Shown here one piece after another: positions 1 through 55,062 of a DNA stretch of 55,062 nucleotides. The notes beneath the pieces were generated by a model that had not been told where the DNA came from, did not search any database, and was given only the letters and a program-made list of their open reading frames with translations. This stretch comes from a virus. The translations under genes were made by a program, and so were the position numbers. Position 1 is the stretch's first letter. Each line of letters begins with the position of its first letter. Location of the stretch: positions 1-55,062 of IMG/VR virus record IMGVR_UViG_3300012156_000001; one strand, written 5' to 3'.

Positions 1-123
1 GCTTCATCGAAAATCAAGGCATACAAAAAGGAAATTGATGGATTGATTTTCGTAAAAGAGCGGATGATACCAATTGTTTTTACCGGAGAAATCGGAAACT
101 GCCAGCGTCCGCTAAGAGGGCAA
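1..123. repeat. 123-bp terminal direct repeat identical to 54940..55062 (contig closes on itself; unique length 54,939 bp)
   Basis: Base-by-base identity of 1-123 with 54940-55062 read directly from the sequence. Confidence 0.97.
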
Positions 124-369
124 ACAGCGCAGGGCGAACGAATTGCCTTAGCAAACAGTGAGACTATTCCGGCGGGTGCCTACATCGATTTTACGATCTC
201 ATGCCTGTGTGATGCACATATCAATGCCGTGAGGGAGTGGCTTGATTACGGAGCGTTGAGGGGTATGGGACAGTGGCGAAACAGCGGGAAAGGCCGCTAT
301 TTGTGGGACGAGATGGATGATTCTGGCAATGTGATTGGAGGAAACCGTGACTTTGAAGCAAGAAAATAA
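1..369 (+). CDS. 3' part of junction-spanning gene (5' part at 54667..55062); 213-aa hypothetical protein with RAMP (Csm3/Cas7)-like motif pattern
   Basis: Frame open from base 1, stop TAA 367-369. Same codon phase as 54667 ORF across the 123-bp overlap. C-terminal GMGQWRNSGKG fits GxGxxxxxGxG glycine loop. Confidence 0.7.
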   Translation, partial: ASSKIKAYKKEIDGLIFVKERMIPIVFTGEIGNCQRPLRGQTAQGERIALANSETIPAGAYIDFTISCLCDAHINAVREWLDYGALRGMGQWRNSGKGRYLWDEMDDSGNVIGGNRDFEARK

Positions 370-505
370 GAAAATCGATCCGGAGTACTGTTACATCGTC
401 AATGACGGCGCACTTAATCCCTTCATTGTGCGGACTAATCCCGCCCGTGTGCGGCCGGAGAGGGAGCCGGAAGTAATGCCACCCGTTACCGTTAAAATAA
501 ACTGA
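347..505 (+). CDS. small hypothetical protein (52 aa)
   Basis: GTG start 5 nt after GGAGG (337-341), stop TGA 503-505. Fills an otherwise empty 150-nt gap. Opposite-strand ORF 391..576 judged a shadow. Confidence 0.35.
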   Translation: MTLKQENKKIDPEYCYIVNDGALNPFIVRTNPARVRPEREPEVMPPVTVKIN

Positions 506-522
506 GAAGGGAGATCAATGAT

Positions 523-708
523 ATGGAATGGGGAGAAGTGACAGAAAAAATTGCGCGGTTGGAAAAAGAGAATCACGATTTGAAAGAAAAAGCTCAGAAA
601 TATCGGGAAGAAAGCTGCTCCTTAAGCGCTACAGTCAACGAATTGTGCCGCCAGAATGACAAGTTGATGGCAATCATTGAATACTTAGCTAAAGGCGTAG
701 GAAGGTAA
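523..708 (+). CDS. hypothetical coiled-coil protein (61 aa)
   Basis: ATG after AAGGGAG; charged heptad-like sequence. Confidence 0.55.
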   Translation: MEWGEVTEKIARLEKENHDLKEKAQKYREESCSLSATVNELCRQNDKLMAIIEYLAKGVGR

Positions 709-730
709 AAACAGTAAAGGAGGCAGAAAT

Positions 731-1000
731 ATGAAATTGAGAGAATTAGCCGGAGTGTTGACTTGTACAAAGATACTTAAATTAAATTTTTACGACGGAA
801 ACGAGACAGGCGAACCGGTTGAAGTAAAGACGGGAGATAGTGATGCGGATTGTGTGAAACTATGTGAGACATATGGCGGTTATCGCGTGTTTTTAATACA
901 TGAAGTGTCTATGGGAAGAGTGCGCATAACATTAGAGACGCTTAACTACGGCAAAAGCAAAACCCCAGCTGCGGAGTCAGCCGGGGAATCGAAAAATTAA
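731..1000 (+). CDS. hypothetical protein (89 aa)
   Basis: ATG 7 nt after AAAGGAGG. Confidence 0.6.
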   Translation: MKLRELAGVLTCTKILKLNFYDGNETGEPVEVKTGDSDADCVKLCETYGGYRVFLIHEVSMGRVRITLETLNYGKSKTPAAESAGESKN

Positions 1001-1048
1001 TTATATTAATACACCCCTAATTATAGGGGGATGAAGGGAGATTGTCAA

Positions 1049-2479
1049 GTGAGACTAACAAAAATCAAAATCAAAAATCTTTTTGGTATCAAAGAATTTG
1101 AAGCGGACGGGAAAAGCCTGGAATTATCCGGCTTAAATGGGGCTGGAAAAACTTCTGTTATTGACGCGATCCGCTACGCTCTAACAAACAAGTCAGACCG
1201 GGAATACATAGTACGGAAAGGAGAGACCGAGGGCGAAATTTTGATCGAAACAGATAATAACATGCGGATCAACCGGAAAGCCAGAACCACGCAGGCAGAT
1301 TATAAAAGCGTGAAAAAGGATGGGTATGAGGTCGGTAGTCCGGAATCGTTTCTGAGGGATATATTCAGCCCCTTACAGCTTTCTCCATTTGAATTTATGA
1401 GCATGGACAAAAAGCAGCAAAACGCCATTATTTTGGATATGGTTGAGTATCCCTGGACCGTGCAGACGATCAAGGAGTGGTTCGGAGAAATTCCAAGCTG
1501 GGTATCTTACGACCAAAATATCCTGTCGGTTCTTAATGACATTCAATCTGAAAAAGGGGAGTATTTCCAGCAACGCCATGATATTGCCTTGGAAAAACGA
1601 AACAAGAGGGCCTTTATCGAGGAGATAGCGGCTACAATCCCGACTGGCTATCAGGCAGAGCGATGGGAAAAAGCGGATTTGTCAGAGTTGTATCAACGGA
1701 TCGAGCGAATCCGAAAAGACAACGAAACAATTCAAAAGGCCAAATCCTTAGTTAATGAGCGCAATAACAAGGTGCGTGCCTATGACGCAGAAAGAGAAAT
1801 TGCACTGGCAGCATTGGAAAGAGAGTGTATGCGCCAAGAATCTGATTTGAAGGAAAAAATAGCTTCTTTGGAAGAACAGATCAATTCCTGCCGGAAAGAG
1901 CTTTCCGGACTGTCAAGCAAAAAACAAAGCAAAACCGATCTGGTAGAAGAGAAGTACCGGGCGGATATCGCCACCTATGACGCGGTAGTAGATGAATACC
2001 GGTTATGCGCAGAGAAAGAGCCGCAAGAGACAAGCGGCCTTATGGAAGAAGCGGCATATGTTGAGGAAATGAAGAAACATTTAAACGAACACCGCCGCAT
2101 GCTAAATATGCAGGAGAAGGTAGATGAATTGATAGAAGAAGAACGTATGCTGACCGAAAAGATTGAAAAGGCCAGGGCTTTGCCGGGTGAAATCTTACAG
2201 ACCGCTAAGATCCCTATTGAAGGACTTACAGTAAAAGACGGGATACCACTGATTCGTGGCTTACCGATCAGCAACCTGTCAGATGGAGAAAAGTTAGACC
2301 TTTGCATCGATGTGGCAATTCAGAAGCCTAATGGATTACAAATCATTTTGATTGATGGTGTGGAAAAGCTATCAACCAAATTAAGAACGGAATTGTACCA
2401 AAAGTGCAAAGACAAAGGCTTGCAGTTTATTGCGACACGGACAACCGATGACGACGATTTACTGGTAGTGGAATTATAG
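1049..2479 (+). CDS. SMC/SbcC/RecN-like ABC ATPase of the recombination module
   Basis: Walker A GLNGAGKTS, long central coiled coil, signature LSDGEK, Walker B QIILIDGVE. GTG 1049 has GGGAG 8 nt upstream (ATG 1031 is the alternative). Confidence 0.85.
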   Translation: MRLTKIKIKNLFGIKEFEADGKSLELSGLNGAGKTSVIDAIRYALTNKSDREYIVRKGETEGEILIETDNNMRINRKARTTQADYKSVKKDGYEVGSPESFLRDIFSPLQLSPFEFMSMDKKQQNAIILDMVEYPWTVQTIKEWFGEIPSWVSYDQNILSVLNDIQSEKGEYFQQRHDIALEKRNKRAFIEEIAATIPTGYQAERWEKADLSELYQRIERIRKDNETIQKAKSLVNERNNKVRAYDAEREIALAALERECMRQESDLKEKIASLEEQINSCRKELSGLSSKKQSKTDLVEEKYRADIATYDAVVDEYRLCAEKEPQETSGLMEEAAYVEEMKKHLNEHRRMLNMQEKVDELIEEERMLTEKIEKARALPGEILQTAKIPIEGLTVKDGIPLIRGLPISNLSDGEKLDLCIDVAIQKPNGLQIILIDGVEKLSTKLRTELYQKCKDKGLQFIATRTTDDDDLLVVEL

Positions 2480-2487
2480 GAGGGCAC

Positions 2488-3114
2488 ATGGATAACGAGA
2501 TCATTGTTCAGGAACAAAAGTATGAGGTTGCGAATCCGTTCGCGAACTCAGCCGCTTTTCAGGAATTATATGATATAGGGAAAATGTTCGCGGTGTCTGA
2601 CATCGTACCAAGCAGCTATAGAGGCAAGCCGATGGATTGTGCGATTGCGGTTGACATGGCGAACCGAATGCAGGTGAGTCCGATGATGGTAATGCAAAAT
2701 TTATATATTGTGAAGGGAAAACCAACTTGGAGCGGACAGGCTTGCATGAGCATGATTTATGCCGCCAGACAGTTTAAAAACGCGAGAATCAGGCATGTGG
2801 GCAAAGAGGGGGACGCTGACCGAGGATGTTTCGTTGAGGCAGAATATAAAGACACCGGCGAAATTATCAAAGGAACAACCGTCACTATGGAAATGGCAGA
2901 AAAGGAAGGCTGGATAAATAAAGACGGCAGTAAGTGGAAGACGATGCCTGAACAAATGTTAATTTACCGCGCAGCTGCATTTTTCGCAAGGGCTTACTTG
3001 CCCAATGCCCTGATGGGCGTATACGTAGAGGGCGAGGCCGAAGACGCTTTCAAGGAAAAGACATTCTATGATATTCCGGATGTATTTCCCGCCATTCCGG
3101 AGGTGGTCGTATGA
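2488..3114 (+). CDS. Red-beta/RecT-family single-strand annealing protein
   Basis: C-terminal MPEQMLIYRAAAFFARAYLPNALMGVYVEGEAED resembles the conserved Red-beta/RecT segment. AGGAGG RBS. Flanked by ATPase and exonuclease genes. Confidence 0.7.
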   Translation: MDNEIIVQEQKYEVANPFANSAAFQELYDIGKMFAVSDIVPSSYRGKPMDCAIAVDMANRMQVSPMMVMQNLYIVKGKPTWSGQACMSMIYAARQFKNARIRHVGKEGDADRGCFVEAEYKDTGEIIKGTTVTMEMAEKEGWINKDGSKWKTMPEQMLIYRAAAFFARAYLPNALMGVYVEGEAEDAFKEKTFYDIPDVFPAIPEVVV

Positions 3115-3908
3115 TTCTTAGTGTAGAAAATTATCATAGCATAGAAGCCAATCAAGAATACCTGTCAGTCAGCCAATACAAGGACTTCTGCGGTAGTTTA
3201 GGAAAAGTCCCGTGCGAAGCCCAAGCACTTGCTAAACTGTCGGGAGAATGGAAAACAGAGAAGACTACCGCCTTGCTGGTCGGCTCTTATGTAGATGCCC
3301 ACTTTGAGGAATCATTAGGACTTTTCAAGGCGTCTAATTCAGAGATATTCACCAAAAGCGGCGATCTAAAAGCAGACTACAGGAATGCCGAAAATGTTAT
3401 ATGTAGGATCGAAAGAGATAGCTACATGATGAAATATCTTTCCGGGGAAAAGCAAGTGATTATGACCGGCGAAATAGCTGGCGCGAAGGTAAAAATCAAA
3501 ATAGACAGTTATTTGCCCGGTCAAGCGATTGTTGATCTCAAAGTGATGAAAGCTATTAAGGACACATTCTGGGTTCGCGACACCGGATATATGGATTTTG
3601 TCCAGTATTGGGGTTATGACATCCAAGGGGCTGTATATCAGGAGATTGTCAGACAAAACACCGGCGAGAAACTTCCGTTTTTTATAGCTGCGGCCAGTAA
3701 AGAAAAGGAACCGGACATCAACGTTATTTTCATTGATGATCTTCACCTGAAAGAAAAACTGATTGAGGTCGAAAGTAATGTAGCGAAAATTCTTGCATTG
3801 AAAAATGGCGACTATGAACCAATCCGCTGTGAGGTGTGTGATTATTGTAAGCACACAAAAGTACTCACCAAAGCGATTCATTTTTCTGAATTAATGGGGG
3901 ATTTGTGA
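3111..3908 (+). CDS. PD-(D/E)XK exonuclease, Cas4/DUF3799-like
   Basis: IKIDSY...IVDLKV core, QGAVYQ motif, N-terminal Cys pair (FCGS..PCE) and C-terminal CEVCDYC cluster. ATGA overlap with annealase gene. Confidence 0.7.
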   Translation: MILSVENYHSIEANQEYLSVSQYKDFCGSLGKVPCEAQALAKLSGEWKTEKTTALLVGSYVDAHFEESLGLFKASNSEIFTKSGDLKADYRNAENVICRIERDSYMMKYLSGEKQVIMTGEIAGAKVKIKIDSYLPGQAIVDLKVMKAIKDTFWVRDTGYMDFVQYWGYDIQGAVYQEIVRQNTGEKLPFFIAAASKEKEPDINVIFIDDLHLKEKLIEVESNVAKILALKNGDYEPIRCEVCDYCKHTKVLTKAIHFSELMGDL

Positions 3909-4285
3909 TGGAATACAAATTTGTTATCCAAGGGCGTTTGGATGGTCTGAATGAATACACAGCAGCCAACCGAACCAGCCCCCGCAAAGGCGGGAAAATG
4001 AAAGCCCAAAACCAAGAAGTTGTACAGTGGGCCATCCGGCAACAATTGAGACGGTTACATATATCTAGGCCCGTAAGAATCATTTATGACTGGTTCGAAA
4101 AAGACAGAAAAAGAGACCTTGATAATATTTCCAGTTTTGGCCGCAAGGTGATTCAAGACGCACTTGTGAAGTGTGGAACGCTGCAGGGGGACGGATGGAA
4201 ACATATTGTAGGATTTACGGATAATTTTCATTGCGATCCTGGTAATCCCCGGATTGAGATTATTATCCGGGAGGTTGAAATATGA
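3905..4285 (+). CDS. rusA: RusA-family Holliday-junction resolvase
   Basis: RDLDNISSFGRKVIQDALVKCGTLQGDG matches the RusA Asp-rich catalytic region; 126 aa. Confidence 0.85.
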   Translation: MMEYKFVIQGRLDGLNEYTAANRTSPRKGGKMKAQNQEVVQWAIRQQLRRLHISRPVRIIYDWFEKDRKRDLDNISSFGRKVIQDALVKCGTLQGDGWKHIVGFTDNFHCDPGNPRIEIIIREVEI

Positions 4286-4566
4286 AAAGCGTTTTGCAGA
4301 ATGAAAAGCAATGCTATGTATGTGGTACGGTTTGCAAACTGGAAAGTCATCATATCTTTTTCGGCACAGCTAACCGGAAAAAGTCCGAAAAGCACGGCCT
4401 TAAGGTGTGGTTGTGTCACAATCACCATACCGAGAGTAGTGCTTCTGTTCACCGCAATAAGGGAACGGACCTGTTTTTAAAGATCATAGCGCAGGAGCAT
4501 TTTGAAGCACATTGCGGGAGCCGCGAGGATTTCCGGCGGGAGTTTGGCAAATCGTATCTGGAATGA
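4282..4566 (+). CDS. Zn-finger / HNH-like phage protein (DUF968-like)
   Basis: CYVCG...ESHHIFFGTANRKKSEKHGLKVWLCHNHH; ATGA overlap with rusA. Confidence 0.5.
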   Translation: MKSVLQNEKQCYVCGTVCKLESHHIFFGTANRKKSEKHGLKVWLCHNHHTESSASVHRNKGTDLFLKIIAQEHFEAHCGSREDFRREFGKSYLE

Positions 4567-4579
4567 AAGAGGGAATTGC

Positions 4580-4771
4580 ATGGAAAAGAAGAAGCGTCTT
4601 ATATTGCTGGACACTTACATTTTTGGTAATGATCACAGCGTGATGGTTGAAACGGAGCATACAGTCGAAGAAATAAAAAACGATTGGGGGTTAAGGGAAA
4701 GGCTGATTAATGAAGGTTTGGCAAAAGCGTCTTATCCCCAAGATTATGAACCGCGAGAACTGTCAGATTGA
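4580..4771 (+). CDS. hypothetical protein (63 aa)
   Basis: ATG after AGAGGGAA; longer ORF-track start 4502 overlaps upstream gene. Confidence 0.5.
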   Translation: MEKKKRLILLDTYIFGNDHSVMVETEHTVEEIKNDWGLRERLINEGLAKASYPQDYEPRELSD

Positions 4772-4794
4772 AGTTGAAAAAGGAGTGAAAAAGA

Positions 4795-4965
4795 TTGGAG
4801 AGAATTATAAAGTGCCACAAATGTGGCAAACAGGCCAAACGAACGGGTGAATATTGGCAAGAAGGGTTAGGGGTTATCGAGTATTCGGATGAATGTCCAT
4901 ATTGCGGATATTGGGAGGAATATGCTTATGGGCAATACAGGGGGACCGATTGGCCAGAAGGGTAA
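4795..4965 (+). CDS. small Zn-ribbon protein (56 aa)
   Basis: TTG 10 nt after AAAGGAG; CHKCG...CPYCG; stop TAA 4963-4965. Confidence 0.4.
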   Translation: MERIIKCHKCGKQAKRTGEYWQEGLGVIEYSDECPYCGYWEEYAYGQYRGTDWPEG

Positions 4966-4971
4966 ATCATC

Positions 4972-5154
4972 ATGTGTGAGACATTGGGAATTAACGGGTG
5001 GTGCAAGATGTGTCAAGGGAGCGAAGAAAAAGACGGGGAACTGATATGTCAAGACCGCGAGGGTGTATTTTACGGTCTGTCAGTTGACAATGTGTTATGC
5101 ACTCCCTGTCGGAAACGAATTAAAGTTAGCGCAGAAAGGAAGATGAAACGATGA
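4972..5154 (+). CDS. small Cys-rich protein (60 aa)
   Basis: CKMC...CTPC pattern. Confidence 0.5.
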   Translation: MCETLGINGWCKMCQGSEEKDGELICQDREGVFYGLSVDNVLCTPCRKRIKVSAERKMKR

Positions 5155-5441
5155 TGCACTTAACAGGATCGTATTATATCGACACCAGCGGCACCGGATA
5201 CACGCTCACAGTGGCCGGTAAGCCGGATAAAAACGGCAACCCTACATATCGGCCGGTTGGGTATTATACCAGCTTAGAAACGGCGATAGAAGGTTGTATC
5301 AACCGCGCAACCTCAGAGCGGATTGCGGAGGGCATACACAGTCTGGAAGAGGGATTGGCAATTATTAGAGAAGAACGGGCGAAGTTTGTGGCGCTGCTGC
5401 GCAAAGTAGGGGGAGTGGGCGAAGAAATATCCAACATTTAA
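5151..5441 (+). CDS. hypothetical protein (96 aa)
   Basis: ATGA overlap with upstream ORF. Confidence 0.6.
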   Translation: MMHLTGSYYIDTSGTGYTLTVAGKPDKNGNPTYRPVGYYTSLETAIEGCINRATSERIAEGIHSLEEGLAIIREERAKFVALLRKVGGVGEEISNI

Positions 5442-5450
5442 GGAGGAACA

Positions 5451-5756
5451 ATGTTAAAATTTGAAAAATATCAACAAGAGACGATACAAAAATTTTGGGA
5501 TTTTGTCAAAAAATATAACGATAGCGTTATGGTGAATTGGAATTCAGACAAAGAACTAAAACTGTGGGTAGAATTTGGTTCTATGTCACTGGCTGATCTT
5601 ACAGACAAGTTCATGGATTATGATGGGGAGCACTGGTGTATACTTCTTTTCGCAGATTGTTTGGAAATTTCGGTTTCCATGATATTTGATGGTTATGGCG
5701 TTGAAATGAGTGACGTGTGGCAATGCAGACCAGCCGGATTAAGAGAAGATTGGTAA
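5451..5756 (+). CDS. hypothetical protein (101 aa)
   Basis: ATG after AAGGAGG. Confidence 0.6.
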   Translation: MLKFEKYQQETIQKFWDFVKKYNDSVMVNWNSDKELKLWVEFGSMSLADLTDKFMDYDGEHWCILLFADCLEISVSMIFDGYGVEMSDVWQCRPAGLREDW

Positions 5757-5935
5757 TGGAGGCAGAAGGTGTGGACGACGACTTGTTATTGATAATCGTA
5801 GGATATTTAGAAGAATATTGTGATTGTGAATTCTGTCCCGAATGCAAGTTGATAAACATGTGTACTGCATTAGACCGTGCGGCCGGAGACGTACACACAT
5901 TGCCGGATCGGTTTAGGAGATTGGTGGAGGATTAA
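5757..5935 (+). CDS. small Cys-rich protein
   Basis: CDCEFCPEC motif; ATG 5757 abuts upstream stop (5717 alternative). Confidence 0.45.
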
Positions 5936-6033
5936 TTTTACAAAGGTATTTGTTCGGCTGTTGTGTCATAAACTACATGCCGTTGGTACTGCCGCCTCTG
6001 GCCTAATGTCAGGGGCGGGGAAAGGAGAATATA

Positions 6034-6396
6034 TTGGGCAAAATGAGTAAAGAAAAGGGAAAGAGGGGCGAAAGGGAACTCGCTGGCATATTGAGACAGC
6101 ACGGATACAGCGACAGCCACCGGGGACAGCAATATTCGGGAGCTGACGGATCAGCGGATGTTGTAGGACTGCCGGGAATACATATCGAATGTAAGCGGGT
6201 GGAAAAGCTGAACCTGTATGATGCAATGGCCCAGGCGATTGAGGGCGGTACGAAACCACTGCCTTTTGAGGGAGACAGGCTTCCGGCGGTATTTCATCGA
6301 AAAAATAACCATAGTTGGTTGGTGACGATGCGACTGGAGGATTGGATCAAAATATACAAGGAATGCGAGGCGGGCAGGGAACAAGAAGAAAGCTAA
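6034..6396 (+). CDS. PD-(D/E)XK endonuclease of the Hjc/RecU-like resolvase type
   Basis: KGKRGERELAGIL...SADVVGLPGIHIECK gives a D-x(n)-E-x-K core; TTG start after AAAGGAGAA. Confidence 0.65.
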   Translation: MGKMSKEKGKRGERELAGILRQHGYSDSHRGQQYSGADGSADVVGLPGIHIECKRVEKLNLYDAMAQAIEGGTKPLPFEGDRLPAVFHRKNNHSWLVTMRLEDWIKIYKECEAGREQEES

Positions 6397-6486
6397 CGAG
6401 GGGAGGCGGCCGAGATAGAGGGGCACATCAAGATACACAGGAAAATCCTTGAATGGGAATGGTACTCTAATCTGAATACCTGCCGA

Positions 6487-7242
6487 GTGTTTTTTCACAT
6501 GCTGCTAAAGGCTAACTGGAAAGAGGGAAGATTTCAAGGCCATTTGATCGAAAGAGGTTCTTTTGTATCATCCCTTCCCAAAATTGCCGAAGAAACAGGG
6601 CTAACAATTAATGAGGCTAGAGGAACCATAAAAAACTTAAAATTAACGGGCGAAATCACAGTCACATCACATTCAAAATACAGCGTATTTACAATAAAAA
6701 ACTATGATTTCTATCAAGACGTTAACGTACAGAACCACAGTCAGACCACAGACACTTCACAGGCAGACCACAGGCAGACCACATTCACTTCACATTCTGT
6801 TGACATTCTGTTAACAACAATAGAAGAAGTAGAAGAAGAAGAGAAAGAAGTAGAAGAAGGGAAGAAAGAAAGAAGGGAAGAAAAAGACTATAGTGTCATA
6901 GATGCCACTTGTCAGACTGATGTCCGACGAATCGTTGACGCTTGGAACCAGTGCGGAGCCGTGGAAGTAAAAACGCTATCCACCACCAGCAAGCGCTATC
7001 AAATGCTGAAAGCCAGAATTAAGGAGTACGGAGTTGATCAAGTGTTAGAAGCCATTGGAATGATCAAAAACAGACCATTTCTGTTAGGGCAAAATAAAAA
7101 TGGTTGGATGATAAGCTTTGAATGGTTTGTTAAGCCCAATAACTTCCCGAAGGTGCTGGAAGGTAATTATCAGGATCATAACCGAGGGAAAGTCGATGGT
7201 GGCTATAACGAAATGTTGAAAGGATGGGCAGAAAGTGAATAG
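6487..7242 (+). CDS. replisome organiser / DnaD-like initiator (SPP1 G38P-like); real start probably upstream near 6415
   Basis: Winged-helix N-terminal signature (HRKILEWEWY..FFHMLLKANWKEG..ERGSFVSS). DnaD-like C-terminus (RPFLLGQNKNGWMISFEWFVKPNNFPKVLEGNY). Confidence 0.8.
   Translation: MFFHMLLKANWKEGRFQGHLIERGSFVSSLPKIAEETGLTINEARGTIKNLKLTGEITVTSHSKYSVFTIKNYDFYQDVNVQNHSQTTDTSQADHRQTTFTSHSVDILLTTIEEVEEEEKEVEEGKKERREEKDYSVIDATCQTDVRRIVDAWNQCGAVEVKTLSTTSKRYQMLKARIKEYGVDQVLEAIGMIKNRPFLLGQNKNGWMISFEWFVKPNNFPKVLEGNYQDHNRGKVDGGYNEMLKGWAESE
6731..6890 (+). repeat. iteron cluster plus purine tract inside organiser gene (candidate ori)
   Basis: CAGACCACA at 6742, 6764, 6775. CACTTCACA at 6753, 6786. 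CATTCTGTT at 6793, 6804. GAA-rich tract 6823-6887. Confidence 0.5.
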
Positions 7243-7786
7243 AGAGGAGTTTGCTACTGTAGCATCTGCGTTACATAGCGCCTACGGAAAAAGCAACATC
7301 ATGCCAGATGAATCCGCGCTGAATCTGTGGTACGGCATGTTGAAAGACATTGACTATGCAGTTTGCAGAAACGCAATAACGCAGTTGATCAGCCAAAACA
7401 AATTTTCCCCAACGATTGCGGAGATTAGGGAAAAGTGCGCAACGATCACCGCGGAGCGTCTGCCGGAATGGGATGAAGCCTGGGGTATGGTGCTGATGGC
7501 GATAAGAAAACATGGCTACATGCGTGAGCTGGACGCCCTTGAGAGCCTACCAGATGCCGTCAGAGGGATTGTGAAGCGAATGGGCTATCAAAATATCTGC
7601 CAGAGTGAAAACATCAGCGTGGAGCGTGCCAATTTTAGAGAGGCGTACAAGGGGCAGATCAATTTGATAAAACAACAGAACGTACTTCCCGGGGCAGTAC
7701 GAAACGAACAGGCAGAGCTAATAAGGCAATGCGCCGAACGTTTGTCCATAAGTGCAGACAGCACAAAATTACAGGAGGAAAAATAA
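7235..7786 (+). CDS. G39P-like replicative-helicase loader
   Basis: WYGMLKDIDYAVCRNAITQLISQNKFSPTIAEI resembles the SPP1 G39P N-domain; follows organiser gene. Confidence 0.6.
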   Translation: MNREEFATVASALHSAYGKSNIMPDESALNLWYGMLKDIDYAVCRNAITQLISQNKFSPTIAEIREKCATITAERLPEWDEAWGMVLMAIRKHGYMRELDALESLPDAVRGIVKRMGYQNICQSENISVERANFREAYKGQINLIKQQNVLPGAVRNEQAELIRQCAERLSISADSTKLQEEK

Positions 7787-8253
7787 TGGGACATCCGAAG
7801 CAAAGAATATTAGACCTCGTGCCGCAGATGACAGAGCTTTTTAAGCAGGGCGAAGATATATACACCATAGCCCGTCATCTGAACGTAAGGTACGAGACAG
7901 TGGCGCGCTATCTGGAAAGATGCGGATTAATCGCAGAACAGCGCATGAACAGCCGGAGACAGCGAGAAGAGCGGATGGAGAACGAAGCCATAACCAAGGC
8001 AGACATAGCGAGGTTACGCTCCTGCATCCGCGTAGGCGACACGGTGCCGGTGGTGATGGAAGTGGCAGACCGTGAGAGCGCCAACCTTGCACCGATTGAG
8101 ATTTGCAGGGAAATGTATGTCACGAAGATTTTAGACAGCGGCAGGGGCGTTCTGGTTAGCGAGGCCATGGGCGAACGGTCTGTAAGGATGGTAACGTATG
8201 TGGATATTTTACAAGAATTGGAGGGAGTAAGGTATGAAAAACATATTATTTAA
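7787..8253 (+). CDS. HTH DNA-binding protein
   Basis: ATG 6 nt after GGAGG; IYTIARHLNVRYETVARYLERCGL. Confidence 0.55.
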
Positions 8254-8770
8254 TGCCAGGCGCAAAGATACGGGCGAGATGGTGCAGGGTTCCGTGGTTA
8301 AGTACGGGCCGGACGAAGGGAAATACTATATTGTTCCTTCATACGCGTCTGCCCTGTATGGGTTTGAGGTGGAACCGGAAACTATACGCCATTTCGCCGA
8401 ATCACATGATAGGGGATGGATACCAGTCGGGGAGCGGCTGCCGGAGAACGAAAAAGAGGTTGAGGTTAGCATCGAACGCCGCCTGGAGAATGGCACGCGG
8501 AGACTTACGTGTAGAGCCATTTACGAAGACGGGACTATCTGGTCGGAAAGCAGCCGTTTCAGCTGGAATGACTTTGACGGCCTTGACAGTGATCTTGAAT
8601 ACAGCAAGGAGCTTGACGACTGGAAGGTACCCCAAGGATGGTTTGAGGCTGCTACTTATGCGGAGGAATTTGCGGCGATAGGCGATTTTGTTGTAGCATG
8701 GCGGCCGCTGCCGGAACCGTACCAACCACCGGAAGAAAGAGAGGTAGAGAATGCTGACATTGACAATTAA
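8234..8770 (+). CDS. DUF551-domain protein
   Basis: GWIPVGERLPENEKEVEV is the DUF551-type signature. Confidence 0.55.
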   Translation: MKNILFNARRKDTGEMVQGSVVKYGPDEGKYYIVPSYASALYGFEVEPETIRHFAESHDRGWIPVGERLPENEKEVEVSIERRLENGTRRLTCRAIYEDGTIWSESSRFSWNDFDGLDSDLEYSKELDDWKVPQGWFEAATYAEEFAAIGDFVVAWRPLPEPYQPPEEREVENADIDN

Positions 8771-9077
8771 AAAGAAATGGTTTGACATGATTCTTTCCGG
8801 CGAAAAGACAGAGGAATACAGAGAGATCAAGCCGTACTATGATACCCGGTTCATGAACTGGCTGGGCTTTCACAAGAAAGAAACGGAAGATGTTAAGGAA
8901 CTGCTTAGAAAGCAAGAGACTTTGAAAAGCCATAGAATCAAGTTCCGTAATGGGTATTCCAAAGAATCACCTTGTATCATAGCTGATTGTTCCTTGTCTA
9001 TAAAAACAGGCAAAGAAGAGTGGGGAGCAGAGCAGGGTGTAGAATATTATGTTTTATCTATTCGAAAAGTATGGTGA
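8751..9077 (+). CDS. ASCH-domain protein
   Basis: MLTLTIKKKWFDMILSGEKTEEYREIKPYY is a typical ASCH N-terminus. Confidence 0.6.
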   Translation: MLTLTIKKKWFDMILSGEKTEEYREIKPYYDTRFMNWLGFHKKETEDVKELLRKQETLKSHRIKFRNGYSKESPCIIADCSLSIKTGKEEWGAEQGVEYYVLSIRKVW

Positions 9078-9098
9078 AAGATGACAGGAGGTGCGGAA

Positions 9099-9326
9099 AT
9101 GAGACAATATTGCCGGTACTGTTCTTACCTTGTGACGGGGAACGGTATCTATTGCAACGAAAAAGAAAAGACAATGAGCGAGGCAAGCGCGAAGGCGGTC
9201 AATCGCTGCAAGTCATTCGACCTTAACCCGATGGATGCGTTTGACCTGGACAAGAGGTATAAGCCGCGGGAGATCAAACAGCAGCAGTGTGACGGGTGTG
9301 ATGGACAGATTGAAATGTTTGGGTGA
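9099..9326 (+). CDS. small Cys-rich protein
   Basis: ATG 7 nt after AGGAGG; CRYCSY...YCN...RC. Confidence 0.5.
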   Translation: MRQYCRYCSYLVTGNGIYCNEKEKTMSEASAKAVNRCKSFDLNPMDAFDLDKRYKPREIKQQQCDGCDGQIEMFG

Positions 9327-9353
9327 TTGACCGATCAGAGAGGCGGTGAGGGT

Positions 9354-9689
9354 ATGCATAAGGAAATCGAAAAAGCAGTTTTTAAAATAATGTCAATTAT
9401 GGAAAAGAATAGGACAGCTTACAACGAAGCTAAGGATTGTTATAGCGATACCGGATATGACCGTTACTGGAATAAGATGGAGAAGTTAGAATCAGAGTAT
9501 GAGGAATTAAGGTCATTTATCCACGCGGAAGAAAAGACAGAGGTTACGCCCGAAACAGTACTGGAACTTGATAGAATTCAGAGGATTTTGCAAAATGCGA
9601 AAAGCAAATGGGAATATATAAGAGATGAACTACCTGTTTCCACCGATACGATCAGTATGGATGATTTATTTAGAGACATTAACAAATAA
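9354..9689 (+). CDS. hypothetical protein
   Basis: ATG after GGTGAGGG (TTG 9327 alternative). Confidence 0.5.
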   Translation: MHKEIEKAVFKIMSIMEKNRTAYNEAKDCYSDTGYDRYWNKMEKLESEYEELRSFIHAEEKTEVTPETVLELDRIQRILQNAKSKWEYIRDELPVSTDTISMDDLFRDINK

Positions 9690-9751
9690 AGAAAAGGGGA
9701 AAAGAGGTTTGCTGGCCAGCATGAAAGAACGTTCTTTACTCCTGACGAAAA

Positions 9752-10366
9752 ATGAAAATATTAGTAGCCTGCGAGGAATCGCAAGTGGTAACAATCGAAC
9801 TGCGAAAGCTGGGCCATGAAGCGTATTCGTGCGACCTTGAACCGTGTAGTGGGGGCCATCTGGAATGGCACTTGCAACAGGATGTCACCCAACTGCTGAA
9901 AATGAAATGGGATATGATGATAGCCCACCCGCCCTGTACATATCTAAGCAATAGCGGCGTTTGTTGGCTGCACAAACAGCCGGAAAGATGGGAATTAATG
10001 AGGGAGGGTGCAGAATTCTTCAAACTGCTTTTAAATGCAGATATCCCCAGAATAGCCGTGGAGAACCCAATACAGCACAAGTACGCAAGGGAGATTATAG
10101 GGATGGAACACACGCAGATCATACAGCCGTGGCAATTCGGACACCCGGAAAAGAAGGCAACCTGCTTGTGGCTCAAAAATCTGTCGCCGCTCAAAGAAAC
10201 GGATAACGTCAAAGAATTGATGAAGCTGCTCCCGAAGAACCAGCAGCAACGGCTTCACTACTTGCCGCCATCAGCAGACCGAGCGAAATTGCGCAGTAAG
10301 ACCTTCCCCGGAATCGGAAAGGCCATGGCTGAACAGTGGGCGGGGGAATGTGTCCTGGACAATTAA
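9752..10366 (+). CDS. short C5-cytosine DNA methyltransferase-like protein
   Basis: AHPPCTYLS (PC motif IV-like) and AVENP (motif VI-like); no obvious target-recognition domain. Confidence 0.5.
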   Translation: MKILVACEESQVVTIELRKLGHEAYSCDLEPCSGGHLEWHLQQDVTQLLKMKWDMMIAHPPCTYLSNSGVCWLHKQPERWELMREGAEFFKLLLNADIPRIAVENPIQHKYAREIIGMEHTQIIQPWQFGHPEKKATCLWLKNLSPLKETDNVKELMKLLPKNQQQRLHYLPPSADRAKLRSKTFPGIGKAMAEQWAGECVLDN

Positions 10367-10390
10367 CACAAATGAGGCGGGGTGAAAAAA

Positions 10391-10600
10391 ATGTACTCGA
10401 ATGAAATACAAGCACTGCTTGACCGCAACAACCACACCATCAGCCCAGAAGTCTACCGCGACATCGTGATCAGTTCCAGCCAGATCGACCACGTGCGGTA
10501 TGATCCTTATCAGGAGTTCTTCCAGGCGTGGACAGATGACGGGTATAGTTGGGAATTCAGGGTGGTGCCGGCGGGGCAACCATCGAAAGGAGAAAAATGA
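10391..10600 (+). CDS. hypothetical protein
   Basis: ATG after GAGGCGGGG. Confidence 0.5.
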   Translation: MYSNEIQALLDRNNHTISPEVYRDIVISSSQIDHVRYDPYQEFFQAWTDDGYSWEFRVVPAGQPSKGEK

Positions 10601-11157
10601 GCATAACAGGAAGTCAGATAGCCGGAGGAAATACGGCATACAAGAGGGTTGAATCGGATTATTACCCAACCCCACCAGAATCAACCAAGGCGCTGCTAAA
10701 TTTTTTGAAATTACCAGCCGAAACAGTAATATGGGAACCGGCCTGTGGACAGGGGCATATGGTCAAGGTGATGGAAGAATACGGCTATAAGGTGACAGGG
10801 AGCGATATCCAAGGCGGCGAGGACTATCTAAAGATCCCCGCGAAAGAATGCGACTGGATAATTACAAACCCGCCGTTTTCGGTGTCACAGGAATTTATTG
10901 AGCGGAGCATACAGCACGGGAAGCCGTTTGCACTGCTGCTGAAATCACAGTACTGGCACGCAAAGAAGCGCCTTAAACTATTCCGCAGCTTCCCGCCGTC
11001 CTACATACTGCCGCTGACATGGAGACCTGATTTTTTGTTTGGTAAGAGGGGATCCGGTTCGCCACTCATGGACGTAATGTGGGTTGTCTGGACTGGCAAT
11101 GAATCGGCGAGTACGCTTTATGTTCCACTTGAAAAACCAGAAAACAAAATTATATAA
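10597..11157 (+). CDS. SAM-dependent DNA methyltransferase (N6-A/N4-C type)
   Basis: EPACGQG (motif I) and ITNPPF (motif IV); ATG after AAAGGAGAAAA. Confidence 0.75.
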   Translation: MSITGSQIAGGNTAYKRVESDYYPTPPESTKALLNFLKLPAETVIWEPACGQGHMVKVMEEYGYKVTGSDIQGGEDYLKIPAKECDWIITNPPFSVSQEFIERSIQHGKPFALLLKSQYWHAKKRLKLFRSFPPSYILPLTWRPDFLFGKRGSGSPLMDVMWVVWTGNESASTLYVPLEKPENKII

Positions 11158-11169
11158 AGGAGAGCAATT

Positions 11170-11367
11170 ATGAAGCCATATACCCGAGAAGAATTAGGCG
11201 ATTACTTATGCGAAAATTATTGCGACAACACAGAATATGGAAAACGTGCATATACCGCAACACCTGACGGCCCTAGTATGTGTGAGGGGCGCTGGTGTGA
11301 TGAAAACTACGAAACATACCTGGATGCCGTGGAGCACGGCGGGGAAGATTGCGTAAGCGATGATTGA
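11170..11367 (+). CDS. small acidic Cys-rich protein
   Basis: ATG after AAGGAGAG. Confidence 0.55.
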   Translation: MKPYTREELGDYLCENYCDNTEYGKRAYTATPDGPSMCEGRWCDENYETYLDAVEHGGEDCVSDD

Positions 11368-11398
11368 TTAGATTAAAATTTGGCGGAGGAAAACTATA

Positions 11399-11554
11399 AT
11401 GTCTAAAGCATGCGAAAACTGCGGTGAATGTCAATGTCTGTCCTGCCTACTAAGAGATAGCAATATATATAATGAGGCACTTGCTTGCAATAGATGTAGC
11501 TACTGTGAGGATAATCCGGTGCATGGTTGTACAGATTTTGTTTATGAAAATTAA
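11399..11554 (+). CDS. small Cys-rich protein (51 aa)
   Basis: ATG 8 nt after GGCGGAGGA; CENCGECQCLSC...CNRCSYC. Confidence 0.45.
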   Translation: MSKACENCGECQCLSCLLRDSNIYNEALACNRCSYCEDNPVHGCTDFVYEN

Positions 11555-11575
11555 TTTTTAAAGGAGGTGAAGACA

Positions 11576-11920
11576 ATGGACAGGTACACAGCGATAGATA
11601 AGGAATATATAACCTATCGTGAAGCCAAGGGCAAGGGCTGGAACGAATACGCCTGCCGTGAAGAAGAATTGAAGCGGCGGTTAAAGCTTTACGAGGATAC
11701 CGGACTGGAGCCGGAAGAGGTGACGCGGCAGGTGGAAGCGCTTAGATTGATTGATGCAGATAAGCTAATTGCAAAGCTAGAGGAGCATGCAAAAGGGTGT
11801 CAATACGATTCCAACCGAGCGAATAATAAAGCGGAAAAAGACATGTACTTAAATAGACACACTGGTTTTATGCAAGCTATTTGCATAGTAATGAATATGC
11901 CGCTGGCAGAAAAGGAGTAA
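11576..11920 (+). CDS. hypothetical protein
   Basis: ATG 8 nt after AAAGGAGG. Confidence 0.55.
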   Translation: MDRYTAIDKEYITYREAKGKGWNEYACREEELKRRLKLYEDTGLEPEEVTRQVEALRLIDADKLIAKLEEHAKGCQYDSNRANNKAEKDMYLNRHTGFMQAICIVMNMPLAEKE

Positions 11921-11924
11921 ACGA

Positions 11925-12242
11925 ATGCATATAAGTGAATTAGATTTATCAACAAGAACATACAACGTGCTGTTAAGGGCGGGAATTGAATCAATTGAGG
12001 AACTTGACGGTATACCCGGCTCTGATGTGTTGAAGATAAGAAATTTCAACGAAAAGTGTTTACAGGATGTGAAAAAGAAGCTAAGGAAATTTAAAACAGG
12101 TAAGCACTGGGAATGTAAATACTGTGATTACACAAGAGGCGTACCTTATGCCGATGAACCGGACTTTATAGTATGCGGTAGATGCGGTGCTGAATGGGAG
12201 GGTTGCAAGATACTGGTTCCCATCCCGATGGAGAATGACTAA
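11925..12242 (+). CDS. RNA polymerase alpha-subunit C-terminal-domain (alpha-CTD)-like protein with C-terminal Zn ribbon
   Basis: ISELDLSTRTYNVLLRAGIESIEELDGIPGSDVLKIRNFNEKCLQDVKKKL matches the alpha-CTD helix-hairpin-helix pattern; then CKYCDY...CGRCG. Confidence 0.7.
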   Translation: MHISELDLSTRTYNVLLRAGIESIEELDGIPGSDVLKIRNFNEKCLQDVKKKLRKFKTGKHWECKYCDYTRGVPYADEPDFIVCGRCGAEWEGCKILVPIPMEND

Positions 12243-12264
12243 CTCAAAGAATGGAGGTGTAAAA

Positions 12265-12438
12265 ATGAGAAAGATAAAGTTTCACATCAGCATTGGTCTG
12301 GCTGGTGCTGAGCAGGAAGAAATAGTGGAATTTGAGGATGATGTGACTGGCGAAGAAATAGAAGATTCTTTTCAAGATTGGAAATCGGATTATATTGATG
12401 CAGGCTGGTGGGATGTAGATCAATTTCGGGAGGTGTGA
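12265..12438 (+). CDS. small acidic protein (57 aa)
   Basis: ATG after GGAGGTG. Confidence 0.5.
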   Translation: MRKIKFHISIGLAGAEQEEIVEFEDDVTGEEIEDSFQDWKSDYIDAGWWDVDQFREV

Positions 12439-12441
12439 GAA

Positions 12442-12699
12442 ATGGTTTTGCTAACAGAAAAAGAAGCAGAGGAATTAGAACGCTTTCGCAAAAGGAGGCA
12501 GCATTTCGGCGGCGATCTGGAAGTTGCCAATATCCACAATCTGCCAAGCTCTTTTCCAGAGATGTACAAAAGGGTTTTCGGGACAGAATCAACGGAAAAC
12601 AGTCTTTTCGGGCGGCCTTGGTATTCCGACAAAAAAGATGATGTGATCAAGCTTTATGAAACGGCGTTGTCCGAGGGCTACGCGGTAACGCAAAATTAA
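12442..12699 (+). CDS. hypothetical protein
   Basis: ATG after GGGAGGTG. Confidence 0.55.
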   Translation: MVLLTEKEAEELERFRKRRQHFGGDLEVANIHNLPSSFPEMYKRVFGTESTENSLFGRPWYSDKKDDVIKLYETALSEGYAVTQN

Positions 12700-12717
12700 T
12701 TCAAGGAGGTGAAAGTT

Positions 12718-13044
12718 ATGTACGGGAATACAGGAGAAAAATGGGTGATGATACGCGAATTATCCATCAATGGGCTTATGCTCAACGAAGTAGGAACCGA
12801 GTTTTCAATAGGCGAGTACTACTCGGTTCCGCATGGTTTCGTATCCGTGAAATATGAGGGAATGTTGCTTTTTATCCCCGATAAGGTTTTTGAGGATCAT
12901 TTTGTTAAATGGAGCGATTATAAGCAGTATTACCACCGGGGCGACATTATTAAAATAAATGCCAATGGAAATTTGAGCGAGTATGTTATCGAAGACATAA
13001 ACGGCGACGGGCATTATGTGACGTTGGCCTTGGAGCAAAATTAA
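12718..13044 (+). CDS. hypothetical protein
   Basis: ATG after AAGGAGGTG. Confidence 0.55.
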   Translation: MYGNTGEKWVMIRELSINGLMLNEVGTEFSIGEYYSVPHGFVSVKYEGMLLFIPDKVFEDHFVKWSDYKQYYHRGDIIKINANGNLSEYVIEDINGDGHYVTLALEQN

Positions 13045-13070
13045 TGTGCATTATTGCAGAAAGGAGCAAT

Positions 13071-13256
13071 ATGAAAATAAAAAGAAAAAACTGGTTCCAA
13101 CAGTTGTTATGCAAACATGATTATCAATGGTTTCAAAAGCCTTCAAATTCTCGATTTAGGATAATTTCTGGTGAGGCGGATATAAGGGTATGCACTAAAT
13201 GCGGTAAGCAAAACGGAGAAAGATTTTTGCGATATGAGGGAATGGGATTCAAGTAA
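13071..13256 (+). CDS. small Zn-ribbon protein
   Basis: ATG after AAAGGAG; C...CTKCG. Confidence 0.5.
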   Translation: MKIKRKNWFQQLLCKHDYQWFQKPSNSRFRIISGEADIRVCTKCGKQNGERFLRYEGMGFK

Positions 13257-13277
13257 ATCGAAATCAGGAGGTATAAA

Positions 13278-13553
13278 GTGAAATATACAAATAGTGTAAT
13301 GATCGTCAGGACGAGAAAGGAAAACATAGTTGGTTGCCACATGATTGCAACGCGGAGTTATCAGAAGTTAATGCCAGACCGATTTTTATACAGTGGTTAT
13401 ATATGCAGAGAGTTTGAAGTACATGAAAATGTGGGCGGGCAGGTCAAGATTAAGACCTACGACAGGTTAGAACATGCCGGTATTGAATTTGCAAATATTA
13501 TCACTTTTGTAAACGTAACAGACATTGAGATTATGTCAGAGCATGATATTTAA
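13278..13553 (+). CDS. hypothetical protein
   Basis: GTG after AGGAGG. Confidence 0.55.
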   Translation: MKYTNSVMIVRTRKENIVGCHMIATRSYQKLMPDRFLYSGYICREFEVHENVGGQVKIKTYDRLEHAGIEFANIITFVNVTDIEIMSEHDI

Positions 13554-13576
13554 ATTAATTTTGGAGGTGAAAACTG

Positions 13577-13834
13577 ATGAAATGCGGTGATATTGTCAGA
13601 AATTATTGGGCAGGGGATGAAAATCCGACACGATATTTTGTCTATCTCAAAAATGAGGGTAAATATACGAGTGCGATCAGCTTTGACGGAAAGAGACTTC
13701 GTAAAGCCCAATATTATAGCGATCAAATAAAAAAGGAGCCTGACAAATTTGTTGTTGTTGGACATGTTGACCTGGTCGATTATATAAAAGCCCCATTATT
13801 GGAACTTATTCAATCGGATTGCAAAAAAAAATAA
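13577..13834 (+). CDS. hypothetical protein
   Basis: ATG after GGAGGTG. Confidence 0.55.
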   Translation: MKCGDIVRNYWAGDENPTRYFVYLKNEGKYTSAISFDGKRLRKAQYYSDQIKKEPDKFVVVGHVDLVDYIKAPLLELIQSDCKKK

Positions 13835-13853
13835 CAGGAGGTAGCGGGAGGGA

Positions 13854-14114
13854 GTGATGATTATAAACACGAAAAAAGCCATAGCTATTATGAGGGACGG
13901 GACTAATGCAAGAAACTACAGCGAAGCCAAAGAGGCGAAACAAATAGCTGTCAGGGCGATGGAAAAGCAGATACCGGAAAAGCCTGTATACACTTGCAAT
14001 AGAGAGGTCATACACTGCCCTAGCTGCGATTATGACTTAATGGGCGGCGTGGGTAACGATGAAGAGATTATACATTGCTGGAACTGTGGGCAGAAGCTTG
14101 ACTGGACCAGATGA
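13854..14114 (+). CDS. small Zn-ribbon protein
   Basis: CPSCDY...CWNCG. Confidence 0.55.
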   Translation: MMIINTKKAIAIMRDGTNARNYSEAKEAKQIAVRAMEKQIPEKPVYTCNREVIHCPSCDYDLMGGVGNDEEIIHCWNCGQKLDWTR

Positions 14115-14138
14115 AAATTGACACAGGAGGAACCCAAA

Positions 14139-14312
14139 ATGGACAAGAAAGACGGAAGCGCCCGCCGGGCTGGATATATGGACATGCTTGAGAGGTCGCC
14201 GGTGAAGACATGGCCGCCGTATTGCTTCACGGAGTTATGTCCGGATCGGCGGTACCGGCTGGGCGGGAATTTGTATGGGGGAGTGATTACGAGGAGGGAT
14301 AATGATGAATAA
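14139..14312 (+). CDS. hypothetical protein
   Basis: ATG after CAGGAGG. Confidence 0.4.
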   Translation: MDKKDGSARRAGYMDMLERSPVKTWPPYCFTELCPDRRYRLGGNLYGGVITRRDNDE

Positions 14313-14490
14313 TTGCATGACAGAATCTACGCCCAGAAGCATACTTTTCACCCTGACAACCATGATAGCAGGGACAAGGGCTATATTGACAGAAGATTTC
14401 GGGATGTCGGAAGAGCGCGCAAATACAGCGATACTGCTTGCGGTGGATGCAGAAAAGAGGGCGTGGAGCGGCGAGCGTGATGGGAGGTGA
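14302..14490 (+). CDS. hypothetical protein
   Basis: ORF with short overlaps on both neighbours. Confidence 0.4.
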   Translation: MMNNCMTESTPRSILFTLTTMIAGTRAILTEDFGMSEERANTAILLAVDAEKRAWSGERDGR

Positions 14491-14930
14491 TGCCAATGAA
14501 CAAAAGAGTACGCGACCTCAATTGGGATGATTATGGCATCTCAAAAGACAGATACGATGAACTTAGAGCATTCTGCCGCCAGTATGAGGAGAAGAAGAAA
14601 AAAATAAAATACGGTCTCCCGGCCGTGAAGTTCGACGGGATGCCGCGGGGGACCGGTGTGAGTAACCAGACAGAGGGGACAGCCATCCAGAACGAAGAGC
14701 TGCGAAGAGACTGCCAGCTGATAGAAGAGGCGGCGATCCGCGCGAATCCAAGCATATACAGACATATTTTAAGGAGTGTGACTAAGAACATACCGTATGA
14801 GATGGTTGAATACGATCACGAATACGGACGGATACCGGTGGGAAAGACGGATTTCAACGGATATCGCCGATTATTTTACTTTAATTTACATCTTTTGAAA
14901 AATGGGTTCAAATTGAGCGACATAATGTGA
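14487..14930 (+). CDS. hypothetical protein; positional candidate for a late-gene activator (RinA/ArpU-type position)
   Basis: Last gene before the terminase region; no motif securely recognised. Confidence 0.55.
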   Translation: MMPMNKRVRDLNWDDYGISKDRYDELRAFCRQYEEKKKKIKYGLPAVKFDGMPRGTGVSNQTEGTAIQNEELRRDCQLIEEAAIRANPSIYRHILRSVTKNIPYEMVEYDHEYGRIPVGKTDFNGYRRLFYFNLHLLKNGFKLSDIM

Positions 14931-14948
14931 TATAACTGTATTATCGAT

Positions 14949-14988
14949 ATTTGGGAACAATATTAACTCCCTGATAATGTTCCCAAAT
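14949..14988 (+). terminator. 11-bp stem hairpin after the early operon
   Basis: ATTTGGGAACA (14949-59) pairs with TGTTCCCAAAT (14978-88), followed by TTT. Confidence 0.6.
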
Positions 14989-15166
14989 TTCTGGTCCTCC
15001 TCTCCAATTTTATATACGGCTTCCGGGTGTCACAGCCCGGTTTCCGATTAGAAGACGACGTTCTTAGCCTTATTATTCATGTCTTCGCAAAAAGGAATAA
15101 ATAGGACGCTTACGACCGGCGGCAGTGAAACCCGACCTTGTGCGGAACAAGGGAAAAATACACTGA

Positions 15167-15247
15167 CGGAACATAGCTCAAACAGTACAGTGACAGAGCG
15201 GCACCGGGTGTGGTTGCGAGATTCCGGTTCGAGTCCGGATGTTCCGA
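15167..15247 (+). tRNA. tRNA-like element with canonical acceptor and T arms but aberrant D and anticodon loops
   Basis: CGGAACA-TA-GCTC-(16-nt loop)-GAGC-G-GCACC-GGGTGTG-GTTGC-GAGAT-TCCGG-TTCGAGT-CCGGA-TGTTCCG-A. 7-bp acceptor stem and a GGTTCGAGTCC T arm. Confidence 0.4.
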
Positions 15248-15395
15248 TTGTTTCATGACACTCTCCTTTGAAAGAGGCATTTGTTGCTTAGCGCGGCAGG
15301 TGTCTCTTTTTGCGAGGGGAAAATAGGTGAGTATCCTCTAACGAGGTAGGCAAGCGGCGCGAGGGGATAAGCGCAAATAATTATATACGGAATAG

Positions 15396-15785
15396 GTGAT
15401 GATGAATATGGCCTTGACTGAAAAACAAAAGCGATTCATTGATTTCTATGTTGAGACTGGTAATCAGACCGAAGCGGCGCGTCTCGCCGGATACAAACAA
15501 CCTCATGTTCAAGGTGCTCAAAACTATGAAAAACTTAGAGTTCACATAGAGGAGCGTAACAGTGTCCTGGAGAGCCAAAGAATTGCCAGCATGACGGAAG
15601 TGAAAAAGTTTTGGAGTGCTGTGCTTCGGGATGAAGATGAAAATGTTCGCGACAGGCTGAAAGCTTCTGAATATATAGCTAAGACCAATGCGGCATTCAC
15701 TGACAAGGTGGAGCATAGCGGCGATCTTGAGTTCAACATAAAAATAGATTATGGTGATGTGGATGGAGAAGACAATACAATTTAA
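15396..15785 (+). CDS. terS: terminase small subunit
   Basis: LTEKQKRFIDFYVETGNQTEAARLAGY is the Terminase_2/P27-type HTH N-terminus; precedes TerL. Confidence 0.85.
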   Translation: MMMNMALTEKQKRFIDFYVETGNQTEAARLAGYKQPHVQGAQNYEKLRVHIEERNSVLESQRIASMTEVKKFWSAVLRDEDENVRDRLKASEYIAKTNAAFTDKVEHSGDLEFNIKIDYGDVDGEDNTI

Positions 15786-16977
15786 TCCCGTGTTTAAGCC
15801 CCTGCATAGCTCGAAACACAGATATGTTGTTATGAAGGGATCGGCTGGGTCGGGCAAGTCTGTAGATGCTGCACAATCATATATTCTGCGCTTAATGAAA
15901 GACAGGGGGCGCAATTTATTATGCGTGCGAAAGTCGGAAGTGACCAACCGCGACAGCACATTCGCCGAACTCATAGGGGCGATCAATCGCATGGGGCTTG
16001 GAAGTCATTTTGCTGCTACGGTTAATCCTCTAAGTATAACATGCGCGAACGGAAACAAAGTTATATTCCGGGGCGTTAATGATGAAAAGCAAAGGGAAAA
16101 GCTGAAATCTATTACTTTTGATAAGGGCAAACTGACTGATGTTTGGATTGAAGAGGCGACAGAGCTTACCCAAAGCGATTTTGAGATTATAGACGACCGT
16201 TTGCGTGGCGAATTACCGCCAGGACAATTCTACCAGATAAAAATGACATTCAACCCGGTCAATGTGTCTCACTGGATTAAGAAATCATTTTTTGATATAT
16301 CTGACCCAAACGTATTAACCCATCATAGCACATATTTAAATAACCGCTTTGTGGACGAAGCCTATAAACAGCGTATGTTACGCCGCAAAGAAGTCGATCC
16401 GGATGGTTATCGCATATATGGTTTGGGTGAGTGGGGAGAGCTTGGTGGCCTTATTCTAACTAATTGGGAAGTGAAAAACGTTTCGCAGGATTTGCAATAT
16501 TATGACAGCGTTTCTATTGGGCACGATTTCGGGTTCAACCATGCTGATGCTATTTTGCCATTGGGTTTCAAAGACGGAAATATCTACATCCTGAAAGAAA
16601 TATATGTTCACGAAAAAGATACAAACGAGATAATCCAATTGGCTAACGGCATTATTCCCAATAATAAAATGATGTATTGCGACAGCGCGGAGCCTGACCG
16701 CATAAAAATGTGGAAAACGGCAGGATATTGGGCTTACCCGGTTGAAAAGGAGCAAGGCAGTGTAAAGGCTCAAATTGACTGGTTAAAACAACGAAAGATA
16801 TTTGTTGATCCGTCATGCACAAATACCATACGGGAACTCAATCAGTGGAAGTGGAAGAAAGATGAAAAGCAAAACATCTATCTCGACCAGCCGGTTGAGA
16901 TATTTGATGATGCAATGGCTGCGCTTAGATATGGAATCGAAGGACAAAGAAAATCTCGCAAATGGTTAAGTGCATAA
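15751..16977 (+). CDS. terL: terminase large subunit (PBSX-type)
   Basis: Walker A VVMKGSAGSGKS, Walker B DVWIEEATE, C-terminal nuclease acidic residues. Confidence 0.9.
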   Translation: MVMWMEKTIQFNPVFKPLHSSKHRYVVMKGSAGSGKSVDAAQSYILRLMKDRGRNLLCVRKSEVTNRDSTFAELIGAINRMGLGSHFAATVNPLSITCANGNKVIFRGVNDEKQREKLKSITFDKGKLTDVWIEEATELTQSDFEIIDDRLRGELPPGQFYQIKMTFNPVNVSHWIKKSFFDISDPNVLTHHSTYLNNRFVDEAYKQRMLRRKEVDPDGYRIYGLGEWGELGGLILTNWEVKNVSQDLQYYDSVSIGHDFGFNHADAILPLGFKDGNIYILKEIYVHEKDTNEIIQLANGIIPNNKMMYCDSAEPDRIKMWKTAGYWAYPVEKEQGSVKAQIDWLKQRKIFVDPSCTNTIRELNQWKWKKDEKQNIYLDQPVEIFDDAMAALRYGIEGQRKSRKWLSA

Positions 16978-17007
16978 AACACGAACAAATACAGAGGTGG
17001 TGACAAG

Positions 17008-18555
17008 TTGACCGAAACAGATTTGATAAACGCAAGGATTCGCTTCTACGGACGCGGCCGGACAAATAAAGATATCACGCGCATTATCCTCAACGAATGG
17101 CGCAACGGCGAAGACGCGCAGACCATTAAGGATATGCTTGACGCGGAAAAGTACTTCCTTGTCGAAAATACGACTATAGCCATGAAGCGGCGCGACCTAC
17201 CCGGATATGGCGAGAACAAAACCCTGTCGAACGCTAAAATACCATCAGCGTTTTTAAATGAGAGTGTTACCGAAAAAAGCAATTACGCATTAGGCAAACC
17301 GTTCGCCATCAGCGTAGAAAGCCCGCTGCCGGAAACAATCGACGAAACAGGTAATCCGATTGAGGATCCCCAAAAGATAATCTATCAAGAAGAATGGACA
17401 AAATATCTCACTTCCGAGCGCAGAAAAACAATCAGAAGGATAGGCAAGCAAGGGGCCATCAACAAAGGTATTGGGTTTGCTTATGTTTCCATCGACCAGA
17501 CCGGCGATCTCGCTATACAACACATGGAATCTGAACAGATGTATCCGGAGTGGTCGGATAATGAGCACACCATACTTGATGTCATGGTTAGGGATTACAT
17601 AGAAGTCCATTACATTAACGGGAATCGCGAGGATGTCAACAAAGTTGAGTTTTGGGACAAGGAAATAGTCGAGAGGTATATCGACAAGGGACAAGGCGCA
17701 TTAATACCAGACTCGGATAACCCCGGGCCGACGGCACACATGGACCAGGAAGGCATAGGGATATCGTGGGGGAAAGCCCCGTTCATTGCATTCAAGGGTA
17801 ATGAGGATGAATTGCCGGCACTCAATCCAATCAGAGAGCTTATAGACAGCTATGACAAGCTACAGAGCAAGATGGTGGATTCCATCATGGATGCCCTGGA
17901 GCCGGTTCTCGCGCTTGAAGGATATTCGCCGGAGCTGGGTGACTTGATCGCACAACGGGCAATTATGCAGAACTCACGCATTGTAGCTCCCGGAGTGGGC
18001 GGCAAGGCTTATTATGTGCAGGCCAGTCCGGAGATTATAGCTACGGAAACCGCACTCAAAATTATAGAGAAAAACATCCGCAAGGCTGCGCAAATGATTA
18101 TGACTACCGACAGCGACACATCGAGTGACACATCGGGAATTGCGCTTAAGTTCCGCTTCCAGGGACTTGACACTTACACAGACGGGTTGGAGGCAGAATT
18201 TGAAGTATTCATGCAACAGCTCAAATACTTTTTCGATATCTGGTTAGAATTTAAGGGCGTTGGCACAGCCAAGCAGTGGTCGCAATATAAGCTAATCGCT
18301 ACACTCAATCGTGATATGATGGTGAACGAATCAGAGGCCATCGAGGATACGGTCAAGCTTGCGGCAACTGGTGTATCTCAAGAAACGCTCGATAACTGGA
18401 ATCCGGCGACAGAATCGCATGAGATCGAGCAGCAGCGGCGCGAACGCGAAGCCAAGGCCGCTTTGTCCGACATGAGTGCAGAGCGGGAACTTGCAAGGCT
18501 ACGGGAAGAAAATGAGAGGTTGACACAGGAGGGAGATAACGATGAACGAGCATGA
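17008..18555 (+). CDS. portal protein (SPP1 Gp6-like)
   Basis: 515 aa, directly after TerL, acidic C-terminal tail; TTG start. Confidence 0.85.
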   Translation: MTETDLINARIRFYGRGRTNKDITRIILNEWRNGEDAQTIKDMLDAEKYFLVENTTIAMKRRDLPGYGENKTLSNAKIPSAFLNESVTEKSNYALGKPFAISVESPLPETIDETGNPIEDPQKIIYQEEWTKYLTSERRKTIRRIGKQGAINKGIGFAYVSIDQTGDLAIQHMESEQMYPEWSDNEHTILDVMVRDYIEVHYINGNREDVNKVEFWDKEIVERYIDKGQGALIPDSDNPGPTAHMDQEGIGISWGKAPFIAFKGNEDELPALNPIRELIDSYDKLQSKMVDSIMDALEPVLALEGYSPELGDLIAQRAIMQNSRIVAPGVGGKAYYVQASPEIIATETALKIIEKNIRKAAQMIMTTDSDTSSDTSGIALKFRFQGLDTYTDGLEAEFEVFMQQLKYFFDIWLEFKGVGTAKQWSQYKLIATLNRDMMVNESEAIEDTVKLAATGVSQETLDNWNPATESHEIEQQRREREAKAALSDMSAERELARLREENERLTQEGDNDERA

Positions 18556-18742
18556 CCTAATCAGATTTATGGGGAGATTCCCGGACGCAATAAACCAGCC
18601 TCCATGGGTGGCAAAGAAATGGAAGTGTAGCTTGTGCGGCGATATTGTTAAACATGAACACGCGATAGAAAATCCCGCGCCATGCAAAATATGTGGTTCG
18701 ATAGGATTTGAACCGTTAGAGCGGGAGGGTGAGGGAGAATGA
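18542..18742 (+). CDS. small Zn-ribbon protein
   Basis: CSLCG...CKICG. Confidence 0.5.
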   Translation: MNEHDLIRFMGRFPDAINQPPWVAKKWKCSLCGDIVKHEHAIENPAPCKICGSIGFEPLEREGEGE

Positions 18743-19209
18743 CATATTTACTTTACAAAATCTATTACGGCGATTGGGTAGCCTATTTAGGACGAACAAA
18801 ACAGCCGCTTCAAACTCGTTTGCGCGGTCATTTCTTCAACAAGCCAATGCACAAGAAAATTGACATTGAGGACGTAACGCGGATTGAATATGCAGAATGC
18901 AAAACCATAGCGGATATGTACCTTTACGAAATCTATTATATAAACCTTTTGACCCCGCCTATTAACTGCGACGACAAGGCGTCTGACGGATTAACAGTTT
19001 CATTGCCAGAATTGGACTGGAAACCGTATGATTGCCCATTGATGGACAAATGGAAAGCCGAACTGGCGGGGCGTGAGATACAGCACAGAGTTGCCCGACA
19101 AAAAGAAATAGATAATTTTAATTTGCGCCGCGAATTAAGAAAGCGCCATGCAGACGGTGAACTATCGGATGATGAATACGAAGAGCGGCTTGAGGCAATA
19201 GGTTTTTAG
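18739..19209 (+). CDS. GIY-YIG domain protein (homing-endonuclease-like)
   Basis: YKIYYGDWVAYLGRTKQPLQTRLRGH ... YLYEIYYINLLTPPIN gives a GIY / YIG / R..H / E / N layout. Confidence 0.6.
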   Translation: MTYLLYKIYYGDWVAYLGRTKQPLQTRLRGHFFNKPMHKKIDIEDVTRIEYAECKTIADMYLYEIYYINLLTPPINCDDKASDGLTVSLPELDWKPYDCPLMDKWKAELAGREIQHRVARQKEIDNFNLRRELRKRHADGELSDDEYEERLEAIGF

Positions 19210-19258
19210 CCGTTTTCCTCTTTAGCCTTCGTCCTCCGGCGGGATTATACTTGAAAGG

Positions 19259-19507
19259 ATGGGGAGAATGAAGCTATATCTATTATCGCAGGACGTAAAT
19301 GACGATTACGACACATACGATTCTTGCGTTGTAGCCGCAGAAAACGAAGAAGAAGCAAAAATGATGCACCCGGCAGGCGAGAACAGAAATATACATTCTG
19401 TTTTTACATGGTGCAATATGCCGGATGCAGTCCGATGCAAGTATATCGGAGAAGCTGCGGAGAATATAGAAAAAGGCGTAATTTGCGCAAGCTTTAATGC
19501 GGCGTAA
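19259..19507 (+). CDS. hypothetical protein
   Basis: ATG after AAAGGATGGGGAG. Confidence 0.5.
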   Translation: MGRMKLYLLSQDVNDDYDTYDSCVVAAENEEEAKMMHPAGENRNIHSVFTWCNMPDAVRCKYIGEAAENIEKGVICASFNAA

Positions 19508-19625
19508 GTTTGAAAGGCGGTGATGCTTCATTTCCATACTTAGCAAATCAAAAGAAGCACAAGAGCGCTATTGGACGCAGAGAGCAGAGAGGGTCATACT
19601 GGCTTCGGAAAAGACCGCCGAGGAA

Positions 19626-20927
19626 ATGACGGCTGATCTCGCAAGGCTGTATAGGGAAACTCAAAAGGCTATACAGCGCGAATTGGAAGTGTTCTATGGC
19701 CGTTATTCTCGTGATGTCGGCGTATCCCTCGAAGATGCCCGGAAAGCCCTGAATAAATCAGAATTGAAATCCTATCTCGAACAGACGCAGGAATATTACG
19801 ATGCGATCAAGGAGACGGGGTATGCGTTTGATCCGGCCTACCGGCAGAAGTTGCACCGGAGACTATCTTTAAAATCGGCTGTGAGCCGCCTGGAAGCACT
19901 ACAGGACGATATACAGTGGGAAGTAGAAAAACTGTATGCACAGGAACAAAATGCGTTTAAGGACGGTATGGGCGAGGCGTACGAGGAAAGCTATTACAGG
20001 GCGACATTTAATCTTCAACAGGGATTAGGGTTTGGTTCGCCATTCGCCGCATTAAATACAAGAGTTATCGAAAAGGCTGTATCCGAAAAATGGCAAGGCG
20101 AAAATTATTCAGATCGCATTTGGGCCAATAAGGATAGGCTCACATTGATACTTCAACAAACGATTCCGCAAGGCATAGCACTTGGACAAAATCCTAACAT
20201 TATCGGAAAAACCATACATGACCGGATGTTTGGCCAAGGCGCGACGAAGGGCCATGGTGGCATGATGTGGCGCAGCATCAGCTTGGCCAGAACGGAATTT
20301 AATCACATAACAAATAGTGCCACATGGGATACTTATGTTGAGAGTGGCGTTGTTGAGCGGTATCAATTTTTGGCTACGCTTGACCATCGCACCACGGATT
20401 CATGTCAGGAATTAGATTTGAAAATATTCAAGCTCTCCGAAAAGATGGAGGGAATAAATTACCCGCCGATTTCATCACCGCCACACCCGTGTCGGAGTAC
20501 GACAACTGCATATTTCCCGCCGGACGAAATAGACGCCATGTTTGACGACGTGGCAACCCGGATTGCTCGCGACCCCATCACCGGCAAAAATTATTACGTC
20601 CCCGCCGATATGTCTTACAAAGAGTGGCGTGCAAGTTTGACAGAGGAACAGGGCAAAGCTTTCCTATCTACACAAAAACGCGAAAAGTATTACGAGAGCG
20701 ATAAGGAGCAGCTGGCAAGCTATAAACGATTTATTACAGCTGCCAAAAAGGAGCATGGTAGCGATCTCGTGTCTGGCCTATTTGAGGGAATGCCGACAAC
20801 CATTGCTGAATTCCAAAAAATGAAATATCTGGATTCAAAGAAGTGGGAAATCATCAAGGACAACAGAAGGCAACTGACCGGCAGTTGGTGGAAGGAAGAA
20901 CTTGAAAAAAGAAAGGAAAAGGGATAA
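19626..20927 (+). CDS. head morphogenesis protein (SPP1 gp7 / Mu F-like); frame open and family-like from 19524
   Basis: LARTEFNHITNSA motif, position after portal; upstream in-frame QERYWTQRAERV resembles the family N-terminus. Confidence 0.8.
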   Translation: MTADLARLYRETQKAIQRELEVFYGRYSRDVGVSLEDARKALNKSELKSYLEQTQEYYDAIKETGYAFDPAYRQKLHRRLSLKSAVSRLEALQDDIQWEVEKLYAQEQNAFKDGMGEAYEESYYRATFNLQQGLGFGSPFAALNTRVIEKAVSEKWQGENYSDRIWANKDRLTLILQQTIPQGIALGQNPNIIGKTIHDRMFGQGATKGHGGMMWRSISLARTEFNHITNSATWDTYVESGVVERYQFLATLDHRTTDSCQELDLKIFKLSEKMEGINYPPISSPPHPCRSTTTAYFPPDEIDAMFDDVATRIARDPITGKNYYVPADMSYKEWRASLTEEQGKAFLSTQKREKYYESDKEQLASYKRFITAAKKEHGSDLVSGLFEGMPTTIAEFQKMKYLDSKKWEIIKDNRRQLTGSWWKEELEKRKEKG

Positions 20928-20930
20928 TTG

Positions 20931-21398
20931 ATGGCAAGAGAAGCGGACTTTAGAGAGTTAGAAAAGTTCTTTCAAAATTTCAATGATGCATATTCCGATT
21001 TTGATGATTTCCTACGCAAGTTTCTCCTTGAAATGGCATTAAGGGCAGTGGCAGATATTAAGGGAAATACACCCGAAGATACTGGCGCACTGCGGAATTC
21101 ATGGGGCGTCGGCAATCAGGCGTTGCAGACTGGAAGAACAAAGGAACAAGCCCCATCCGCATTCGAGCAGGCTGCCACGATAGAAAGTGTTGTCGTAGAC
21201 GGAGATTCGCTTCAGATTACTATATTTAATCTGATGGATTACGCTTCATTCGTTGAATTTGGCCACCGGTTCCGGGATGGACGATGGAATGAGGGCAGAT
21301 TAATGATGACGGTTGGAATTGACGAGATACAAAAGCAGATGCCGCTTCGCTTCAACAGGGATTTCAAGGCTTATTTGCGGAGCAAGGGGGCGAACTAA
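20931..21398 (+). CDS. HK97 gp10-like head-tail joining family protein
   Basis: TPEDTGALRNSW motif. Confidence 0.5.
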   Translation: MAREADFRELEKFFQNFNDAYSDFDDFLRKFLLEMALRAVADIKGNTPEDTGALRNSWGVGNQALQTGRTKEQAPSAFEQAATIESVVVDGDSLQITIFNLMDYASFVEFGHRFRDGRWNEGRLMMTVGIDEIQKQMPLRFNRDFKAYLRSKGAN

Positions 21399-21438
21399 TC
21401 TCGCGGGCGGCGCTATGCGTAATTCATGGGAGGTAATT

Positions 21439-21636
21439 ATGAAAAAGATTATTAAGCACGGACGAAAAAAGCCCACAATACAACATGCAACAAAATGATT
21501 CAAATGCGTATCGTGCGATTGCGTATTTGAGTGCGGCATGGATGAATACACATCAGACACACATTATAACTTTCTTGAATACTTTTCTGATTGTCCGGAA
21601 TGCGGAAAGTTAGCTTCCGAAATAAGGATGTGATAA
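21439..21636 (+). other. Zn-ribbon micro-gene interrupted by one in-frame TGA (21496-98)
   Basis: ATG 5 nt after GGGAGG. 19 codons, TGA, then FKCVSCDCVFEC...CPECG in the same frame, ending TGA-TAA. Confidence 0.3.
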
Positions 21637-21675
21637 CCTCGCGCCCAGATGGGCGTTTTATAAAGGCGGTGAAAA

Positions 21676-22077
21676 ATGAACAGCAAAAAACAAATTCAGA
21701 GAATCAAAGGCATATCAAACTGTTTCCGGTGTGGATGGAGAACGCCATTAAATAATGCACCAGAAGGATGCGTCCTTGAGATGAAGAATAAACACGAAAT
21801 AATGAAAGATGGTTATAACAATTGTAATTGTGAAAGATATGTCACAGACATAAGGCTCGAAAAACATATAAAAGACATCATGGGCGATCGGTGCAGCAAT
21901 AATGTCTTAGAAATATCCGACGATGATCTTGAAATGCTCAAAGATATTGCAACGACACATAAGCATTATACCTATCACAGCCCTAGATTGGAGTATGCCG
22001 GCACAAATGAAATTAATGAAATTATAGAAGCGCTTGCCAAGGCTATTGAGGGTTGCTTCAAAGGTGGTGACAGATGA
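21676..22077 (+). CDS. Cys-rich hypothetical protein
   Basis: ATG after AAAGGCGGTG. Confidence 0.6.
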   Translation: MNSKKQIQRIKGISNCFRCGWRTPLNNAPEGCVLEMKNKHEIMKDGYNNCNCERYVTDIRLEKHIKDIMGDRCSNNVLEISDDDLEMLKDIATTHKHYTYHSPRLEYAGTNEINEIIEALAKAIEGCFKGGDR

Positions 22078-22475
22078 AGCATGATTATCTATGCCCCGAC
22101 TGCGGAAAGCGAATAGCGACATACGACGACGATGCCGAGAGTGAAGGTGTTTTCTGCTGGTGCAAATCTTGCCGGGGTGAAAAAGAAATTAAAATAGAAA
22201 ATAATACCCGCATTAACAATTGGCCTTTAGAGATTCCGGAGCACGTGCCGAAATCAGCGAAAACATATTGGGATAGATGTCCACTCTGTCAAATGATCAC
22301 AGAATCAACGCACCCGACACTCAAAATGAAGTATCGTTGTGTACCTGGCGGTGTCAGTATTTTTGTGTCATTGTTAGAAATAGCACATCTGAGCAACGAA
22401 GAATTTTTAAGAATTATTAATTTAAAAATGGAAGAGGCATGTCACTATTGCCAGTGTGAAAGAGAAGAGGAATAA
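22074..22475 (+). CDS. Zn-finger protein (Com-like N-terminal CxxC...CxxC)
   Basis: LCPDCGKRIATYDDDAESEGVFCWCKSCRG; ATGA overlap. Confidence 0.55.
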   Translation: MKHDYLCPDCGKRIATYDDDAESEGVFCWCKSCRGEKEIKIENNTRINNWPLEIPEHVPKSAKTYWDRCPLCQMITESTHPTLKMKYRCVPGGVSIFVSLLEIAHLSNEEFLRIINLKMEEACHYCQCEREEE

Positions 22476-22498
22476 GAGCCAAAAGGAGAGTCGATAGG

Positions 22499-22879
22499 AT
22501 GAAAAAAATTATTAATTGGTTAATACATAAATTGGGCGGATATTCCGAAAAGGAATATTTAGAGCACCGTATCAAATGTGAAGCCGTATCAAATGCACAT
22601 GAAAAAGTTTTGCAATGGTTTAGCCAACCCATAGTTAGCATTCAAGCGAGGGGAGAGCGGTATAGCGTTGCCGTTACTGTTGATCTTAGAGATAACGTCC
22701 CGATTGAGCGTATCAAGCACGACATGTGCAGAAGAATGGCCGACAAGATATTTGATGACGATTTAATTGCGTTTGACGTGGAAGACGATGAGGTGTGTGG
22801 CGGAAAACTTTACCGCGGCACCGTGACATTTTTATTGCCTCCTGGGTTTGGGAGCGAGGTAAGGGAAAGAATTTATTAA
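22499..22879 (+). CDS. hypothetical protein
   Basis: ATG after AAAGGAGAG. Confidence 0.6.
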   Translation: MKKIINWLIHKLGGYSEKEYLEHRIKCEAVSNAHEKVLQWFSQPIVSIQARGERYSVAVTVDLRDNVPIERIKHDMCRRMADKIFDDDLIAFDVEDDEVCGGKLYRGTVTFLLPPGFGSEVRERIY

Positions 22880-22904
22880 AACTGAATAACCAGAGCCATC
22901 AGAG

Positions 22905-22943
22905 CCATTCATTTCCTATCGGAAGTGGGTGGCATTTTTTATT
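22905..22943 (+). terminator. rho-independent terminator inside the head module
   Basis: 12-bp stem (3 G-U pairs) CCATTCATTTCC / GGAAGTGGGTGG, loop TATC, then ATTTTTTATT. Confidence 0.65.
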
Positions 22944-23005
22944 GCAAAAATACGGGCGACGGCCTATAAACGGTAACGCTTTTGAAGCGGATGAAAGGAT
23001 TTATT

Positions 23006-23677
23006 ATGAGCGAACAGGCACAGGCATCAGCAACGCCAGCAGTACCAGCAACACCAGCAACACCAACGGCTCCAGCGCCGGTCACTATGCCTACACAGGC
23101 AGCCACAACGCCCGCCACCGCGGCAACGGTGGACATCGAACAACTTACATCACAGGCAGCCGCAAAAGCCACAGAGGCCGCAGAGAAGAAGATGGAGGCT
23201 GTTTTTAAATCTATGCTCCAGCAAAACGGAATGGATGCTGATTCAATCAATAAAATGACAGCTGAATGGAAGTCCAAGCAGCAGACCCCGGAGCAAGCCA
23301 TGCAGGAATTAACCGGAACAAACCAGACGCTTACCGGACAGGTACAGGACTTGCAGCGCCAGATAGCGGCGATTAGTAAGGGCATCCCTGCCGACAAGGC
23401 CCCAAAATATTTGAAGCTGGCCGAAAGCTATCTGGACAAAGACGGCGACTTTGAAAAGGCGCTTGATGCGGCTTTAGCGGATTTTCCAATTCCCGCGCAG
23501 AATAATCCGGCTCCAGCTCCAGCACCACAACTCCCTGTCGGTGTATCAATTTTCCAGCCAGACGGAAACAGAAGCGGTTCTGCCACATTCACGGCAGAGC
23601 AAATCAAAAGCATGACCCCAGCGCAAATTAATGCGAATTGGGATAATGTGAAAAAAACTTTAAACCAGAAAGGATAA
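23006..23677 (+). CDS. scaffolding protein
   Basis: Ala/Pro/Thr-rich N-terminus, helical charged core, immediately upstream of capsid gene. Confidence 0.75.
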   Translation: MSEQAQASATPAVPATPATPTAPAPVTMPTQAATTPATAATVDIEQLTSQAAAKATEAAEKKMEAVFKSMLQQNGMDADSINKMTAEWKSKQQTPEQAMQELTGTNQTLTGQVQDLQRQIAAISKGIPADKAPKYLKLAESYLDKDGDFEKALDAALADFPIPAQNNPAPAPAPQLPVGVSIFQPDGNRSGSATFTAEQIKSMTPAQINANWDNVKKTLNQKG

Positions 23678-23684
23678 ATAAGAT

Positions 23685-24506
23685 ATGTCAATTCAAACTT
23701 TTATTCCCGTAATTTGGGAAGCCAGATTATTGCAGCATTTAGACAATGCACTTATAGCAAGAAACTTTTTCAATCAGGATTACGAGGGCAACATTACTGA
23801 TCAGGGCGATACCGTCCGTATTAACCAGATTGGAAATGTCAGCATTTTTCAGTACAACCGGAATCAGGACATGACGCCGCCCGAAACGCTTGCCACTTCT
23901 GCACAGGATCTCGTAATTGACCAGGCGCAAGCATTTAATTTCCAGATTGACGACATCGACAGGGTGCAGGCCAGGTCTGAGTTGATGGACAGCGCAATGC
24001 AGAGATCGGCTTACTCGTTGGCAGAAGTCGAAGATACATTTTTGTTTAATTTGCTTGGTGCCGCCGTGCCTACCGCGAACAAGGTAACAGTTACCATTTC
24101 AACTCCTGCGGAGATGTACGAATTACTTGTGCAGTTGAGAAAAATCATGGTAATTAACAATGTTCCATCCATCGGCCGTAAAGTCGCCGTTCCGCCTGAT
24201 GCTATTGCGTTATTGCTGAAAGACGATAGATTTGTCGGCACTGGCGGCACAAATGCAGAAAGCACGTTGCAGTCCGGTTTTGTCGGAAGAGCGGCAGGAT
24301 TTGATATTTTTGAGGTAAACACAACGCCGGGCGGAAATACGGTTATCGCAGGACATCAGCTTGCTTCTACTTTTGCGGGGCAAATTGTAAAAACAGAAGC
24401 ATACCGCATGGAAAAACGTTTTGCAGACGGACTTAAGGGTTTGAGTGTATATGGCGCTAAAACCTTAATTCCCGAGGCGCTTGCGTCCGCAACGGTAACA
24501 TTCTAA
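23685..24506 (+). CDS. major capsid protein (P22-coat-like family suspected)
   Basis: N-terminal FIPVIWEARLL...QDYEGNITDQGDTVRIN pattern, position after scaffold. Confidence 0.8.
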   Translation: MSIQTFIPVIWEARLLQHLDNALIARNFFNQDYEGNITDQGDTVRINQIGNVSIFQYNRNQDMTPPETLATSAQDLVIDQAQAFNFQIDDIDRVQARSELMDSAMQRSAYSLAEVEDTFLFNLLGAAVPTANKVTVTISTPAEMYELLVQLRKIMVINNVPSIGRKVAVPPDAIALLLKDDRFVGTGGTNAESTLQSGFVGRAAGFDIFEVNTTPGGNTVIAGHQLASTFAGQIVKTEAYRMEKRFADGLKGLSVYGAKTLIPEALASATVTF

Positions 24507-24529
24507 TTGCGCTGACGGGAGGTGTATGT

Positions 24530-24757
24530 ATGGGTTTAAAATTCGAGCGGGCAAAAGATGGATCGTGGATCGGATATAGAGCGGGGCATGAAAAAAGCCC
24601 CGCCTTGGTAACTCCAGAAGAAAACGTCGAAGAAAGTAGCGATTATGAAGAGCAGCTTGCTGCCCTTGCTGCCGCGAACGGTATCGACATTGCCGGCAAA
24701 TCCCGTCGGCAGGTAGAAAATCTGCTCAAAAAGGCAGGTGTTGATTATGCTAAGTGA
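24530..24757 (+). CDS. hypothetical protein (75 aa)
   Basis: ATG after GGGAGGTG. Confidence 0.55.
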   Translation: MGLKFERAKDGSWIGYRAGHEKSPALVTPEENVEESSDYEEQLAALAAANGIDIAGKSRRQVENLLKKAGVDYAK

Positions 24758-24896
24758 GTTGAGTCGGAAACAGATAATTCAAAAACGGCAGGAACGGACG
24801 GAAAAGAAGGCCGAGCCTGAAAAAACGGTTACGAAAAAGGTAAAGAAGGAAAGCATATTTGCGCCGGAAAGCGAGGCGGTAACGGATGAATTGTAA
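24747..24896 (+). CDS. small basic protein (49 aa)
   Basis: Fills gap; overlaps both neighbours by about 11 nt; weak RBS. Confidence 0.3.
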   Translation: MLSELSRKQIIQKRQERTEKKAEPEKTVTKKVKKESIFAPESEAVTDEL

Positions 24897-25302
24897 ATAT
24901 TGTTCAAAATCAATTGGCATTGGCGTGGGTATTGAAATTAATAAAGGCGCAGCGGACGGTAACTATCCACAAGTCGCAGTAATTCATCAGTCAAAAAATG
25001 ATACACCAGGCATTGCTCTGCTTAAGGATAACATGGCAAACGGATATTTTGAAATCAATTACTGTCCTATATGCGGCAGAAAATTGACAACAGCGGCGGC
25101 GACGGATGGAATAATCAAAGAGGGTGACAGGGTAAGAGTATTTCCCGCATACCGCTTCGAATGTTGCGACTGCGGCTGTATATTCAAACGCGAAGCCAGG
25201 GAATGCCGGCAATTATCTATCATCGGCGGTTCCGTAGCTTTGATTGCGAAATGTCCGACATGTAATAACGATGTGGAGGTGGTGACTCGTGAACCTACTT
25301 GA
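24886..25302 (+). CDS. double Zn-ribbon protein
   Basis: CKYC...CPICG and CCDCGC...CPTCN. Confidence 0.55.
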   Translation: MNCKYCSKSIGIGVGIEINKGAADGNYPQVAVIHQSKNDTPGIALLKDNMANGYFEINYCPICGRKLTTAAATDGIIKEGDRVRVFPAYRFECCDCGCIFKREARECRQLSIIGGSVALIAKCPTCNNDVEVVTREPT

Positions 25303-25639
25303 TATAGTCAAGACCTTGCTGGGGATAACGGACGCTTCAAGGGACGCGATTCTGACGCTGTATATCGGCATCGTAACGCAAAACATACTAAACACCACCA
25401 ATCGCCAAGAACTGCCCGCAGCGCTCGAAGGTGAGGCCGCTATGATGGTCATGGACATGTATAAAGAGTTGTCCAATACAAGCGGCACGACGGGGAAGGC
25501 AACCTCAATCAGCGAGGCCGGAAGTAGCGTGAGTTTCGATACATCGCAAGCGCAACTGTGGGCTGAAAATCGCTTGAAGCAGCGAGAAGCGCAGATACTT
25601 AGTTTTCGATTGCCGTATAGGATAACGGAAGGAAGGTGA
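25289..25639 (+). CDS. head-tail connector (gp6-like)
   Basis: N-terminal LLDIVKTLLGITDASRDAILTLYI pattern typical of the family. Confidence 0.6.
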   Translation: MNLLDIVKTLLGITDASRDAILTLYIGIVTQNILNTTNRQELPAALEGEAAMMVMDMYKELSNTSGTTGKATSISEAGSSVSFDTSQAQLWAENRLKQREAQILSFRLPYRITEGR

Positions 25640-25643
25640 TGGT

Positions 25644-26039
25644 ATGGCTGGTTTTGACTTTGGGCAGATAGGTGGCATTATTGGCGATTATATGGATAGT
25701 GACGAGATAGACATTTACAGGGCGTCATTGATTGAGTTGCCCGACGGCTCGTTTGCCCCAAGTGACCCGAATGTGCCATTTTATTCCGGTGTCAAGGTTC
25801 ACATATCCTTTTCAGACGTTGATAACCCTGACCCTGTGGCAGTAGGCGCTGTGCCTATCATCCACGCCTTGCGCATTAACTGCGCCGTGGGAATTGACCT
25901 GCAAAATGCTGACAGAATCATAGCGCGAAAGATGGCGGTTGATGGCACAGTGCTTGAAACCTACGAGGGTGTTATCGGCGCGCCGGTGGTCAATCAATCG
26001 CGACAAGAGGCGACGATGAGCGTCAGGCAGGGGGTGTAA
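25644..26039 (+). CDS. head-tail joining protein (head closure candidate)
   Basis: Position only. Confidence 0.4.
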   Translation: MAGFDFGQIGGIIGDYMDSDEIDIYRASLIELPDGSFAPSDPNVPFYSGVKVHISFSDVDNPDPVAVGAVPIIHALRINCAVGIDLQNADRIIARKMAVDGTVLETYEGVIGAPVVNQSRQEATMSVRQGV

Positions 26040-26041
26040 CA

Positions 26042-26488
26042 TTGTACGAGATCATGGCAACCAGCGTCACTAGCGGACTTGTAATAGCCCTGGGCGAGGC
26101 ATTCCCTAATATAATGCGGTTTCGGGAAACAGCGCCGGTTCAGCTGCTTGCATACCCGCATTTTTTCATTCAGCAACTCACACTTGATATACAACCGGAA
26201 CGCCGCAATCACTGGATGGTTTCTTATTTTGTGACAATTCGTTATCATGTCGCTGCCGACCCAAGTAGCGTCAACCTTTTGCAGCAGCAACTTGACGATA
26301 TAAGCATTCGGTTGCTGTCGGATTTGGAGTATATCACGTGGAACGGCATGCCAGTGCGATTGACTGGCCGGAGGACGGAAAAGGTCGACGGCGTACTCCA
26401 TTTTTTCTGCAATGTATCCGTTATGGCGACGAAGCCGGTTGAACTCGGGCCATTGCAGGAACAGATTGAATCAAATATCACGGTTTAG
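26042..26488 (+). CDS. tail completion / DUF3168-like protein
   Basis: Position before sheath; TTG start after GGGGGTG. Confidence 0.4.
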   Translation: MYEIMATSVTSGLVIALGEAFPNIMRFRETAPVQLLAYPHFFIQQLTLDIQPERRNHWMVSYFVTIRYHVAADPSSVNLLQQQLDDISIRLLSDLEYITWNGMPVRLTGRRTEKVDGVLHFFCNVSVMATKPVELGPLQEQIESNITV

Positions 26489-26546
26489 CGCGCGTCTGCC
26501 AATCGAGGCGGGCGCATTTATTATGTAAATATTAAGGAGGTAACAC

Positions 26547-27872
26547 ATGGGTGGCAGATGGATCAGCCAAAATAAGGTCAGGCCCGGGGCATACATTAAT
26601 TTCAATGCCGTTTCAGCCCCGACTATGCAGGTTGGGGATAGAGGAATAGGCACATTGGCCATACCGCTTTCGTGGGGGCCAGAAAATACTCTTATAGAAG
26701 TGTACAGCACCGATCTATCGGATGGCAGTAGCCTGTCAAAAGTAGGATTTACGGCCTTTGATGTTCCGCCGTCGAACCCGTTGAGATTGATGCTGTCTAA
26801 TTGCTACTTAGCAAGAGTTTATAGGCTTGATAGCGGCGGTGTGAGGGCAACGGCAACACAGGGAAGCTTGACGGCAATAGCAAAGTATCCCGGAACCAAA
26901 GGTAACATGATTACTATAGTCATAACCGAATCCGATGGCCTTTTTACGGTCACAACTTACGTTGATGGAGCAAGCCGGGACGCACAAACAGCTTCCACGG
27001 TGCAGGAACTCGTAAACAATGATTATGTGGAATTCAGCGGATTCGGCGCGCTGGCCATAAATGCCGGCATTACCCTATCGGGCGGCACAAATGGCACAGT
27101 AACACCAGCGACGGCTTACCCGGCATACCTGGCATTAGCACGCAAGGCGCGCTGGCAGACAATGGCACTGACACAGAATAACGATACTTTTGCCGCACAG
27201 TTCGCCAAGTTTGCGGAGGAAATGCGCGACACAGAGGGCAAGTACGTCCAGGTTGTTGTTGCAAATTACGACGCAGCTGATTACCACGGCGTTATCAATT
27301 CCGATTGCGGTGTAATGATGGGCGACGTCGAAGTAACTGCCGAAGAGGCTACTGCGTGGGTTGCCGGAATTACCGCCGGGGCATCCGTGACGCAATCCAA
27401 TGTTGCCAAGGCATTTACCGGCGCTACTCGAATTTTGAACGAGCGCACTAATTCTGAAATCATCGAGGCCTTGCAGTCAGGCAAGTTTATTTTGTCGGTG
27501 AATACAAGTGGCAGCATTGTGGTTGAAGACGATATTAACAGTCTGCGTACATACACAGATAAATTGTCAGAATATTTTCGGCTCAACCAGATTATCAGGG
27601 TAATTGACGAAATCGGAACAAGCGCCAGCACGATCTGGGAAACGTCATTTAAGGGAATAGTGCAGAATAATGCAGACGGCAGGGGTATATTCCGAGCCAT
27701 GCTGCTGACATACTTCGGCGAATTGCAAACCCTTGGAGCGATTGAGAACTTTGACGGCGCAGTTGATGTTACGGTAACAGCTGGAGAGAAAAAGGATGCA
27801 GTTCTTGTCGGCGTCAATGTGCAGCCGGTAGCGGCAATGAGCAAGCTCTACATGGAAGTTTTTGTCAAATAA
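26547..27872 (+). CDS. contractile tail sheath protein (XkdK-like)
   Basis: N-terminal GGRWISQNKVRPGAYINF; 441 aa; followed by tube gene. Confidence 0.85.
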   Translation: MGGRWISQNKVRPGAYINFNAVSAPTMQVGDRGIGTLAIPLSWGPENTLIEVYSTDLSDGSSLSKVGFTAFDVPPSNPLRLMLSNCYLARVYRLDSGGVRATATQGSLTAIAKYPGTKGNMITIVITESDGLFTVTTYVDGASRDAQTASTVQELVNNDYVEFSGFGALAINAGITLSGGTNGTVTPATAYPAYLALARKARWQTMALTQNNDTFAAQFAKFAEEMRDTEGKYVQVVVANYDAADYHGVINSDCGVMMGDVEVTAEEATAWVAGITAGASVTQSNVAKAFTGATRILNERTNSEIIEALQSGKFILSVNTSGSIVVEDDINSLRTYTDKLSEYFRLNQIIRVIDEIGTSASTIWETSFKGIVQNNADGRGIFRAMLLTYFGELQTLGAIENFDGAVDVTVTAGEKKDAVLVGVNVQPVAAMSKLYMEVFVK

Positions 27873-27934
27873 ACATTATTTAAGCGCCTGTTTTTAAGTG
27901 GGCGCTTTCTTATGCTCGAAAAGGAGGAATATAA

Positions 27935-28399
27935 ATGCTATCACATGATTCAAGCCCGGTTGAGGGGCGGCGGGGAATAATCACGGCAGTTATCGACGGC
28001 AGAGTCGAGGAACTTGCTGAAATTAAAAATATCACTGCCAATATTTCAAAAAACAAAACCGCATGGAGAGCTATGGGCGATTCGGCGGATAGGCACAAAT
28101 CTGCCGGATGGACGGGGACTGGAAGTTTTACGTATCATTGGGTTACGAGTCGTTGGTCAAAGATGCTTATTGATTTTGCCAGAACAGGCAGAGATGTGTA
28201 TTTCACAATGGTTATTGTTAATGACGATCCAGGGAGCAGCGCGGGCAGGAATTCTGTTCAGCTGGAGCAATGTAATATTGACGGTGGCGATATAGCCATG
28301 CTTGATGTCGATACAGATATGCTCGAAGGTTCGTGCGATTATACTTTCAGCGGCGTTAATGACTTAGAGGCATTTAACGCTTTGTTCCCGGCAGCATAG
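27935..28399 (+). CDS. tail tube protein (XkdM-like)
   Basis: RHKSAGWTGTGSFTYHWVTS pattern; position. Confidence 0.8.
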   Translation: MLSHDSSPVEGRRGIITAVIDGRVEELAEIKNITANISKNKTAWRAMGDSADRHKSAGWTGTGSFTYHWVTSRWSKMLIDFARTGRDVYFTMVIVNDDPGSSAGRNSVQLEQCNIDGGDIAMLDVDTDMLEGSCDYTFSGVNDLEAFNALFPAA

Positions 28400-28415
28400 A
28401 AAAGGAGAAAAAAAA

Positions 28416-28814
28416 ATGAGTAAATTACAGGATTTATTATCCTTACCGGATGTATCAGAGTTTACCGAAGAGGTGTATGTCAGTGAAAGATTGGGAACGT
28501 TTATCGTCAGGCCAATGAGTGAAAAAGAGTGGTCTACTTATCGCACCAGGAGCCAGGGAAAGATTAATAAAAGAGGTGCAGACTTCGATAGTAGCAAATT
28601 CAATTTGCTGATTATAACCGGACATGTCATTGAGCCGAATCTCGCAGATGCAGAATTTCTTTCCAAAGCAAAATGCGCGACGGTAGCCGATTTTGTTACG
28701 AAAAAATTCTTAGCAGGTGAAGTGCAGGCATTGTCCGATGGAATTGTTCGGGCCAGCGGATTCGACGCAGAAGAAAACGATATTAACGACGAAATTAAAG
28801 AAGTAAAAAACTAA
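28416..28814 (+). CDS. tail assembly chaperone (XkdN-like)
   Basis: Position between tube and tape measure; ends in slippery A AAA AAC. Confidence 0.75.
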   Translation: MSKLQDLLSLPDVSEFTEEVYVSERLGTFIVRPMSEKEWSTYRTRSQGKINKRGADFDSSKFNLLIITGHVIEPNLADAEFLSKAKCATVADFVTKKFLAGEVQALSDGIVRASGFDAEENDINDEIKEVKN

Positions 28815-29002
28815 TCATGGAAGACGGGGAAATGGCGGCTTGTCAATATGCCGTATTGAACATGGGATACAAGCCGTCAGAGTTCGCCAATCTTCCACGA
28901 GCAGAAAAAGTATTCGTGATTGCGTGTATTGAAAACAAAATTGATGCAGAGAAAAAGCGGCTGGCAGAAATAAAATCAAGGCCAAAGAAGAGGGGCAGGT
29001 GA
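28805..29002 (+). CDS. -1 frameshift extension of the tail assembly chaperone
   Basis: Heptamer A_AAA_AAC 28805-11. The -1 frame stays open to 29002, just before the tape measure start. Confidence 0.6.
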   Translation, partial: KKLIMEDGEMAACQYAVLNMGYKPSEFANLPRAEKVFVIACIENKIDAEKKRLAEIKSRPKKRGR

Positions 29003-29008
29003 TGATCA

Positions 29009-30988
29009 ATGTCTACAATTAGCAGCACGCTTGCATTGCAGGACAAAATATCAAAACCTATGCAGAGCATAGTAAAAGCCATGAATAGCACTCTTGTTGT
29101 CATACGCAGCATTAAAGGCGCGGAGCTCGGTCCAGAATTCGCACAGGCGGCTGCTGATGCCAAACTTGCGACAGCGGCGATTGATCAAATGAATCAGAGT
29201 CTCAACGAGGTCAAAAATAATAAGGGATTCGAAAGCCAGGAAGGACAGATAACAGCTTTTAACGCAGCGCTGGAAGTATCGCGCAAAGGGTTGGCGCTTG
29301 TCAAATCGGGAATTAATGAGATTGGCAAATTAACAGGCTTGTATGATGTTCAGAAACAGGCTGAAACTTCCCTCGCAGTCGTTTTAGCCAACCAGGGCGT
29401 AGCGTTTGAAGATTACAAATCTATCCTCGAAGAAGCATCTGCGATACAGGCAAAAACCACTATCGGCGACGAAACAATGATTGCTGGACTAGCAGAGCTG
29501 GCGACTTATATATCGGACACAGAAGCCCTAACTGCACTTATGCCTACATTTGCGGATTTTGCCATAGGTATGAACGAGGGAGCGCCAGAGCTTGGAACAC
29601 AAGCAGCGGTTTCTTATGCCACAGCATTGGGCAAAGCGCTCCAAGGACAGTACGAAGGACTTACGAAAAAGGGATTTATAGTATCTGAATCCCAAAAAGC
29701 AGTTCTCGCACTACAGGACGACAGTGTAAAGTCCTTGAAGACTTTAGACAAACAAACCAGGGCTTACGTGGAAAGTGTAGGTCTTGAAGCTGCCAAGGTA
29801 GCTATAGTTGCCGAAGTAACAACGGAAACATGGGGCGGTTTAGCAGAAGCGATTGCTGGAACCGATGCTGGAAAGATTATCCAAATGAATAACGCCACGG
29901 GTGACTTAAAAGAAACTATAGGCGGCGAATTGTATCCATACGTGCTTCAATTCAAGGAATTATTAACATCCGCATTGAATCCAGCCCTTGAAGCTATTGC
30001 AGAGCACATGGATGTGATTGCACCGATCGCAATCGTACTTGCGGCAACGCTAGGTACACTGGCGGTAATAATCGGAGTGGTTACAGTGGCGCAGTGGTTA
30101 TGGAATACTGCTATTTTAGCTAATCCCTTGACATGGATAATAGTAGGCATTGTTGCTGTAGTTGCGGCGATAGCCGTGTGGATAAACTCGATGGGGGGAG
30201 TTCGGGCTGCATGGGAAACAGTAGTCGATGCGGTTCTTTCTGCCAGTGACAAGGCTAATCTCGGGTTCAAGACCGGCGTTTATGCCGTGCTGAATCTTTG
30301 GGATAAAATGAGTTTGGGAATGTCAAAGGCAGGGGCCGCAATAGCCGGATATATGGGTGACATGAAGGTAAACGTACTTACTATTTTGCAAAACATGGTT
30401 AATGGCGCTATTGACATTATTAATAAGTTTATCGGTGCCCTGGGAAGTATTCCGGGGGTAAGCATCGAAGCAATAGAACACGTTACTTTTGCTGCCACTG
30501 CCGCAGCGGAAAATGAAGCGGCAAAACAGGGAAGAGCGGCCGATATCGCAACAGCCGAAGCAGATATGATTTGGAATCAGCTGAAACGGCAGGAAGCTAT
30601 AGACACAATGGCTGCCGAAGCTCGTGCAGCGCATTCTGCGCGTCAGGCCAATATAGCAGAGCTTAGGGCGACTGGCGACAATGGCGATCTTATTGAGGGG
30701 ATTTTTAAATCGGCTTCCGGTGTTGAAAGTGCGCTCGGTGATGTAACTTCCGGATCGGGTGGTGGAAAAGCACTCAAGACCACCGGCGAAGTCAAGATTT
30801 CCGGCGAAGACATTAAACTATTGATGGATTTGGCAACCATCGATTACCAGGTAACCTATCAGACATTAACGCCACAGCTGTCTTTGAATATTGGCACAGT
30901 CAGGGAAACAGCTGACGTTAATTCTATTGTCGAAGAGATAGCGGCAGTGCTTGAAGAAGCTGCGGATTCGAGGGTGGTGCTGGCATGA
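29009..30988 (+). CDS. tape measure protein
   Basis: 659 aa, Ala-rich helical, central hydrophobic segments, position. Confidence 0.85.
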   Translation: MSTISSTLALQDKISKPMQSIVKAMNSTLVVIRSIKGAELGPEFAQAAADAKLATAAIDQMNQSLNEVKNNKGFESQEGQITAFNAALEVSRKGLALVKSGINEIGKLTGLYDVQKQAETSLAVVLANQGVAFEDYKSILEEASAIQAKTTIGDETMIAGLAELATYISDTEALTALMPTFADFAIGMNEGAPELGTQAAVSYATALGKALQGQYEGLTKKGFIVSESQKAVLALQDDSVKSLKTLDKQTRAYVESVGLEAAKVAIVAEVTTETWGGLAEAIAGTDAGKIIQMNNATGDLKETIGGELYPYVLQFKELLTSALNPALEAIAEHMDVIAPIAIVLAATLGTLAVIIGVVTVAQWLWNTAILANPLTWIIVGIVAVVAAIAVWINSMGGVRAAWETVVDAVLSASDKANLGFKTGVYAVLNLWDKMSLGMSKAGAAIAGYMGDMKVNVLTILQNMVNGAIDIINKFIGALGSIPGVSIEAIEHVTFAATAAAENEAAKQGRAADIATAEADMIWNQLKRQEAIDTMAAEARAAHSARQANIAELRATGDNGDLIEGIFKSASGVESALGDVTSGSGGGKALKTTGEVKISGEDIKLLMDLATIDYQVTYQTLTPQLSLNIGTVRETADVNSIVEEIAAVLEEAADSRVVLA

Positions 30989-31614
30989 TAGATATCATTA
31001 TTGAAACAAGTGACGGCGATTACGAGTTACCGATCGCGCCGGAAGAAATCGAAATGTCAATACCCGGGAACAACGAGATAGTTAATATTATCGGTACCGG
31101 CGAGGTTGTAATTCCGCGCAAGCCGGGCCTTGCCACCTTTGTGATCGAAAGTTTTATCGAAGATGATGGCGACGAATTTATCAAATTCATCGAAGACTGG
31201 CGGGATTCCGAGCGGGCCGGGGAATTCACGGCGAGTGACATTGACATTAACATGGACGTGGTTGTCGACGACTTTAAACATGCTCGCAAGGCGGGAGAAG
31301 AACACAGAGTATACTACACCCTGTCGTTGTCGGAATACCGCCCTTATGGCGCTAAAATCATCGTCGTGCAAGCGGTGGAGGAGACTACCAGCGCGACGGT
31401 GCCAGAAGAACCGAGAAAAGACAACACCGAATCAGTACCGCAGACCTACACGGTCAAAAGCGGTGACAATTTATGGGCAATAACAAGGCGGCTGTCCGGG
31501 AACGGCGCGAACTGGCCGGAGTTGTATGCGGCGAATAAGGCGGTGGTTGGTAGTAATCCGAATCTTATTTATCCCGGACAAGTCTACGTGATTCCGCAAG
31601 GGTGGGTGACTTAA
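30985..31614 (+). CDS. LysM-domain tail protein (XkdP-like)
   Basis: YTVKSGDNLWAITRRLSGNGANWPELYAANKAVVGSNPNLIYPGQVYVIP is a LysM domain. Confidence 0.85.
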   Translation: MIDIIIETSDGDYELPIAPEEIEMSIPGNNEIVNIIGTGEVVIPRKPGLATFVIESFIEDDGDEFIKFIEDWRDSERAGEFTASDIDINMDVVVDDFKHARKAGEEHRVYYTLSLSEYRPYGAKIIVVQAVEETTSATVPEEPRKDNTESVPQTYTVKSGDNLWAITRRLSGNGANWPELYAANKAVVGSNPNLIYPGQVYVIPQGWVT

Positions 31615-32630
31615 TGCAATACACTATTCAATGCCAAAATACATTGACCGGCACGATGTACGATATTACAACCTTGGTGGATTCCGTAACGCACGACACA
31701 TTTATCAGTGGGCAGCCGGGAAAGTGCACGTTTACGGTGCGCGACGATCCGGGCAACCGACTGCAAATCGTCAATGGCAGTATCATTAAATTTTCCGTCA
31801 ATGGCCGGGGCATATTTTACGGCTATGTATTTTCGATGGAAACCTCCAGAGATGGCGACAACAAAATAACTGCCTATGACCAGATTCGGTATCTGCAAAA
31901 CAAAGAAGTCTATGTTACCGAGGGTGTGACCGCCAGCCAGATATTTGAGCTGGTTTGCAGTGAGAACTTCGGCGAATCTGCCGGGCGTAAAACTGAATCA
32001 CGGTATAAGGTCGTTACGCCGTCAGTGTGGATTCCGGAATACAAGATACACAATGGCACGCTGTACGAGGTCATTCAGTACGGTATTGAGCAGTCAATCG
32101 TTCATGAGGTCGGGAAGTATTACTTCATCCGTGATAATTTCGGCACGCTCGAATTTACGGAGCTGGCACAGTGCAAGACAAATTATATTATTGGCGACGG
32201 CTCATTGCTGACGGACTACACATACAAGCTCAGCATTGACAAGGATGTCTACAACCGAATCAAGATAACGCGGACTGACAAAGATGTCGGAAGAATAATC
32301 TCCCACGTGTCACCCTACACGGAATCACAAAAGCAATGGGGTGTGTTGCAGATGGTCGAAGAAATCGACACGCCGATGACCGTCGAGCAAATGACGGATT
32401 TAGCCGCCAAATACCTAAAAAGATATAACAGAGAAGCGCAGACCTTGAAACTAAATGCGCTTGGCGTGCCGGAACTGATCGCCGGTAGCGGATTTACACT
32501 GTCGATCGCCAAGCTGGGCATCAAACAGGATATGTGGATAGTATCGGCATCACACAACTACCAGCAGGGGCTTCACACGATGCAGCTGGAGGTTTCTATA
32601 GCAGGAGGTGTATATGGGAATATCAGCTAA
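31614..32630 (+). CDS. baseplate hub / XkdQ-like protein
   Basis: Synteny with PBSX xkdP-xkdQ-xkdR-xkdS-xkdT-xkdU. Confidence 0.6.
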   Translation: MQYTIQCQNTLTGTMYDITTLVDSVTHDTFISGQPGKCTFTVRDDPGNRLQIVNGSIIKFSVNGRGIFYGYVFSMETSRDGDNKITAYDQIRYLQNKEVYVTEGVTASQIFELVCSENFGESAGRKTESRYKVVTPSVWIPEYKIHNGTLYEVIQYGIEQSIVHEVGKYYFIRDNFGTLEFTELAQCKTNYIIGDGSLLTDYTYKLSIDKDVYNRIKITRTDKDVGRIISHVSPYTESQKQWGVLQMVEEIDTPMTVEQMTDLAAKYLKRYNREAQTLKLNALGVPELIAGSGFTLSIAKLGIKQDMWIVSASHNYQQGLHTMQLEVSIAGGVYGNIS

Positions 32631-32934
32631 CAGGTTGGCCGGAGTGGTAACAAGGATTGGCAATGACAGCGCGAGCGTGATACGGTCGGAGATATTCGAC
32701 GGAACCGTTGCCAGTGTATCACCGCTACGAATCATGATCATGGCATCGGAAAGCCGAGAATTGCCACTACCGGCGGGCGCGCTTGTCCTGTCTCCACTTT
32801 GCAAAGCGAAAACAATCACAGTCGCCGGGGAAACCGTTCGGTTGTGGGGCGATCTTGCGGTCGGGGAAAAGGTGACTCTGATGTCATTTAATGCTGGTCA
32901 GCGCTATTTTGTCGAAAGGAGCGTGCTGAAATGA
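32614..32934 (+). CDS. DUF2577 (XkdR-like) baseplate protein
   Basis: GTVASVSPLRIMI...LPLPAGALVLS pattern; synteny. Confidence 0.6.
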   Translation: MGISANRLAGVVTRIGNDSASVIRSEIFDGTVASVSPLRIMIMASESRELPLPAGALVLSPLCKAKTITVAGETVRLWGDLAVGEKVTLMSFNAGQRYFVERSVLK

Positions 32935-33335
32935 TACCGCAGGTGAGCGGAGTCACAATAGATCAAATCAACGTAGTTCAATACCCGACATTCACGTACC
33001 GCGTCACTGATAATCAGATTTCCGGCAATGTGGACGGAATCGAAGCGATACAACAGGCGGTATATCATATTCTGTCAACGGAGCGCTATGCGTATCCGAT
33101 CTACAGCGATAATCGCGGGGTTGAGTTTAAAAAATATATCGGCAGGCCGTTCTCCTTTTTGCGTGATACAATCCAAAAAACATTAAGAGACGCGCTTTTG
33201 CAGGACGACCGAATTACGGCGGTTTCGGTCACAAATGTAAGCCGGACATCAAGAGACGGGGCGCTGATTGAGTTTAAGGTAACAAGCGATAGAGGTACAT
33301 TTGGAAGCGAGGTGACAGTAAGTGGCATCATTTGA
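32931..33335 (+). CDS. DUF2634 (XkdS / gp25-like) baseplate wedge protein
   Basis: EAIQQAVYHILSTERYAYPIYSDNRGVEF pattern. Confidence 0.7.
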   Translation: MIPQVSGVTIDQINVVQYPTFTYRVTDNQISGNVDGIEAIQQAVYHILSTERYAYPIYSDNRGVEFKKYIGRPFSFLRDTIQKTLRDALLQDDRITAVSVTNVSRTSRDGALIEFKVTSDRGTFGSEVTVSGII

Positions 33336-34416
33336 CGAAACATTGACACGGATGCTTGCAAGAGTATCCACAGCACGGGACAAAAGGCAGGGATCAATTA
33401 TATATGACACCCTTGCGCCGGTGGCTGCGGAATTAGCACAGCAAAGTATTGTAGCCACGATTTTTCAAGAACAGGTGTCAATACTGTCCGCTGTCGGCGT
33501 TAATCTGGAAAATCTGGCCGCCAATCATGGTATCACGAGGAATCAGGCAACCAGGGCAATAAGGATCGGCGAAATGGCTGATACGGATGGAAACCCCATT
33601 GATCTGACCATCGGGAGCCGCTTTTCCGTCCCTGCGCTTTCCGGCGGGCAGATTTTTGTGTTAACCGAGTGGTTTGAAGTCACCGGCCGCTGTCTTTTGG
33701 AATGCGAAACCGCCGGTACTGTCGGAAATACATACCTTGGTCCCGTTTTGCCGCTGTTTACGATTAACAATTTAGGTTCCGCTGCCATCACCGGAACATA
33801 TACACCGGGGGAAGACACGGAAACCGACGAGGAATTGAGAAAGCGCATAATTGAAAGAATTAACAATCGTGCATTCGGCGGCAATGTTTCCGATTACAAG
33901 CAGTTCACAACAGCTATCCCGGGTGTCGGGGCAGCCAAAATATTTCCGGTCTGGGACGGCGGTGGCACGGTAATGGTATCCATTATTGATGCGGAATATA
34001 ACCCTGCCACAAGCGAATTCATTGGCGTTGTGCAGACCGCAATAGACCCTATCCCAAACAGCGGAGAAGGGCTTGGAATAGCCCCGATTGGGCACCGGGT
34101 GACGGTTGTAACGCCTGACAAGTTAAGTGTCAATATAACTGCTTCCGTGAATCTGCAAACCGGCTATACGATTGGCCAGTTGCAATCATTGATTGAAGAT
34201 GCATTGTTTGAATACATACTGGAGGTGCGAAAGCAGTGGTCTGATTCCGATGGCTTGTCAATATTTGTCGCACGCATAACATCCGCTATAATCAGTCTGC
34301 CGGGAATCAACAATGTTACAAATGTATTAATCAATGGTTCGCCGACGGATTTATATATTCAGCAATCACCCCTGTCTCAACATTTGCCAGTGCTTGAAAG
34401 TGTGGTGATTAATTAA
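33322..34416 (+). CDS. baseplate J-like protein (XkdT-like)
   Basis: 364 aa; ETDEELRKRI motif; synteny. Confidence 0.8.
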   Translation: MASFDETLTRMLARVSTARDKRQGSIIYDTLAPVAAELAQQSIVATIFQEQVSILSAVGVNLENLAANHGITRNQATRAIRIGEMADTDGNPIDLTIGSRFSVPALSGGQIFVLTEWFEVTGRCLLECETAGTVGNTYLGPVLPLFTINNLGSAAITGTYTPGEDTETDEELRKRIIERINNRAFGGNVSDYKQFTTAIPGVGAAKIFPVWDGGGTVMVSIIDAEYNPATSEFIGVVQTAIDPIPNSGEGLGIAPIGHRVTVVTPDKLSVNITASVNLQTGYTIGQLQSLIEDALFEYILEVRKQWSDSDGLSIFVARITSAIISLPGINNVTNVLINGSPTDLYIQQSPLSQHLPVLESVVIN

Positions 34417-34952
34417 TGTTAAGAGATTTTTATAACCGCATTTACGATGACAACATAGATATTCAAGAAATCATAAACGCGATTCAGCCAGAATTGGACG
34501 CATTGTCGGAATCTGTGGAAAATTCATTCCGTGATGCGTTTCCGGTAATAGCCACAGAACAAGGTGTCTTGCAGTGGGAAAATGCCTTAAGCATAATTTC
34601 CGATCCGCTGACCGAAACGCTTGATTTTAGGCGAGGCCGAATACTGAACAGGCTGATAAGTGATATTCCGTATACAGAAACAGCATTGCGGGATATCATG
34701 AATAATATCATGGGATCTGGCGGCTGGTCTTATGAATTGAATTATCGTGCGCATACATTGAATATCGCCAGTTTGCGGCATGGGAAAAACTGGGTAAACG
34801 AAGTGAAAATAACGATTGATAAGATTATTCCGGCCAATCTGGTGTATACACTCGTTATCAGATACAATCAGCACCAAGCGCTAAGCGATTACACACATGG
34901 ATTTCTGGGGCAATTCACGCATCTTAAAATCAGAGAGGAGGACTTGGGATAA
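34416..34952 (+). CDS. DUF2313 (XkdU-like) tail protein
   Basis: ATEQGVLQWENALSI...FRRGRILNRL pattern. Confidence 0.7.
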   Translation: MLRDFYNRIYDDNIDIQEIINAIQPELDALSESVENSFRDAFPVIATEQGVLQWENALSIISDPLTETLDFRRGRILNRLISDIPYTETALRDIMNNIMGSGGWSYELNYRAHTLNIASLRHGKNWVNEVKITIDKIIPANLVYTLVIRYNQHQALSDYTHGFLGQFTHLKIREEDLG

Positions 34953-35605
34953 TGGCGAGCTTTACGGAAAATTACAATTTGATCAAGCCGGGGCAGGAAG
35001 ACATTTACAATATCGGCGATTTTAACGATAATGCCGATATCATTGATGCAGAATTGAAAGATAGGGTACCGAGAACCGGTGATATTTCCAATACGCAAAT
35101 AGCAACATTTGACACAATCACCGAAGCGTTCCCCGTACCAGCAGCGGGCGAAGCGACAAGAACGATCACTGGCAAAATCCGAAAATTCATTCAAGATTTT
35201 AACAATTTCAAAACCGGCATCCTCACGGTTGGCATGCTGGTTAATAATGCTGTCACTAATAACTCGCAATTGCCAGTTTCGGCAGCGGTGGCCAAGGTAT
35301 TACAGGATCAAGTCACGCAGTTAAATAGTAATTTAGTCAACCACTTAAAGGTAGCACAAGGAGAATCTGGAAGCGTGATTTTGCAACCAGGGATTACAAG
35401 TGCAGTCTATGTCGGATTTGCAGCAAGCACGCTGGAAGGTTATCAAATACTTGGCAGCGTCGGTTATGCGCTAAATCAACCAGATTTACTTATTGCAAAC
35501 ATTGTAACGAGTGGTAATCAGATGCGGTTTGATGTTCAAAATATCGGCACTACAACAAAAACCGTGGTAGTTGTAGCAAAGATTCTTTTAATGAAATCGA
35601 GCTAA
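34952..35605 (+). CDS. tail fibre protein
   Basis: N-terminal FTENYNLIKPGQEDIYNIGDFNDNADIID typical of fibre/collar N-termini. Confidence 0.6.
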   Translation: MASFTENYNLIKPGQEDIYNIGDFNDNADIIDAELKDRVPRTGDISNTQIATFDTITEAFPVPAAGEATRTITGKIRKFIQDFNNFKTGILTVGMLVNNAVTNNSQLPVSAAVAKVLQDQVTQLNSNLVNHLKVAQGESGSVILQPGITSAVYVGFAASTLEGYQILGSVGYALNQPDLLIANIVTSGNQMRFDVQNIGTTTKTVVVVAKILLMKSS

Positions 35606-35660
35606 TCAATGTTCCGCGCAGAAATTCCAAAATATAAAAATCAAGAAAGGAAGCACGGAA

Positions 35661-36365
35661 ATGGAAAGAATCAAAATTGAAAGCAGCATCAAATTGTACG
35701 AAATTAAGAGCATTTATCCGTCAGCGCCAAATATTATGCAAATCATTTTCGCTGACGAAGTTCCGGCAGAATGGGGAAAAATCACACTATATACAGCTGG
35801 CGGCGAAGAGGCAACTACTCTAATCGGATACGAAACGGTATATCGAGACGATGGCCGAACGATATATCTTAGTAACGACGGCAGTATATACCAAGCACCT
35901 ACCGACACACCACAGGAACCGCCGGAACCATACATACCAACCTTACCAGAACGGCGACTATCCAAATTGCAGGAGATAGCAGCGGCTTGTGCTATGGCTA
36001 TTGCAGCTGGCTTTGACGTACAACTGACCGACGGCAACACAGAGCACTACAGCCTGACTGAGACAGACCAAATCAATTTGTCGGCAGCGGTGGCAGCGGT
36101 ACAAGCTGGCGCACTGGCATATCCCTATCACGCAGACGGCGCACTGTGTAAACTATATCAAGCGGCAGATATCATAAGTATCGGCACGGCTGCGACGGAA
36201 CACAAACTATACCACACAACATATTGCAATCACCTCAACGCGTGGATTCGTCGCGCCGAATCATTTGCGGAGCTTGACGCTATCAGCTACGGCGCAGCCT
36301 TGCCGGCCGATTTGGCTGATAGCATGGCTGCCATTATCGCGGCGGTATCCGGAGGAAACGCATGA
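35661..36365 (+). CDS. DUF4376-like fibre-associated protein
   Basis: C-terminal half (LSKLQEIAAACAMAIAAGFDV...YPYHADGALCKLY...) resembles DUF4376. Confidence 0.5.
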   Translation: MERIKIESSIKLYEIKSIYPSAPNIMQIIFADEVPAEWGKITLYTAGGEEATTLIGYETVYRDDGRTIYLSNDGSIYQAPTDTPQEPPEPYIPTLPERRLSKLQEIAAACAMAIAAGFDVQLTDGNTEHYSLTETDQINLSAAVAAVQAGALAYPYHADGALCKLYQAADIISIGTAATEHKLYHTTYCNHLNAWIRRAESFAELDAISYGAALPADLADSMAAIIAAVSGGNA

Positions 36366-36778
36366 AACAGTTAATCAAGTGCTTAACCCTGCTGCTTACC
36401 GGCGGCGGTTTATATGTCATAATTGAATTGATCTGGCGCGGATACAGCCACTGGACCATGTTTGTTCTGGGTGGCATCTGTTTCGTCTGTCTGGGGCTGA
36501 TTAATGAGATCATACCGTGGGAAATGCCACTCTGGCGGCAGGTATTGGTTGGAACCTGTATCGTAACAATCTTAGAGTTTTTGACCGGCTATATTGTTAA
36601 TCTGCGCTTCGGGTGGGCGATATGGGATTACAGCAATATGGCGGGGAATATTCTCGGTCAGGTATGTCCGCAATACATGATACTGTGGATGCCGATATCA
36701 CTGATCGGGATCGTGCTTGATGATTGGCTTCGGTACTGGTGGTTTAGGCAGGAGCGGCCACACTACAAATTGATATGA
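36362..36778 (+). CDS. polytopic membrane protein (PF06541-like)
   Basis: Four hydrophobic segments; followed by terminator. Confidence 0.55.
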   Translation: MKQLIKCLTLLLTGGGLYVIIELIWRGYSHWTMFVLGGICFVCLGLINEIIPWEMPLWRQVLVGTCIVTILEFLTGYIVNLRFGWAIWDYSNMAGNILGQVCPQYMILWMPISLIGIVLDDWLRYWWFRQERPHYKLI

Positions 36779-36786
36779 GCAACAAT

Positions 36787-36812
36787 CCACCTGCGGGTGG
36801 TTATTTTATTTT
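36787..36812 (+). terminator. short hairpin plus T-tract
   Basis: CCACC-TGCG-GGTGG then TTATTTTATTTT. Confidence 0.5.
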
Positions 36813-36837
36813 ACAAAACGAAAGCGAGGAATTAAGA

Positions 36838-37029
36838 ATGAGTAGAGAATGGGTAAAAGCAGCGGGCGTGAGAGCATTGAAGACCTTTTGCCAGACCGGC
36901 TTGACAATGATTACAGTCGGACAGGCGGTATCTGATGTTGATTGGATTGGAATGTTATCTATTTCATTAGTTGCGGCGGTTGCCTCCATGATGACGTCAG
37001 TAATTACTGGCATTCCGGAAGTGCAGTAG
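36838..37029 (+). CDS. holin (r1t-holin-like)
   Basis: 63 aa, VKAAGVRALKTFCQTGL... plus a hydrophobic segment, immediately before endolysin. Confidence 0.6.
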   Translation: MSREWVKAAGVRALKTFCQTGLTMITVGQAVSDVDWIGMLSISLVAAVASMMTSVITGIPEVQ

Positions 37030-37055
37030 TTGCGATATCGCAACTTGGGAGGAAA

Positions 37056-38471
37056 ATGACAAACAGGGAATTTATTGAATTAATCGCCGAGGCTGCCATG
37101 AATGATATGGCAGCCTCCGGTATTTTGGCAAGCATCACGATTGCGCAGGCCTGCTTGGAATCGGCATATGGAACTAGTGAACTGGCAGTCATGGCAAGCA
37201 ATCTATTTGGCATGAAGGCCGTGCTGTCCGGCAATACATGGGCATCGAAGTGGGATGGCAGCACATGCACTAAGGAAACCAAGGAGCAGGACACTGCCGG
37301 CAACGAATATACGATCACGGCAGCTTTCCGCAAATATCAATCGCTTGCGCAGTCCATCAAGGACCATAGTGATTACCTATTGGGGGCCATGAACGGCGGT
37401 ACATTGCGCTATGCCGGTCTTTTCGGCTGCACAGATTACCGAACGGCAGCGCAGATCATTAAGGCCGGTGGATATGCGACTGACATGGCCTATGTAGACA
37501 AGCTATGCGCAGTCATTGAGAGCAACGATCTGACGCAGTACGACGGAGGGAAAGCGATGAAAATATGTCTTGATGCAGGACATTTTGGAAAATATAATCA
37601 GTCACCGGCAGACAGCCGATATTATGAATCGGACATGGCGTGGAAACTGACTGAACTGCAAAAAAAGTACTTACAGCAATATGGATTTGAGGTCATTACC
37701 ACACGCACCAATCAAGCAACTGACAAGGCAACGTATGACCGCGGCATAGCGTCAAAAGGGTACGACTTGTTTATCTCCAATCATTCCAATGCGGTAGCAA
37801 GTACGGTCAATAACAGCATTGATTACCCGGCTGCTTACTGCGCTGTAAACCATTCAGCGGACGCCGTAGGGCTTATCTTGGCGCGAGTGGTAGAAAGTGT
37901 TATGGGAACAAAACAAGCCGCCAGAATCGAAAACAGGAGCGGCAGTAATGGCGATTATTATGGCGTAATTCGCGGAGCCACGGCAGTCGGAACACCGGGG
38001 TTAATCCTGGAACATTCGTTTCATACCAACGCCGCCATAACAGCCTGGTTGCTTGATGATAACAATCTTGACCGGCTGGCCCAGGCAGAAGCGTCCGCGA
38101 TAGCAATGTATTACGGCGTTTCCGATACGGAAAATCACGCATCGGAAAAGAAGTCCGGCTGGCACGAAGAGGATGGCGGGTGGCGTTACTATAACGGCGA
38201 CACGGGCGATTGCGTAATTAACAAGTGGGTAAAAGATTCCAACGATGGCAAATGGTACTGGTTTGATGGAGCCGGAATGATGGTTGCTAATGTCTGGTAC
38301 ATGCATAACGGGCATTGGTATTATCTTGGTGCAGACGGGGCCATGCTGAAAGGATTGCAGGGCATCAACGGGAAGTGGTACTATTTGAATGAAAATGGCG
38401 AAATGACAACGGAGCCGATCACGTTAACACCCGACAGAGATGGCGCATTGCAATACCCGGGCATTGGATAA
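37056..38471 (+). CDS. endolysin: glucosaminidase + N-acetylmuramoyl-L-alanine amidase + cell-wall-binding repeats
   Basis: ITIAQACLESAYGTSELA..NLFGMKA (glucosaminidase). KICLDAGHFG...SNHSNA (Amidase_3). C-terminal GKWYWFDGAGMM / GHWYYLGADGAM / GKWYYLNENGEM repeats. Confidence 0.9.
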   Translation: MTNREFIELIAEAAMNDMAASGILASITIAQACLESAYGTSELAVMASNLFGMKAVLSGNTWASKWDGSTCTKETKEQDTAGNEYTITAAFRKYQSLAQSIKDHSDYLLGAMNGGTLRYAGLFGCTDYRTAAQIIKAGGYATDMAYVDKLCAVIESNDLTQYDGGKAMKICLDAGHFGKYNQSPADSRYYESDMAWKLTELQKKYLQQYGFEVITTRTNQATDKATYDRGIASKGYDLFISNHSNAVASTVNNSIDYPAAYCAVNHSADAVGLILARVVESVMGTKQAARIENRSGSNGDYYGVIRGATAVGTPGLILEHSFHTNAAITAWLLDDNNLDRLAQAEASAIAMYYGVSDTENHASEKKSGWHEEDGGWRYYNGDTGDCVINKWVKDSNDGKWYWFDGAGMMVANVWYMHNGHWYYLGADGAMLKGLQGINGKWYYLNENGEMTTEPITLTPDRDGALQYPGIG

Positions 38472-38530
38472 CCTCTCGGATTCGATAGGTTTGGACATAT
38501 CAGATAAAATAATATGACGGTGGTGATTAA

Positions 38531-38812
38531 ATGGACACGAATACAATACAGCTAATGTGCACTATTGTTTGCTGCTGTCTTGCTGCTGCTTCCTTTTGGC
38601 GAAGCGGTAATACAGACAGTGCGAGAGAAAATGAACGCTGGGGAGCGTTCAACAAGGAAATGGAGTATGTGCGCAAGGATTTGGACGAAATCAAAAATCT
38701 GGTCGGGCAGAATTCCAGAGACACAAAAGATTCTATCAGGCGCGTGCATGACCGTCTGGACGAACACTTAAGAAAAGAACACAACCAAACCGTGCCTAAA
38801 CGCTCTGGTTAA
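38531..38812 (+). CDS. small membrane protein (N-terminal TM + coiled coil)
   Basis: LMCTIVCCCLAAASFW hydrophobic segment. Confidence 0.55.
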   Translation: MDTNTIQLMCTIVCCCLAAASFWRSGNTDSARENERWGAFNKEMEYVRKDLDEIKNLVGQNSRDTKDSIRRVHDRLDEHLRKEHNQTVPKRSG

Positions 38813-38824
38813 CAAGGAGGGATT

Positions 38825-39121
38825 GTGGATATTAACGAAAGAATTGTGGACGTTGAGGAAAGAGTGGAACATCTCAACTTCGCCACGGAGATATTGCAGG
38901 AATTGAAGTCGACAATCAAGCGATTATGGATAATTTTGATTATAATATTATCGCTGTGGGCCACTACTATCGGTGGATTTGTCTGGTATATTTCGCAATA
39001 TGATTATATAGGCTACTCGCAGGATGGAAACGGTTATAACAATGTAAACGTAAATAATGGGGGATCGGTGCAGAATAACAATGGGACAAAAAGTCAAAAC
39101 GAGACTCAAGAAGAGCGGTAA
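38825..39121 (+). CDS. XhlA-like small membrane protein
   Basis: Coiled coil then TM LWIILIIILSLWATTIGGFVWYI; GTG after AAGGAGGG. Confidence 0.5.
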   Translation: MDINERIVDVEERVEHLNFATEILQELKSTIKRLWIILIIILSLWATTIGGFVWYISQYDYIGYSQDGNGYNNVNVNNGGSVQNNNGTKSQNETQEER

Positions 39122-39207
39122 CAAAAAAGGCACGGCGGTTAGAAAAACGAAAAAGAAATAAAATCGAGGATGTCACCCAGGGCATTCTTTTTGATTGGAG
39201 CAATTTA

Positions 39208-39420
39208 ATGGCCCAGCAGCTTAAAGTATGCGATTTTACAATGCCAGAAATTGAGCGGTTCCGTACACTATGCAATTTTACGCCGGAGGAAATGGAGTTT
39301 TTCAACCTCCGGAGCCGGAACAAAAGTATCATAGAAATCACTTTCGCCATGAACATATCCAAATCCAAGGCAGATGTTTTGTCTAAAAAAGTAAAATCGA
39401 AGATTATAAGAGTTTTATAA
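39208..39420 (+). CDS. small HTH regulator (sigma-70 region-4-like)
   Basis: 70 aa; SIIEITFAMNISKSKADVLSKKV. Confidence 0.5.
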   Translation: MAQQLKVCDFTMPEIERFRTLCNFTPEEMEFFNLRSRNKSIIEITFAMNISKSKADVLSKKVKSKIIRVL

Positions 39421-39422
39421 AA

Positions 39423-39458
39423 AAATAGCGGGTTCCAGATGTCCGGTTCCCGCTATTT
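39423..39458. terminator. bidirectional terminator between convergent genes
   Basis: AAATAGCGGG (39423-32) pairs with CCCGCTATTT (39449-58). Confidence 0.7.
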
Positions 39459-39476
39459 CTAAGGTTTTGTATGATT

Positions 39477-39683
39477 TCATTCGCCGTTATCAGCGAAAAC
39501 CAACAGATACTCTTCAACGTCTTCTAAAGTTCCAAGTTCCCATGGTTCATCCGAACTGTTATCAGCCACATAAAAAGCGTCACCCGATTTGTAAAAAGCA
39601 AAACTACTATCGCTATAAACCCGAAACGCTTCTTCACTCAATTCGTGCGAATCTGTGAATTCATATCTTTTTAATCCTGTCAT
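39477..39683 (-). CDS. small acidic hypothetical protein (68 aa)
   Basis: Last ORF of leftward operon B. Confidence 0.55.
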   Translation of the reverse strand: MTGLKRYEFTDSHELSEEAFRVYSDSSFAFYKSGDAFYVADNSSDEPWELGTLEDVEEYLLVFADNGE

Positions 39684-39731
39684 ATCTGCTCCCCTCTTTA
39701 TCCAATCTACGTAAAATGGCTATCAATTATA

Positions 39732-40487
39732 TCATCCATGCAGAGTATTAAATTCTTTGTAGTCCAGCAATGTCCACTCTTGGTAGGCGTAGGCCCGTCG
39801 CGGCTTACCTTGACGGGTTTGCTTTATGGCCCGAAACGCGGATGCTATGGCATGTGCATCTTGCGGATTCCCGATTTCCTTACCAAAAAGATCAGCGTTT
39901 TCCCGGCACCATTTCAAAAGGTTGTTAAACTCAAACACTTCGCCCGATGGGGCCTGTATCTTCCAGTATTTTGCCGTCACGTTGGTGTCAAACGGTCCAG
40001 CAAGGGGGCTTATCTGCGATGCCGGAGTTCCCTTTTTTAAATTGTCGGACGGGTTTTTATTTAACAATCTCTCCCGAGCTTCAGGACTCCATTTGAATTT
40101 TATTCCCCTGTGTATTAGCGACGCCTGCTTTGCTTTGCATTCTGATGATCCGCAAGTGCTTGTTGTGTCCGACAGATATCGGCGAAACTCTTTTCCGCAG
40201 ATAGGGCAGTTTTCAACTACCGGCGGAGGTGATCGATGAACTTCTTTTCGTCTCGGATGGTAGTTGGAATCATAAGACCATGCAAAACCCTTGACGAGGT
40301 GTGAGTATTCGGCGCAATCCCGGTTTTGTATAAGAGTTTTGCTGATTGAGGCGGCGGTAACCCTGTGCTCAGCCGCCGCTGCTGCTATCGAGCCGTATAC
40401 ACCAACACATTCTTTGCTGTCAACGTCGTATTTATATATATTCTTTGGCTTTGTCAAATTACCGGATTCTCCTTTCCACACTCCCAT
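39732..40487 (-). CDS. NUMOD-type DNA-binding protein (homing-endonuclease-like DNA-binding modules, no nuclease motif seen)
   Basis: N-terminal NIYKYDVDSKECVGVYGSIAAAAAEHRVTAASISKTL, CPICG...C..SEC Zn motif, NUMOD3-like HRGIKFKWSPEARERL. Confidence 0.5.
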   Translation of the reverse strand: MGVWKGESGNLTKPKNIYKYDVDSKECVGVYGSIAAAAAEHRVTAASISKTLIQNRDCAEYSHLVKGFAWSYDSNYHPRRKEVHRSPPPVVENCPICGKEFRRYLSDTTSTCGSSECKAKQASLIHRGIKFKWSPEARERLLNKNPSDNLKKGTPASQISPLAGPFDTNVTAKYWKIQAPSGEVFEFNNLLKWCRENADLFGKEIGNPQDAHAIASAFRAIKQTRQGKPRRAYAYQEWTLLDYKEFNTLHG

Positions 40488-40843
40488 GACTCGCCGAACT
40501 TAATTTCATGGGCCTTCGCATAAGCGTCAAAAAACTCTTGATCAGCGCATGGCGCCAGTTCCCTGTGTAATTCTTCCCGTAATTCATCATTCATCAAATT
40601 GACGGCTACGTCAAAATCAATCTCTATTCCATGTTTATTAATTATAGTATTTCTCATAAAATCCTCCATTCTGCAATTAAGCACTTGCGATAATGCGTAG
40701 CAATTCTGCAAAGTCATGTTACTTATTTTATACTCGCCACTCTCGTACTTTTGGATAGTCCTAAGATTGACGCCACTCATACTTGCGAGTTCTGCTTGTT
40801 TAAATCCGTTGATACTTCGATAATGTTTCAGTTTGTTTTTCAT
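40454..40843 (-). CDS. XRE-family HTH protein with unknown C-terminal domain
   Basis: FKQAELASMSGVNLRTIQKYESG HTH; ATG 40843 after AAGGGAG (40861 alternative). Confidence 0.7.
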   Translation of the reverse strand: MKNKLKHYRSINGFKQAELASMSGVNLRTIQKYESGEYKISNMTLQNCYALSQVLNCRMEDFMRNTIINKHGIEIDFDVAVNLMNDELREELHRELAPCADQEFFDAYAKAHEIKFGESWECGKENPVI

Positions 40844-40857
40844 AACCTTCTCCCTTC

Positions 40858-41244
40858 TCATGCGGTGCAGTCACCGTGGCACCAGCTACCACAAAGGCGG
40901 CACTTGCCAGTTTCATCAAATCTTGATTTTGCAGCGGATGCCATCTTTGCCGGTGCGCTAGCATTGATTACGCGATAGGCTGTGTGAACTTCGATTGTTT
41001 TAGTTTTTGCATCATACGAGCCATTAACCGTCTTGCAGCTTGCGTAGTTGTTCTTGTATTCAGAGTAGAGCATTCTTACAACTCCACTTGCCGCCTTTTT
41101 TTCTTCCATCTCAACGTTGGTCTTTTCGGTTCTCCAGCTTCTCTTTAAGCACTCCGCAAAGGTTTTTTCGTTGATTGTGTTTTTGCTTGTGTTGTAGTTC
41201 TTCCACGCTCTTTTCATAATCTCACTTAAGTTGTACTTTTTCAT
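40858..41244 (-). CDS. hypothetical protein (128 aa, C-terminal CRLCGSWCHGDC)
   Basis: ATG 8 nt after GGAGGAA; first gene behind promoter 41279-41307. Confidence 0.6.
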   Translation of the reverse strand: MKKYNLSEIMKRAWKNYNTSKNTINEKTFAECLKRSWRTEKTNVEMEEKKAASGVVRMLYSEYKNNYASCKTVNGSYDAKTKTIEVHTAYRVINASAPAKMASAAKSRFDETGKCRLCGSWCHGDCTA

Positions 41245-41278
41245 CTTTGTTTCCTCCGGTTCTTTATCTTATATACTT

Positions 41279-41337
41279 ATTATACGCCTATATAGTCGTA
41301 AAGTCAAGAGGTTTTTACAGATATATCAAACTTTTTC
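41279..41337 (-). promoter_or_regulatory. sigma70-type promoter of leftward operon B
   Basis: On minus strand: -35 TTGACT (41307-02), 17-nt spacer, -10 TATAAT (41284-79). Upstream block shared with 42776-42810. Confidence 0.7.
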
Positions 41338-42081
41338 ACGTTTACTCTTAGCTATTTTGGCGAACCGCTCTGGGTAAACCTCTTTATACCATTCGAGAAA
41401 AGGCCCGTGCAGTTTTTCCTCCCCTGCCTCCCTCGCTGCCTTTGCCTCATCAAACGTGCCGGATGTTCCGAGGGAATACCACTTTCCCTTGAATCCAATT
41501 CCTGCACGATACTTCCCGGTTTTTTTATTCAAATACACGCCTTTTGCTCCGGTCGTGTTATTTTTGGGCATTTTCTTTGACATGATTATTGTCACATTCG
41601 TGTCATTCACCAAGCCAAATGTCTCGACCGCCCTCATTGATGCCTTTTCGTTTTTTAAACATCCACAACTAAGCACGCGTCCTTTTTCCAAGCCTTGACG
41701 TGCAATGACCTTTATTTTATCACAGTCACATTTGCATTCCCATCTGTCTCGATATCCCCGCTCCCCCGTGGATGCCTTTCTTAGCACCGTCAATCTGCCA
41801 AAACGTCTCCCGGTCAGGTCTTGATTGTGTACGACTTTTTTCTCACCAGCTTTGTGCAATGCTTCTCTACGTAGGCAGCCGCATGAGCGTGTATCTCCAA
41901 TCAGCAGACTTCTTTCCCTGATGTTTATGGGTGGTTTTCCACATTCACATTCACATTGCCACATTCTTTTATAGTCTTTCGTTTTTTCATTCACCATCCC
42001 AATCACAGTCAATCTTCCGAATTTTTTGCCTGTCAAATCATTTTTGCAGTTTTGGGGATGTCTGATAATTTCATTCTTCAC
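41326..42081 (-). CDS. AP2-domain DNA-binding protein with two N-terminal Zn modules
   Basis: LTGKKFGRLTVI..WQCECECG..SCGC and LTGRRFGRLTVL..WECKCDCD..SCGC. C-terminal GVYLNKKTGKYRAGIGFKGKWYSLGTSGTFDEA is AP2-like. Confidence 0.7.
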   Translation of the reverse strand: MKNEIIRHPQNCKNDLTGKKFGRLTVIGMVNEKTKDYKRMWQCECECGKPPINIRERSLLIGDTRSCGCLRREALHKAGEKKVVHNQDLTGRRFGRLTVLRKASTGERGYRDRWECKCDCDKIKVIARQGLEKGRVLSCGCLKNEKASMRAVETFGLVNDTNVTIIMSKKMPKNNTTGAKGVYLNKKTGKYRAGIGFKGKWYSLGTSGTFDEAKAAREAGEEKLHGPFLEWYKEVYPERFAKIAKSKREKV

Positions 42082-42083
42082 TT

Positions 42084-42518
42084 TTATCCCTCGCTGGAAT
42101 ATATTACTGCGTCATCACTAATCATGACCTCACCGCCTACAACTTTTCCGGGCACCGAAAACGGGTATACGGAAAGATCAATAGTGCATTCGCCATCGTC
42201 CGTTATGTTATTCCCGGTTCTTCCGTCAACTGCATTCGCGCCGTCAAGAAGCATTTCTTGTTCCTCTGTCCGCAGGCTTCCCCATGTCAATCCTGCGTAA
42301 TTCTTTGCGACTTCTCGCAAAAGATTGCCCGTGTCAAGAAAATCCTCCATGCGGCATCCCAGCACCAGCGCAAGCTTATACAGCTTTTCGCCTGACATTC
42401 CCTCGATGCGTTTCTGGCCTTGTTCAATATTGCGGATCAGGGAATAGGATACCCCTGCCGCTTTTGCAAGTCCGGACTGGGAGTATCCGGCCCGGACTCT
42501 GAATTCTTGTAATTTCAT
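42084..42518 (-). CDS. XRE-family HTH protein with unknown C-terminal domain (paralogue of 40454..40843 in the N-domain)
   Basis: YSQSGLAKAAGVSYSLIRNIEQG HTH; shares VLGCRMEDF junction with VLNCRMEDF. Confidence 0.7.
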   Translation of the reverse strand: MKLQEFRVRAGYSQSGLAKAAGVSYSLIRNIEQGQKRIEGMSGEKLYKLALVLGCRMEDFLDTGNLLREVAKNYAGLTWGSLRTEEQEMLLDGANAVDGRTGNNITDDGECTIDLSVYPFSVPGKVVGGEVMISDDAVIYSSEG

Positions 42519-42519
42519 A

Positions 42520-42702
42520 TTACACCTCAACTGTTCCATAAGTGTAATTATTAGTTACACGATCATGATTTGTAGCGAAATACTTATAACCGATTACGCT
42601 GGCACTGTAAGACGTGATTTCGATGTCTTTCATGTTCCTCCCGGTTGCTTTCTTAACAATTCTTTTCATTTCGGTAATTTCTTTTGCTGTTGGTGTTCTC
42701 AT
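42520..42702 (-). CDS. small hypothetical protein (60 aa)
   Basis: ATG 8 nt after AAAGGAGAA; first gene behind promoter 42752-42780. Confidence 0.55.
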   Translation of the reverse strand: MRTPTAKEITEMKRIVKKATGRNMKDIEITSYSASVIGYKYFATNHDRVTNNYTYGTVEV

Positions 42703-42751
42703 AGTTTTATTCTCCTTTTATTGTGTGTTTTGTGCTCCTTAACTTAATACT

Positions 42752-42810
42752 AGTATAACACTATAGTGTTAGAATGTCAAGGGGTTTTTACAAATATTTT
42801 AAACTTTTTT
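42752..42810 (-). promoter_or_regulatory. consensus sigma70 promoter of leftward operon A with palindromic operator
   Basis: On minus strand: -35 TTGACA (42780-75), 17-nt spacer, -10 TATACT (42757-52). Palindrome AACACTATAGTGTT at 42757-70. Confidence 0.75.
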
Positions 42811-42917
42811 GCATTGAGAAAGAAGAAAAAGACGGGATCGCTTTCCTGTCTCCCACCTATCGACAATTTTTCCGCAATCTGTTATAATTAGAAAAAAAGA
42901 AAAGGAGAATGCGAGGT

Positions 42918-43535
42918 ATGAAGAAATTAGGAACTATTTTTATTTTGGCATTTGTTTTATTATCAACACCAGTTATGAATGCGTTTGCCGGATGGGAGGA
43001 CATTGGTTCTGATTCGTATTACCGCAATGCAGACGGCGAATTGCTCACGGGATGGGTGCTTTTTACGATGGGATGGTTTTATTTTTACGATGATGGAAAA
43101 ATGGCGCATGATACCACTATTGGTGAATATCAAATAGGAAGCAACGGCGTATGGAAAGATCCGAACACACCGCCGCCATTATATTCGGAAATGGGCGTTA
43201 AATGGGAAATATGCAATGCTGACGGGCAGGATGCGATAAATAAAGGAAAGGCAAACGGAACCGTGGTCTATTATGGCGGGTATTATTGGAAAGCCCATAC
43301 TGCCAGTCCAGCAGAAACCGCTTCATCCGTTGGCGCGCCGCCTTATGGGGGGACGTGGTATCGGTGCGGATCGATTGAATTATCCAAACTCTTAAAAGGT
43401 CTATCAGATGGAACAATTGTATATTATGAAGGGGAATATTGGACAAATGTGCATATCACTGGCGAGGATATTTATGTATTAGAGGGCTTGGCAACAATCG
43501 AATACAAGGAAACTTATCAAACATTAATGCCGTAA
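42918..43535 (+). CDS. secreted cell-wall-binding-repeat protein
   Basis: Signal peptide MKKLGTIFILAFVLLSTPVMNAFA; YYRNADGELLTGWV / GWFYFYDDGKM repeats. Confidence 0.7.
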   Translation: MKKLGTIFILAFVLLSTPVMNAFAGWEDIGSDSYYRNADGELLTGWVLFTMGWFYFYDDGKMAHDTTIGEYQIGSNGVWKDPNTPPPLYSEMGVKWEICNADGQDAINKGKANGTVVYYGGYYWKAHTASPAETASSVGAPPYGGTWYRCGSIELSKLLKGLSDGTIVYYEGEYWTNVHITGEDIYVLEGLATIEYKETYQTLMP

Positions 43536-43612
43536 TTATTCTTGTCCCTAAGCAAATAATAGAGAAATAAAGGTATGTTACATATAATAGACCCAAAATT
43601 ATGATAATACAA

Positions 43613-43645
43613 GAGCCGGTGATTAAATTCACTGGCTCATTTTTT
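43613..43645 (+). terminator. rho-independent terminator
   Basis: GAGCCGGT / ACTGGCTC stem (one mismatch) followed by ATTTTTT. Confidence 0.55.
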
Positions 43646-43654
43646 AAAAAGGTA

Positions 43655-43696
43655 TTGACAAGTACTTATAAAGGTGTATAATAGTACTTATAAAGG
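43655..43696 (+). promoter_or_regulatory. sigma70 promoter flanked by a 14-bp direct-repeat operator
   Basis: -35 TTGACA 43655-60, -10 TATAAT 43677-82. AGTACTTATAAAGG at 43661-74 and 43683-96. Confidence 0.7.
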
Positions 43697-43706
43697 AGGT
43701 GGTGAT

Positions 43707-43862
43707 ATGTCGCCAAAGCAGATAGAGAACACCGAAAGAGTGAGTACTTATATCAGAAAGGAGCATTTGGAATCCTTAAAGATTAAGGCAATGGAGAGGG
43801 GGTTAAATGTATCAAGCTTGATCAGAATGCTGATCGTAGAGTATTTGAATGAAAAGAAATAG
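43707..43862 (+). CDS. ribbon-helix-helix (Arc/Mnt/CopG-like) repressor
   Basis: 51 aa; RVSTYIRKEHLESLKIKAMERGLNVSSLIRMLI gives a beta-strand plus two helices. Confidence 0.7.
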   Translation: MSPKQIENTERVSTYIRKEHLESLKIKAMERGLNVSSLIRMLIVEYLNEKK

Positions 43863-43980
43863 GACACTTGTCGCCTGGTAAGCATAAACAAATGTCCCGA
43901 TGTGAGATCTCTCTCGTAAATATTATAACACGAGCAGGGATCTCCTGTCAAAGCACAAATTTGAAAGGAGATTTTTTATT

Positions 43981-44793
43981 ATGAACGAGCTACAGATTTT
44001 TAACAATCCGGAGTTTGGAGAAGTGAGAACAGTGGAAATTGATAATGAGGCATGGTTTGTCGGCAGGGATATCGCGCTGGCGCTGGGATACAAGAAGCCT
44101 TATGATGCTGTGGTTCATCATGTCGACGAAGATGATACCCTAAAACAGGGTATCACCGATGCCATAGGCAGAACACAGCAAACAATTCTCATTAATGAAT
44201 CCGGCATGTATGCCCTTATCATCATGAGTGAATTGCCCAGCGCCAAGAAATTCAAGCGTTGGGTCACCGCCGAAGTACTTCCGGCCATCCGCAAACAAGG
44301 AGGCTATAATCTCCCGCAGCTTACACAAGCCGAAATGATATTGCAAATGGCGCGGAACACGGTAGAACTTGAACGAAAGTTAGAGGCACAGGGACAACTG
44401 CTGGAAATCCAAGATCAGCGCCTTGCCGTCATTGAGCAGACAGCGCAGGAATCAGCGACGAAGCTGGAAACCACATTGAAAGTGTTTGCAAACCCGAGCA
44501 TTGACCACTGGAGCGCTGATATGAACGGCGCAATCAATGTGATGGTAGCGACATATCATTTAAGCCCGGTCAAGTTCCGGGGAGTGATATACAAAGAACT
44601 GGAGGAAAGTTCCGGCATCTTATTGGGCAGCCGTTTAATCCGTCGCAGAAAAGATATGGTGAGACGAGGAGCTACTAAAACCGAAGCGAAAACATTGACA
44701 AAAATGGATGTTATCAGCAAAGATAAGCAATTGCGGCAGATTTTTGAAGGAATAATAAAAAAACACCAGGCCATATACGGCGTGCAGAGATGA
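43981..44793 (+). CDS. Bro-N domain antirepressor
   Basis: LQIFNNPEFGEVRTVEIDNEAWFVGRDIALALGY is the Bro-N signature. Confidence 0.8.
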   Translation: MNELQIFNNPEFGEVRTVEIDNEAWFVGRDIALALGYKKPYDAVVHHVDEDDTLKQGITDAIGRTQQTILINESGMYALIIMSELPSAKKFKRWVTAEVLPAIRKQGGYNLPQLTQAEMILQMARNTVELERKLEAQGQLLEIQDQRLAVIEQTAQESATKLETTLKVFANPSIDHWSADMNGAINVMVATYHLSPVKFRGVIYKELEESSGILLGSRLIRRRKDMVRRGATKTEAKTLTKMDVISKDKQLRQIFEGIIKKHQAIYGVQR

Positions 44794-44808
44794 AGGGAGA
44801 TATAAATC

Positions 44809-44934
44809 GTGGCAGAACATAAGGAGTACATCAAGTTAATTATGGAAATATTAGAGAGAACTAATAATGTGACACTGACAAGGTGCGCGTACTACTTTGT
44901 GAGAAGCATGTGCGGAGGAGGTAAAAAATTATGA
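44809..44934 (+). CDS. micro-ORF (41 aa), paralogue of next ORF
   Basis: GTG 8 nt after GAAGGGAGA; EYIKLIMEILER...YYFVRS. Confidence 0.45.
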   Translation: MAEHKEYIKLIMEILERTNNVTLTRCAYYFVRSMCGGGKKL

Positions 44935-45062
44935 CCGAACGCGAAACGTATATTAAATCAATCGTGGATTACTTAGAAAGAATTGGCAGTGATACTTTTG
45001 TGAGGCGCGTATATGTTCTTGTAAAAAGCGTATACACACAGAAGAGCAGTAAGGTGTCATGA
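44931..45062 (+). CDS. micro-ORF (43 aa), paralogue of previous ORF
   Basis: ATGA overlaps at both ends; TYIKSIVDYLER...YVLVKS. Confidence 0.45.
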   Translation: MTERETYIKSIVDYLERIGSDTFVRRVYVLVKSVYTQKSSKVS

Positions 45063-45382
45063 AAAATAAGAGCGAAGCGAAAGGAGACAAAATGACAAGG
45101 ACGGAAAAATTAGAACTGGAAAATCTGGTGTTAAAAAATATTCTGGATTGCATTTCAGAAAGTCTTGACGAATTAAAGAGCGCCGATTACGACAAAGATG
45201 GATATATTCTTTTTGCCGGTAGAGTAACGGCACACATTGAAAAGTATCCCGACTGCGCCAAGTTTGCTTTTGATAATGGGTATACCCTGGACTATAGAAA
45301 TTCTGCCTTTTTTAAGAATCAGCCGGACGGTCTGCCCGTTGTGCTGTATCCGGTGAGTGCTGGCAAGAGAAAAACGAAATAG
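45059..45382 (+). CDS. hypothetical protein (107 aa)
   Basis: ATGA coupling to the micro-ORFs; followed by terminator. Confidence 0.6.
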   Translation: MKNKSEAKGDKMTRTEKLELENLVLKNILDCISESLDELKSADYDKDGYILFAGRVTAHIEKYPDCAKFAFDNGYTLDYRNSAFFKNQPDGLPVVLYPVSAGKRKTK

Positions 45383-45393
45383 ATTCAGGCACA

Positions 45394-45427
45394 AGAGACT
45401 TCTTTTTATAGGAGGTCTCTTTTTTTA
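45394..45427 (+). terminator. rho-independent terminator
   Basis: AGAGAC / GTCTCT stem then TTTTTTT. Confidence 0.7.
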
Positions 45428-45541
45428 TTGTATTTTTTTAACACTTTTCCTAAGTTTTATAAGCATTATTCAAATGCTTTTCCTTCCCCTAAATCCATTA
45501 AAATTAACACATTAGGAATGAACGTGACAGGAGGTTTCAAC

Positions 45542-45700
45542 GTGATCGACAAATTAGACGAAGCCTTGACAGATTTAACAGAAATGACACTTGACGCAAT
45601 CAAAGAAGCCAAGGAGAAGAAGCATTTCAGCAAGGATTTTATTGAAGCTGCATGTATCGTTTTGTCTATGAGCTACGGGAGGTTTGGAGATGGTAAGTAA
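45542..45700 (+). CDS. small hypothetical protein (52 aa)
   Basis: GTG 7 nt after AGGAGG. Confidence 0.45.
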   Translation: MIDKLDEALTDLTEMTLDAIKEAKEKKHFSKDFIEAACIVLSMSYGRFGDGK

Positions 45701-45932
45701 TTTAATTCAGCCACCGGCATCCAAGAACGCACCGGCCGGCAAGAAAGAAACCGACAGTCATTCAGTCACCGCCGGGAACTGTGCCAGGCTTTTTGTAAAT
45801 GGGATGGGCGATGCGCAGCGGGAGCGATTCAAATTAATGCTGCAAAGCGGTGTTCAGTGCGGCGAGAGTGTTGCCAGAAGCTATGGCGTGCCGCTGGGTG
45901 ACTTTATAGCGGAGGTACGGAAAATTATATGA
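45690..45932 (+). CDS. hypothetical protein
   Basis: ATG 8 nt after GGGAGG. Confidence 0.5.
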   Translation: MVSNLIQPPASKNAPAGKKETDSHSVTAGNCARLFVNGMGDAQRERFKLMLQSGVQCGESVARSYGVPLGDFIAEVRKII

Positions 45933-46093
45933 GCGAAAAGCAGTTTATTGACCGGATGACGCGGATCGGATACAAAGAGGCAGAAGCGGAGGATATGTTT
46001 GATTTTTACTTATCTATTGATTGCGCGGACAATCTAAATGTTTTGGCATTGATTGGAGAAATACCTATGGGATTACAGGAGGGGCATAAATGA
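45929..46093 (+). CDS. small hypothetical protein (54 aa)
   Basis: ATGA overlaps on both sides; GGAGG upstream. Confidence 0.5.
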   Translation: MSEKQFIDRMTRIGYKEAEAEDMFDFYLSIDCADNLNVLALIGEIPMGLQEGHK

Positions 46094-46512
46094 ATTATTC
46101 TTTTGAAAATGGGACCATAAACAGTTATCCAACCCGCGTTATCGCCGGGAGGGATATCCTGGAATTTCAATCAAACCAGCAGGTCTTGATAGGTCACACA
46201 CTTGAGTATTGTAACGAACTCGAATCAACGCTAAATGAGGCCATATCAAAGGCAGAGGGGTTCTATAACCGCCTTGTGGAGCTGGGCGACATTATACCGC
46301 CGAAGTCAGCAGAAGAGTTGTTGCAGGAGCAGGCAATACAGCAACAGGAAATCAATGCGACTCTTTTGGCAACCATTCAAAAGCTATCTGACAAAATAAC
46401 CAAAATGGAGGAAAAAGATGGACTTAAATTCATTGGTGAGGACAGTAAGCAAAGTGAGCAAAAACGCAGCAGCAAGGATACAGTCAAACCCCGAAAGCAA
46501 ACAGATGCTTGA
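46090..46512 (+). CDS. hypothetical protein (140 aa)
   Basis: ORF; the last 95 nt overlap the next gene. Confidence 0.55.
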   Translation: MNYSFENGTINSYPTRVIAGRDILEFQSNQQVLIGHTLEYCNELESTLNEAISKAEGFYNRLVELGDIIPPKSAEELLQEQAIQQQEINATLLATIQKLSDKITKMEEKDGLKFIGEDSKQSEQKRSSKDTVKPRKQTDA

Positions 46513-46822
46513 TCAGGCCATCCAGGGCGCAAAGCAGTTTGGAAGCAGCGAAGAGGGATTGTACAGAGCCATTGATGCCGTTGGGGGCGCACCCATGGTT
46601 AACAGGATATCGACCATACTGGACCGAAATCCCGCCGTCAAAATAGCTGTAAATGGCATTTTATCAAGCAACGGCTTAAGTCTCAACAAAATAAAAGATC
46701 GATTTCAGGAATCGCAATATAGACAAGCGCCATCTAATTTCAGCGCAAGCCAGTCTTTTCCCACTCGACAGGCGGGTGCTCCGGTAAATTCGTATCGCGA
46801 AAAGCTAGATAGGATGAAATAA
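46418..46822 (+). CDS. hypothetical protein (134 aa)
   Basis: ATG 7 nt after GGAGGAA. Confidence 0.55.
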   Translation: MDLNSLVRTVSKVSKNAAARIQSNPESKQMLDQAIQGAKQFGSSEEGLYRAIDAVGGAPMVNRISTILDRNPAVKIAVNGILSSNGLSLNKIKDRFQESQYRQAPSNFSASQSFPTRQAGAPVNSYREKLDRMK

Positions 46823-46880
46823 AATCAATGTTTATAGGCTTCTGCCTTTAACATAAAAATCATGAAAGGAGATAAAAAAC

Positions 46881-47423
46881 ATGGCAAGTTATAGTATCGA
46901 GAACGATTCTATCGGCGGCGGTGGCCTCGGTTGGGGACTCGGCGGCGGCGGTGGTCTGGGATTTCTGATCATTATTTTGTTATTCTTCGCTTGCTTTTCC
47001 GGCGGTGGGCTGTTTGGCGGCCGTTGTGGTGAAGGACATAATCATGATCGCGACTTTGATGAGGTCCGTAGTCGGCTGACTAATCCTTGCTGCTGCGTAA
47101 GCAATTGTCAGATTGATAAGGATGTTGTCACGTCCAGGGATGCCGGTATCATCGAGCAGAACAAAATTTACGAAAAGAATCTGGAAAGAAAACTGATCGA
47201 GAAAGACATGGTTATCCAGGAGCAGAAGAATCAGCTGTTTGTCAGCGGCATGTTTGCAGAGCTTCAGGAGAATCTGAACGCAAAATTCGGCATGATCGAG
47301 CGCGAACTTGAACACAAGCCCAACGTAACACCCGTATTTGCGGAGACAGTCAGCGCATGTGTTAGAGGCATTGACAGATGCGGACGCGGGGATCGCGATG
47401 ATCGTGGCAATGGTTGGTGCTAA
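46881..47423 (+). CDS. Gly-rich membrane-anchored coiled-coil protein (YjcZ-like N-terminus)
   Basis: GGGGLGWGLGGGGGLGFLIIILLFFACFSGGGLFGG, then coiled coil, Cys clusters CCC and C-terminal C. Confidence 0.6.
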   Translation: MASYSIENDSIGGGGLGWGLGGGGGLGFLIIILLFFACFSGGGLFGGRCGEGHNHDRDFDEVRSRLTNPCCCVSNCQIDKDVVTSRDAGIIEQNKIYEKNLERKLIEKDMVIQEQKNQLFVSGMFAELQENLNAKFGMIERELEHKPNVTPVFAETVSACVRGIDRCGRGDRDDRGNGWC

Positions 47424-47465
47424 CGAAATTGAATAGCGAATCGTACATTTGCCGTTAAAGTGAAA

Positions 47466-47489
47466 GAAAAGCGGCATTAGTCGCTTTTC
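47466..47489. terminator. bidirectional hairpin between convergent genes
   Basis: GAAAAGCG-GCATTAGT-CGCTTTTC then TCTTTTTT. Confidence 0.65.
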
Positions 47490-48139
47490 TCTTTTTTCCA
47501 ATATTTAAGTTCGGCATTCTTGCGGGCTATAATGGCATCGTTTATATCTACACAATATTTAATATGCTTGGACTTTCCATTAATGCTTATCGTGACATGC
47601 CATTTATTGCTTCTTTTATCCCAGCATACGCCCCGACATCCGCTTGTATTATCCGAGCGCACCCTTTGATTGCGGTTTTGTTCAAGCCTGTTTGTCCATT
47701 GGCAATTAGACGGCGTATAGTCACCATTTACGTTTATACGGTCAATAGTCAAATCGTTTGAATAACCATGTGATAATGCCCAATCCCTAAACGGCTCGAA
47801 ATCCTGCCACTTGCTATCTATTTTTATGCCCCTGCCGCCGTAATTTATGTAGCTCTTGTCTCTCGGATTTGTGCAACGTTGCCACATATGGATCCAGCAT
47901 GAATATAATGGAGATTTGCTAATTCCGTGCGTTTTGCTTCTTTTCTGCGTGAATTCACTACGAAAACACCCGCAACTTGTGGACGCACCGCTTTTAAGAT
48001 GATCTCCTTGCACGATGCGTTCTTTTGAGCATTTGCAGCGACATAACCATCGTGTATTTTTGTTCCTGTCATTCTCGGCGCGTTCAAGTACTACCCACCT
48101 CCCGAATTTTTGTCCCGTTAAATCAATGAAATTTGGCAT
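47477..48139 (-). CDS. HNH homing endonuclease with Zn module and AP2 domain
   Basis: LTGQKFGRWVVL..WLCRCKC..SCGC. IDRINVNGDYTPSNCQWTNRLEQNRN (HNH_3-like). GVCWDKRSNKWHVTISINGKSKHI (AP2). Confidence 0.75.
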   Translation of the reverse strand: MPNFIDLTGQKFGRWVVLERAENDRNKNTRWLCRCKCSKERIVQGDHLKSGASTSCGCFRSEFTQKRSKTHGISKSPLYSCWIHMWQRCTNPRDKSYINYGGRGIKIDSKWQDFEPFRDWALSHGYSNDLTIDRINVNGDYTPSNCQWTNRLEQNRNQRVRSDNTSGCRGVCWDKRSNKWHVTISINGKSKHIKYCVDINDAIIARKNAELKYWKKEKSD

Positions 48140-48287
48140 AAAAATACAAACCTCCCGTAATTTGTCGTCCCGAATGTTTATGGTATGGAAGGCGATCGGG
48201 AAACCGCCATTCGGGAGCTACCCTATCCATACCATAATTATTATACCATGAAAACCGTACAAATACAAGGAAAGATGAGGTGAATAG

Positions 48288-48485
48288 ATGCCACTACTTC
48301 AAGTTTTGGGGTTGTTATACGCCGGAACACTAATTGAGAATCCGGAAAAAAGAAAGAAATTTATAGGAATCATAAACGGCGCAAGCGTAAGTATTGAAAA
48401 AGCCGTGAATGGATTCATGGGCAAAGGCGGTGTTGCGGATGAGCCGACAGTGGTTTCGGGCGAGGAAACAACCGATTACCGATAA
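48288..48485 (+). CDS. small hypothetical protein (65 aa)
   Basis: ATG after GATGAGGTGAA. Confidence 0.5.
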   Translation: MPLLQVLGLLYAGTLIENPEKRKKFIGIINGASVSIEKAVNGFMGKGGVADEPTVVSGEETTDYR

Positions 48486-48687
48486 CGAGATTGCTATACG
48501 CAGCTCTGTGGGCGCTTGGTGGGGATCTCTTTTGACCGCTACAATTCTAACCGTCGCGGTGAATAATATGTTAATCAACATGAGAACTCTTGAACTGACA
48601 AAAGAGAATCTTGAAAACACAAGGTACAACGCTTCGAACACTGCCGAAATGATCGAGCAACTCAAACAAATAAATCAAAAAATTTAA
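48439..48687 (+). CDS. small membrane protein; start uncertain
   Basis: TM WWGSLLTATILTVAVNNML followed by a helix; several candidate starts. Confidence 0.4.
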   Translation: MSRQWFRARKQPITDNEIAIRSSVGAWWGSLLTATILTVAVNNMLINMRTLELTKENLENTRYNASNTAEMIEQLKQINQKI

Positions 48688-48699
48688 AGGAGAATAAAA

Positions 48700-49095
48700 A
48701 TGAGTGCATGCAAAAATTGCTTTACGAAACTTGTGTCAACCGCCATTGCTGTGGTTGGTACTGATCTGCAAATTACCGTAACCGGCCCCACGGCCTTGGA
48801 ACCGAGCACAAAATACTGCTTGGTGTTAACATCCCCACTGCCGGAGGCCGGAGAAAGCCTTCCTGTTACAATATTATTGTCAGGGGAAACGGTTGCTATC
48901 CCGCTGCTTAAGACTGTTTGCAGAATCACAACGAGCTGCGGAAAAACAGCACAATGCACCTTTGGCGATCAGGAATTCGGGATTGATCTGCCGGAGCGTG
49001 GCCGGACAAGAATCCCGCTGTACTTGAATAACAATATGGCTGATTTCTTCGATCTTCGTGGAGTGGAACATTTGCGCAGATGCCGGGAGGTGTAG
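48700..49095 (+). CDS. Cys-containing hypothetical protein (131 aa)
   Basis: ATG after AAAGGAGAATAAAA. Confidence 0.6.
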   Translation: MSACKNCFTKLVSTAIAVVGTDLQITVTGPTALEPSTKYCLVLTSPLPEAGESLPVTILLSGETVAIPLLKTVCRITTSCGKTAQCTFGDQEFGIDLPERGRTRIPLYLNNNMADFFDLRGVEHLRRCREV

Positions 49096-49098
49096 GCT

Positions 49099-49299
49099 AT
49101 GTATACACAAAAATATATCGAAAAATTAGATATGGCCATTGACGAATTGGTTAGGTCGGAGTCCAAAGGGCTTACCAAGGCGGAACACGATCTGCACGTG
49201 TTGCTCGAAAACAGAAAGCATATCGAGAGATGGAAAGAGATGCAGAGCGGCACGCACAAAGAGATGATGGACGGCAACCCGCGGACATCTTATTTCTAA
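49099..49299 (+). CDS. small helical protein (66 aa)
   Basis: ATG after GGGAGGTG. Confidence 0.55.
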   Translation: MYTQKYIEKLDMAIDELVRSESKGLTKAEHDLHVLLENRKHIERWKEMQSGTHKEMMDGNPRTSYF

Positions 49300-49311
49300 G
49301 GAGGTAGAAAA

Positions 49312-49860
49312 ATGGTCAATAAAGCCGACTGCATAAGACAGATTCAGAATACCGTGAATTATCTGTATGCATTTGAAGAATTTGAAAATACAGCGTTTGT
49401 CAAGGCCTTATCAATGGGCATCCAAGGGAAAAAGCGCGAGGCACGCATGGAGGGTACCAGAGATGAAAATATCCGAAAATACCTGCAATCAGAAGCGTTC
49501 GATTTGTTCGAGGTTGAGATTTATCCACAAAAAGCAAACGCGTCGTTTCCGAACGTCAACAGTGTTGAAACATTTCTGACGGAGTACCGGAACGGGCTAT
49601 GGGACATGTACTGGAAAATAATGGAAAGCGCAAATATGTTTGCGGCACCACTGTGTCTTAGGGATTTGGCCTGTCCGCTCTATGAACGTGGCAGCTGTAT
49701 CAAATGTGCTATCGTGGACCTGAACCGCAAGATCAAGAGATACGCCGATATGAAAGCGCAGGGGACTGCCCTGCATGATCTCTACATCTATGAGACGACA
49801 GAATACAATAATCACGATGCGGCAGAGAAAAAAGAAGAAAAGATGGGATACAAATATTGA
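49312..49860 (+). CDS. hypothetical protein (182 aa)
   Basis: ATG after AAGGAGG; followed by terminator. Confidence 0.6.
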   Translation: MVNKADCIRQIQNTVNYLYAFEEFENTAFVKALSMGIQGKKREARMEGTRDENIRKYLQSEAFDLFEVEIYPQKANASFPNVNSVETFLTEYRNGLWDMYWKIMESANMFAAPLCLRDLACPLYERGSCIKCAIVDLNRKIKRYADMKAQGTALHDLYIYETTEYNNHDAAEKKEEKMGYKY

Positions 49861-49880
49861 TGCTCTGTACTACAAATTTA

Positions 49881-49908
49881 CCCCCGCCAGTCTTAACTCC
49901 AGCGGGGG
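49881..49908 (+). terminator. GC-rich hairpin terminator
   Basis: CCCCCGC (49881-87) pairs with GCGGGGG (49902-08), then TTCTCTT. Confidence 0.6.
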
Positions 49909-49988
49909 TTCTCTTGACAATCTGTTTCTTAATAAAGTGTATCATCTGTAGTCATTTGTACCGTATTAGATGCCCGACTGTCTATTAT

Positions 49989-50215
49989 CGTGTTGCATTT
50001 CGTGTTGCATAGCATTACATTTACTCATTTTTTGTTCTATTTTTACGGTATATATTATGTACTTCGTTATCCGCAAAGCGCTTAAGTACGGGCATTCGTT
50101 GAATTTGCTTTGTTTTTCAACTTTCCAATTAACGGGCTTTTAACCCGTATACCGTTATTTAAAAGTGGCGTATTTACGTTGAATTTCCCGGTTCGTGTTG
50201 TTTTTCGTGTTGCAT
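49989..50215. repeat. attP-region direct repeats (candidate integrase arm sites)
   Basis: CGTGTTGCAT at 49989, 50001, 50206 and CGTGTTGTTT at 50194. Two pairs with 12-bp spacing, about 205 bp apart. Confidence 0.5.
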
Positions 50216-51418
50216 GAACAATAAAAATTCATTTTTTGAATCTTCCGAATCTTCTTTTTCAAACAAGACAAGCCACGCTTGATATTTTTTTTGGTCAACT
50301 TCGCCGACCTCTGGTTTTATTATATTTTCAAAATAATTATCAATCATGGCATCCACTTTTCTCCGTTCGTCGGGAAGCGTCTGCATATATACGCGTTTCA
50401 TTATCCGATCAGATTTCCAACCTCCCCTTTCTTGCGCATATTTATCAGGTATTCGAAGCAGAGCCATTATAGACGCGCTAAGGTGGCGCAGATCATGAAA
50501 GGTCATATGCGGTAGGCCATTGTCGTTCAATAATCGAATCCACCGTCGGTACAAAGTGTGTCCGCTCATCGGTACAAGTATATCACCATCTACCTGGTGA
50601 ATCAACTGCATAATGTAAGGTGGAATATGATGGGTACGATTCCGGTATTGATTCTTCGCCATGTCCTTGCGGATGGGCTTGCCGCAAACATCAACAATAA
50701 CCTCTGCGATCCTGATACAATCCCCTGATATAGATTTTGATTTTGTCAAACCGCGCACTTCTGACATAGAAAATGATAACCATGCGGCTAATAATACGGC
50801 TAATTCAATTTCGGTACCACGAATGATATCTATCACGGTTTTTGCCGGCAACAATTCCGGTACCCGTTCTTTTATTGGAGGCAATTCCACCTCACATACA
50901 AGCTCTTTGCGATACTTTTTCAAAACAGCAGCAATAAGAGCCCACTCATTTCTTAATCGCTTTGCGGAGATAGTTCTAATACCGTTTTTAATAGATTTTC
51001 GCTGCGATTCCATGTTGACTGCTTCCTGTAAAATTTCTTCATCAAAATCCTTTAACTGCATGTCCATCAAATCGCGAAAACCGCATTTCTGGATGCATCG
51101 ATAATCTTGGATAGTCGTGGGGGAGCGCTCTAGTGGGATGCGACTGTCTATGTATTTGTCAATAGCTTCTGTGAGCGTCATATCGCCATGTATTGCCGGT
51201 TTCTTTGCTGGAGTCTTACCTTTATCCATCTGAAACTGCGCAGCCATATACTGAGCCTCTTTGGCGCTGCCGGCCGTAAAAGATTCATACACCCGCCGTT
51301 GTTTCTGCTTTCCGTTCCCGTCCAGCACTGGCTGACCGGTTGCTTCATAGACCGGTTCGCTATGGCTGTAGGCCAAACACCGCCAGGAGCCACTTGGTAG
51401 TTTTTTTGCTTTTGCCAT
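50174..51418 (-). CDS. int: tyrosine integrase
   Basis: HDLRHLSAS and GGWKSDRIMKRVY catalytic motifs; ATG 51418 6 nt after GGGAGGG (the ORF-track N-extension has no RBS). Confidence 0.9.
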   Translation of the reverse strand: MAKAKKLPSGSWRCLAYSHSEPVYEATGQPVLDGNGKQKQRRVYESFTAGSAKEAQYMAAQFQMDKGKTPAKKPAIHGDMTLTEAIDKYIDSRIPLERSPTTIQDYRCIQKCGFRDLMDMQLKDFDEEILQEAVNMESQRKSIKNGIRTISAKRLRNEWALIAAVLKKYRKELVCEVELPPIKERVPELLPAKTVIDIIRGTEIELAVLLAAWLSFSMSEVRGLTKSKSISGDCIRIAEVIVDVCGKPIRKDMAKNQYRNRTHHIPPYIMQLIHQVDGDILVPMSGHTLYRRWIRLLNDNGLPHMTFHDLRHLSASIMALLRIPDKYAQERGGWKSDRIMKRVYMQTLPDERRKVDAMIDNYFENIIKPEVGEVDQKKYQAWLVLFEKEDSEDSKNEFLLFMQHEKQHEPGNST

Positions 51419-51554
51419 TATCGTCCCTCCCTGACCCTGAGTATAAAAATGCACCCTTGCCGAAAAAATTCCATTAGCAGCAGGGGCAAATTTAAGGTTT
51501 GTGGTAAATACTTTTGCGTGTCGAAACAAGTCGAACCTGTGTTCTATTTTCCTG

Positions 51555-51583
51555 TTGACATGATGTTGGTGTGCAGTTATAAT
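51555..51583 (+). promoter_or_regulatory. consensus sigma70 promoter pointing into the 3' end of the repressor gene
   Basis: -35 TTGACA 51555-60, 17-nt spacer, -10 TATAAT 51578-83. Confidence 0.6.
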
Positions 51584-51645
51584 ATACACATCGGCAAATC
51601 TGTAATGAATATTTGGTTTGCCAGTAGTGAAAGGGGTGTGTATAC

Positions 51646-51756
51646 GTGGATAGTCTCAAAAACGAACTGCATGAATTGATTGACAAAATACATAGCGCAA
51701 AATTCCTGAAAAGTCTCATTAGTTTAATCAGGAGTGTTTTAGAGAGCGAGGATTAG
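51646..51756 (+). CDS. micro-ORF (36 aa)
   Basis: GTG about 8 nt after GAAAGGGG; ELHELIDKIHSAKFLKSLISLIRSVL; overlaps repressor stop by 4 nt. Confidence 0.35.
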   Translation: MDSLKNELHELIDKIHSAKFLKSLISLIRSVLESED

Positions 51757-52154
51757 TCTTCGCTCTCTTTTTCTACCCTTTCTACTCTGTCGATACAAGC
51801 CTTGAATTCCTCATAGATGCTTTCCCATTGTTCGTCCGGAAGTGTTTCTACTATCTTTAGAAGCATTGTAGCCATATTCTTCTTAATGGGACTTCCCACT
51901 TCCATTATCTTCCCGAAGCGTCCATATGTTTCTTCTTCTATGGAAAGATCTTTTTTCATATTGCCCTTGCCGGTCCGCAACCAAACTTCACTTATACTTA
52001 ACTTTTCGCATATTTTCGAAATGTGTATGTCTTTGGGGCTCCTTGTTCCCAGCTCCCACATTGCTACCGTGGACGAACCGACCAATATTTCCTTGCTGAA
52101 TTCTGCTTGGCTCATATTAAGACTTTCCCTTACTTTTTTTATACGCTCTTTCAA
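51753..52154 (-). CDS. CI-like XRE-family repressor
   Basis: TTG start 6 nt after AGGAGG; LNMSQAEFSKEILVGSSTVAMWELG HTH; divergent from early promoter. Confidence 0.8.
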   Translation of the reverse strand: MKERIKKVRESLNMSQAEFSKEILVGSSTVAMWELGTRSPKDIHISKICEKLSISEVWLRTGKGNMKKDLSIEEETYGRFGKIMEVGSPIKKNMATMLLKIVETLPDEQWESIYEEFKACIDRVERVEKESED

Positions 52155-52199
52155 ATTAACACCTCCTTATAAATATAATATATCATATTTTCGCTCACT

Positions 52200-52272
52200 A
52201 AGCAAGTAAAAATTAAAAAAAAGTGTTGACATCTTACTCACGCAGTGGTAATATATACTTACAAAGCAAGTA
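52200..52272 (+). promoter_or_regulatory. early rightward promoter with flanking operator repeats
   Basis: -35 TTGACA 52226-31, 17-nt spacer, -10 TAATAT 52249-54. AAGCAAGTA at 52200-08 and 52264-72. Confidence 0.7.
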
Positions 52273-52329
52273 GGGAGTGAGGTGAGATACATAATATTGA
52301 AAATCAAAGATGTTGAAAGAAAGGAGACT

Positions 52330-53124
52330 ATGAACGAGTTAATTAGAATCAATTATGAATCAGAGCAGCCGACGGTATCAGCGAGGGATTTATATGATTT
52401 GCTTTCAAGTGAAAGCGGATTGGCAGGAACCGAGAGATTTAGCAAGTGGTTTGAACGATATGCCGGATACGGATTTCAGCAGGGAATCGATTTTTCAACC
52501 CCGAACAAAAAAGTACGGGTTCAAATGGAGGGACACAGAACCGTATCGAGGGAGATTGAAGACTATGACTTATCGGTTGACATGGCAAAACAAATTTGCA
52601 TGCTCCAAAGAACTGATAAGGGAATGGAGATAAGACAACACTTTCTCGATTTAGAAAAAGCTTGGAACACTCCCGAACAGGTCATGGCCAGAGCATTAAA
52701 GATGGCCGAGCAATCCATGGCCAGTTTGAAAGACCGCTGCCGGTTCTTGGGTGGACAGGTAGTGGAGCAACAGAAAGTAATCGAGCAGTTGCAACCAAAG
52801 GCATCGTACTACGACTTGATTCTCCAGTGCAAGGATTTGATTGCGACAACGATTATCGCCAAGGATTACGGGATGTCGGCGATAGCGTTCAATAAAATGC
52901 TTCACGAAATGGGAATTCAGTATCAGCAGAGCGGAACTTGGGTTTTATATGCAAAATACCAAGGACAAGGGTATTTGAAGCCAAAAACTCATAATTACGC
53001 CGATGCCGCAGGTATTCAACATTCAAGAGAGCATTCCTATTGGACGCAGAAGGGCAGATTGTTTCTTTACGATTTATTGAAACAAGAATGTATATTGCCC
53101 TTGATGGAAAGGAAGATTGCTTGA
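52330..53124 (+). CDS. antirepressor (AntA-like N-domain, KilAC-like C-domain)
   Basis: VSARDLYDLL..FSKWFERY.. N-domain; IIAKDYGMSAIAFNKMLHEMGIQY..LYAKYQGQGY C-domain. Confidence 0.7.
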   Translation: MNELIRINYESEQPTVSARDLYDLLSSESGLAGTERFSKWFERYAGYGFQQGIDFSTPNKKVRVQMEGHRTVSREIEDYDLSVDMAKQICMLQRTDKGMEIRQHFLDLEKAWNTPEQVMARALKMAEQSMASLKDRCRFLGGQVVEQQKVIEQLQPKASYYDLILQCKDLIATTIIAKDYGMSAIAFNKMLHEMGIQYQQSGTWVLYAKYQGQGYLKPKTHNYADAAGIQHSREHSYWTQKGRLFLYDLLKQECILPLMERKIA

Positions 53125-53153
53125 AAATAAAAAAAAGAAAGTGAGGTGAGAAA

Positions 53154-53312
53154 GTGAAAAAATCCAAAAAGTTGAAGGAACGCCTTGATCAGATTGAAGA
53201 AATCTTGAACGGGACGGATGAATTGTCCCCTAAAGAGAAGCAGATGTTATTCACAACAATATCTACTATATTCAATCTGCATACCATCGCAAGTGATGAA
53301 AAAGTAGGATAA
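53154..53312 (+). CDS. small helical protein (52 aa)
   Basis: GTG after GAGGTGAG. Confidence 0.4.
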   Translation: MKKSKKLKERLDQIEEILNGTDELSPKEKQMLFTTISTIFNLHTIASDEKVG

Positions 53313-53328
53313 GAAAAGGAGAAAAACT

Positions 53329-53484
53329 ATGAAAGTAACAATCAAAGCAACACCCAAAGAAATCGCCACCCTCATAATTGAATTACAAGGGCGGCAGGCA
53401 GCCCCAGTTTATGAGACATTTGCGCCGAAGCTAAAGCTTTCGCTTAATCCGAAAGCCACTCATGATACTGCCGAAGAATCTTAA
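53329..53484 (+). CDS. small hypothetical protein (51 aa)
   Basis: ATG 7 nt after AAAGGAG; 3' end overlaps convergent ORF by 41 nt. Confidence 0.4.
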   Translation: MKVTIKATPKEIATLIIELQGRQAAPVYETFAPKLKLSLNPKATHDTAEES

Positions 53485-53647
53485 GCGTCATTTCGATATT
53501 GGAATTCAATACAAATGACAAGAATTCCTCAACGGTTTCGTCCGTGAGGGGTAGCCGGATTTGAAGCATCCGTGCATTTAATTCCCTCGACCATTCATCC
53601 TGATGTTCTTGGGTGATTGACTGACAGAAATCGTTAAATGATTTCAT
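53444..53647 (-). CDS. small hypothetical protein (67 aa)
   Basis: ATG 9 nt after AAGGGAG on the minus strand. Confidence 0.5.
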   Translation of the reverse strand: MKSFNDFCQSITQEHQDEWSRELNARMLQIRLPLTDETVEEFLSFVLNSNIEMTLKILRQYHEWLSD

Positions 53648-53781
53648 CGTAATTTTCTCCCTTCTTTTGTACTCGGCATGCCAGTACCTGTACTTTGATT
53701 ATAGGAGAACTTGGAGAAAATAGCAACAAGTGTAACCAGTAATTAATATAATGCAACAATTGTCAAAAAGGAGATGACATT

Positions 53782-54057
53782 ATGCCAGCAATTAAACCAA
53801 GTCAAGAAAAACAGGCGCTAATCATAGCCGCCGGGGAAATCAACGCCAACATTTCCCGAAGTCATTTGTCACGACAGCAAGTCATGACAATCTGCGGATT
53901 CTGCCAGCAAACTTATTATGACCGTCAGGACAGCCCGAACAACTACCGGCTGGTGGAATTACAGCGGTTGGCTCGGAAAACGAACATGAATCCAATGCAG
54001 GCCGCCAGTATTGTTCTCGGTAGGCGGGTGACATTGAATGAGATTATGAATTGCTAA
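53782..54057 (+). CDS. small putative DNA-binding protein (91 aa)
   Basis: ATG after AAAGGAGATG; helix-rich; precedes the GCAAAGG array. Confidence 0.55.
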   Translation: MPAIKPSQEKQALIIAAGEINANISRSHLSRQQVMTICGFCQQTYYDRQDSPNNYRLVELQRLARKTNMNPMQAASIVLGRRVTLNEIMNC

Positions 54058-54059
54058 AA

Positions 54060-54666
54060 ACGCGATGGATACGCATGGTTTGGCCGAGGGCGGCGTTGAT
54101 TAGCAAAGGAATGGCAACGCAATGAGATGCGATGGTATAGCTTTGTATGGGGTGGCAATGGAGTGGCTTAGGGTGGCGATGGCAAAGCAAAGCGATGGTT
54201 GGCAGAGCAAGGCAGGGCTACGAACGGTAAGGGCAGTGCTAACCGCCGATTGGCAAAGGAGCTGCTCGGCAAGGTAGGGCGTTGCAAAGGCATTGCAGGG
54301 CACGGGGCGGCAAGGGCGAGGCGCGGAATGGTGTCGCAAAGGGTGGCATGGCAAGGGAAACGCAGCGCGTTGCAAAGGCATAGCGCAGGATAACATGGCG
54401 GAGTATGGCAAGGGCGCAGCAAAGCAAGGCAAAGTGCTGCAAAGGAGTGGCGAAGCTGTGGGTAGCAGCGCAAAGGCAGAGCATCGCTGGGCGTGGTTGT
54501 GGATAGTCTTGAATAGCCGAGGAACTGCACAGCCAGGCCAGGCAGGTCACAGCAAAGGAACAGCCGTGCACAGTGCAGCAGCGCAAAGGAAAAGCCTAGC
54601 CCAGCAACGCAAAGGCACAGCACAGGATTCAAAAACTAAAACATCAAAAAGAAGAGGAGAGCAGAA
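54060..54666 (+). repeat. T-poor purine-rich non-coding array with ten same-strand GCAAAGG copies
   Basis: GCAAAGG at 54103, 54253, 54284, 54336, 54372, 54439, 54470, 54552, 54583, 54609. GGCAAGGG three times; GCGATGG variants at the left end. Confidence 0.85.
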
Positions 54667-55062
54667 ATGAAGGAATTAAAAGTAAGAATAACATTTACGG
54701 AGGAAATTTTAGGAACGGCAAGCAGTGATCCGGAAATTCACAGCACTTTTATCGCATCCAACGCACCCGACGCACCGACACGTGCCGAAGAAGTCGCAGC
54801 GGTTGGAGTTGACGAAGTGATTGAAAAATCAATGACCATCTTCCCGCGCAACAAAGAGGGACATCCCATCATGTGGGACTATCAAGTGAAGGGATTTTTT
54901 AAAGATGCCTGTGGCTGCTTGCGGAAGGTGCCCAATTCGGCTTCATCGAAAATCAAGGCATACAAAAAGGAAATTGATGGATTGATTTTCGTAAAAGAGC
55001 GGATGATACCAATTGTTTTTACCGGAGAAATCGGAAACTGCCAGCGTCCGCTAAGAGGGCAA
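54667..55062 (+). CDS. 5' part of junction-spanning gene (continues at 1..369): RAMP-like hypothetical protein
   Basis: ATG 6 nt after AGAGGAGAGCAG; open to the window end; the last 123 nt duplicate 1-123. Confidence 0.7.
   Translation, partial: MKELKVRITFTEEILGTASSDPEIHSTFIASNAPDAPTRAEEVAAVGVDEVIEKSMTIFPRNKEGHPIMWDYQVKGFFKDACGCLRKVPNSASSKIKAYKKEIDGLIFVKERMIPIVFTGEIGNCQRPLRGQ
54940..55062. repeat. second copy of the 123-bp terminal repeat
   Basis: Identical to 1-123. Confidence 0.97.

What the first reader, a model, noticed from the sequence alone, without database searches (positions are those of the whole stretch)
54060..54666. 600-bp T-poor, purine-rich array with ten same-strand GCAAAGG copies inside the early operon
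About 600 bp lie between the stop of 53782..54057 and the RBS of the 54667 gene, and they do not behave like coding DNA.

- The + strand is visibly G/A-rich and T-poor. That is why five long ORFs stay open across both strands.
- The heptamer GCAAAGG occurs 10 times, always on the + strand: 54103, 54253, 54284, 54336, 54372, 54439, 54470, 54552, 54583, 54609. There is no reverse-complement copy.
- Related motifs are present: GGCAAGGG three times, GCAAAGC twice, and GCGATGG/GGCAATGG in the left 100 bp.
- Spacing is irregular (26-150 bp). The copies fall in all three codon phases (start coordinates mod 3 = 1,1,2,0,0,1,2,0,1,0), so this is a nucleic-acid-level repeat and not a peptide repeat.
- The array is co-oriented with the flanking genes, so it should be transcribed as a long intercistronic RNA.
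- Half of the copies extend to AAGGA/AAGGAG. This gives many SD-like or GGA-type motifs with no start codon, reminiscent of protein-sponge RNAs.

Possible functions:
- an RNA ligand or scaffold for the adjacent RAMP-like protein;
- an RNA sponge for a GGA-binding regulator or for ribosomes;
- a DNA iteron array (second origin, partition site or recombinase-loading site);
- G-quadruplex-prone DNA.

I know of no described phage element that matches this.
Basis: seen in the sequence. Interest (0 to 1): 0.8.

Follow-up and report, generated by a model that had tools for sequence, protein, structure and literature searches.

The report
Phage guide-RNA repeat array (VIPR)
The 600-bp "GCAAAGG array" is a long run of five-base repeats that most likely encodes the guide RNA of a VIPR system, a phage RNA-guided DNA-silencing system related to CRISPR and first described in two 2026 preprints, so it is real but already explained.

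Summary
GCAAAGG occurs 10 times on the + strand of 54103-54615. A composition-matched shuffle expects 0.76, and no reverse-complement copy exists.

The spacing is not irregular. The stretch 54059-54626 is 110 tandem units (about 92 pentamers, 18 hexamers) with consensus A-N-R-G-C and a G fixed in every unit. GCAAAGG marks the roughly every-sixth unit that carries one extra base, giving a 31-nt super-period.

The downstream 213-aa protein models as a minimal Cas7/Csm3-like RAMP. Of 160 related loci, 151 carry the same kind of array directly beside this gene on the same strand, either upstream or downstream. The period is conserved at 5.15 ± 0.03 nt.

This matches VIPR systems (bioRxiv 10.64898/2026.04.26.720920 and .720927). 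There, Vipr RAMP protomers bind one vrRNA pentamer each and form a six-per-turn filament. The filament pairs with DNA through the variable bases and silences competing phages. Profile comparison with the tested SUSP1 Vipr gives E = 6e-5 over the full length.

This clade differs from the tested type:
- Only one G per repeat is fixed.
- Arrays are continuous, with no structured tail.
- No conserved accessory gene was found.

Targets were not found. Verdict: a new member of a recently described kind.

The parts
54059..54626 (+). vrRNA-type repeat array: 110 tandem units (about 92 pentamers and 18 hexamers), consensus A-N-R-G-C (equivalent to Y-N-N-R-G). The G is fixed in 94-97% of units. The super-period is about 31 nt.
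   Evidence: Autocorrelation. DP/EM segmentation and shuffle control. Local-chain finder. No Rfam family matches. No fold beyond chance, z = -0.74.
54103..54615 (+). Ten GCAAAGG copies at 54103, 54253, 54284, 54336, 54372, 54439, 54470, 54552, 54583, 54609. Each is the junction Y-AAA-GG where a repeat carries one extra base. It is the conserved core (GCAAnGG) of the ~31-nt super-unit.
   Evidence: positions, enrichment. (a hexamer nnnGCA followed by AAGGn). (the same core G-C-A/G-A-n-G-G-C/A-A around hexamers in 1054 instances from diverged genomes).
54627..54666 (+). A-rich spacer carrying the ribosome-binding site (GAGGAG) of the vipr-like gene. In close relatives the arrays end 20-51 nt before the ATG.
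   Evidence: Sequence. Array end positions.
54667..55062 (+). vipr-like gene, 5' part (codons 1-132). The protein is a 213-aa minimal RAMP.
   Evidence: AF2 model: pLDDT 77, pTM 0.72. The top 50 Foldseek PDB hits are all Csm3/Cas7 chains. Profile comparison with the SUSP1 Vipr family: E = 6.3e-5.
1..369 (+). vipr-like gene, 3' part. Positions 1-123 repeat 54940-55062 (contig end overlap). Positions 124-369 are the continuation, with the stop at 367-369. This part contains the G-rich loop G-M-G-Q-W-R-N-S-G-K-G-R-Y.
53782..54057 (+). Upstream 91-aa ORF of unknown function. The array starts 2 nt after its stop codon. It is not a conserved partner: it was found in 1 of 160 related loci.
53648..53781 (.). 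Divergent intergenic region with the small palindromes GGCATGCC and AGTAC..GTACT. It is the likely promoter/operator region of the transcript that carries the array. In L050 and L063 the same element lies directly before the array.
   Evidence: The promoter itself was not identified; this is inference.

Best explanation
The array is the vrRNA (guide RNA) array of a VIPR (Viral Interference Programmable Repeat) system. The 213-aa gene next to it encodes the Vipr protein, a minimal RAMP related to Cas7.

Mechanism, taken from the two preprints on the E. coli phage SUSP1 system and inferred here by homology and anatomy:
- The array is transcribed with the early operon.
- One Vipr protomer binds each pentamer. 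It holds the fixed G (and the following pyrimidine) in protein pockets formed by the thumb and G-loop.
- The variable bases between the fixed Gs are presented for non-contiguous pairing with double-stranded DNA.
- The bound complex represses transcription of competing phages, prophages or satellites.

Shown here:
- the repeat anatomy;
- its tight, strand-specific linkage to the gene across 151 of 160 loci;
- the RAMP fold;
- remote homology to a tested Vipr;
- a fixed G with fast-evolving N positions.

Inferred: transcription, filament formation, DNA targeting and the biological role.

In this clade one extra base is inserted about every sixth repeat, which corresponds to once per published filament turn. 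It is marked by GCAAnGG. It may delimit one-turn vrRNAs or keep a long filament in register. This last point is speculation.
For: (1) Repeat anatomy.
- The array has 110 units of 5/6 nt with a G fixed in 94-97% of units.
- The preprint defines vrRNAs as tandem YNNGG pentamers and lists the alternative consensus forms NNNGG, YNNNG and NNNNG.

(2) The protein.
- No Pfam, PHROG, NCBIfam or PADLOC hit.
- The AF2 model hits only Csm3/Cas7 chains: E from 3e-5, TM 0.45-0.52.
- The best BFVD match is annotated 'RAMP superfamily protein'.
- The G-loop motif is detected by a weak Csm4 match.

(3) Homology to a tested Vipr.
- I located the SUSP1 VIPR locus in NC_028808. A 195-aa gene at 28474-29061(-) is flanked by GGTNN tracts, which my finder recovers at 29169-29238, 27889-27969 and 27618-27682.
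- hhalign of our family against the SUSP1 family gives E = 6.3e-5 and probability 64% over 184 columns, full length.

(4) Residue-to-repeat correspondence.
- In SUSP1, the second G is held by thumb R138 and G-loop W178. The first G is held by H17 and D177.
- In our family the aligned W183 is invariant and R184 nearly so. D177 corresponds to Q182, and H17 falls at T17 (nearly invariant) in the alignment.
- This fits an array in which only one G per repeat is fixed.

(5) Linkage.
- 151 of 160 related loci (53-99% protein identity, IMG/VR and GTDB genomes) have such an array within 200 nt of the gene, always on its strand.
- Position varies: upstream in 84, downstream in 60, both sides in 7. Arrays hold 22-281 units.
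- The best chain on the other strand scores at most 18, against 20-168 on the gene strand.
- The preprint likewise reports vrRNAs upstream and downstream of vipr.

(6) Guide-like evolution.
- Phages with 97-99% identical proteins share only mosaic blocks of 16-60 nt in their arrays; one, L005, is near-identical.
- Between homologous blocks the fixed G changes at 1.0% of sites, against 6.1-8.4% at the three N positions.

(7) Period.
- The period is 5.150 ± 0.026 nt in 66 arrays.
- The extra base recurs every 5-7 units, with mode 6.
- The published binary filament has six subunits per turn.

(8) Context.
- This is a temperate phage early region with no CRISPR array and no cas genes, as described for VIPR.
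Against: - No expression or binding data exist for this locus.
- Homology to SUSP1 Vipr is remote: hhalign probability is 64%, and the single-sequence comparison was not significant.
- The strict GGY motif of the tested type II system is not met. The first G is G in only 40-45% of units and the Y is C in 56-66%. In SUSP1, GGY-to-AGY substitution abolished silencing.
- No conserved structured 3' tail.
- No conserved accessory (vap) gene.
- No natural target was found under eight pairing/skip rules in 1.13 Mb of related phage DNA. One IMG/VR scan also found nothing.
- I could not place the protein in the preprint's type I-VII tree because the supplementary data are not held.
Confidence: 0.82

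Rival explanations
1. The array RNA is bound periodically by the RAMP-like protein but is not a DNA-targeting guide. The coated RNA could serve another purpose: autoregulation of the gene, protection or insulation of the polycistronic mRNA, a decoy for host type III CRISPR components, or a scaffold for the neighbouring recombination proteins.
For: - No target was found under any pairing rule.
- Arrays reach 281 units, far longer than the 9-16-repeat vrRNAs tested in the preprint.
- The N1 position is biased to A (53-58%), which lowers its coding capacity.
- In the window and in L035/L036 the module sits inside a recombination module of SbcC-like ATPase, RecT and exonuclease.
Against: - N positions evolve 6-8 times faster than the fixed G, and arrays turn over as cassettes. 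This is the behaviour expected of guides, not of a generic scaffold.
- No neighbouring gene is conserved, so linkage to recombination genes is not general.
- The array can lie upstream or downstream of the gene, which argues against a 5'-UTR autoregulatory role.
- The homologous SUSP1 system has a demonstrated guide function.
Confidence: 0.1
2. The array works as double-stranded DNA: an iteron or partition-like array, or a helically phased protein-loading site. On this view the 5.15-bp period is half a helical turn and 31 bp is three turns of 10.3 bp.
For: - A non-integer, long-range coherent period of 5.15 ± 0.03 is what rotational phasing on a double helix would give.
- GC skew is strongly positive, a composition commonly associated with R-loop formation.
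Against: - The array is always on the coding strand of the gene (151 of 151 arrays found). A duplex binding site would not need this.
- The array lies inside the transcription unit, ending at the next RBS or at a terminator.
- The partner protein has an RNA-binding RAMP fold.
- The phage has its own DnaD-like initiator and helicase loader 6-7 kb away and an integrase, so neither a second origin nor a partition site is called for.
- The period is fully explained by one extra base per roughly six protomers of a six-per-turn filament.
Confidence: 0.04
3. The array is a protein sponge for a GGA-binding regulator (CsrA-like) or for ribosomes. Alternatively it is G-quadruplex-forming or otherwise structured RNA.
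For: - Five of the ten GCAAAGG copies read AAGGA.
- G makes up 37% of the region.
Against: - Across 160 loci the conserved feature is a single G every 5.15 nt, not GGA. The base after the fixed G is C in 56-66% of units.
- Fixed Gs are isolated and do not form runs.
- Predicted folding is no better than shuffles, z = -0.74.
- No Rfam family matches.
Confidence: 0.02
4. The region encodes a protein: the 125-aa + strand ORF 54293-54670 or one of the - strand ORFs.
For: ORFs of 110-154 aa are open on both strands.
Against: - The ORFs are open only because T is scarce.
- There is no 3-nt periodicity and a strong 5-nt periodicity.
- The extra base every ~31 nt breaks any reading frame.
- No family hits.
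- Array length and content vary freely between phages with 97-99% identical neighbouring proteins.
Confidence: 0.01

Closest known systems
VIPR systems, type II (Escherichia phage SUSP1 and Pseudomonas fulva prophage): Vipr protein plus vrRNA (bioRxiv 10.64898/2026.04.26.720920 and 10.64898/2026.04.26.720927)
   Same: - A small single-RRM RAMP protein (~20 kD) with a G-loop and thumb.
- Encoded in a (pro)phage, outside any CRISPR locus.
- Flanked on the same strand by tandem pentanucleotide repeats in which a G-containing motif is fixed and the bases between vary quickly.
- Arrays lie upstream and/or downstream of the gene.
- G-loop Trp-Arg is conserved.
- Full-length profile match, E = 6e-5.
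   Different: - Here only one G per repeat is fixed (Y-N-N-R-G rather than Y-N-N-G-G).
- The residues that read the first G in SUSP1 (H17, D177) are replaced.
- Arrays are continuous runs of 22-281 repeats, not discrete ~100-nt vrRNAs of 9-16 repeats each capped by a pseudoknotted tail.
- One extra base recurs about every six repeats (period 5.15 nt, core GCAAnGG).
- No conserved vap gene.
- Hosts are gut Clostridia and Coriobacteriia rather than Proteobacteria.
- The preprint mentions YNNNG/NNNNG repeats and 'staggered arrays', which may cover this form. I could not check this.
Class 1 CRISPR-Cas backbone (Cas7/Csm3 filament on crRNA)
   Same: - RAMP fold.
- One protomer per short RNA segment.
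- A thumb flips bases at a fixed period.
- A helical filament presents the guide.
- The best structural matches are Csm3 and Cas7 chains.
   Different: - The period is 5.15 nt, not 6.
- There is no CRISPR repeat-spacer array and no Cas5, Cas6, Cas10, Cas11 or adaptation genes.
- No sequence-profile match to any Cas7 family.
- The guide information is non-contiguous.
TRAP and the trp leader RNA of Bacillus subtilis (from my own knowledge)
   Same: A homo-oligomeric protein reads a short G-containing motif repeated every 5-6 nt on an otherwise unstructured, same-strand RNA.
   Different: - TRAP is an 11-mer ring of a different fold, reading 9-11 GAG/UAG triplets to control attenuation.
- Here there are tens to hundreds of repeats and a RAMP filament.
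- The spacers carry information.
Type III toxin-antitoxin loci (ToxIN): a tandem RNA repeat array next to its protein partner gene
   Same: A co-oriented tandem repeat array directly beside the gene of the protein that binds the RNA.
   Different: - ToxI repeats are exact 36-nt pseudoknot units cleaved by the ToxN endoribonuclease.
- Here the units are degenerate 5-mers with no predicted structure.
- The protein has a RAMP fold.

Membership tests
VIPR (Vipr + vrRNA) | Vipr protein: a small (~20 kD) RAMP with a single RRM core, glycine-rich loop and thumb | tested here: met
   - 213 aa. AF2 model has pLDDT 77 and pTM 0.72.
- All of the top 50 PDB matches are Csm3/Cas7 chains, probability 0.99-1.0, TM 0.40-0.52.
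- The G-loop G-x-G-Q-W-R-N-S-G-K-G-R-F is conserved.
- A long conserved basic beta-hairpin at 123-147 is the likely thumb (inference).
VIPR (Vipr + vrRNA) | Homology to an experimentally characterised Vipr (SUSP1) | tested here: met
   - hhalign of 45 family members against 30 SUSP1-family members gives E = 6.3e-5, probability 64%, 184 aligned columns covering both proteins end to end.
- This is moderate, not strong. A single SUSP1 sequence alone gave E = 0.019, and tblastn does not connect them.
VIPR (Vipr + vrRNA) | Tandem pentanucleotide repeats (at least 4 units) with a conserved G motif alternating with variable bases, in the intergenic DNA flanking vipr | tested here: met
   - 110 units in the window.
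- 151 of 160 related loci have an adjacent same-strand array of 22-281 units.
- The same finder recovers three of the four SUSP1 vrRNA tracts, as a positive control.
VIPR (Vipr + vrRNA) | Strict GGY consensus of the tested type II repeats | tested here: not met
   - The second G is fixed (94-99%).
- The first G position is G in only 40-45% of units.
- Y is C in 56-66% and A in 14-30% of units.
- This fits the alternative 'YNNNG' consensus that the preprint lists for other types.
VIPR (Vipr + vrRNA) | Variable positions are hypervariable relative to the fixed motif | tested here: met
   - Mismatch rate between homologous array blocks is 1.0% at the fixed G, 6.1-8.4% at N1-N3 and 4.6% at Y (the HSPs are not phylogenetically independent).
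- Arrays of phages with 97-99% identical proteins share only mosaic blocks.
VIPR (Vipr + vrRNA) | Viral or proviral, non-CRISPR context | tested here: met
   - The window is a circular temperate phage contig with integrase, CI-like repressor and antirepressor.
- No CRISPR-DR or other Rfam hit.
- 361 relatives were found in IMG/VR.
VIPR (Vipr + vrRNA) | Accessory vap gene next to vipr | tested here: not met
   - No window neighbour is conserved across the 160 loci.
- 269 flanking ORFs fall into 154 clusters. The largest (22 members) is an antirepressor.
- The preprint says loci 'typically' have a vap, so this feature is not strictly defining.
VIPR (Vipr + vrRNA) | Conserved structured 3' tail capping each vrRNA (described for type II) | tested here: not met
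   - Arrays run straight into the next RBS or a terminator, with no shared tail.
- The array fold is no better than shuffles.
- No ribozyme hit.
VIPR (Vipr + vrRNA) | DNA targets matching the variable bases with a 1-nt skip | tested here: inconclusive
   - Eight pairing/skip rules tested against 1.13 Mb of related phage loci gave counts equal to decoys.
- One 20-base gapped pattern gave 0 hits in IMG/VR.
VIPR (Vipr + vrRNA) | vrRNA is expressed and co-purifies with Vipr; the RNP forms a helical filament | not testable with these tools
   Needs sRNA-seq, pull-down and cryo-EM.
VIPR (Vipr + vrRNA) | Assignment to one of the seven published types | not testable with these tools
   The tree, logos and locus lists are in figures and data files that are not held.
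CRISPR-Cas class 1 (Cas7/Csm3 with crRNA) | Sequence-profile membership in a Cas7/Csm3 family, a CRISPR repeat-spacer array, partner cas genes, and a 6-nt period | tested here: not met
   - No Pfam, NCBIfam or PADLOC hit.
- No CRISPR array or cas genes in the window.
- The period is 5.15 nt.
- Only the fold is shared.
Replication-origin or partition iterons | A DNA repeat bound as duplex, orientation-independent, linked to an initiator or partition gene | tested here: not met
   - The array is strictly on the strand of the RAMP gene in all loci that have one.
- The initiator and helicase loader lie at 6487-7786, away from the array.
CsrB/RsmZ-type sponge RNA | Many GGA motifs presented in hairpin loops | tested here: not met
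   - GGA is not conserved.
- No stable structure.
- No Rfam match.

The most novel reading that the evidence does not exclude
This very large gut-phage clade has about 2000 protein clusters at 50% identity. It may be a distinct VIPR variant with a different code and architecture from the tested type II system.
- Only one G per repeat is read by the protein, so three bases per repeat (not two) may be free to specify the target.
- Arrays are continuous filaments of up to 281 protomers.
- A conserved GCAAnGG element adds one base once per six repeats, which is once per turn of the published six-subunit helix. It would either cut the array into 31-nt one-turn guides or keep a multi-turn filament in register.

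Either outcome would extend the known rules of non-contiguous RNA-guided DNA recognition.
Probability: 0.3. Interest if true: 0.6.

Novelty: new member of a known kind. Interest (0 to 1): 0.45.

Why it matters
- VIPR was described only in 2026 as a minimal, PAM-free, RNA-guided DNA-binding system of phages and a proposed ancestor of CRISPR RAMPs.
- This locus shows that a very abundant clade of gut Clostridia and Coriobacteriia prophages carries such a module. The profile search gave 1987 clusters at 50% identity.
- The module here has relaxed repeat rules, very long arrays and a precise 5.15-nt period.
- That gives a natural test set for how the repeat code and filament geometry vary, and for which phages compete in the gut.
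- For annotation, the ORFs called inside such arrays are spurious, and the arrays can be found with a simple periodic-G scan.

Tried and rejected
- **Rfam.** Searched at gathering and at permissive thresholds. Nothing relevant.
- **Tandem Repeats Finder and generic repeat finding.** Both miss the array because the units are too degenerate. Autocorrelation and a custom 5/6-mer chain model were needed.
- **Ideas considered before the literature hit.** ROOL/GOLLD-type large ncRNA, Chi-site cluster, R-loop origin, Hfq/CsrA sponge, TRAP-like ring, RecT loading site and SSB-like role. Each was dropped because of the strict gene linkage, the strand rule, the RAMP fold and the fixed-G period.
- **Origin of replication.** The phage has its own DnaD-like initiator elsewhere.
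- **Conserved accessory gene.** None found by tblastn of window neighbours or by clustering of flanking ORFs.
- **Conserved 3' tail or structure.** None.
- **Target prediction.** Nine rules at 18 specified bases and eight rules at 12-16 specified bases gave no excess over reversed or resampled decoys in 1.13 Mb. One IMG/VR scan of a 10-unit N1N2x pattern gave 0 hits. Further scans were not run: exact-match-only scanning with unknown vrRNA boundaries has little power.
- **Direct sequence links to SUSP1 Vipr.** tblastn gave nothing, and a single-sequence hhalign was weak. Only profile-profile comparison connects the families.
- **Literature searches.** The first two did not find the system. The third did.
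Full report
**The observation**

The other 54.4 kb of the window has seven copies on both strands together. Shuffling 54060-54666 itself while preserving its dinucleotides gives 0.76 ± 0.85 copies. The maximum is 5 in 5000 shuffles, so composition does not explain the count.

The region is G 37%, A 30%, C 20%, T 13.5%, with GC skew up to +0.43. The open reading frames on both strands follow from the scarcity of T. They have no family matches, and the region has no 3-nt periodicity.

The window is a circular or terminally redundant phage contig: 1-123 repeats 54940-55062. The gene starting at 54667 therefore runs on to 369 and encodes 213 aa.

**The real anatomy**

The spacing is not irregular.
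- Base autocorrelation peaks at lags 5, 10/11, 15/16, 20/21, 26, 31, 36 ... 62, at 0.40-0.45 against 0.28 expected.
- An EM/dynamic-programming segmentation divides the stretch from 54059 onwards into about 110 tandem units. The first run gave 94 pentamers and 18 hexamers over 54058-54640.
- The unit consensus is A-N-R-G-C. G is at unit position 4 in 94% of units, C at position 5 in 66% and A at position 1 in 58%.
- The segmentation score is 174, against 32 ± 6 (maximum 45) in dinucleotide shuffles.
- GCAAAGG is the place where a unit has one extra base (nnnGC-A followed by AAGGn). This recurs about every six units, which gives the 31-nt super-period and explains the observed spacings of 26, 31, 36, 52, 67, 82 and 150.
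- The RNA is not predicted to fold better than shuffles (z = -0.74).
- It matches no Rfam family.

**Surroundings**

The array lies in the early region of a temperate phage. The gene order is:
- integrase 50174-51589 (-);
- CI-like repressor 51753-52154 (-);
- antirepressor 52282-53124 (+);
- small ORFs, including a divergent one at 53444-53647 (-);
- a 91-aa ORF at 53782-54057 (+);
- the array;
- the 213-aa gene;
- two small ORFs;
- an SbcC-like ATPase, RecT, a PDDEXK exonuclease and RusA.

A DnaD-like initiator and a helicase loader lie at 6487-7786.

**The neighbouring protein**

- It has at least 8000 homologues at 90% clustering, all unnamed.
- A profile search finds 1987 clusters at 50% identity.
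- It has no Pfam, PHROG, NCBIfam or PADLOC match.
- An AlphaFold2 model from a 30-sequence alignment has pLDDT 77 and pTM 0.72.
- In the PDB the model matches only Csm3/Cas7 chains of type III, type VII and Cas7-11 complexes: E from 3e-5, TM 0.40-0.52.
- Its best viral match is annotated as a RAMP superfamily protein.
- A weak profile match to Csm4 falls on the glycine-rich loop G-x-G-Q-W-R-N-S-G-K-G-R-F.

**Comparative evidence**

I fetched 80 IMG/VR loci (66-99% protein identity) and 80 GTDB genome loci (53-73% identity). The genome loci are mostly Lachnospiraceae, Oscillospiraceae, Ruminococcaceae and Coriobacteriia, plus some bins of other phyla. I scanned each whole locus on both strands with the 5/6-mer chain model.

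- In 151 of 160 loci a chain scoring at least 18 lies within 200 nt of the gene and on its strand. It is upstream in 84, downstream in 60 and on both sides in 7.
- Arrays hold 22-281 units (113-1440 nt).
- The best chain on the opposite strand never exceeds 18.
- Of the nine exceptions, five have a weaker array and two are truncated contigs.
- The Fourier peak of the G track is at 5.150 ± 0.026 nt in 66 arrays, from genomes of 40-66% G+C among the loci with arrays long enough to test.
- The non-pentamer units are regularly spaced. The gap mode is 6 (28%), then 5 (23%) and 7 (15%), which is far from a geometric distribution.
- Shuffling unit order lowers the spectral peak in most arrays.
- Around the extra base the diverged genome set shows the conserved core G-C-A/G-A-n-G-G-C/A-A, a generalised GCAAAGG.
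- Phages whose proteins are 97-99% identical share only mosaic blocks of 16-60 nt in their arrays. One, L005, is near-identical.
- Between homologous blocks the fixed G differs at 1.0% of sites, against 6.1-8.4% at the three N positions.
- No flanking gene is conserved: 269 flanking ORFs fall into 154 clusters.

The unit that moves and persists is the gene plus the array.

**What it is**

[quoted passage not shown] It describes VIPR systems as follows:
- a phage-encoded minimal RAMP protein (Vipr, ~20 kD);
- vrRNAs made of 9-16 YNNGG pentamer repeats, encoded in the long intergenic regions upstream and/or downstream of vipr;
- the GGY motif is conserved and the NN bases are hypervariable;
- the RNP binds double-stranded DNA through the NN bases only, skipping one target base per repeat;
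- it represses transcription of competing phages, prophages and satellites;
- seven types are reported, with alternative repeat consensus forms (NNNGG, YNNNG, NNNNG), 'staggered' arrays, ribozyme-interspersed arrays and single vrRNAs, plus variable accessory vap genes.

The companion structural preprint (10.64898/2026.04.26.720927) shows:
- one Vipr protomer per repeat;
- a right-handed filament with six subunits per turn (five when DNA is bound);
- the second G held by thumb R138 and G-loop W178, and the first G held by H17 and D177.

**Membership tests run here**

- I located the SUSP1 locus in NC_028808. A 195-aa gene at 28474-29061 (-) and a 146-aa gene are flanked by 450-530-bp gaps full of GGTNN repeats.
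- My G-period finder recovers three of its four tracts, only on that strand. This is a positive control for the method.
- Profile-profile comparison of our family (45 sequences) with the SUSP1 family (30 sequences) gives E = 6.3e-5 and probability 64%, aligned end to end. This is remote but consistent homology.
- In that alignment the G-loop Trp-Arg that holds the second G is conserved: W183 is invariant and R184 nearly so.
- The two residues that read the first G are replaced: D177 by Q182, and H17 by T17 (nearly invariant).
- That matches the array, in which only one G per repeat is fixed. The position of the first G is G in only 40-45% of units. This residue-to-repeat link is my inference.

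Features of the tested type II system that are not met here:
- strict GGY;
- a structured 3' tail;
- a conserved vap gene.

The repeat form Y-N-N-N-G is one the preprint lists for other types. I could not see its figures or data files to assign a type.

**How it most likely works**

These steps are inferred from homology and anatomy.
1. The array is transcribed as part of the early operon.
2. Vipr protomers coat it, one per repeat, each clamping the fixed G and the following base.
3. The filament presents the intervening bases for gapped pairing with DNA of rival mobile elements and blocks their transcription.

The extra base every ~6 repeats coincides with the six-subunit turn of the published filament. 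It could mark boundaries of 31-nt one-turn vrRNAs or keep long filaments in register. Nothing here tests that.

**What remains open**

I could not find targets.
- Eight encodings of the variable bases (two or three bases per repeat, 0-2 skipped bases) gave no excess over reversed or resampled decoys in 1.13 Mb of related phage loci.
- One exact gapped scan of IMG/VR found nothing.
- The available tools cannot run mismatch-tolerant gapped searches of large collections, so this result is inconclusive rather than negative.

**Rivals**

- A non-guide role for the coated RNA remains possible, at about 0.1.
- A duplex-DNA role would explain a period of half a helical turn. It is contradicted by the absolute strand rule, the position inside the transcription unit and the RNA-binding fold of the partner.
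- Sponge, G-quadruplex and coding readings fail on the conserved features.

**Verdict**

The element belongs to a kind described in 2026. It is a new member, possibly a distinct variant, from a very large gut-phage clade.

Noticed in passing
window 1-123 and 54940-55062: The two ends of the window are identical over 123 bases, so the contig is circular or terminally redundant. The vipr-like gene spans the junction.
   Followed up: yes
window 53648-53781 (core 53671-53700): A divergent intergenic region with two small palindromes (GGCATGCC, AGTAC..GTACT) lies between the - strand ORF 53444-53647 and the + strand ORF 53782-54057. The same element sits directly before the array in L050 and L063. 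It is probably the operator/promoter of the transcript carrying the array. A - strand promoter-like site lies at 53726-53698.
   Followed up: partly
window 3905-4285 and 6034-6396: The phage has two separate RusA-like Holliday-junction resolvase genes. No recognisable SSB gene lies between the recombination and replication modules.
   Followed up: no
L162 (Hydrogenobaculum phage 1, KP282676) 2258-3745: A homologue with 27% identity is followed by a 717-nt stretch with 7% C and autocorrelation peaks at lags 5, 15, 31 and 36. The gene-plus-pentamer-array pairing may therefore reach an Aquificota phage. Two small CDS annotated inside the stretch are probably spurious.
   Followed up: partly
L014 (and L013, L015-L017) about 600-750 nt upstream of the vipr-like gene: There are clusters of GGTAACC / CTCGGTTAC direct and inverted repeats, which look like iterons or operators of a different element. 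They are unrelated to the pentamer array.
   Followed up: no
L035 and L036 (IMG/VR): Here the module sits between an SbcC-like ATPase gene and a RecT-like gene, and L035 has arrays on both sides of the gene. In the window the same three gene types are neighbours in a different order. The linkage does not hold across the 160 loci.
   Followed up: partly
L136 1469-2908 and L110 3724-4866 (GTDB genome loci): These are very long arrays of 281 and 222 units (1440 and 1143 nt), far beyond the 9-16 repeats of the vrRNAs tested in the preprint.
   Followed up: no
window 1031-2479: The SbcC-like ATPase downstream of the module gives weak matches to defence-system ATPases (PtuA, AriA, LmuB, GajA; E from 3e-8 to 1e-4). 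These are most likely generic P-loop similarity.
   Followed up: no

Follow-up and report, generated by a model that had tools for sequence, protein, structure and literature searches.

At the joined ends of a viral contig from IMG/VR (record IMGVR_UViG_3300012156_000001, 55,062 nt; this whole stretch of DNA is the window referred to below) lies a gene for a small RAMP protein, with a region of short tandem repeats immediately upstream on the same strand. Because window bases 1..123 are an exact copy of 54940..55062, leaving 54,939 bp of unique sequence, the contig is read as a circular assembly with a 123-bp overlap. When 54667..55062 and 124..369 are joined accordingly, they form an uninterrupted 642-nt ORF of 213 codons plus a stop. 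The features of the locus are as follows:

54064..54614, + strand: candidate vrRNA array, about 100 tandem pentanucleotides in 16 tracts of 4–11 units
54655..54660, + strand: ribosome-binding site GAGGAG, 6 nt 5' of the ATG of the RAMP gene, as read from the sequence
54667..55062, + strand: vipr-like RAMP gene, 5' part, codons 1–132, encoding beta1, a helical insertion (residues ~22–55) and alpha1
1..123, no strand: assembly overlap, a copy of 54940..55062 that marks the circular closure
124..369, + strand: vipr-like RAMP gene, 3' part, codons 133–213 plus stop
124..369, + strand: elements encoded by the 3' part, namely the second strand of the thumb beta-hairpin, a beta strand (residues 152–159) and a helix (residues 162–178)
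within 124..369, + strand: G-loop, residues G179–G189, including Q182-W183-R184

The names vipr and vrRNA are those of the systems termed VIPR (for Viral Interference Programmable Repeat), described in two April 2026 preprints from one laboratory (bioRxiv 10.64898/2026.04.26.720920, 10.64898/2026.04.26.720927). An earlier note, made from the letters of this DNA, had proposed that an ORF runs across the contig junction. That ORF is real: its 213 codons follow the GAGGAG motif, and public metagenomes contain an identical protein, which matches over its full length (entry P0001).

The window carries an integrase, a cI-like repressor, an antirepressor and genes for replication and recombination, and the array and RAMP gene lie between the lysis-lysogeny switch and the replication/recombination genes. 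Downstream of the RAMP gene are genes for an AAA/SbcC-like ATPase, RecT, a PD-(D/E)xK exonuclease of the DUF3799 family and RusA. A separate candidate origin, made of 11-nt repeats, is located at 6734–6816, within a DnaD-like gene. A search of the window for CRISPR-like tandem arrays found none. Likewise, none of 18 proteins scanned for cas families gave a match (the RAMP itself, seven flanking ORFs and ten further downstream), a scan that reached ~8 kb downstream and ~1.5 kb upstream of the RAMP gene; both results agree with the claim that the gene stands without cas genes or a CRISPR array. The small ORFs flanking the locus matched no family.

Predicted fold of the encoded protein

The earlier note had recognized a stand-alone Csm3/Cas7-like RAMP from an ordered pattern of four motifs compared with the family consensus. 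All four are present, at residues 4–21, 59–82, 137–159 and 177–193, and the last contains an exact GxGxxxxxGxG at residues 179–189 (G179-x-G181-x5-G187-x-G189). Standard sequence models did not detect the relationship. The protein was matched by no model of Pfam, PHROG, NCBIfam or PADLOC, and even up to an E value of 10 it gave no Cas match against Pfam (PF03787 included), NCBIfam and PADLOC. A Pfam scan of 68 members of the family returned noise, including a single match to a Cas6 model by one member (E 0.24).

Two profiles were used for more sensitive searches, A1 built from 31 close homologues and A2, which is broader, from 68 representatives. Against the whole PDB, A1 retrieved only Csm4 and a "Cas7", both weakly. 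The A2 profile matched the 200-aa Cas7 of type VII with an E value of 6e-6 (8YHE and 8Z4J, both entries of type VII CRISPR-Cas Cas7; PMC13069675) and Csm4 with an E value of 6e-4, and these matches span the final beta-alpha-G-loop-beta unit. In the profile search that had been proposed as a check, no PF03787 or Cas model was matched, and the family profile matched type VII Cas7.

An AlphaFold2 model of the protein, computed on A2, reached a pLDDT of 91.1 and a pTM of 0.86 and was weaker only in the two-helix insertion (residues ~25–55). The best 50 Foldseek matches in the PDB were all Cas7-type RAMPs, among them Csm3 from five species, type VII Cas7, domains of Cas7-11, Cmr4 and Csf2. Csm3 (6xn3_F) aligned to the model with an E value of 1.3e-7 and TM scores of 0.54/0.55. 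In a viral structure library, a 61%-identical homologue had been automatically named "Cas system-associated RAMP superfamily protein". The thumb beta-hairpin of the model comprises residues 123–147 and begins in the 5' part of the gene. Judged by its predicted structure, the protein is a minimal stand-alone Cas7/Csm3-like RAMP that combines one RRM with a thumb hairpin and a G-loop, and the fold assignment made by the earlier note therefore holds.

The protein resembles Csm3 and Cmr4 in size, in its RRM core, in the thumb hairpin and in the C-terminal GxGxxxxxGxG, with TM scores of ~0.5–0.55. It differs from them in lacking any match to RAMP, Csm3 or Cmr4 sequence models and in having no Cas10, Csm2/4/5, Cas6 or CRISPR array beside it; moreover, the repeat period implied here is 5 nt, compared with 6 nt in CRISPR. 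A reading of the close-homologue alignment that was not rigorous showed no evident invariant acidic residue where Csm3 has its catalytic Asp. Type VII Cas7, which has the same length (200 aa), gave the strongest sequence-profile match in the PDB and is one of the leading matches by structure. That protein is a catalytically inactive backbone subunit (PMC13069675). It works, however, in a crRNA-guided Cas5-Cas7-Cas14 complex with a CRISPR array, and none of those partners occurs here.

The pentanucleotide array and its association with the gene

As the earlier note had observed, the gene lies directly downstream of a region rich in GCAAAGG: 10 of the 17 copies of this heptamer in the window fall at 54103–54615, all on the + strand. 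The repeat region is thus real, but its informative unit is a 5-nt periodic code rather than the 7-mer. We counted 96 G-ending pentads in 16 tracts, which fill nearly all of 54064–54614. Their consensus is C-A-N-N-G, so that a fixed triplet, G-C-A, is followed each time by two variable bases (NN). The information content of pentad positions 1–4 is 0.41, 0.41, 0.09 and 0.11 bits, and the 2.0 bits of position 5 (G) are imposed by the search pattern. Most tracts are joined by one extra G, which shifts the register every 4–11 units; GCAAAGG corresponds to the frequent terminal pentad CAAAG followed by this register-shifting G. Within the variable bases, TAG and CTA are depleted, in line with the general bias of the genome.

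The array is distinctive within its own genome. All five runs of five or more (NNNG[GC]) units on the + strand of the genome are inside it, as are 8 of the 19 runs of six or more (NNNNG) units. The highest period-5 power of the genome occurs at 54161, and period-3 power, indicative of coding, is low across the array. In three of five related contigs (L086, L088 and L090), public gene callers left the array region empty. Tandem Repeats Finder did not detect the array, because only 2–3 of every 5 positions are fixed, and the canonical YNNGG motif in four consecutive copies is absent from the window. The array matched no family in an Rfam scan, hammerhead included, and neither a conserved 3' tail nor a ribozyme was found at it; its only recurrent punctuation is the +1 G, often in the form of GCAAAGG. 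A scan for promoters and terminators around the array gave no + strand signal. The array is identical in three samples, and relatives whose vipr gene is 92–93% identical either have this array unchanged or differ from it by the loss of one 26-nt unit.

The family to which the protein belongs is very large, with more than 8000 homologue clusters at 90% identity; a profile search returned 1999 clusters at 50% identity, nearly all with a length of ~200 aa. For the analysis of linkage we used 80 loci with homologues 42–73% identical to the query, together with contig L081, giving 81 loci that span Clostridia, Coriobacteriia, Bacteroidales, Planctomycetota, Verrucomicrobiota, Synergistaceae and others. 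Pentad tracts on the same strand adjoin the gene in every one of them, with more of the array downstream in 61 loci and upstream in 20. The array is substantial (23–143 pentads) in all but about five of the 81, and these exceptions are mostly short or truncated contigs. Of the 42 loci that extend for 3 kb or more on each side of the gene, 40 have their densest 400-nt pentad window no more than 1 kb away from it. Mean pentad coverage across the 81 loci is 0.20 adjoining the gene compared with 0.045 far away, and coverage on the + strand exceeds that on the - strand in 75 of them. Across the family, tracts contain 4–14 pentads and arrays have a median length of ~600 nt, extending up to ~2.7 kb. 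The short gaps between tracts are exactly 1 nt in 523 of 716 cases, and the single base is G in 498 of those. The pairing of gene and array is conserved throughout this very large family, which settles in the affirmative the co-occurrence that the earlier note had proposed to examine.

The strand bias bears on whether the array acts as RNA or as DNA. A DNA element bound by this or another protein (iterons, an origin, a centromere or a hotspot of recombination), with the RAMP-like protein as a DNA-binding factor that uses no RNA guide, would suit a locus placed between the lysis-lysogeny switch and the replication/recombination genes, and the prediction of no + strand promoter or terminator around the array points the same way. 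We nevertheless regard a DNA-level element of this kind as improbable. In 75 of 81 loci the array is co-oriented with the gene, on whichever side of it the array lies, and this is easier to reconcile with a co-transcribed RNA than with a DNA site; the fold and G-loop are those of RNA-binding RAMPs; the candidate origin in the DnaD-like gene (6734–6816) is separate from the array; and the repeats of the homologous system of Escherichia phage SUSP1 are expressed and co-purify with Vipr (10.64898/2026.04.26.720920).

If the array is transcribed, the protein might be a Cas6-like endoribonuclease that only processes the repetitive transcript, without any guide function. Cas6 is also a RAMP, and cleavage might occur at the regular +1 G junctions. 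This reading is extremely unlikely, given that the structural matches are to the backbone-forming Cas7 subunits, not to Cas6, that the sole Cas6 signal is that of one family member (E 0.24) and that a period of 5 nt, in which each unit has one fixed triplet, agrees with the binding of one protomer per repeat.

In contrast to the array, the neighbouring genes are not shared across the family. The operon of ATPase, annealase and nuclease described in the earlier note exists in the window, but this linkage is not conserved: the genes for the ATPase, RecT, the DUF3799 exonuclease and RusA are found again only in close relatives, where their order differs. A tblastn search of the window neighbours against the 80 loci found no conserved partner gene. 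At the level of blastp, no flanking family recurred across loci, a comparison that relied on a crude ORF caller, noisy inside the arrays. Among the genes that immediately flank the vipr-plus-array block, no conserved accessory (vap) gene was found. Even near-identical blocks, with vipr genes 92–93% identical, precede different downstream genes.

These neighbourhoods bear on the proposal that the protein coats ssDNA or RNA together with RecT and the exonuclease, in place of a missing single-stranded DNA-binding protein. The observation behind it was correct, since tblastn found no SSB in the window, and the gene stands beside those for RecT, the DUF3799 exonuclease and the ATPase both here and in a 76%-identical relative. 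Across the 81 loci, however, no neighbouring gene is conserved, and SSB genes are present in the flanks of 19, directly upstream in two. A replacement role would also leave the universally linked pentad array unexplained, and we consider it very unlikely.

The breadth of the family is similarly hard to reconcile with a protein that acts as an anti-CRISPR decoy, mimicking Cas7 or Csm3 to poison the type III or type VII complexes of the host. It is true that the gene is phage-borne and that Csm3 and type VII Cas7 are the closest structural neighbours of its product. Yet a decoy should resemble the host subunit, and outside the G-loop there is no detectable sequence similarity to host Cas7. Members 42–73% identical to the query occur from Clostridia to Planctomycetota and Bacteroidales, so that no single host complex could select for a decoy, and the gene always travels with its own repeat array. 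Such a role therefore appears highly improbable.

Comparison with characterised VIPR systems

Vipr is described as a minimal RAMP of ~20 kDa, mostly viral or proviral and usually accompanied by one accessory gene (10.64898/2026.04.26.720920). The intergenic arrays that flank vipr encode vrRNAs of 9–16 YNNGG repeats, so that a hypervariable NN separates each conserved GGY from the next; repeat variants of the forms NNNGG, YNNNG and NNNNG also occur, seven VIPR types are distinguished, and in "staggered" arrays consecutive vrRNAs overlap by 1 nt (10.64898/2026.04.26.720920). Type II is exemplified by Escherichia phage SUSP1 and by a prophage of Pseudomonas fulva (10.64898/2026.04.26.720920, 10.64898/2026.04.26.720927). 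The SUSP1 locus used for comparison is organized as follows:

KT454805 28474–29061, - strand: SUSP1 vipr gene, 195 aa
KT454805 29170–29229, - strand: SUSP1 array of 12 perfect YNNGG repeats, upstream of vipr on the same strand

The locus in the window resembles these systems in several respects. It encodes a ~200-aa RAMP with a single RRM, a thumb, a G-loop and a helical insertion after beta1; it is a phage or prophage locus with neither cas genes nor a CRISPR array; and it adjoins same-strand pentanucleotides in tandem, where fixed triplets and variable dinucleotides take turns. Using hhalign, the A2 profile aligned with SUSP1 Vipr collinearly from the first to the last residue (E 5.7e-5), and with a profile of 36 sequences of the SUSP1 family over 183 columns (E 1.1e-4), at a profile-match probability that is moderate (56–66%). 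The helical insertion follows beta1 in both proteins of this alignment. The aligned G-loops, GvGDWRPrfGRF in SUSP1 and GmGQWRNsGkGRY here, share GxG[D/Q]WR. Residues W178 and R179 of SUSP1 Vipr correspond to W183 and R184 here, and among the 76 readable homologous loci the tryptophan is present in all and the arginine in 75.

In the cryo-EM structures of SUSP1 Vipr, one protomer is bound to each repeat; G1 is read by H17 and D177, R138 holds G2 while W178 stacks on it, the Y3 pocket includes R179, and the helical bundle (K33) handles the skipped target base (10.64898/2026.04.26.720927). The two G1 readers H17 and D177 are replaced here by T17 and Q182. These substitutions fit the repeat of the window, because the GG doublet of YNNGG is no longer kept in it. 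Across the homologous loci, T or S at residue 17 goes with a pentad position 1 that is mostly C, and M or L, found in eight loci, with one that is mostly A. This covariation is suggestive (Mann-Whitney p 1.3e-5, phylogeny not corrected).

Several further differences separate the clade from the characterised systems. Its repeat consensus is C/A-N-N-N-G, that is, G-C-A alternating with NN, compared with YNNGG in SUSP1. Its arrays are long, with tracts of 4–14 pentads joined by +1 G, in contrast to discrete vrRNAs of ~100 nt with a pseudoknot tail, and the tracts in the window (4–11 pentads) are shorter than the 9–16 repeats of characterised vrRNAs. A vap gene is usual in VIPR, whereas no conserved one was found here. 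On the other hand, the pentad pattern of the window fits the YNNNG and NNNNG variants named in the VIPR preprint, and the short tracts joined by +1 G may match its "staggered arrays".

Taken together, we conclude, with a probability of about 80%, that the protein of 213 aa constitutes, with the ~550 nt upstream of its gene, a VIPR-type system of a temperate phage of gut Clostridia, because this assignment agrees with the fold, the full-length homology, the phage context free of cas genes and the linked array of pentanucleotides on the same strand. The locus is placed in a YNNNG-like clade of VIPR with putative staggered arrays, and a system of this kind has already been published. The expectation in the earlier note of a new kind of RNA-protein module consequently gives way to a match with the VIPR systems of the April 2026 preprints. 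Its suggestions of an anti-defence, RNA-processing or coating role likewise yield to what the characterised relatives do, which is to bind dsDNA under RNA guidance and silence the transcription of rival phages.

Proposed mode of action, targets and significance

By analogy with the work on SUSP1 and P. fulva, the array would be transcribed to yield vrRNAs. As the array has no predicted + strand promoter of its own, it probably belongs to an early rightward transcript that starts near the divergent cI/antirepressor region. One Vipr protomer would then bind each pentad, with G-C-A buried, in the place of GGY in SUSP1, and two variable bases exposed. As to which two bases these are, the information content favours positions 3–4 of CANNG, while structural analogy to Y-N-N would favour positions 2–3. 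The +1 G junctions might act as unit boundaries, as processing sites or as bulges. The Vipr-vrRNA complex is reported to bind double-stranded DNA, its NN bases being read by a 1-nt-skip rule, and to repress transcription, with competing phages, satellites and prophage regulators as natural targets (10.64898/2026.04.26.720920). On this model, the complex here may form a helical filament that reads dsDNA by a gapped code and blocks the transcription of competing phages or resident prophages.

Searches for targets, all of them weak tests, gave no excess over expectation. Nine tracts of the window, read under 12 position/skip rules, were compared with ~1 Mb of related phage loci and with shuffled controls, with no excess of matches. 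All 961 joined tracts, read under 20 rules against ~1 Mb of related loci and shuffled controls, likewise gave no excess save one artefact. The latter came from a rule of three bases with a 2-nt skip, which produced 3 matches as opposed to 0 in the shuffled controls; it was discounted because the 5-nt period of this rule is the period of the arrays themselves. Seven scans of IMG/VR, covering two registers and two junction models, revealed no natural target, although as exact-match scans they are weak tests, natural VIPR targets being tolerant of mismatches. The single IMG/VR match, intergenic in a luteovirus-like RNA-virus contig (L085), was regarded as a chance match.

It is possible, although on the present comparison doubtful, that the clade represents a mechanistically distinct VIPR, characterised by a G-C/A-A triplet, a re-tuned pocket, long arrays of short tracts joined by +1 G and the apparent absence of an accessory gene. 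Were this the case, the rule for pairing or processing may differ from the 1-nt skip of type II, and many short guides could come from one transcript.

What remains new with respect to the published systems is the altered code with its matching substitutions in the base-reading residues, the +1 G punctuation, the apparent lack of an accessory gene, and how large the clade is when set against the 2,664 sequences surveyed in the VIPR preprint (10.64898/2026.04.26.720920). VIPR has been proposed as the viral ancestor of the CRISPR RAMP effectors (VIPR preprints), and, with one 20-kDa protein and one RNA as its components, it offers a minimal platform for programmable DNA binding. The changed triplet and the substituted G1-reading residues provide a testable handle on how the repeat code is recognized and might be re-engineered. 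For annotation, thousands of "hypothetical proteins", along with the ORF-free, purine-rich stretches that adjoin them, can now be labelled. For the phages themselves, these data indicate that VIPR loci of a clade whose repeat code is altered are extremely common among the temperate phages of gut anaerobes, where they sit beside the lysis-lysogeny and replication modules.

Genome ends, lifestyle and candidate origin

Positions 1–123 of the window are identical to 54940–55062, and this exact 123-bp terminal duplication is the assembly overlap of a circularly closed contig; counted once, it leaves a unique genome of 54,939 bp. A lysogeny module occupies 50174–53124, immediately upstream of the VIPR block, which consists of the Vipr-like Cas7-type RAMP gene and its array of tandem pentanucleotides (pentads). 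The module comprises the following genes:

50174–51589, minus strand, tyrosine integrase
51753–52154, minus strand, cI-like HTH repressor
52282–53124, plus strand, AntA/ANT antirepressor

Given these three genes, the phage is temperate, with the VIPR block on the early rightward strand.

The replication functions include a gene with internal repeats:

6487–7242, DnaD-like replication initiator

Within it, two adjoining sets of 11-nt tandem repeats, ACCACAGGCAG x4.5 and ACATTCTGTTA x3.3, span 6734–6816. In lambdoid phages, origin iterons lie within the initiator gene, and the repeats found here look like candidate origin iterons embedded in the same manner.

Homologues of the RAMP gene and apparent modularity of its array

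The RAMP fold is common to two more distant viral proteins, A0A822ZZ46 (E 5e-13) and A0A8S5R8I9 (E 4e-8). A 61%-identical homologue, BFVD entry A0A8S5R426 from Siphoviridae sp. ctcMb1, carries the public virome annotation 'Cas system-associated RAMP superfamily protein'; nearly all remaining members of the family are annotated as 'hypothetical'.

In L088, a contig of a relative (L088 916–1500 compared with window 54058–54666), the RAMP gene is 92% identical to that of the window, and the array equals the window array minus exactly 26 nt, corresponding to five pentads plus the junction G. Because this deletion falls between two copies of GCAAAGG (the pentad CAAAG plus the junction G), array units delimited by GCAAAGG seem to come and go as whole modules. 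Apart from this deletion, the array is identical or nearly so, as is the upstream 91-aa gene, while the RAMP gene has diverged, a sequence pattern that indicates a recombination breakpoint at or inside the RAMP gene.

Downstream of the RAMP gene, two genes along, lies a small ORF:

523–708, 61-aa ORF, predicted coiled coil with weak bZIP- and ZapB-like matches

An ORF matching it in length (61 aa) also comes after the RAMP gene in L088, and none was called in L090, another related contig.

Pentad composition and residue 17

Across 6925 pentads from the arrays of 81 homologous loci, the three variable bases were depleted in TAG, CTA and TAA (0.45, 0.34 and 0.63 of expectation, respectively) and enriched in AAA, TTT and GGC. 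These deviations may reflect either guides of codon origin or a bias general to the genomes.

Residue 17 of the RAMP protein corresponds to H17 of the characterised Vipr of Escherichia phage SUSP1, which reads the first guanine there. Homologues in eight loci (L024, L043, L050, L056, L059, L060, L062 and L066) carry M or L at this residue, not T or S. At the pentad start, A exceeds C in 7 of these 8 loci, strongly in L059, L062 and L066, and equals it in L050. This pattern, uncorrected for phylogeny, represents a possible co-variation between protein and RNA.
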